The notes under the pieces: generated by a model | What the model saw: only the letters and a program-made list of their open reading frames with translations | The model's database searches: none | What the model was told of the DNA's origin: nothing | Shown: in pieces, positions 1 to 19,408 of the stretch | Layout of the letters: each line of letters opens with the position of its first letter | Position numbering within the stretch: the first letter of the stretch is position 1 | Origin: Rhodospirillales bacterium | GTDB lineage: Bacteria > Pseudomonadota > Alphaproteobacteria > Bin95 | DNA: 19,408 bases | Direction of reading: 5' to 3' | Assembly (NCBI GenBank): GCA_038143065.1 | Contig: JAYQLI010000027.1 | Location: 1 to 19,408 of the forward strand | Translations under genes and position numbers: made by a program

Positions 1-105
1 AGTGACGCGCTTCGTTCAGTCCGTATTGCTCGGTAACCCCCGGTCCGGCGTCCACGAGGCGCGAGCCGCGAAGCGAACCGCGAGACGCTGTCCTCGGATC
101 ACGGC

Positions 106-319
106 TCAAGGTCCGTGGACCGGACCTTGTATGCTGGACCTTGGCCCTCCGACCAGGGTTAGGGTTGAAGCAAGGTTGCAGGTAAGGACGATACCAGTTG
201 ACCTGTAGGAGCGGCTTGCTAACCTGTTGTGATATAGCTGGATTCAGTCACACGGCTGGCAACATGAGGCGTCGAACCCTTCAGCGGGCACCATACCAAG
301 CTTCAAGGTCCGTGGACCG
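106..319. repeat. 17-bp direct repeat TCAAGGTCCGTGGACCG (106-122 and 303-319) in a GC-rich short-repeat region
   Basis: Both copies read directly. Each contains the palindrome GGTCC-gt-GGACC. The first copy extends into an 8-bp hairpin AAGGTCCG/CGGACCTT (108-128). Confidence 0.8.
272..293 (+). other. Degenerate tRNA 3'-end remnant / att-like site
   Basis: TCGAAC-CCTTC-AGCGGGC-ACCA has the spacing of T-loop, T-stem 3' strand, acceptor 3' strand and ACCA. No complete tRNA 5' half is visible upstream. Confidence 0.45.
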
Positions 320-364
320 TGGTTCAAATGTCGATTTTCGTAGATACCACTCATGTTGGACTCC

Positions 365-2052
365 ATGAAAAAATTTGCCGCATTCATCATTTTCTTCGCT
401 CGGCTCACCACAGATTGGACGCGTAAAGACTTAAATATTGCCGCAAAACCCTTTCGCGCTGCGGTGAATCTGGATCGGACTTCAAGGACATTTTAGTATC
501 ATTTGGAAAGTAGTCGACGCGCACTCACTGTCGATGCATCTGGGCAATGCGCCAACACCGCAGCATTGATGTGGAGCAGCTTTTTTGCAACCCGCTCACG
601 TTCGGGCGAGCTTTTACTTGACCAATCAGAACGACCACTACGTCGGCGGTCATAAAGAAAGTTGGTGACGGTTCACCTCATCGAGATTAAGGCTTTGCTC
701 CATTTGAACATCTTATGGTCGTGAAACCTAATTATCATATAAAGAAACTGTAAAACCCTTCAAACTCCAGCTGTTAAACTCGGACGGAACGTTTGAGCGC
801 AGCTAAAGTCGACCCCAGGCTCACGATGCAAATTCGTAATGGGTCTGTTGCAGATTTTAATAATGATGTTTCTAGGATTTTGCTGCTCACTCACCAACTG
901 GTGATCAGGGGAAAAGGTGGGTAGCCCAAGGATGATGCTCTCTGAAGTTCCTTTAACATTCCATTGAAGTCCCCTGACTGATCTCAACAAGGGTTTTATT
1001 ATCACCCCATCCCAGAACTTAGGCGTAATGACTGGAACCATGGCGGCGATGTGGGTGACCTTGACGAATTGGTGAAATAGACATCCTTCCGCTAAGTGAA
1101 CTGAGAAAAGAGGGACTGTTCCAGCCATAACATCTCTGACGCACCCACGTTTGTCCTTGGCGATTCCGCGTATACCAACGAGGTTTCTTCAACTATCTCA
1201 GATGCGGACTAACGCGTTTGATCATTTCAACAAGAAGATTTTAGATATTGCGGTGAGGCAACGACCCCTAATCGCCAGCGGACACCTGAAACAATGCTCC
1301 AGAACATCGGTAAAATCTCACGTCATCTGCGGGGATGGAATTTTAACTTCGACGATAGCAAAGATCAGTTTTGGTGAAGTTGGGTTACTGCCAGTGATAT
1401 GGAGGAATGGAAATCGACTTATTAATTCAAGCCAGGTAGGTAGCAACCACATAAGGCCGGAAGATTTGCCTGCGTGCTGCATCCGAAGCTTTCCGGCCTT
1501 GACGGGGATGGCAAAGACGATCTCTTATTGGGCCAGCGCGTTTCTGAACCGGGCTTTCAAACCCGGGTTTACCGCGTATTTAAGTATGCGTGATTTGTCC
1601 GAAGCAATGTGACTTTCCAAATCGTCACGGTAAACCGTCTGATAATCGAGGACATGATGTAAACTCTTCCCATTGTGAACCTTGGAGGCATTTGGAGCGA
1701 GGGCTGAGATATTCTAATCATAAGTCACGGAAGAATCGAGGAATGAGTTCCATTCCGATCCAAATTCAGGTCATCCCTTTTGTTCCTTAACCACGATGGC
1801 TTCTGGCTACCCATAGGTTGGTGTAGGGAATTAAAAGGTTCATATCTGTCGATGACATTGTTTCCTGGATAGCTAGCAGATATTAGATCAGCTGGTTGTT
1901 CGTCGCAAGCCATCAAAAAAGTCGCTTTAGACATCTCCTGTAAAGATGTATCGCTATGGACGCCATTGGATGAACTATCATTTTGGTCCAGAGATAAAGT
2001 TTACCTATTATTGAAACTTCAATGGGCAGTTGCCACGAATGTTAATTCCTAA
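365..2052 (+). CDS. Secreted FG-GAP/VCBS repeat-containing protein (multiply frameshifted)
   Basis: Signal-peptide-like start MKKFAAFIIFFA at 365. Ca-binding FG-GAP-type loops occur in different plus frames: VNLD..FKDILVSFG (~464-510), ADFNND (850-867), WNHGGDVGDLD..GEIDIL (1033-1090), DGDGKDDLLLGQ (1501-1536). End is approximate (last open stretch 1921-2052). Confidence 0.65.
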
Positions 2053-2481
2053 TGTAACCTTTGGTTACCCCAGTTGCCACTAGCCTGGGTTATCAAAAAG
2101 GTTGGAGACATGGACAAGGATCTATTTCGCAACACGCTTGCTACGAATGCGCTGTCAACTGGCAGGCCAATAGATCCAAAAAGCCAAATCGTTTCGGCAT
2201 TTGTTCCTTCTGATCGTCCTTGCTTACATCTCTTACATTTTGGCACGAGGTTGGGTTTGGAGCTTAAGGGCACGCCATCTTGTTCTTGCATGGGTTCCGA
2301 TCATCCTCGCGGCCATGATAATCGGCGGAGAGTCGCCATAGAATTAATGCACAATACTGGACAGTTGGCTGAATCTCTACATTGCTGAATTCATCCCTTG
2401 AAACAAAAGCGGGGCACTTCTCTGGCATTTGTGTTGAAAAAGCATCACATCCCAGTGAAGGGTCTGCCGGATTAGGAACGG

Positions 2482-3630
2482 CTAGTGGTTGTAACCAATT
2501 GCTCTCATCCATCTGGCTTTGACCTCGAGACCATAGCCGCTGCCATATTTCTGGCCCACGCCTGCGGTGGCCCAACCGCCGATGGCATCGATGATCTGAC
2601 GGGCATTCAACACGAAGGCAAATCGCGGAGACTATGCCGGAAGAGTGAACCACACAGCCGCCAGGGACGCGTGGCTTCAGCCACTTGTTGATAGCCGCGC
2701 TGGCAGAGTTGGCGCTGCAGCCAGAACTGTTCGTGTATCTAGGGAAGGCGAAGTCCTGCTGGCTCTCGACAATGCGCCTTGCTGCCCAAAGTGACATGCC
2801 AACCAGTGGAATGTCACGCTCCCTTGGTCTTCAAACGCCAGGGTGTCCGACAAGGTTGATGTAAGATGTAGAATGTCGACATCAAGTTTAATGTCCGATA
2901 CCAGCAGTCCCTGCAGCTTCAGCAAGGCGCATACCTGTGTCACTGATCAGCGCCACCAGCCATCTGACATCGTCATCCAGTTCAATGCATCCTTCTGGAT
3001 GGCCACAAGGCCTCTTCGGGAATCGGCAATCGGGTAAACGTCCTCATCATCCGGGATGAAGGACGTTGGCGAACACATTGGGACAGGCGAGGCCATACTC
3101 TCTGATGGCAAGGTTGGTGATGGCTTTGACTGTGCCAAAGACACGGGCGCACTGATGCCGCCGTCATACCCTTGCCAAGCAGATAATCCCTGAACCGTCC
3201 TGCATCTGAAGCCGATAGAGATGACGGCTTTCTGCGGCGGTGGCTTCTGTCAGATAGCCAATTGCACGCTCTGCCCCTTGGAAGAAGGTCTTGCTTCGGC
3301 CAGCGCCCTTCAAACGGAGATAGCTTTCGAGCGCGTCCTCGATGGAGACAGACACGCTACATCGGTCTGCCTCAACCTCCTGCACCAATGAAAGCCAAGC
3401 TCCTTGTGTGGAAGATCTCCAGGCGGATGCTGTCCCAGTATCGCTCCAGCCTGTCAGACAGAGCGGCAGCAGATCTGCGCCTTCGGCAGCTGATCTTGTA
3501 TGCAGGAGACGATCACCCGATCCTTGTTGAAACGAGAGCGCACATCTGCAGGGACACGGCGGGAAAAGTAGAAGATGCCATTACGGCGGATTAGAAGTAT
3601 AGCGTGATTTTGGATCACAGTTTGGCTCAC
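2482..3630 (-). CDS. DUF6538-domain tyrosine recombinase/integrase (frameshifted)
   Basis: N-terminal RRNGIFYFSRRVPADVRSRF (DUF6538-like), then ALESYLRLKG, ALISDTGMRLAEAAGL (catalytic Arg), LKT, NSASAAINKWLK, VHS..HSLR and DAIGGW...KYGSGY (catalytic Tyr region). Stop TAG at 2482-2484. Confidence 0.9.
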
Positions 3631-3631
3631 A
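3609..3631. repeat. Tandem 11-bp repeat TTTGGATCACA / TTTGGCTCACA, candidate arm-type sites of the DUF6538 recombinase
   Basis: Two near-identical copies with a 12-bp period overlap the recombinase start, about 65 bp from the att core. Confidence 0.5.
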
Positions 3632-3696
3632 CTTCCTGACGTCAAACAACAAAATGCTTGAAAATCAGGGCCTTGAACCACGAATCTTTGGGTAAA

Positions 3697-3712
3697 TGGT
3701 GCCCGGGGGCGG
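3697..3712 (-). repeat. att core: duplicated 3' 16 nt of a tRNA (tRNA-Phe-like), CCGCCCCCGGGCACCA
   Basis: Reverse complement reads CCGCC-CCCGGGC-ACCA (T-stem 3' strand, acceptor strand, ACCA), matching my recollection of the alphaproteobacterial tRNA-Phe(GAA) 3' end. There is no tRNA body upstream. It lies between two integrase genes, and TGGTGCCCG recurs at 19400-19408. Confidence 0.85.
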
Positions 3713-3840
3713 CACTGAACAGATGTTTCAGTGTGTTTCGTGAGGTTTCAATAGTGCATTTTATTTGCTATTATTCAATGTGTTGATGAGGTTTTGTGTC
3801 TCAAGGCGTTTCACTGGATGTCACAAGATCTCAGATCAAA

Positions 3841-3861
3841 AGGTGGATAATTAGGTGGATA
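3841..3861 (+). repeat. Arm-type site pair AGGTGGATA x2 (left)
   Basis: AGGTGGATA at 3841-3849 and 3853-3861, immediately before the integrase start. A similar pair occurs at 19322-19343. Confidence 0.7.
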
Positions 3862-3864
3862 GAA

Positions 3865-5154
3865 TTGGCGCCTCGTGATCGCCTCTCTGCGGCATTCATT
3901 AAATCTGCAAAACCGGGCAAGCATTGTGATGGTGCTGGCCTGTGGTTCCATAAACGCGCCGGTGGCGGTGCTCAATGGTTCCTCCGTTTTGACCGATATG
4001 GCAAGCGCTGTGAGATGGGGCTTGGTGGCTTCCCCCGTGTAAGCTTGAAGCAAGCTCGTGGGCTGGCAGAGACGGCAAGATCACAGCTTGCTGCTGGCAT
4101 TGATCCCATTAAGGAGCGCCGAAGGCTAAAGCGTGAGGCGCTGCAGTCGGCTAACACGTTTGAGCATCTGGCTCATGAAGCCTTCGAGGCCCGCAAATCA
4201 GAGCTGAAGGGTGATGGCAAAAATGGTCGCTGGTTTACACCGTTGGCACTGCATGTCCTGCCAAAGCTTGGATCAGTGCCGGTAGAAGAAGATAACCCCT
4301 CGAGATCTTCGTGATTGCATCGGTCCGCTATGGCATGAGAAAGCGGATACAGCGCGCAAGGCTCTTAACAGAACAAACCTCGTCATCGGCATGCCGCAGC
4401 TCTGGGGCTTGATGTGGACATCGGCCTTGCCGAGAAGACAAAGCTGCTCTTGGGTAAGACAAGGCATGTGGTAAAGCACATTCCATCAATGCCATGGCAA
4501 GAGGCGCCAGCCTTCTATCAATCATTGGATGACAAATCCCTGCCGCAGCTGGCACTGCGATTGCTGATGCTAACCGGTCTTCGCAGCCATCCGGTGCGGC
4601 ATGCCCATCTCCATTAGATCAATGGGAACATCTGGACCATCCCCGGAGAGAAAATGAAGGGCCGCAAAGGCAAAACCTCAGACTTCCGTGTACCCCTTAC
4701 ACCCGAAGCCCTTCACGTCATTGAGCTTGCCAGTCAGCAGCAGCGGGATGGCCACATATTCCCTGGTGTAAAACGCGGGGTCATATCCGATGCCTCGATG
4801 GCGCGGCTCATGGAACGAAGAGGTCTAGAAGCAAGACCGCATGGCTTTCGCTCAACGCTGCGTGTGTGGCTGACAGAAAGCCAGCAGGCAAGCCGCGAAG
4901 TGGCTGAGACAATCATCGCGCATCAAACTGGATCGCTCACAGAACGCGCCTATAACCGCACAGACTTCCTCGAGCAAAGAAGAGAGCTGATGGAAGCTTG
5001 GGAGAGGTATCTGAAGTCAGGAGATCAGAGCCAGACCACCTATTCGATCGCTAGATCAATTATCCGCCCTCTAGGCTTCCCAATTTCGACCTTACGATCC
5101 ATAAACAACCTGAAGAACAGCGTGCATTTGATCTTATTGTGCATCGAAGGTTGA
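3865..5154 (+). CDS. P4-family tyrosine integrase with N-terminal arm-DNA-binding domain (frameshifted near 4300, 4395 and 4615)
   Basis: KPGKHCDGAGLW..QWFLRF..GKRCEMGLGGFPRVSLKQAR..GIDP (DUF4102-type arm-binding domain). Catalytic motifs LTGLRS, MKGRK, HGFRST, IAH and RAYNR. Likely start is TTG at 3865; the true C-terminus may be nearer 5030. Confidence 0.93.
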
Positions 5155-5207
5155 AGTTTTTGCCTCAATCTCAATGCCACGGCCTATAGCAAGTCTTGAG
5201 TGCTCTC

Positions 5208-5811
5208 TCACATCTCGATCGTGCGATCATAAGCCTCCACCATCCTGTCTGCTATCGCTCTCACCTCAGCAGGAGACCAACCAGACTGATATAATGTGTT
5301 TCCAAGTCCAAAACCCGTAACTCCAGCTTTGAACCATGCGTCGAATATGGCTGGTTCTACCCCACCAACAGCGTAGGTTTTCGTATTTGGCGGCAATACA
5401 GCCATCAACGCGGAAAGGCCTTCGGTCCCAAGCAGAAATGACGGGAAGATTTTAAGCCCATCCGCCCCGAAGCGAAGTGCTTTAAGCTCTCCGTCGGTGT
5501 CAGAACGCCAGGATAAGATAACAATCCGAGCTTCTTGGTTAGTCCAATGATATCAGGGTTGCAGTCAGGTGAGACAATCAGCTTAGCACCGATGTCCGAC
5601 AGCCGGTGGACGTCATCTGTTTTTAAGACTGTTCCCGCACCAATGAGCGCGTCTTCACCAAATTGGGTGCAAAGTTTTTCGATGCTGTTAAAAGGACGAG
5701 GTGAATTTAGCGGGACTTCGATCTTCGTAATCCCGGCATTAATTAGCGCATCGGCAATGCCGATCACTTCCTCGGGCTCGACACCCTTAAAATGGCAATC
5801 AACTCACGCAT
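5208..5811 (-). CDS. dgoA: 2-dehydro-3-deoxy-6-phosphogalactonate (KDPGal) aldolase
   Basis: MRELIAIL.GVEPEE..IEVPLNSPRPF, IGAGTVL, LIVSP, PGVLTPTE, AVGGV, GFGLG..LY. Its start overlaps the dgoK stop. Confidence 0.9.
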
Positions 5812-6745
5812 ACTTAACTCTCCCCAATGTCCTAGTAGCTATCTGAGCCAACCCTGCAAGTGACGCGTGCTTAGCTTGAACAACCTCAACTTTACAGCCC
5901 AATTTCTTAAGGATTTCCTCGTAGAACGTGATGGCCGCACTTCCCCAATTAGGATTACTTTCTGGTTCAACCAGTATCGTTTGATAGCCCAAGTTCCTGA
6001 CCGATCAACATTCCGGAGAAACGCGAACGCAGTTTTTCTGGAGGAGCATCATCCAGAAGCGACGCTGCTCGTAGCCCAAAAGTCCTTCCGCGACGCTTTG
6101 GGGTTCCTTAGCCGCCTGAAGCGCAGCTGACAAAAGAACACTTCGGTCCCACGCCCGGCTACCCATAGAGTGTCGCAAAATTGTATGGTTGGACAGAGCG
6201 TTAAACACCTCTCCAGTCATGAAAGTCGTAAAAACTTTCGACTTTTCCATTCGAGACAGATACCCATTTCGAATGCGTTCCCGGAAGACAAATTGCGCCG
6301 GAATAGTCGGGGTCACGAGCCATAAACCCGGCGATCTGAGTTTCTTCACCGCGCATAACATCCATTGGGGCCAATTGACTTAATCCCGGGAGAATATGAA
6401 CACTGATGCGATTGTCCCTGGTTGGCACGTGCGCGTCAATCCATCGGTAGCGACTGGTTCACATGGGACGCGGCGATATTCGGCTTCGCGCCATCCTTGT
6501 TTTGCGCCGACCATTCCGCTGGCATAGACCGGTATCTTGCGGTTTGGTGAAAGCCACGGTTCGATCAAGGACAACGGAAGGCAGACTCGAACTGATGAGA
6601 CTCTAGTTTTGCCATCCCAAGATCCGACGATTTCTCGTCAATAGTCTGTCCTGTTGCGTCAGCAGCAAAGACACGCAAATTTGTCGTACCCCAGTCAACT
6701 CCCTATCCAAGCTAAGTCGGTACTAGGCTTTAAACTCTCAGCCAA
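5804..6745 (-). CDS. dgoK: 2-dehydro-3-deoxygalactonokinase
   Basis: WIGVDWGTTNLRV, ASGMVGAKQGWREAEY..VP, DVMRGEETQIAG, CLPGTHSKWV and FMTGEVF..L..HTIL, rebuilt across frames. Confidence 0.92.
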
Positions 6746-7083
6746 TTTTCCAAACCTTTCTAGGGTATTTCACCCCGTTCCATTAACGTACTCCGCAGAT
6801 AGGTTACTAATGGAGCCTCAATACTTTCGGCTAGTTCAAGGAATTAGAAATCTTGCTCGTGTGGAGCAGCAAACGGGTCAATAGGCATATAGGCCATTAT
6901 AAAATCTGCGCCATAATTGCTGGCTCTTTTGCTGCATTCAATAGCGTCCTTGAGTGACCCAACTACCGCCATCATCATCGCTGATCGTTTAGCGTTGGCT
7001 TCCAGCAGCTATTGAATGAATGCGGTCAATATCAGACATCTGCATTGAGAAGAATTCAGCGCTGCACCCAGACGCATCTGACC

Positions 7084-7968
7084 CTATTTTCGGCTGTCGC
7101 GAATTTCCCGTTTGTCCAAAAACAGCTGCATCTCTTTAAGATCATAATCATCCAAGCTTGCAGAGTAATCTCTGACATTTGGCGTGCGAATGACACCCGC
7201 GAGGTGCAGGAACGTTTTACCAGCCACGGGACCGTAGAGCATCATGATGTTGATCATCGGCAATGTGGATTCATACAGGCGTCTCGCACCTGCAATGTCT
7301 CCTTGCCAGAATCGGTTGTAGATTTGAACGATCTCCGCAGTCAATGGAGTTGCGGGCATCGTGCCAGAGCTTCCACGCAGCAGTTCTGAAATGAGGTACA
7401 TTCCGCTTTTCCACCATAAACAGGAGATTGATTGCTTTAGTGAGCTCAAGCGTTTTGCCGATGGTGTGCGTGTCTGGATGCAATTCTTGTTTGATGGAAA
7501 ACACAAACCTATTCGTTTCAAGTATTTCAATCATTGCCGCATCCGAAATGCTCCCTCCAGTCGGTGGTGGCGCATTTTGAATCATAAGTGGCAACTGGCT
7601 CGCATCCGTTATCTCATTAAAATAGCGGATGGCTTCCTCGTCGTTTGCAATTGTTGGCGGAGTGGCGATTAGTCCGTCAACACCTGCCTTCGTTGCCATT
7701 TCAGCCAAGCGCGCCGCGTGAACGATTGAAACGCCTGACACGCCAGCAAGGACTTTCACCCGTCCCGCTACAGCCCCAACGGTAGTTTGGTAAATAGCGT
7801 CCCGCTCAAAGTCAGTTAACGTGTAATATTCACTGATAACCAGTGGTGTTGCGATGGCTTTCTGCCCAGCCTCGATGCAATATCTAACCATGAAAGTCCA
7901 TCCAAATCTAATATGTTGTCGTCCCCAAAAGGCGACATAAGAATTGGGATAACACCTTTGATGTCCAT
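7084..7968 (-). CDS. Dihydrodipicolinate synthase (DapA/NAL)-family lyase, probably a keto-deoxy sugar-acid aldolase or dehydratase
   Basis: MDIKGVIPILMSPF..LDLDGL, SEYYTLTDFER, AGRVKVLAGVS, ATPP, MIQNAP and SIKQE (Schiff-base Lys). RBS AAGGGA lies before ATG 7968. Confidence 0.88.
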
Positions 7969-7993
7969 TATTGTTCCCTTCATTAATTTAGTA

Positions 7994-9332
7994 TCAAAAC
8001 CGATCCAAACCTGGTTTGTAACGGCCCGGCGCGATCTCGCAAGACTAGAAAACTTCAGGCAGAAGCCATGGATCTTGCCGCAAGATCCGTCTGGCCAGTT
8101 CCGCTCAGCCTCAATCTTTAGCCACGTTGCATACTCGGTTCGCACATCATTTGTGCCAGTGTAGCGACCACAGGGCTTTGATCTTCACAGTGCGTATATT
8201 GAAGATGATGAATATCTTGTATAGGGGCACCAAAAATATTTAGCTTTCTTCAGGATCTATCCGTAAATCGTAAAGCTTGTGGCGCCTCATCCGCACTTAA
8301 TATGAGTTTGTGCGAATGTGTGCGCACACACCTTTGGATCGTGCGTGTTTTATTGGCCTCTGTCTGCCAGTAAAGGTGTGCGACCCTCGACTGAGGCGTT
8401 CGTGCTGCAAAGGCAGCAAACTCTGTCCTTCAGGGTTTGCGGGCATTTCGCTGATCAGGTCGTAGATTGTCGGCACGATATCTTCATACTCATAATGTCA
8501 TGCTTTACTTTTGTTATAACGCAATTCCGCCTTTAAAATCATGCGGCACACGGATGGAATCTTCTTACAGCTGAATTTGTGTGAAAGTTTGGCGTTTCAT
8601 CGAAGGTTTCGCCGTGATCAGACAGGTAGATCAGGATTGTATTTTTCCTGAAAGTTGATCGCACGATCAAACTTGCCGAATGCGCCCGACGTATGAATCC
8701 AGCGTTGTCACTGCTGCATAATACCCAGGGTTCACTACGCCTTTACCGCGATAGTGCTCGTAAAACTCAGTTGGAGCAGTAAATGGATTATGCGGAGGGT
8801 ACAGTTTTGGACCGCAAAAAAGGGGTTTTCCTGGAGCGACATTGCTTTCTAGGAATGCGATCATTTTGTCCGTTTGTGTTTCAGGCTTGTATTTGCCCTC
8901 TTGAAAGGGCTTGGCGCCCCTCCTCCCAATGGCCGCCTCGGGAATTGAAACCTTCCCAAATGTCAAACCGACCCGAGTTTTTTTCGTTGAGGTGCCATTT
9001 GCCAAAATACGCTGTGGTATATCCAAATTCTTGAAGGGCTTCAAATATTGTGGTTTTTACTTTGCGCCCTCGTAATTGAAAACATCATCGATGCCGTAGC
9101 GGTTATATGTTATTCCATGCGTGCTAGGGGCGAGGCCGGTCCACAACGTCGCGCGCGCCGGTGTGCAGACGGGATAAGGGGTGTAGGCGTTTCAAACGAA
9201 GCGCCATTGTTAGCCATCGTTCATCGAGATTGGGCGTATGCACAAAACAATTGCCATTTGCACCAATAGAATCCCACCTTTGCTGATCACTCACAATTAA
9301 TACGATGTTGGACACACTTCTGCACTTTTCAT
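7994..9332 (-). CDS. Cys-type (formylglycine-dependent) sulfatase-family hydrolase without signal peptide
   Basis: NIVLIVSDQQRWD..HTPNLD, signature VCTPARATLWTG (CxPxR, ~9135-9170), PPHNPF, YYAAVTTLDSYVGRI, N.ILIYLSDHGETF and C-terminal LYDL..DPEE..N. Confidence 0.9.
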
Positions 9333-9335
9333 TCC

Positions 9336-10566
9336 TTACTTGGGACTTGACTGAGCCACGAATTTCGGTGTTCAGCGGAATTCCGAGCAGCCAGAGGGTG
9401 CCAAAGCCACATGCGAGAAAATGCTCGAGCCAACTCCTAAAGGCCCTCCAGCCGCTGATATCGGCCCACGCCAAGGCGTGAGCGACTGTTTTATTCGTTG
9501 GCCAGTTCAACCATTGCTTGAAACGATATACAGGCACTTCACGGAATTCCGCGAAGATCTGAGTGAAGTTTCGGTAGAATTAAACGCGGGCGGTTCTGCA
9601 ACGGTTGCACGATATTCAGTCAGATATGCATCGCTTTTCACGGTCGCTTGATAAGCATCCTGCAAGAACGAATGCTTGGATCCATTCCAGGAGCACCCAT
9701 TACCACAATGGTCGCAGCCATCACCTTTGAGCGAAACCAGACATAGGCATCCCACCATTTGCCGGATGGCTCGGTGCCATAAAGCGCTTTGTGTGCCTCA
9801 AAGATATTTGGAACATCATCAGGGGAATGCCTTTCATTCGACTCTACGATATTGCCTGACGCGTCAAAGTGCGGGTGGTAGCATATTGGGTAAGTTGTTT
9901 TGCCATCGCCAAAGAATTTTTGGTATCCCGTTATACCCGCGTATCCGGTTAATTTCTCCCCATCATCGAGGCGGAGATTTTAGAGAACCCCTTAAAACCA
10001 GGAATGTAGCGGTAATTCGCACCGATAACTTTTAGGCCAAGGCTGCCCATCATGCCCACTATCGTTGCAGCAACGCGACCACCTACAACAATTGCGTCGC
10101 CTTCGACAACGTCCTTCAGGTCGTCAATCTCATCTCCGTCGTGCAACAAACGCCAGATCAGAACCTGCTGAGCCAATCACACCCATCTTTTTCTGGAACA
10201 AAGCGGATGCCAGGTGCGTTTGCGATTACGTGCCGAGGCATTAAAGGAACCGCAATAAAGGGAGTGCTCCCATCTGATTGACTGCTTTGTCGTACGCATG
10301 GTTCAATGCGGTTGTACCGCCGCCGCCGCCTTTGTTAATACCGGATCAGTCGGCGCGCCAGGGAGTATTTTGCCGAAAGTGTCGCGCGAAGACGCGTCCG
10401 TGAACATCACCACCGCTGCTGCCGCAGGGTTTCCAGCTGTAAAAATCGCGATCGGTTTTGCCGGTGAAATCTGCGGCAACAACTGGCGCAGCGGCCATAA
10501 TCAGGGACGCCAATAATCTAGGGGCGCAGCAATATCCTGCCACGGTTTTGAAAGTCTAAACTTCAT
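9336..10566 (-). CDS. tctC: Tripartite tricarboxylate transporter substrate-binding protein (TctC/Bug family)
   Basis: AAGGAGG RBS and ATG at 10566, signal-like region then AADFTGKTI, G.DVHGRVFARHF..LPGAPT and YRYIPGFKG. It lies directly downstream of the TctA-family gene. End is approximate. Confidence 0.75.
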
Positions 10567-10583
10567 TTACTACCTCCTTGGTT

Positions 10584-12690
10584 TTAGAACATCAGCCATA
10601 CCGGAAACCAATCCGGTGCGACTGACTTGACGAATTCAACGATTGGGGTGGTTTGCCCACAGGATGTGAACGACGCGGTCGCAGAAGGCGATGAGAGACC
10701 AACCAACACGCACCGGCGTAAAGATGCAGACTGTCTGCCGCTGTAGTCCCCAGTTCTTCAGGTGTACGCAAAGATAAACAACGGGATCGCAAGTTTCTGA
10801 CCAATCACCAGTGCGAGCAGAATGGTCGCGCATGAGATAGGCGGAAAGAAGACTGTGTAGGCTGCTGACGATTGAATCTCGAACACTCGCCGGAAAACTC
10901 GTTCAGAAGACCGTTTTGGTTGTCGCGTTAGGTTCGACTCTCGCACCAATGCCGATAAGCGCAGAGTAAGATGCCTGGCACCGCCCCAATCATCGGAGAA
11001 TGAGATTACCTGCCGATTGCGGCCATGCCGGCCTGCGTAGATGGCAACGACGAAGACTGCCTTCGTACGAGCAATAGAACGGACACGATAGATCGATAAC
11101 GATAGATCTGTTCGCTCGTCTTCAGCTTCGTCCAGATTTTTCATCGGTCTTGTTTGGCCTCTTCGCATTGGATTGTTGCTTAAGCTGTCCACGCAGGGAG
11201 TAGAACAGCGTTAACACAACAATACTCAGCAAGATCGACGATCCGGGCGACCGAGCCACGATGGAATCTTGATGGATCATCGTGCTCAGCATGAAAGCTG
11301 TTTTCCATCGAACTGCCCAAGATCAGAAGGCGAGGATCGCCGGCGGCCGAGGCCACCCCCTTTGCATGCATCAGATAGCCGATGATCGAAAACACCAACA
11401 ACGTCACCCAGTCCCCCAAATCTGCACTTGCGGACCAGGAGCCACATCAGGATGAACAGCATTGCACCCGGCACGATCAGATGACCCATGAGATAAAAGC
11501 TAGTTTGGAGATCCAGTTGCTCCCAGCATATGTTATCACAGCTGCACCACATTTAGCTACAGCTATATTCAGACCATCGAAAAACGTAATTTCGAGATTT
11601 GTGGTCAGCATGGATTTTCCTGGCTGCAGACCTTGTATGAGAAGCGCCGACAAAAGGAGCGTTCATCGCACTGCCAGGCACGCCAAATATGACAGTTGGG
11701 ACTGGAAGAACCGCCGCGCACAGCGTTGTTAGCCGCTTCGGGCGCAATCACGCCTCGAATATCACCCTTGCCAAAGGTCTGTTGTTTTTTGACGATTTGA
11801 TAGTGTGACCATAGGCAATCCATCAACCACCGCCCTGCCTAGACCCGGAATCATGCCGACGTAGACCCTGATGGCAGAGCAGCGCACGACCAGCCACCAA
11901 TTTTTAAATGCGTCTCGAATGCCTTGTAGTGAGAAGGTATTGCCACCGGTGTCCGCGAAACTTTCGCGATGGAGCGGTTTTTTGATCGCAAGATCCGACG
12001 CCACTGGGAACTGCAAATATCCCACAAGACCACAGGAACCAGCGGCAGTTTATCCAGCAATAATTGAACGCCCATCCGGGCACGAGGGATGGGTTCCGGA
12101 CCATCTCGCGTAGCCGATGGAGGATATCAAAAGACCAAAGCAGGCTGCGATCAAACCTTTGAGCAATGGTGTTCCAGCCGAGGGATAAGCCATCACAAGT
12201 CCGGTTAGGCCCAGCATGAACAATTCCGGATTATTAAAATTTGAGGTATGATTGGAAGCGCCAGTGGCAAGTAGAGACCGGCAGCATTATGGCCCCGATA
12301 GTGCCGCCGATCGCGCGTTACAGTAAACGCCGGCGCCAAAAGCACGCCTGGCTTGCCCCACGCGCGCCAAAGAGGATGCCCGTCGAGCACGGTCGCCTGA
12401 GACGCTGAGGTCCCGGACATTACCAACACCGAAGGAATTGTATCTGAGGTCGCCGTAACGGCGTATATGCCCAGGGAGAAGCGCAATCGCCTGCGCCGGT
12501 TCCATGCCATAAGTAAATGGTAATGACCAGACCATTACATCACCTAGAGCCACCAAGATCCTGGGACCGCCCCCAACCAAAGCCCAGCCAGGATGGCCAA
12601 TCGGCAAAAATGCAAACGCCGGCCATTGAAAGACCGAGCAGCGCGCTTGGATCAATCCTGCGTTTATTTTACTCAATCCGCTAGATCGAA
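10584..12690 (-). CDS. tctA: Tripartite tricarboxylate transporter permease TctA, apparently fused to a C-terminal TctB-like domain
   Basis: GAVPG, TSDTIPSVL...GTSASQATVLDGHP, G(M)IPGLG..VVD, FGKGDIRGVIAPEAANNA, PTVIFGVPGS and ILGSSMENSF, followed by a further hydrophobic ~200 codons ending PDWFPVWLMF*. Start is approximate. Confidence 0.88.
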
Positions 12691-12811
12691 CGAATATCGA
12701 TGATTGCATTTTTCTGTGCAACGCTAAACCGAAAGTAGCGTCGTTCGGATGTGCAGCTCTGGATTTACTTGCATAAGGCCGACGATGTGCGTTTTTAGTC
12801 TTCGGCGGTGA

Positions 12812-14042
12812 CTAGCGGTTATTTGGCCCTGCCCCCGGATATCCAAACAAATCAATTGTCGCGTCATTGGTTCCAACATAGCGCTCGGTAGAAATTGCAG
12901 TTTGATTTAGATCCGCTCCCCATCCCAGCACGCGTCGTTCAACTTTCAAAACCACCACCGCTGGGATGAAACAAAGGTACAGAGAGCAATTCTAGCTGCA
13001 TGCGGTTATGCTCTTTGTATTGCTCTTTCCGATGATTGTCGTCGTTTCAACCACCGCCGCAACAGTTTGCGAGATCACGTCTAAAACCGAGTTCCACGCA
13101 GGTTGTTGCAACGAGAACTCTAGATTCGAACGTCGACAAATATTTTGAAATCCTCACTGCTTCCCGCACGCCAGAGCAGAGACGAATGTCGGGCAAGTAA
13201 ACGTCGTGCATCGTCAGCTTTTACCATCGCAATCACATCCGACAAACTGGTGACATGTTCCGCTCCTGCAACTCTTAATCTCCGTGGTCGTTCGCAAAAG
13301 ATCTAATCTTTGGCGATATCATCAGAGGCATTTGATTTTTTCGCGAATGGGGACTTCCAATCCGTGGTAACGCCGATTTGCGGCCTCAAGTTCACGAAAA
13401 ATTCGGCGTGCGCCAAGGAGATTTAAGCGTCCGTGCAAGTCGACATTGATCAGCATGCCAGATCCGACTACCTGCGTCTCTCACGGCGTGAACACAGGCA
13501 AACCCATGATCCACTTTTTACCGCCTTCGATTTCTTGTAACGCGGCAGCATCCACGCCATCAAAGGGTTGCTATTTTTACCCGACGTATCCGTCCCTTTT
13601 CGCCTCAAGTGCTCGTTGCCGCCCAGCTCCTCTGGCGATCGATCTACAGTTCCGCGATTGATATTGGCGTAAATCGCAATTTCAGTGCGCTTTTGGCCGC
13701 CAATAAGTTCCATAGGAGAAAGGCCCAAAGACTTAGCCTGAAGATCAATTAAAGCTTGTTCGATACCGCTCACGAGAACCCGAGGCACCTCGGCAGCTAA
13801 GCGGCGTTGACATGCTGTCGTAGCTCATCGTCAGCGAGACCGAGACCCATTAAAGGTTTGAGTCATACCCGGCAGCATTTGCCAAACGCCCGCGCTCGAC
13901 CCCGAAATGAGAAACTTCGCACTGAGACGAATCCGATACTTCCATCTTCCGGCTATAACCTCCAGAAACAGCCAAGAGGTTTTGGGAGAAATCGGACACT
14001 CCATATCGTCCGGAAGTTTGACAAGCTACATGTCGTTAGCAT
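12812..14042 (-). CDS. Mandelate racemase/muconate-lactonizing (enolase superfamily) enzyme, galactonate dehydratase-like
   Basis: ISPKTSWLFLEV, SGIEQALIDLQAKSLG...LIGG, IYANINRG, KIA(P)FDG, INVDLHGR, AGAEH, LPDIR and C-terminal GWGADL. Confidence 0.8.
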
Positions 14043-14093
14043 GCTGTAGTATCGGGACTCGAACTTGTGTGTTTCCTATCTTTTTGGATGATC

Positions 14094-14106
14094 ATCGATT
14101 ATCGAT
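14094..14106. promoter_or_regulatory. Palindrome ATCGAT-T-ATCGAT in the divergent intergenic region, possible operator
   Basis: Perfect 6-bp inverted repeat about 50 bp upstream of the dehydratase start, between the catabolic operon and the LacI-family gene. Function is inferred only. Confidence 0.25.
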
Positions 14107-14317
14107 CGTGCCAAAGATATTGCAACTACAGCCTTGCGCTCTTTATGTGATGCCAGGAGCTACTTGCCGGCTAGGCGAATGTCGGAACCGGATCTCAAAG
14201 CGCAAAAAATAATTGCCAATCTCAGCACACACTGGATACTCTGCGTGACTTCAGCGATATCAGTAGAGAGAACCTCCGTGGGCGTTGAGCTAGGACACCC
14301 ACCAATTGAGTGCAGGC

Positions 14318-15330
14318 GTGCAAGCCAAAAAACCTGTGAATTGGCCGATTGATGTCGCTGCCGCCTCGGGCATACGCTCAGTGCGACGGTCTGGCGAGCG
14401 CTCAACAAACCAGACCTTGTCTCAAAGGAAACTGTTAAAAATTCTAAGAAGTTATCCGGCAGATCGGGTACTTCCCAGATGTGACAGCTCGATCATTGAG
14501 GACAGAAAAACAAAGCGGTCTAACATTGCTTTGGTTGTGCCATCGATCGATAAGGGCTTCGCCCCTTTGGTTCAGAGCATCAGCGAAACGGCCGAAAAAC
14601 TTGGGTTTGAAATCATCATTGGCATCTCAAACTGATCGATGCAGCTGGAATACAAAATCGTTACACGTCTGTTGGGGCGTCAAGGATTTCGGCGTTGATT
14701 CTTAGTGGCAACGACCAATCCTGAAAACAAAATCAGTTTGTAAGTCCGCTGGAACTACGGTTGTTCGATCTCTGGGTGCCGACGGCTCGCCGATCCAGAT
14801 CGATGATCGGCTTTCAATGTTGCACTTGGCGAAAGTGCAGCAAATCGTTTGCTTGCCAAATCGCGCACAAACTTGCTGATCGTGCTCAACACCAGTCACT
14901 CACGCGCGAAAGCTTTCTGATCGGCAGGCTTTCGTCGGGCGATAGCCGTGCAGCGACCGCAAATATTGGAATTGAGCACTATTCGATTTAGGCGAACCTT
15001 GAAGCCGAACTGAACGAGTTCTTAAAAAAATCAACATTGATCAATGGCATCTCATGTTCAATGCTTCGAGAGATCTGTTTCCCATTATCGAGAGCTGGCC
15101 GGGCTTCAAAACCGCGTTATACCTGACGACGTATCGGTCGCAGACATTCGGCGAACCGTCCCGGCAAACACCTTTTGGACAAAGGAATGGAGTTTATCAA
15201 AATTCCTGACCGAGAAATTGGTGAGGCTGCGGCGCTGCTGGTCGAACAGATGTTGACAAGAGAAGACATACCAGCGTCAGTCAATGACATGGGATTTGAA
15301 ATCAGCGGAAATCAGAGACGATGGGCGTAC
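14318..15330 (+). CDS. LacI-family transcriptional regulator (frameshifted)
   Basis: KKPV...DVAAASG..., RALNKPDLVSKET (HTH region), SNIALVVPSI...FAPLVQSISETAEKLGFEIII, VIPDDVSV and IKIPDREIGEAAA.LL. Divergent from the catabolic operon; end is approximate. Confidence 0.85.
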
Positions 15331-15590
15331 TGTTGCTTCCAACTGGTACTGGCCGCGGTTGGCGGTGATGGCGCTGCTGTGAAGTGGATATCAACGCCAA
15401 CCCGGCTGCGAAGCGACCATTCGTCGGCGATCTGCTGAGCAGACAGAAGGGCGCCAGAAATGCGTGTCTCGGTGATGCTCTCCCTGGCCTTTGCTGGTGA
15501 CAAAGCACCGAGTTTCGCGGCTCGCGGACCGCAGGACTTGCCTATGCACCCAGGTTCAGCGTGCCTCGAAGCACCACCAATTTGCGGTAT

Positions 15591-15618
15591 AATAACACCC
15601 CGCGAGCGGGGTGTTATT
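15591..15618. promoter_or_regulatory. Perfect 13-bp inverted repeat AATAACACCCCGC-ga-GCGGGGTGTTATT over the promoter/RBS of the HGGxSTG gene
   Basis: Read directly. It overlaps TATAAT (15588-15593) and ends 1 nt before ATG 15620. Confidence 0.7.
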
Positions 15619-15619
15619 C

Positions 15620-15967
15620 ATGCTGACAAAAGACAACGTGACTATCGGTATAGAGTGGCGTTTCGGGCCGGACTGGCCGGGGCAGCGATGTGGTGCGAAG
15701 ACACGGCGGGGCACCGCGTCAGTGTCCTGCCAACAAGAAGAATGGCCGGTGCCGACTACATGGCGGGGCCAGCACTGGCGCGAAGACCGAAGAGGGACTG
15801 AGCGCGGATCTCTGCGGCGAACCTTCGTCATGGGAAGTTCACCAAGGACAAGCTTGAGAAGCGGCGTGAGAATGCGCTGCCAAGGGACGGAGATACGTAA
15901 GGAGCTTCGCCAGATGGAGCGCGAGTTGATCGCTGGCGGGCTTCTCGACAAAGCACTGGCGGGATAG
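15620..15967 (+). CDS. HGGxSTG domain-containing protein (frameshifted)
   Basis: MLTKDNVTIGIEWRFGPDWPGQRCGAKTRRGT, then in a shifted frame QCPANKKNGRCRLHGGASTGAKTEEG, ISAANLRHGKFTK and ...IRKELRQMERELIAGGLL. Confidence 0.88.
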   Translation: MLTKDNVTIGIEWRFGPDWPGQRCGAKTRRGTASVSCQQEEWPVPTTWRGQHWREDRRGTERGSLRRTFVMGSSPRTSLRSGVRMRCQGTEIRKELRQMERELIAGGLLDKALAG

Positions 15968-16051
15968 CTTCCGTCGTAGTCATCCAGTTTGGGGCGGTTC
16001 TCAGGCCGAGAACGGGTTAGCTTTTTGCTCGTCGGTATTGTCACTGGGCGA

Positions 16052-16140
16052 TGTAGGAATGTAGGAGTTGTTTGATAAATCTCATTACTAGTTATTCCAG
16101 CTAACTATAAGTTGAGAGACTTACCCTTTACATTCCTACA
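16052..16140. other. Putative replication origin: nested inverted repeats around an AT-rich core
   Basis: TGTAGGAATGTA (16052-16063) pairs with TACATTCCTACA (16129-16140). Inner pairs are TCTCA/TGAGA and TAGTTA/TAACTA. It overlaps the primase-helicase stop codon. Confidence 0.6.
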
Positions 16141-18375
16141 CCAAAGAGCGGCGTCTTACAGCGTTACCGTCACTAAGCCTGACTAATTCAAAGTCTGGAT
16201 CGTTCTTTAAATTGGCAATGGAGCGTCTCCACAAATCGCCGATGGCTGGCATAAATGTACCATTTGCCAAGTCGCTGACATCTTCTTTGAAGTAGACGTA
16301 CAGTAATTCTACAGAATGGGCGCTTTGTTGATATGACGCTCAAGGCCACCATCTTCTAACCATCCAAGCACAAGATCAGCATCATGGAACCACTGTGTGG
16401 TAGTTTCTTCGACGGTCTCTGGAATACCGAAATAACCACGCTTGATGACTTCGCAGAGTTGTATGATGGCTAGAGCAATCACTTGGTTTGTTTGCTGAGT
16501 AGCTACCGTTCTACCTATCCCAACAACCCGCTCAGTTTTTCGGTATCGTTGTATCAAATGGAATGACGGATAAACGCCTCTCAACGCTGTAATCAACGCC
16601 ACCTTGGAAGCTTGGTAGGCTATTTGTTGCAAAAATATTGATTGCTTGTGGCCGGAACGGCACTGGCGGCTGGTAGACTATTTTACCGTTGAGCATATCA
16701 CCCGTTACGACCTGCTTCATTTTGTCTGAAGCGATAGCCCTTGATGAAGATAACTCGTCTGGAGGTTTGTTGCCTTGCCAATTAGGTTGGCAATGAACTG
16801 TTCTTTGCCAAAATCACTGGCACGCATGAAATAGACGTCTCTGGCAGGAGATAACGGATTAAATCCAAGATCTGGGATTTGCCATTTGCCGCCGTCGGCC
16901 CATAAAACACGAAAGCTTTTGGCTCTGCGATTGAGGTTGCCATTGATGCACAAGCAACACCAATAATCTGGAAAATTAAACACTTTATTTTTCCGCTTCA
17001 TCGCTCGTACCAAAGCAACCGTCCAATAGTTTTTTAGCAAGCCGTCTATGGCGTATGTTTGCTTTTCATCCCATGTGGCATCAATTGTGTGGCGCCTTGC
17101 AGAGATGGATTGTGCGCCACCAGCTTTTTTGCCCAGTATTGCTTATGCCAAGAAAGCCGTTACGCAAATTAACGCCAATAGAAGGCTGCAAAAAAAACCG
17201 GTATTTTCGCACATGCTATGAAGCTCGTTTAAGACGCCGTCTATAAAAGACTTGCTGGCAGCAAGGCGCTTTTTTCCCACTGAACGCCGTCTAGATCCTG
17301 CACTAAACGCCGTTGCTCACCACCACTGGAAGGGTAACCAGTGCGTGTCTCCATAAAAACCCAAAGTCGCCCTTCATCAAAAATTGGCTTGGGCTTGTCG
17401 ACGCATAGCAATCGGAGAACATGCCGGGCGACAGAAGTATGGCTATCAACGCCAGCAAACAACCCGCTGGCACCTGTCCAGCCTTGGTCAGACGCTCTAC
17501 TGAAGATTGCATTTATGCTCGTTCTGTCTGGTTTAAATTTCGCAAATTGCCCTGCAACATCTTCAGGACTGACGTAGTTGGCCGGGATTGAGCCATCTGG
17601 TCTTTTTTTAGACCAATCTTGAAAACCGATAAGGCGTCCGCCCTGCCTGAGGACTTGAGCATAGCCTACGGCAATCCAATTGTCATAATCCTGTGGATCG
17701 AGATGGTTCAGCGCGTCAGTGACCCAATCGCAGTTAGCTGAGGCACCTGTATAGACATCGCTGGTTTGGGATTAAGCTGATCTTGTCTGGAAGCTGGCCA
17801 TTGCCAAACTTAGCGGATAGACGAGCTTCAAAAACATCCCTTAGAGCCGATATCTGGTCAGGTGTTACTACAGTAAGCCCATTTAAAGGGACATCAAGCA
17901 GGCTCTCATCCACCCAGTAATATGGGGTTTGAGTGTCGGGGTGAACGCCAAACACAACACTTTGTTGCCCGGCCCCAAGAATTTCGACCTGGATACTCTT
18001 AGCGCCATCTATGTGCGCAGTGGTCATCTGCTTGACCAATTGGCCAGATTCAAGCTTGTAGAACAGTGATCGTTTTGGTGTGTTGCCGAAGCGAATTGGC
18101 GCATGACCAAGAGTTGAGAGACATAAATTTTCGAAGTCGTCTACAAGCTCGTAATCGGGAATGTCGAGATCCACGACAACCAACTCACCTGCCTTCACTC
18201 CCACACCGTATTTTGGAAAACTTGATGCATAATTGCTAACTACGCTCGTTTCCAAAAATTAGTTTCTGTCCATTTTTCGATCGCTGGGCGTTTTGTTCCA
18301 GGAACAATCGGGATGGCTTCATATCCGTTCTCGAGCAATAGGTGCGGCTTTGCCGTAATACAGGCTCTTATTCAT
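16136..18375 (-). CDS. Primase-helicase: Prim-Pol N-terminus + PriCT-2 + D5-like SF3 helicase (frameshifted)
   Basis: LLENGYEAIPIVPGTKRPAIEKW, GVGV..GELVVVDLD, VEILGAGQQSVVFGVHPDTQTPYYW. PriCT-2-like ALNHLDPQDYDNWIAVGYA..FQDWS. Walker A YGPTAANGKS, then KQVVTGD and IFATNSLP..RRLSVIPF. Confidence 0.9.
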
Positions 18376-18569
18376 CGCCAGCGCCTTGAGTTTGCTCCGT
18401 TTGGCGAGCAGACCTAAGCGATTTTACCCATTGTTGGATATGGTCCCGCCCAGCCAATGGCTCGCTTGCCGAGCTTCACAGGTTTTGAAAGCTTCCAGAC
18501 CAGCAGTCGATAGATCGAGGCACGACTGACCCCCAGCTCACTGCAAACGTCTTTCATGCGTAAAATCAT
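18368..18569 (-). CDS. alpA: AlpA-family regulator / excisionase (not in the ORF track; frameshifted)
   Basis: GGAGG RBS, then MILRMKDVCSELGVSRASIYRL...KPVKLGKRAIGW...IQQWV. Its stop overlaps the primase start. Confidence 0.88.
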
Positions 18570-18646
18570 TTTGCCTCCGGCGATTTCAGATGATCGCTGA
18601 AGGTCGCAAAATGTTCACAACCGGCATGCCGCCTGATTATGGGCAA

Positions 18647-19286
18647 TTACGCGGCACGAATTCCTAACTCCGTAACCACCGGTGATCTTCCTCGAAACGC
18701 CGGATGCCAGTGCGAGATTCTGGCTTCATGGAGGAGATCAGGAATGACTTCGGCCATCTCATCGAGAATGATTTCGCATGCTGGGTCTGGATGATCTGGG
18801 TCTTCCGCCAGCGCATCGTTTGCAGTCAAAGGGACACCAAAATAAGCTCGCAATACGCGCGCAAGGACAGAGATCAAGCGCATCGCGGTGCCCGTTTCTA
18901 GCCTTCGGTCCTCGTTTGTTGCCAACGTTTCCAGCAACGTCAGACATTGGCTGCTGACGGAGAAGCTTTGCACAAAGTGGCACGAGTTCAGGGGGGATTT
19001 GTAATCCAGCTTCCAAACGTTGCGCCATAAGACGCCCTAAGGCCAAACTCCCGCCAGGAACAGGTTTGAACAACTTAATGACGTGTCCGCCGGCGATACC
19101 GCTAAGGTCCGGCTTTTCGTCGATCGTTGGCGCTCTTAGCATGATACAGAGCAGGTGAGATCCGATGTCTTCTGTATTTCCGGAACCATCCAGCCAATCA
19201 TTTATGGAGCTTACGGTTGCCATCTGACATAGGTGTGCAGAAATTCCCGTGCTTGCTGTGATTTTGCATGTGATCCATGTGTTCAC
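18647..19286 (-). CDS. Hypothetical protein (~210 aa after joining two frames)
   Basis: ORFs 18759-19286 and 18647-18973 overlap and join near 18870 (KRGPKARNGHRDALI-SVLARVLRAYFG). It is co-oriented upstream of alpA. Confidence 0.6.
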
Positions 19287-19321
19287 TATCTCTGCGACAG
19301 CGTAAGAAAAAAGATTTTATA

Positions 19322-19343
19322 AGGTGGATGAAAAAGGTGGTTA
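19322..19343 (+). repeat. Arm-type site pair AGGTGGATG / AGGTGGTTA (right)
   Basis: Same motif and orientation as 3841-3861, about 57 bp inside the right att core. Confidence 0.65.
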
Positions 19344-19399
19344 CGAAGACTGGGATAACAGATCAACACGCTGTTTTATAATGATTTATCTAAGAAAAG

Positions 19400-19408
19400 T
19401 GGTGCCCG
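19400..19408 (-). tRNA. Probable 3' end (CGGGCACCA) of the target tRNA, or a further att copy; truncated by the window edge
   Basis: TGGTGCCCG is identical to 3697-3705. Only 9 nt are visible, so an intact tRNA cannot be confirmed. Confidence 0.45.

Follow-up and report, generated by a model that had tools for sequence, protein, structure and literature searches.

The window is the whole of contig C27 (19,408 nucleotides, or 19.4 kb), which comes from a mixed assembly. An earlier note, made from the letters alone, had named an integrase, sugar-acid cargo, an HGGxSTG gene, a primase/helicase, AlpA and a hypothetical gene between 3697 and 19408; fragments of all of these were found, but none of the backbone genes is intact on C27. 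An ORF scan returned no intact gene and no open frame of at least 300 aa, the longest being 238 aa, and several genes are split into pieces lying in different frames.

At the left, a P4-type tyrosine integrase gene of 410 codons faces inward (3796..5028, plus strand; Arm-DNA-bind_3 and Phage_integrase), interrupted by four in-frame stops and a garbled stretch. In one frame its product is 88.5% identical (amino acids) to the intact 410-aa integrase of G146, a SAR116-family genome; the domains of the intact relative's integrase are Arm-DNA-bind_3, Phage_int_M and Phage_integrase.

The cargo module that follows (5029..15527, about 10.5 kb, minus strand) has no counterpart in the relatives' elements, and homology to G146 stops at 5024 and restarts at 15528. 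All of its recognizable genes lie on the minus strand: a DgoA-like KDPGal (2-dehydro-3-deoxy-6-phosphogalactonate) aldolase in two frames (5211..5803; NF006600, 137.6 and 92.8 bits; PF01081); the 2-keto-3-deoxy-galactonokinase DgoK in three frames (6008..6637; PF05035, E 4e-24, 1e-10 and 1.4e-09); a DHDPS-family lyase/dehydratase fragment (7274..7987; PF00701, E 2.6e-16; TIGR00674 and KdgD-like matches); a sulfatase in three weak fragments (8542..9579; PF00884, E 1.6e-4 to 5e-3; arylsulfatase NF010322, E 8.8e-07); the TctA large subunit of a tripartite tricarboxylate-type transporter in five fragments (11480..12534; PF01970 in five frames); and a galactonate dehydratase-like fragment of the enolase superfamily (13471..13824; NF010624, E 2.6e-06; a weak PF02746 match; MR_MLE/DgoD-like). 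Judged by these profile matches, the cargo encodes a predicted sugar-acid pathway of the D-galactonate type (DgoD-like, DgoK, DgoA), accompanied by a sulfatase, a DHDPS-family enzyme and a TctA-type transporter.

To the right of the cargo, an HGGxSTG zinc-ribbon protein (15611..15971, plus strand; 119–122 aa in relatives; NF041373 at 15654-15854 and tblastn) is encoded convergently with a fragmented replication protein combining Prim-Pol, PriCT_2 and a DUF5906/D5-type helicase (16139..18375, minus strand; 750 aa in relatives). Against TIGR01613, the P4-family primase C-terminal domain, the latter scored 100.2 bits, slightly below the cut-off of 108.7. Between the two stop codons lies an inverted repeat, TGTAGGAATGTAGG and CCTACATTCCTACA around an AT-rich spacer (16052..16148), kept in L034, L002, L003 and C27 and a candidate origin or bidirectional terminator. 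There follow on the minus strand an AlpA-family HTH protein (18371..18619; 88 aa in relatives; PF05930 and tblastn), a probable regulator or recombination directionality factor, and a tRNA-adjacent conserved hypothetical protein (18676..19270; 203 aa in relatives; tblastn and profile searches) for which no family was found.

Reading frames and origin of the contig

Every gene on C27 is interrupted, so the contig could be a decaying, pseudogenized copy of an island; alternatively, a stop codon might be read as sense, and taking TGA as sense does lengthen the open frames, to a maximum of 497 aa. Reassignment cannot mend these genes, because the pieces of a single gene fall in different frames, and the relatives' genes read normally with table 11, with intact ORFs for the 750-aa primase, 88-aa AlpA and 410-aa integrase. 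Gaps are also far in excess: alignments of C27 to L002, L003 and L034 contain 50–54 gap openings per 3.75–3.9 kb, whereas L002 against L003 has one, with similar substitution levels. Contigs from four marine metagenome studies match the cargo with few substitutions and more numerous gaps (other letters/gaps of 5/7 over 1.1 kb, 6/15 over 1.6 kb and 2/8 over 0.8 kb; 333/360 over 7.4 kb for the longest match). Substitution identity to the four independent metagenomes is about 99%, with gaps at least as many as substitutions, a pattern of read error rather than decay. The same frame defect is common to other small contigs of the assembly and absent from the main contig. Given this excess of gaps against three relatives and four metagenomes, the sequence comparisons identify the breaks as indel sequencing errors, and real breaks are very improbable.

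C27 is a low-coverage long-read contig binned with an unrelated chromosome, and it comes from a different organism than the assembly's main chromosome. Searches found rpoB and recA on contig C35 alone, and the small contigs share no DNA with it except rRNA, at 79–88.5% identity; none of 60 relatives of G000 yielded the island primase.

In a mixed, low-coverage assembly, and with one end of C27 falling within a repeat found 16 times there, the contig might also join unrelated pieces into an element that does not exist as drawn. We give this even less credence. A 262-kb contig of G146 has the same order (att, integrase ... HGGxSTG, primase, AlpA, hypothetical gene, att/tRNA), and the left junction (DUF6538 integrase, att, P4-type integrase) is seen again in G061. 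Metagenome contigs link the integrase to the cargo (4981-5779), contig X4 (record 17) spanning the integrase end into the cargo, and the cargo is covered by contigs of the four marine metagenomes, 7830-15398 in one piece; no contig among the matches listed spans 15398-15611.

Occupied and empty tRNA-Phe sites

The 9-bp direct repeat reported by the earlier note, TGGTGCCCG, is indeed present at 3697-3705 and 19400-19408. By itself it is at chance level (1006 pairs of 9-mer direct repeats in the window against about 718 in shuffles), and its right copy is truncated where the contig, here the whole window, stops, which leaves nothing to extend it with; its meaning therefore rests on the relatives. 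On the minus strand the 9-mer is a tRNA 3' end (..CGGGCACCA), and a third copy, inverted, lies at 285-293 within a tRNA-Thr-like 3' fragment; ARAGORN found no tRNA in the window. The left copy continues to match tRNA-Phe over 16 nt, and this attR core, TGGTGCCCGGGGGCGG (3697..3712, minus strand), equals the last 16 nt of tRNA-Phe, as delimited by the same 16-mer flanking the G146 element on either side and by comparison with the attB junction of G147. The right copy is the first 9 bp of the attL core (19400..19408, minus strand).

The closest relatives are SAR116-cluster or alphaproteobacterial records, in keeping with the host proposed earlier. In L003 and G146, where the backbone is 92–94% identical, the sequence runs past the repeat through GGGGCGGATTCGAACC into an intact tRNA-Phe, which bears out the tRNA-Phe-like site. 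At the homologous place L002 runs into a tRNA-Thr(CGT) with the same 9 nt, and in G061 it is a tRNA-Thr(CGT) that carries the backbone, so the right end of C27 alone cannot tell the two tRNAs apart.

In G146 this backbone is flanked by an intact tRNA-Phe on one side and a perfect copy of the 16-bp repeat on the other; the distance from attR (16-mer, same arm, integrase) to attL (same arm, 16-mer, intact tRNA-Phe) is 19.2 kb. The arm adjoining the core on the element side, CACTGAACAGATGTTTCAGTG, is an imperfect palindrome (3713..3733) conserved in G146, G061 and L104. Candidate arm-type integrase sites occur as a tandem pair of AGGTGGAT repeats in the integrase-side arm (3841..3860, plus strand; same pairs in L033, L104 and L008) and a second tandem AGGTGG[AT]T pair in the tRNA-side arm (19322..19342, plus strand; same pair in L034, L003 and L002). 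AGGTGG[AT]T occurs four times in the window, as these two pairs, one at each end, and the pairs are kept in seven of seven sequences examined.

Empty sites, which the earlier note had proposed to look for, were found in three flank contexts, each exact: the tRNA directly borders a flank with 95% identity to C27 3630-3692 in G147, the outside flank of G146 in G140 and G084, and that of L104 in G143. The same backbone with different cargo was likewise found, C27, G146 and G061 carrying three cargo sets. Among 96 genomes of the family the C27 cargo was found at no locus, so that no relative was seen to carry it at this site without the backbone; matching patches were at most 185 nt. Outside the island, directly downstream of the att copy, lies a fragmented DUF6538-type tyrosine integrase (2267..3594, minus strand; E 1.7e-08), whose homologue in G061 is an intact 462-aa DUF6538 plus Phage_integrase ORF and whose homologues adjoin tRNA-Phe fragments on contigs C3, C5 and C46; it forms the following unit of a tandem array. 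In every case the island itself adjoins the tRNA, and is hence the latest arrival.

Taken as a whole, the reading that we favour, with moderate confidence, is that 3697-19408 represents a single copy of an integrative island which, in SAR116-clade alphaproteobacteria, inserts site-specifically at the tRNA-Phe 3' end. Its integrase is at the distal end and its replication and regulation module, with the Prim-Pol/SF3 helicase, at the tRNA end, with an exchangeable 10-kb cargo between. The core of the earlier proposal, a tycheposon-like, cargo-carrying integrative island, holds on the strength of the G146 att sites, the empty sites, the arm repeats and the differing cargo.

Could the island be an immobilized remnant at tRNA-Phe, neither excising nor replicating today, its cargo differing by ordinary recombination in a hypervariable region? 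The attP junction pointed to earlier (19399 joined to 3713), or any circular form, did not appear in the contigs of four metagenome runs, although contigs drop rare forms, and the sole metagenome contig with an element arm is an attR. The G146 primase is split, so some copies may be decaying, and that element is composite: its HGGxSTG segment is duplicated, and it contains a tRNA-Thr-like fragment. tRNA-Phe is moreover a general hotspot, with other integrases and contig breaks in many genomes. We nevertheless think immobility unlikely: G061/G062 have an intact integrase, AlpA and primase, and G146 an intact integrase; core, arms and arm-type repeats are unchanged to the base; presence/absence is polymorphic, with the exact empty sites; and the island keeps its place as latest in the array.

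HGGxSTG protein and possible routes of transfer

We infer how a mobile island would travel between cells, in excision, replication and vehicle alike. It is fairly probable that the integrase would bind the paired AGGTGG[AT]T arm sites and the core and, with AlpA as directionality factor, excise a circle. Self-replication is suggested by the primase/helicase: Prim-Pol/helicase may, at about even chances, copy the excised circle, perhaps starting at the conserved inverted repeat next to its gene.

Profile searches of the window matched no capsid, portal, large terminase, relaxase or T4SS family. The earlier note had concluded that packaging genes were lacking and that cargo had replaced them; no capsid, portal or large terminase was matched and the cargo is present, but the first claim is made doubtful and the second weakened by the HGGxSTG protein, whose resemblance to phage proteins in the small-terminase slot means that the element may not lack packaging genes. 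The 119-aa island protein scored 61.6 bits against NF041373 (cut-off 29) and matched PHROG 9231 'terminase small subunit' (E 2.5e-7), as did 19 of 53 diverse HGGxSTG family members; the TerS label of this PHROG and of the phage records is itself 'putative'. Among Bacillus phage matches the homologue opens the genome (about 170–550) in 13 of 16 records, and two records annotate it as putative TerS. At 13 viral loci it immediately precedes a Pfam-confirmed TerL in four and, in five others, precedes an unassigned 440–580-aa ORF followed by a portal gene. The island protein is 39% identical over 96 aa to one viral TerS-slot protein and shares with pre-TerL phage proteins a core of C..C..C.H zinc-ribbon, HGGxSTG and (K/R)HG(F/Y)(S/T). 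These similarities suggest that it may be a TerS-like candidate, which could steer an infecting helper phage's terminase to island DNA, so that the cargo would spread as a satellite-like particle; we hold this step only tentatively, vesicles or plain recombination being the alternatives.

The viral proteins measure 186–240 aa against 119 aa in the island, and the overlap is limited to the zinc-ribbon head and part of a helix. No TerL adjoins the island gene, whose neighbour is the primase, and comparison of a structural model with BFVD and PDB gave no significant fold match. SAR116 islands, including ones with other integrases, contain HGGxSTG genes in multiple copies; no paper using the term was found in the literature searched. 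The island might accordingly excise and replicate yet spread by vesicles, free DNA or homologous recombination between flanks, routes that have been proposed for cargo-carrying tycheposons, HGGxSTG being a DNA-binding regulator or replication accessory rather than a terminase subunit. The half-length protein, its limited overlap and its occurrence in islands with other integrases speak for this, as does the lack of any close primase or HGGxSTG relative on IMG/VR contigs. So does the finding, in the available text of bioRxiv 10.1101/2020.12.28.424599, that cargo-carrying tycheposons were detected in vesicles and not in phage fractions. Against it stands the same domain at the head of terS-position proteins in nine of the 13 viral loci. 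TerS-only satellites are a known design, and at 16–19 kb the island is about a third of a podovirus genome such as that of the SAR116 phage HMO-2011 (~55 kb). Spread with no phage link is possible but, we think, less than probable. No HK97-type capsid or portal gene was found in any of five host-family genomes, so no resident helper is known and a resident gene transfer agent (GTA), a vehicle suggested earlier, is unsupported there.

Comparison with known systems

Like PICIs and P4-like phage satellites of Proteobacteria, the island has a core of integrase, AlpA and primase/helicase with a near-cut-off P4-family primase domain, a size of 16–19 kb, site-specific att and possibly a small-terminase-like gene. 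Unlike them, about two thirds of it is metabolic cargo, psu/delta/sid/epsilon-type or capsid-morphogenesis genes were not found (Pfam, PHROGs), and it has no known helper phage. Compared with HGGxSTG phage proteins (NF041373, PHROG 9231), the island protein is half as long, adjoins primase instead of TerL and is multi-copy.

The available text of PMC11876622 describes mobile regions of Pelagibacter that are associated with recombinases, lie near tRNAs and were recovered from marine vesicles and virus-like particles, and calls them tycheposon-like or satellite-like. These too are marine, alphaproteobacterial and tRNA-adjacent, with a tyrosine recombinase and primases/helicases. The host clade differs, SAR116 being absent from that text, and particle association is shown for the Pelagibacter regions.

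For the tycheposons of Prochlorococcus, the available text of Hackl et al. (bioRxiv 10.1101/2020.12.28.424599) reports that Alphaproteobacteria have related elements. The SAR116 island differs in host and in its Arm-DNA-bind_3 plus Phage_int_M integrase, which, from identity rather than phylogeny (42–54% to integrases on viral contigs, mostly prophage-sized), is probably outside the tycheposon-specific lineage. It also joins cargo to a TerS-like gene, where that text puts cargo-carrying tycheposons and PICI-like ones (terS or MCP) in two separate categories. As described there, tycheposons likewise insert in a tRNA 3' end and leave part of the tRNA behind as a repeat, form tandem arrays beside the tRNA, have a tyrosine integrase pointing inward from one end and a small replication module (primase/helicase, regulator) at the other, carry exchangeable nutrient- or carbon-acquisition cargo in the middle, and live in a streamlined marine host. 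By analogy, the island would be tycheposon-like or PICI-like in its working, a likeness of layout and not a lineage assignment.

A mis-binned contig with broken reading frames

Assembly G000 comprises 52 contigs (4.63 Mb), of which C27, at 19,408 bp, is the entire window. No frame on C27 stays open for 300 aa, its longest stop-free stretch being 238 aa, and about 12 other small contigs of G000 are as broken; the main contig, C35 (2.86 Mb), reads cleanly, with 1149 open frames of at least 300 aa over 0.52 of its length. When we scanned all stop-to-stop frames of at least 60 aa in C27 against Pfam, PHROGs and NCBIfam, every gene named in the earlier note was recovered, each in several pieces.

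To compare the window with intact sequence, we searched species-representative genomes with the primase fragment, and found two loci at 92–93% amino acid identity: L002, in a SAR116-cluster single-cell genome (G061), and L003, in an alphaproteobacterial MAG. Both have, in order, a tRNA, a conserved hypothetical protein, AlpA (88 aa) and an intact 750-aa Prim-Pol/PriCT_2/DUF5906 protein. C27 is 91.8% identical to these loci with 50–52 gap openings in 3.75–3.9 kb, and L002 and L003 differ from one another by one gap opening. Read in a single frame against an intact 410-aa relative, the C27 integrase is 88.5% identical, with four in-frame stops and one garbled stretch. Over the cargo, contigs from four marine metagenomes (four studies) show hardly any substitutions and a larger number of gaps (other letters/gaps of 5/7, 6/15, 7/4, 4/5, 2/8, 4/7 and 2/8 in pieces of 0.5–1.6 kb, and 333/360 in one piece of 7.4 kb). 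Judging from these alignments, the frame breaks of C27 are sequencing (indel) errors. Reassignment of a stop codon was also considered, as reading TGA as sense gave longer frames on C27; however, pieces of single genes lie in different frames and the relatives read normally, and indel errors are therefore preferred. The possibility that C27 is a noisy copy of another contig was examined and rejected.

The small contigs of G000 have only rRNA DNA in common with C35, at 86.5–88.5% identity for C39 and 79–84% for C49, with mostly substitutions, and the C39 and C49 operons also differ from each other. Among the contigs of G000, rpoB and recA models match C35 only, and 129 of 532 long C35 ORFs have any match on the small contigs (median identity 34.5%). 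Together these observations indicate that G000 is a mixture, and C27 is foreign to the organism on which the taxonomic placement of G000 rests. The C27 primase was found in none of 60 relatives of G000, which are uninformative here because the placement of G000 follows C35. No SAR116-type RNase G/tRNA-Phe flank was found elsewhere in G000. The tRNA-Phe 3' fragment TGGTGCCCGGGG has 16 copies on eight small contigs (C2, C3, C5, C7, C11, C27, C46 and C47) and occurs with one mismatch on C9; C35 has none, its own tRNA-Phe being one base different. Junctions of tRNA-Phe islands are thus heavily over-represented on the small contigs, and several of the fragments there have a common upstream flank (AAATTAAGTCATTGATAT...). 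C27 is an error-ridden, mis-binned contig, so a gene-level reading of the window needs relatives.

Insertion at tRNA-Phe

The earlier note delimited the island (3697–19408) by an att direct repeat. Both copies of TGGTGCCCG are present, at 3697–3705 and 19400–19408, but 9 bp alone is not significant (1006 repeated 9-mer pairs in the window vs about 718 in shuffles), and the end of the contig truncates the right copy. ARAGORN found no tRNA in the window; on the minus strand TGGTGCCCG is a tRNA 3' end, and the left copy matches tRNA-Phe(GAA) over 16 nt.

A complete copy of the site was found in G146, which belongs to the family of the single-cell genome. There the backbone lies on a 262-kb contig (the element and its flanks span about 233,100–252,700 of G146:C19) in the order intact tRNA-Phe, hypothetical protein, AlpA, split primase, HGGxSTG protein (a zinc-ribbon protein, NF041373), ~10 kb of other genes and integrase. 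This integrase is intact (410 aa, 92.5% nucleotide identity to C27) and is followed by TGGTGCCCGGGGGCGG and then the same arm, the element-side sequence beside the core, as in C27. The 16-nt core is a perfect direct repeat with copies 19.2 kb apart. As in tycheposons, a site-specific integrase is thus combined with a tRNA att site and a repeat of part of the tRNA; here these are a P4-type tyrosine integrase and a 16-bp core at both G146 ends.

Junction alignment resolved the three forms of the site. The attB of G147 reads outside flank (95% identical to C27 3630–3692), 16-mer and tRNA body; the attR of C27 has the same flank, the 16-mer and CACTGAACAG...; and the attL of G146 reads ...TTATCTAAGAAAAG, 16-mer and tRNA body. 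In G140 and G084, the sequence that flanks the G146 element on the outside directly adjoins tRNA-Phe, and the outside flank of a metagenomic attR contig (L104) does so in G143. The empty attB sites that the earlier note had proposed to seek in relatives thus exist in G147, G140/G084 and G143; the island is found with three or more different flanks, for each of which an unoccupied site is also known. It is a genuine, well-delimited insertion. Near its ends, tandem pairs of AGGTGG[AT]T at 3841/3853 and 19322/19335 are the only four occurrences of this motif in C27 and recur at the corresponding positions in each of the six sequences of relatives that were inspected; they are probably arm-type sites, used by an integrase that has an arm-binding domain.

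In G061 the backbone instead adjoins tRNA-Thr(CGT) (L002 8775–8848), whose last 9 nt (CGGGCACCA) are those of tRNA-Phe. Past this shared core, tRNA-Phe continues as GGGGCGGATTCGAACC vs CTGAGGG in the tRNA-Thr variant. The G061 contig ends before any matching integrase end that could be linked to it, and this copy may be a secondary-site integration via the common 9 bp. Because the last 9 nt are the same, the truncated right end of C27 alone cannot separate Phe from Thr; its 16-nt Phe-type attR favours Phe.

We surveyed this locus with the query tRNA-Phe and its adjacent RNase G gene, which matched in 84 of 96 family genomes, some partly or at other tRNAs; where the tRNA-Phe itself matched, it was very often within about 100 bp of a contig end. 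Among 12 tRNA-Phe loci inspected for what follows the tRNA, DUF6538-type integrases were adjacent in G095, G088 and G091, nothing recognisable in G064, G119, G130 and G121 (the last with 6.7 kb of contig only), a distant hypothetical protein–AlpA pair in G101 and a second full tRNA copy in G084. The two G084 copies (L078, G084:C3) lie at 12324 and 19857, 7.5 kb apart, and no integrase was recognised between them with the queries used. The primase occurs in 16 of the 96 genomes at E 1e-3 or better, only three of the matches being close.

Inverted, not direct, repeats of the tRNA 3' end bracket the DUF6538 integrase gene immediately downstream of tRNA-Phe in L075 (G095:C1, 186–213 vs 1782–1809) and L076 (G088:C1, 19869 vs 18577); the G095 repeat, 28 bp long, extends over 12 nt of the downstream flank as well. 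Such bracketing would invert, not excise, the segment. Elsewhere, tRNA-Thr-like or Phe-like 3' fragments followed by the arm (A)GGTTCGA(C/T)GCC occur at 277–293 (+) of the window, at 4126 of the G146 locus (L034) and at 13175 and 15222 of L008, the C27 fragment being inverted relative to the att copies. These fragments probably belong to att sites of DUF6538-integrase elements.

Backbone genes and exchangeable cargo

The integrase (3796–5028, +) reads inward from attR, and the opposite, tRNA end carries the hypothetical protein, AlpA and primase, which is the tycheposon layout. On C27 these genes are represented by fragments of Arm-DNA-bind_3 and Phage_integrase, of DUF5906, PriCT_2, Prim-Pol and AlpA, and by an HGG_STG domain. 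Of the tycheposon hallmarks, the island can be matched at the level of functional classes only (integrase, AlpA-type regulator and primase/helicase). The integrase of the intact relative has the architecture Arm-DNA-bind_3, Phage_int_M and Phage_integrase, and the integrase search of IMG/VR gave only relatives at 42–54% identity, most of them on contigs as large as a prophage; this combination suggests a common P4/prophage/island type instead of a tycheposon-specific lineage. The 203-aa hypothetical protein belongs to no Pfam, PHROG, NCBIfam or PADLOC family, and PADLOC found no defence genes on the ORFs without a family. The stretch separating the HGGxSTG gene from the primase gene contains a conserved inverted repeat, a possible origin or terminator.

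On C27 another integrase, one with a DUF6538 N-terminus, is located to the left of the att copy; it was absent from the earlier note. C27 is thus a two-unit array of DUF6538-integrase unit, att and P4-integrase island, and the same junction is present in G061. Metagenome contigs from two runs (X1 and X6) join C27 2577 to 5020 on opposite strands; this joint matches G146, in which the P4-type integrase is followed by what remains of a DUF6538 integrase, and is an alternative natural arrangement of the two modules. In the DUF6538 unit, 648–1941 of the window holds several ORF fragments, for example 763–1188 (−) and 1100–1609 (+), without a Pfam or PHROG family.

Homology between C27 and G146 is confined to 3689–5024 and 15528–19408. 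The C27 cargo between comprises fragments of KDPGal aldolase, DgoK, a DHDPS-family enzyme, a sulfatase, TctA and a galactonate-dehydratase-like protein; by family assignment it is a D-galactonate-type pathway with the sulfatase, DHDPS-family enzyme and TctA. G146 instead carries two TRAP/TAXI transporters together with an M24 peptidase, an oxidoreductase, LysR and an ABA4-like protein. Next to the backbone in G061 are genes for a phosphonate-type ABC transporter, a methyltransferase and two hydrolases (a metallohydrolase and an amidohydrolase). The same backbone with different cargo, which the earlier note had suggested looking for, therefore exists in three sets, and their genes are of the kind carried by tycheposons for local adaptation or phage interference. 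The note would have given way had the catabolic cluster sat at the same locus in relatives lacking the backbone; this was not seen, the C27 cargo DNA appearing in the 96 family genomes only as patches of 185 nt or less. The G146 element has a second HGGxSTG segment in mid-cargo (L034 5894–6346 and 12599–13051, 89% identical to C27 15528–15979) and a primase split in two (L034 13209–15460), and looks like a partly decayed composite of two elements.

Near-identical copies of the C27 cargo variant occur in marine metagenomes of at least four studies. Across four runs the window bins at 648–1941 had almost no cover, and X3 and X4 had none over 13.6–14.9 kb. Summed contig depth was far higher in the integrase, HGGxSTG and DUF6538-integrase bins than in the cargo and primase bins, a measure that cannot rank genes.

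A TerS-like candidate and comparison with known systems

The HGGxSTG protein (119–122 aa) is encoded convergently with the primase. An intact relative scores 61.6 bits and the C27 fragment 39.6 bits against NF041373 (cut-off 29), and the family is large, with 6154 clusters at 50% identity; relatives fall into 1462 clusters at 90% identity, the best 120 all being at least 81% identical. The gene occurs in 30 of the 96 family genomes, often in several copies, and also in islands at tRNA-Leu(CAG) and tRNA-Arg(ACG) that have a DUF6538 integrase at their head. Our literature search found no paper using the term HGGxSTG.

The island protein matches PHROG 9231, 'terminase small subunit' (E 2.5e-7), as do 19 of 53 diverse family members, and 29 of the 53 match an unannotated PHROG. 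A small terminase is expected to be encoded just before terL and to combine a head that binds DNA with helices for oligomerisation and a tail that binds TerL. Among 16 phage records (15 Bacillus, 1 Pasteurella), the genome usually opens with the homologue (positions about 170–550 in 13), which is annotated 'putative terminase small subunit' in two. Distant homologues at 13 viral loci on IMG/VR contigs lie directly upstream of a Pfam-confirmed TerL in four (a portal gene next in three of these), upstream of an unassigned 440–580-aa ORF and a portal gene in five, and with neither downstream in four; the small-terminase position is held in nine of the 13. In several unrelated viral contigs (L115–L124), HGGxSTG-headed proteins of ~186–240 aa precede TerL and portal genes; this gene order suggests a so far overlooked family of small terminases in which a zinc ribbon forms the DNA-binding head. 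The island protein is 39% identical over 96 aa to one such protein, and lacks both the C-terminal half of the viral proteins (186–240 aa) and a TerL neighbour. A first structural model was poor (pLDDT 65.6); a second (pLDDT 84) has a zinc ribbon and a helical hairpin, with no significant fold match in BFVD or PDB, and the sequence matched nothing among solved structures below E 0.4. On homology, the island protein is a TerS-like candidate, not a demonstrated terminase subunit.

No excised circle or attP was found: the joint from 19399 to 3713 that the earlier note expected was missing from metagenome contigs of four runs, and a metagenome scan with the element arm gave one contig, an attR. Contigs cannot show rare forms, so the missing joint is not evidence of absence. 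On IMG/VR viral contigs the C27 primase had no match and the HGGxSTG protein only distant relatives, with no close copy. HK97-type capsid and portal genes were not found in any of the five family genomes searched (a Caulobacter control was positive). Phage packaging of cargo-carrying tycheposons has been sought and not found, according to the text of 10.1101/2020.12.28.424599. Self-replication of the island and its vehicle are hypotheses. It is conceivable, though in our view improbable, that SAR116 tycheposon-like tRNA islands, with at least two integrase types (P4-type at tRNA-Phe and DUF6538-type at tRNA-Phe, tRNA-Leu and tRNA-Arg), share the short and very abundant HGGxSTG protein as a stripped-down small terminase that packs islands with 10 kb of cargo into the capsids of infecting phages; if true, carbon-utilisation pathways would spread by satellite. 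The TerS-like gene is the most interesting lead. It links an uncharacterised family to the small-terminase position of phages, a testable hint on how cargo islands might travel.

SAR116 is one of the most abundant clades of marine heterotrophs. It has cultured isolates and phages, so excision and packaging are testable at the bench. Cargo islands at tRNAs are regarded as drivers of niche adaptation among streamlined marine bacteria; most of the work on them has been done in Prochlorococcus and, of late, in Pelagibacter. The present analysis defines a SAR116 family with exact att core and arm sites, empty-site comparators and three cargo sets. Our search of the literature on SAR116 genomic islands with an integrase at a tRNA found no description of this family, and a SAR116 phylogenomic study (PMC8547437) has no text on islands or integrases. 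Related elements have been reported in Alphaproteobacteria in the preprint text (10.1101/2020.12.28.424599), and tycheposon-type regions of Pelagibacter were described from particles in 2025 (PMC11876622, main text); SAR116 is unmentioned in the texts of both, and Fig. 3b or the supplements of the preprint may hold examples from Alphaproteobacteria, perhaps SAR116 among them.

Among known systems, ICE/IME and prophage identities are excluded. No Pfam family for a relaxase, oriT, coupling protein or T4SS was found among 150 C27 frames and the scanned ORFs of L002, L003, L034 and L008, and, in agreement with the earlier note, no structural phage family matched in the C27 frames either. Prophage structural and lysis genes were not found, PHROGs giving only integrase and primase on C27, and the island is 15.7–19.2 kb of mostly metabolic genes. 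P4-like satellites carry the capsid-size and helper-control genes psu, delta, sid and epsilon beside int, alpA and the alpha primase. The island, which does not fit this design, has only int, AlpA and a P4-family primase C-domain, and searches of C27 fragments and relatives' intact ORFs with Pfam and PHROGs found none of the four other families. PICIs and cfPICIs have a packaging module (terS and/or capsid morphogenesis genes) and are induced by helper phages; the island has no capsid, portal or protease genes but one TerS-like candidate, which qualifies the earlier statement that packaging genes are lacking. Tycheposons are a close counterpart: organisation, att type and cargo all agree with the definition in the text of 10.1101/2020.12.28.424599, although the integrase looks like a common P4/prophage type. 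The central inference of the earlier note survives its own tests, and the element is a real integrative island of SAR116 that exchanges its cargo and works in the manner of a tycheposon.

Follow-up and report, generated by a model that had tools for sequence, protein, structure and literature searches.

A LacI-flanked operon on a P4-like island of a Rhodospirillales bacterium combines a cytoplasmic sulfatase with a carboxylate-type importer and may serve sulfated hexonate catabolism

The gene cluster and the origin of its frame breaks

The window (the whole 19,408-nt stretch analysed) carries a co-oriented run of genes for an enolase-superfamily dehydratase-like enzyme, a long TctA permease, a periplasmic binding protein, a sulfatase, a DHDPS-like protein, DgoK and DgoA (Table 1). 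The cluster, from a marine bacterium, is the cargo of a P4-like integrative island, with a P4-type integrase on one side and an AlpA/primase pair on the other. Within the host's family, 36 further genomes were searched and it was found in none of them.

Table 1. Features of the operon and its island backbone in the window
Feature	Coordinates	Strand	Evidence
P4-type tyrosine integrase, island backbone	3790..5151	+	Pfam Arm-DNA-bind_3 + Phage_integrase; PHROG integrase; frame-broken
2-dehydro-3-deoxy-6-phosphogalactonate aldolase DgoA	5208..5811	-	NCBIfam NF006600 254.3 bits (cut-off 207); Pfam Aldolase
2-keto-3-deoxygalactonate kinase DgoK	5804..6773	-	Pfam DGOK 309.7 bits, profile positions 1-281
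DHDPS/NAL-family protein	7084..7983	-	Pfam DHDPS 107 bits; below all NCBIfam cut-offs
Cytoplasmic S1 (formylglycine-type) sulfatase	8055..9325	-	Pfam Sulfatase 164 bits; CTPAR
11-bp GC-rich hairpin directly past binding-protein gene	9461..9485		L086:6013-6039
Periplasmic binding protein, very divergent TctC/Bug relative	9491..10565	-	Weak PDB matches
Long TctA permease	10584..12667	-	Pfam TctA 411.9 bits
Enolase-superfamily (MR_MLE) acid-sugar dehydratase-like enzyme	12812..14063	-	Pfam MR_MLE_N + MR_MLE_C
Imperfect 22-nt palindrome, candidate LacI operator	14112..14136		L086:1482-1503, 79% self-complementary
LacI-family regulator, divergent from operon	14318..15315	+	Pfam LacI + Peripla_BP_1/3/4
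AlpA-like regulator (18417-18614) and large Prim-Pol/PriCT_2/DUF5906 primase, island backbone	16535..18614	-	Pfam; PHROG DNA primase; both frame-broken

All genes in the window are broken, and every ORF is shorter than 250 aa; the original prediction had understated this damage. An intact copy was found on L086, a marine metagenome contig of 10.6 kb in which all 8 genes are open. L086 is 92.5% identical to window positions 15495-4904; their alignment contains 404 substitutions (transitions:transversions, 224:180) and 250 indel events. The length of 230 of the 250 indels was not a multiple of 3, and only 45 lay in homopolymers of 3 or more. The gene coordinates in the window were mapped from L086, and the gene content, order, strands and positions first predicted proved right. 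When the stop-to-stop frames of the window itself were searched with Pfam, the same run appeared as successive fragments of Aldolase, DGOK, DHDPS, Sulfatase, TctA and MR_MLE_N.

Metagenome contigs from four of four runs, each from an independent study, span 5083-15398 and showed gaps of the same kind against the window; one example of 7417 nt had 333 other letters and 360 gaps. Because of these contigs and the intact L086 copy, the frame breaks are long-read sequencing errors and not gene decay, and the window is an error-ridden copy of an operon whose genes are intact in nature. A decayed, pseudogenised island, as the breakage of every gene might suggest, is highly improbable, since L086 is intact, the four metagenome assemblies agree with one another against the window, the error pattern and the step in indel density from 6-7 to 20-38 per kb at ~7.9 kb fit sequencing error, and the assembly has further small contigs that are ORF-poor while its 2.86-Mb contig is normal.

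The encoded proteins and the promoter region

The intact sulfatase, P0001, has 421 aa. In a frameshift-aware alignment the window sulfatase was 87% identical to it over 409 codons, with 17 frameshifts and at least one stop, and retained CTPAR. The residues C53, T54, P55, R57, K108, H110, D234, H235 and K248 were invariant in all 22 clade members. The sulfatase domain begins at residue 4-5 and the protein therefore has no signal peptide; a leader sequence was absent from every one of the 22 members as well. The prediction of an S1 formylglycine-type sulfatase without export signal was borne out. Two contigs of this assembly, C44 and C46, carry intact FGE genes. The AF2 model of the sulfatase (pLDDT 89.9) had S1_16, S1_19 and GAG sulfatases as its nearest folds (TM 0.75-0.79).

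Tripartite tricarboxylate transporters (TctCBA, Bug proteins) constitute TC 2.A.80. The system encoded here shares with them the TctA domain and a binding protein for which no relatives other than TctC/Bug structures were detected, but it has a two-gene form. The intact TctA has 678 aa, with the TctA domain at residues 20-439 followed by a charged loop and a tail of at least four hydrophobic segments, including the stretches 514-532, 542-560 and 590-619. No TctB match was obtained for this tail in the Pfam search; in place of a separate TctB, it is presumed to be a fused TctB equivalent. Among the best 120 TctA homologues listed, nearly all had 659-695 aa (one was a 532-aa fragment), and those with names came from marine Alphaproteobacteria. 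The intact binding protein (356 aa) has a hydrophobic N-terminal leader and lies below Pfam detection of TctC, with no NCBIfam match and no Pfam match even at E<10. A phmmer search against the PDB matched 4x9t at 2.4e-5, and with a 3-sequence profile all 10 of 10 PDB matches were TctC/Bug/TBP structures (best 1.5e-7). The predicted tctC is thus backed by PDB matches that are weak but all of this family, while Pfam does not recognize it.

The intact dehydratase (400 aa) had been taken for DgoD, an assignment that does not hold because it scored 121.9 bits against the DgoD equivalog NF010624, with a cut-off of 311. Its best PDB matches were only 2qq6 (2e-20) and 3rr1 (6e-18). In all 17 subfamily members D203, H205, E229, E260, D283 and H310 were invariant, and so were Y128, N130, N132, R138, K159, R191 and R285. 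The enzyme represents a new enolase-superfamily subfamily with a complete DgoD-type catalytic set.

DgoK (321 aa intact; five DGOK fragments in the window's own frames) and DgoA (201 aa intact) are bona fide, as originally assigned. The intact DHDPS-like protein has 303 aa. Compared with DapA structures, it keeps the Schiff-base Lys but has Gln for the tyrosine of YN(V)P and V-I-S-E for G-T-T-G-E, and its active site is thus atypical. Dehydrogenase, lactonase and glycoside hydrolase domains, also predicted to be missing, were not matched by Pfam anywhere in the window, where broken frames lower sensitivity.

Among NCBIfam models, the intact LacI-family regulator (325 aa, L086:331-1308(-)) was closest to GntR, the gluconate repressor of Pseudomonas type (155 bits, below cut-off), and next to IdnR; its nearest named families are sugar-acid repressors. 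A promoter-like TTGCAA-16-GATAAT lies upstream of the dehydratase gene (L086:1490-1517). The palindrome overlaps its -35 element and might be a LacI operator.

Conservation of the gene neighbourhood

In all four contigs with a sulfatase of at least 52% identity (L086, L087, L088 and L089), an MR_MLE gene and a long TctA gene adjoin the sulfatase gene, and a TctC-like protein was found in three of the four. L087 also encodes SulP+STAS (SulP sulfate permease) and an aldehyde dehydrogenase. The Trueperaceae locus L006 contains a LacI regulator, MR_MLE enzyme, transporter, sulfatase, KDPG aldolase, PfkB kinase and aldehyde dehydrogenase. In Oceaniglobus trochenteri, the homologues of the sulfatase, dehydratase and long TctA (WP_226781378, WP_226781380 and WP_226781381) lie on one 336,485-nt contig and, from this and the order of their accessions, are probably clustered.

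Of the predicted sulfatase-TTT-dgoKA co-occurrence, the linkage of sulfatase, enolase-superfamily enzyme and long TctA recurred in all the close contigs, whereas DgoK and DgoA were beside the sulfatase only in the lineage of L086 and the window, L087-L089 being cut by contig ends. In the wider clade the sulfatase mostly had other neighbours: in 16 annotated loci with a 45-50% identical sulfatase, mostly ABC transporter genes (12 loci) and other enzymes were found, with MR_MLE in only 2 and TctA in 1. Identity among the L086, L087 and L088 dehydratases is as low as 30-35%, and L086 and L087 encode unrelated DHDPS-like proteins; therefore, the linked clusters may differ in substrate.

The proposed pathway and its alternatives

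We propose a LacI-controlled catabolic operon through which a sulfated hexonate would be imported, desulfated in the cytoplasm and cleaved via 2-keto-3-deoxygalactonate, a reading to which we give an even chance. The two-gene TTT system, with its divergent TctC-like protein and the small-subunit tail fused to the long TctA, would import a small, galactonate-like hexonate carrying a sulfate ester. The formylglycine-dependent S1 sulfatase would then strip the sulfate, the new dehydratase would form a 2-keto-3-deoxy acid, DgoK would phosphorylate this acid, and DgoA would split the product into pyruvate and glyceraldehyde 3-phosphate. We infer that the substrate is a sulfated, galactonate-type acid and that desulfation precedes dehydration; the part assigned to the DHDPS-like protein is likewise inferential. 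The substrate might conceivably be galactonate sulfate from algal galactans, on which a non-degrader could cross-feed; the papers searched documented no natural source of a sulfated aldonate, and no description of such a system was found.

The De Ley-Doudoroff pathway of D-galactonate is encoded in E. coli by dgoR-dgoK-dgoA-dgoD-dgoT. Both systems have DgoK, DgoA and a dedicated repressor, and the dehydratase here has the same metal ligands and acid/base residues, yet is no DgoD equivalog. A TTT system takes the place of the MFS transporter DgoT, the regulator is of LacI type and not GntR type as DgoR, and the cytoplasmic sulfatase and DHDPS-like gene are additional.

It is rather unlikely that the operon has two functions, in which the MR_MLE enzyme, DgoK and DgoA would catabolise an unsulfated algal sugar acid supplied by the TTT system while the sulfatase acts, upstream or in parallel, on another sulfated compound. 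The acid could be D-galactonate or, by analogy with the DauB/DauC/DauD carrageenan branch, 3,6-anhydro-D-galactonate. The model here is carrageenan catabolism in Zobellia galactanivorans, where Ficko-Blean in 2017 reportedly described a DauA-D branch with S1 sulfatases. Like that system, the operon brings sulfatase, enolase-superfamily, KDGal kinase and KDPGal aldolase genes together, in keeping with the dauBCD logic; the nearest sulfatase folds include the carrageenan sulfatases S1_16 and S1_19, and L006 encodes an aldehyde dehydrogenase, the activity expected of DauA. However, the Zobellia sulfatases are said to act on oligosaccharides outside the cytoplasm, in a PUL with glycoside hydrolases and SusCD, whereas the window has a signal-less sulfatase and a carboxylate-type importer, with neither hydrolase nor dehydrogenase. 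A cytoplasmic sulfatase requires an imported substrate, the TTT system is the operon's only transporter, and the sulfatase gene keeps to the MR_MLE and long TctA genes in all four close relatives. Moreover, the DauB structure has reportedly been solved, and no PDB match of the dehydratase at E<=1e-6 was named anhydrogalactonate cycloisomerase.

A reversed order of steps is unlikely. The dehydratase and the DHDPS-like enzyme would use the still-sulfated acid, and the sulfatase would act later, on the keto-deoxy acid or a small sulfated product of cleavage. Such a route would resemble sulfoquinovose breakdown by the sulfo-Entner-Doudoroff pathway, which has a C-S sulfonate substrate and no sulfatase; the common logic is dehydration of a sulfur-bearing hexonate followed by aldolase cleavage, but a sulfate-ester hydrolase is present here. 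The additional invariant basic or polar dehydratase residues (R138, K159, R191, R285, N130 and N132), the score far below DgoD, the atypical DHDPS-like protein and the aldehyde dehydrogenases of L087 and L006 are consistent with it. On the other hand, the scheme is conjectural, DgoK requires a free hydroxyl for phosphorylation, and the loci do not share a conserved DHDPS-like protein.

S1 sulfatases and phosphonate monoester hydrolases have common catalytic residues, and the hydrolysed ester is therefore not fixed by sequence alone. Given the promiscuity of the alkaline-phosphatase superfamily, the ester that the protein cleaves in the imported acid could be a phosphonate, a phosphate or of another type, and weaker matches to the phosphonate monoester hydrolases 2vqr (4e-23) and 2w8s (3e-21), to PehA (123.5 bits, cut-off 900) and to Pfam Phosphodiest point this way. 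This is improbable, as the top matches by sequence and fold are all sulfatases, the closest solved relatives being carbohydrate sulfatases, with phosphonate monoester hydrolases ranking far lower. The SulP permease of L087 also argues for a sulfatase, as do the further sulfatases and an FGE found alongside TTT genes at other places in this assembly.

The operon has a partial counterpart in the flexible islands of SAR11, where a TRAP (DctPQM) operon has two neighbouring sulfatases, the role of which its authors left open (PMC11796062). Both place a binding-protein-dependent secondary carboxylate importer beside sulfatases in marine Alphaproteobacteria, but the SAR11 operon has another transporter family and other partner enzymes, with no dgoK, dgoA or enolase-superfamily gene described in the relevant passage (PMC11796062). 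The cluster points to an undescribed route for consuming small sulfated acids.

The intact operon copy and the broken frames of the window

The window, a contig of 19,408 nt, is one of 52 contigs in an assembly of 4.63 Mb. A frame scan of the window showed no open frame of 250 aa or longer. Long-frame density was normal on the 2.86-Mb contig of the assembly, and many of its small contigs were poor in long frames. Searching stop-to-stop frames on the minus strand of the window gave Pfam fragments of MR_MLE_N, TctA, Sulfatase, DHDPS, DGOK and KDPG aldolase, in this order. When P0001, a 421-aa metagenomic sulfatase, was aligned to window 8058-9321 in a frameshift-aware manner, 356 identities over 409 codons were obtained, at the cost of 17 frameshifts and at least one stop. 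Used as the query against metagenome contigs, P0001 led to L086, a marine contig of 10,604 nt, which encodes the protein exactly and on which all eight genes of the operon are open.

In its alignment to window 15495-4904, L086 was 92.5% identical; there were 404 mismatches (transitions to transversions 224:180) and 401 gap letters. The gaps formed 250 indel events, 170 with extra and 80 with missing letters in the window; 230 of the 250 were not a multiple of three and 45 lay inside homopolymers of three or more. Indel density rose from 6-7 per kb at 5-8 kb to 20-38 per kb at 8-15.5 kb, an approximately five-fold step near window 7.9 kb, and on the high-coordinate side of this step it looks as if the consensus rests on fewer reads. 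Part of the stretch was present in 20 of the 24 listed public runs, from nine studies. Contigs from four runs of four studies covered window 5083-15398 and disagreed with the window as L086 does; one of 7417 nt, spanning window 7830-15398, had 333 other letters and 360 gaps. Window 648-1941 had little or no cover in the four metagenome runs. Because of the indel pattern against L086 and the disagreement of the metagenome contigs from four studies, we attributed the broken frames to errors in a long-read consensus of low coverage and not to pseudogenisation. Genes were read from L086, and window coordinates were transferred through the alignment of the two. L086 proteins were also the queries of the locus comparison; tblastn of locus ORFs against the error-rich window was too insensitive.

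Sulfatase, importer and sugar-acid enzymes

The L086 sulfatase matched PF00884 with 164 bits, its domain starting directly at the N-terminus. The C-T-P-A-R maturation motif, which follows the C/S-x-P-x-R pattern, was legible even in the window by frameshift-aware alignment. C53, T54, P55 and R57 were invariant in all 22 clade members, as were D13, K108, H110, D234, H235 and K248, residues that are assigned catalytic (metal- or sulfate-binding) roles. No leader was present in any of the 22. The original reading of the gene as a sulfatase with CTPAR and without signal peptide was upheld. A model built by AF2 from the 22 sequences (pLDDT 89.9, pTM 0.91) was compared with Foldseek, and at least the top 30 matches were all S1 sulfatases (TM 0.70-0.79). 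The nearest folds (TM 0.75-0.79, identity 21-26%) belonged to the same families as the sequence matches. Among solved proteins, the best sequence matches were carbohydrate sulfatases, namely the GlcNAc-6-sulfatase 5g2v (1.9e-39), the S1_25 module 6hr5, S1_19 carrageenan sulfatases and the S1_16 kappa-carrageenan sulfatase 9fo1, which aligned with residues 6-365. Phosphonate monoester hydrolases matched far lower (4e-23 and 3e-21). The ranking of sequence and fold matches argues against a phosphonate or phosphodiester hydrolase, the identity named beforehand as refuting the pathway. The protein appears to be an S1 formylglycine-type sulfatase, and a phospho(n)ate ester as its true substrate would also be compatible with the sequence.

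The sulfatase matched 1650 proteins at E<=1e-30 when 1.84 billion library representatives were searched. Only five full-length matches scored more than 320 bits (42-49% identity) and the next scored 272 or less, indicating that the clade is small and separate. Clusters obtained from the ESM Atlas were all generic ("enolase C-terminal domain" and "sulfatase"). The formylglycine maturation that such an enzyme was said to need has a counterpart in the same assembly: genes for formylglycine-generating enzyme (FGE; PF03781, 253 bits) were intact on contigs C44 and C46 and fragmentary on C35, and none lay inside the operon.

By its large permease, the importer is a probable tripartite tricarboxylate transporter (TTT). 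This TctA (678 aa) matched PF01970 with 411.9 bits over profile positions 3-423, the domain ending at residue 439. The remaining 239 aa form a charged loop followed by at least four hydrophobic segments. The operon has no separate TctB gene, and PF07331 did not match this tail even at E<10. Among the best 120 TctA homologues listed, nearly all were 659-695 aa long (one was a 532-aa fragment), and the organisms named were marine Alphaproteobacteria. The 356-aa binding protein carries a hydrophobic leader and had no match in Pfam, TctC included, or in NCBIfam. Its PDB matches were weak (2.4e-5 as a single sequence, 1.5e-7 with a three-sequence profile), and ten of the ten obtained with the profile were TctC/Bug/TBP proteins. 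The AF2 model from the three-sequence alignment was poor (pLDDT 44).

At least one further cluster of TTT and sulfatase genes is present in the assembly, with the order MarR, sulfatase (483 aa), TctC, TctB, TctA, Usp, sulfatase (508 aa), FGE and sulfatase (536 aa). Its TctC is Pfam-positive. All three sulfatase domains begin within the first 14 residues, so these enzymes also look leaderless. C44 and C46 gave identical or near-identical scores for the FGE, sulfatase and TctA gene series in opposite orientation, as if one region were present twice; such a duplication may lie behind part of the 5.5% "contamination" figure of the assembly.

Positions of selected features in the window, on the metagenome contig L086 and in the host assembly G000 (C35, C44 and C46 are its contigs)
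Feature	Coordinates	Strand	Length	Remark
DUF6538 fragment	window 3457-3747	-		Pfam; oppositely oriented, a short way upstream of the P4-type integrase
P4-type integrase	window 3790-5151	+		Arm-DNA-binding domain
DHDPS-family protein	window 7084-7983 = L086:7513-8424		303 aa	PF00701, 107 bits
Host dgoK-dgoA	G000:C35:1538852-1542152			directly beside another DHDPS-like gene
Second TTT-sulfatase cluster (L135)	G000:C44:5000-23000			duplicated on C46

The divergent LacI-family regulator (325 aa) had sugar-acid repressors as its nearest NCBIfam models, all below cut-off. DgoK matched PF05035 over its full length (309.7 bits, profile positions 1-281) and DgoA scored 254.3 bits against NF006600, above the curated cut-off of 207, which bears out the earlier assignment of both genes. 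The DHDPS-family protein keeps the Schiff-base lysine; a Gln is aligned at the catalytic tyrosine of YN(V)P, and VISE stands in place of GTTGE. The host chromosome carries a dgoK-dgoA pair of its own.

The dehydratase (400 aa) contains both MR_MLE_N and MR_MLE_C. Its score against the DgoD equivalog NF010624 was 121.9 bits, below the cut-off of 311, and it is not classed as DgoD. The best solved relatives were 2qq6 (2e-20) and the putative DgoD 3rr1 (6e-18). D203, H205, E229, E260, D283 and H310 were invariant in all 17 subfamily members and aligned to matching positions of 3rr1; their counterparts in DgoD are the three carboxylate metal ligands and the His/Asp acid-base residues. Because these residues are invariant while the DgoD score lies far below cut-off, the dehydratase is, as judged from its sequence, a carrier of the full DgoD-type catalytic set and yet a separate, uncharacterised subfamily. 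It is predicted to act like an acid-sugar dehydratase outside the DgoD equivalog. Y128, N130, N132, R138, K159, R191 and R285 were likewise invariant in the 17, and the extra basic residues among them would also fit an enzyme binding a sulfated acid. An MR_MLE paralogue of the island dehydratase was not detectable elsewhere in the host genome.

Conservation and mobility of the gene combination

Loci holding sulfatase relatives were divided by sulfatase identity into a set at 52% or more and a set at 45-50%. The first consists of L086, L087, L088 and L089, all metagenome contigs, and in all four the sulfatase is flanked by MR_MLE and TctA genes. A divergent TctC-like protein was found in three of them, L089 being too short on that side. 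L087 has in addition a second sulfatase, a SulP/STAS sulfate permease, a LysR gene, a weak DHDPS-like gene and an aldehyde dehydrogenase. In the second set, 16 loci were annotated (L006-L009, L011, L012, L014-L016, L028, L090, L092 and L131-L134) and six more were checked by tblastn only. Among the 16, MR_MLE was present in two, TctA in one, an ABC transporter in 12 and further sulfatases in eight. Of the combination named in the original prediction (sulfatase, TTT and dgoKA), the sulfatase and TctA occur together in 4/4 loci at 52% identity or more and in 1/16 at 45-50%, and DgoK and DgoA were seen beside the sulfatase only in the lineage of L086 and the window. The closest in logic among the 16 is L006 from Trueperaceae, with the order LacI, MR_MLE, ABC transporter, sulfatase, KDPG aldolase, PfkB kinase and aldehyde dehydrogenase.

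In five loci of roseobacter-type and related bacteria (L131, L132, L133, L012 and L015), the 45-49% identical sulfatase lies inside a different conserved block. It comprises an FCD-type GntR regulator, an Opp/Dpp-type ABC transporter, two more leaderless-looking sulfatases, an M81 (MlrC-like) peptidase and an AstE/AspA-type deacylase. With this composition, the imported substrate might be a sulfated compound of peptide-like or amino type.

Homologues were also found in Oceaniglobus trochenteri: TctA (65%, WP_226781378), the sulfatase (about 60%, WP_226781380) and MR_MLE (45%, WP_226781381). Since the accessions are near-consecutive and all three are recorded on one contig of 336,485 nt, adjacency of the genes is suggested. 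TctA and MR_MLE homologues on contigs of equal size (6764, 288370 and 20696 nt), and TctA and sulfatase homologues likewise (47647 and 7148 nt), give a hint only. The MR_MLE proteins of L086, L087 and L088 are collinear with 30-35% identity, and L086 and L087 have unrelated DHDPS-like proteins; a single substrate common to the linked clusters is therefore disfavoured.

The operon is bounded by the integrase and a primase, each with its 3′ end towards it. On the primase side, DUF5906, PriCT_2, Prim-Pol and AlpA were detected on the minus strand of the window (Pfam; PHROG). With a tyrosine integrase, AlpA and a primase, the element is a candidate P4-like integrative island, for which a tRNA target and flanking direct repeats would also be expected. 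DUF6538, present as a fragment next to the integrase, is an N-terminal domain that belongs to a different type of integrase. Searches of the window for tRNA and tmRNA genes and for Rfam families gave no match, and no att-like direct repeats or terminal repeats were found on the contig. By blastn the cluster was not detected in any of 40 relatives, no match exceeding 150 nt. Protein searches recovered the sulfatase from none of the 36 further genomes in the host's family and from four of 401 genomes sampled in the family to which Primorskyibacter belongs.

Read depth differed along the window. In three metagenome runs, regions 1-647, 1942-5176 and 14882-16175 had a summed depth of about 70-575; in the fourth, X2, it was 8-89. 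The depth of the operon was about 6, and that of the operon plus primase region about 1-33 in the four runs. The high depth of the flanks and the low depth of the operon indicate that the backbone also occurs in other, commoner sequences and that the operon is rarer cargo. Homology of L086 to the window ends at 15495 and is followed, after 87 nt, by an 82-nt integrase piece (window 4858-4777) on the L086:1-169 side. Because this is the LacI-side flank, L086 has integrase sequence on both sides of the cargo, which is compatible with cargo exchange by recombination between related islands.

A candidate route for sulfated sugar acids

It is genomic context on which the reading of the operon as a sulfated-acid route is built. 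Given DgoK and DgoA, carbon would exit as 2-keto-3-deoxygalactonate. The enolase-superfamily enzyme calls for a precursor acid whose alpha-proton can be abstracted and which has a leaving group at the beta position, the TTT system would let it enter as a carboxylate, and the leaderless sulfatase implies that the sulfate ester would be hydrolysed inside the cell. In the simplest chain, a sulfated galactonate-type hexonate would be imported, then desulfated, dehydrated and phosphorylated, and finally split by aldol cleavage to pyruvate and glyceraldehyde 3-phosphate; dehydration may also precede desulfation. A more specific proposal is a "sulfo-De Ley-Doudoroff" route, carried by a family of modules of marine Alphaproteobacteria that would be traded through integrase-borne islands, in which the acid enters through the long-TctA TTT importer, the MR_MLE subfamily with its extra invariant basic residues works on the still-sulfated acid and the compact cytoplasmic S1 sulfatase removes the ester afterwards. 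We consider this version rather unlikely; if it were true, sulfated acids of low molecular weight would, more broadly, form a hidden pool in sea water.

In its working, the operon resembles the De Ley-Doudoroff galactonate pathway, but it differs in its non-DgoD dehydratase, its two-gene TTT importer and its cytoplasmic sulfatase. In its logic it is also similar to carrageenan catabolism by DauBCD plus sulfatases, but is without any extracellular machinery. Work on bacterial sulfatases has mostly dealt with secreted or periplasmic forms, which strip polysaccharides ahead of uptake. Our literature search found no publication on this gene combination or on sulfated aldonates, and the passages checked that name a sulfatase and a tripartite tricarboxylate transporter do not link the two. 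A study of SAR202 describes enolase-superfamily enzymes and sulfatases as expanded in parallel and draws no shared pathway. Passages of the SAR11 pangenome paper place two sulfatases beside a TRAP operon and leave their role unexplained (PMC11796062).

If the sulfated-acid reading is true, a cytoplasmic sulfatase would be coupled to a carboxylate importer and sugar-acid enzymes, adding a substrate class for TTT systems and a new function to the enolase superfamily. The module is probably present in the cultured strain O. trochenteri, which makes the idea testable. On the same condition, some marine bacteria would import small sulfated acids whole, and bacteria other than the polymer degraders would gain access to the carbon and sulfur of sulfated glycans made by algae or animals.
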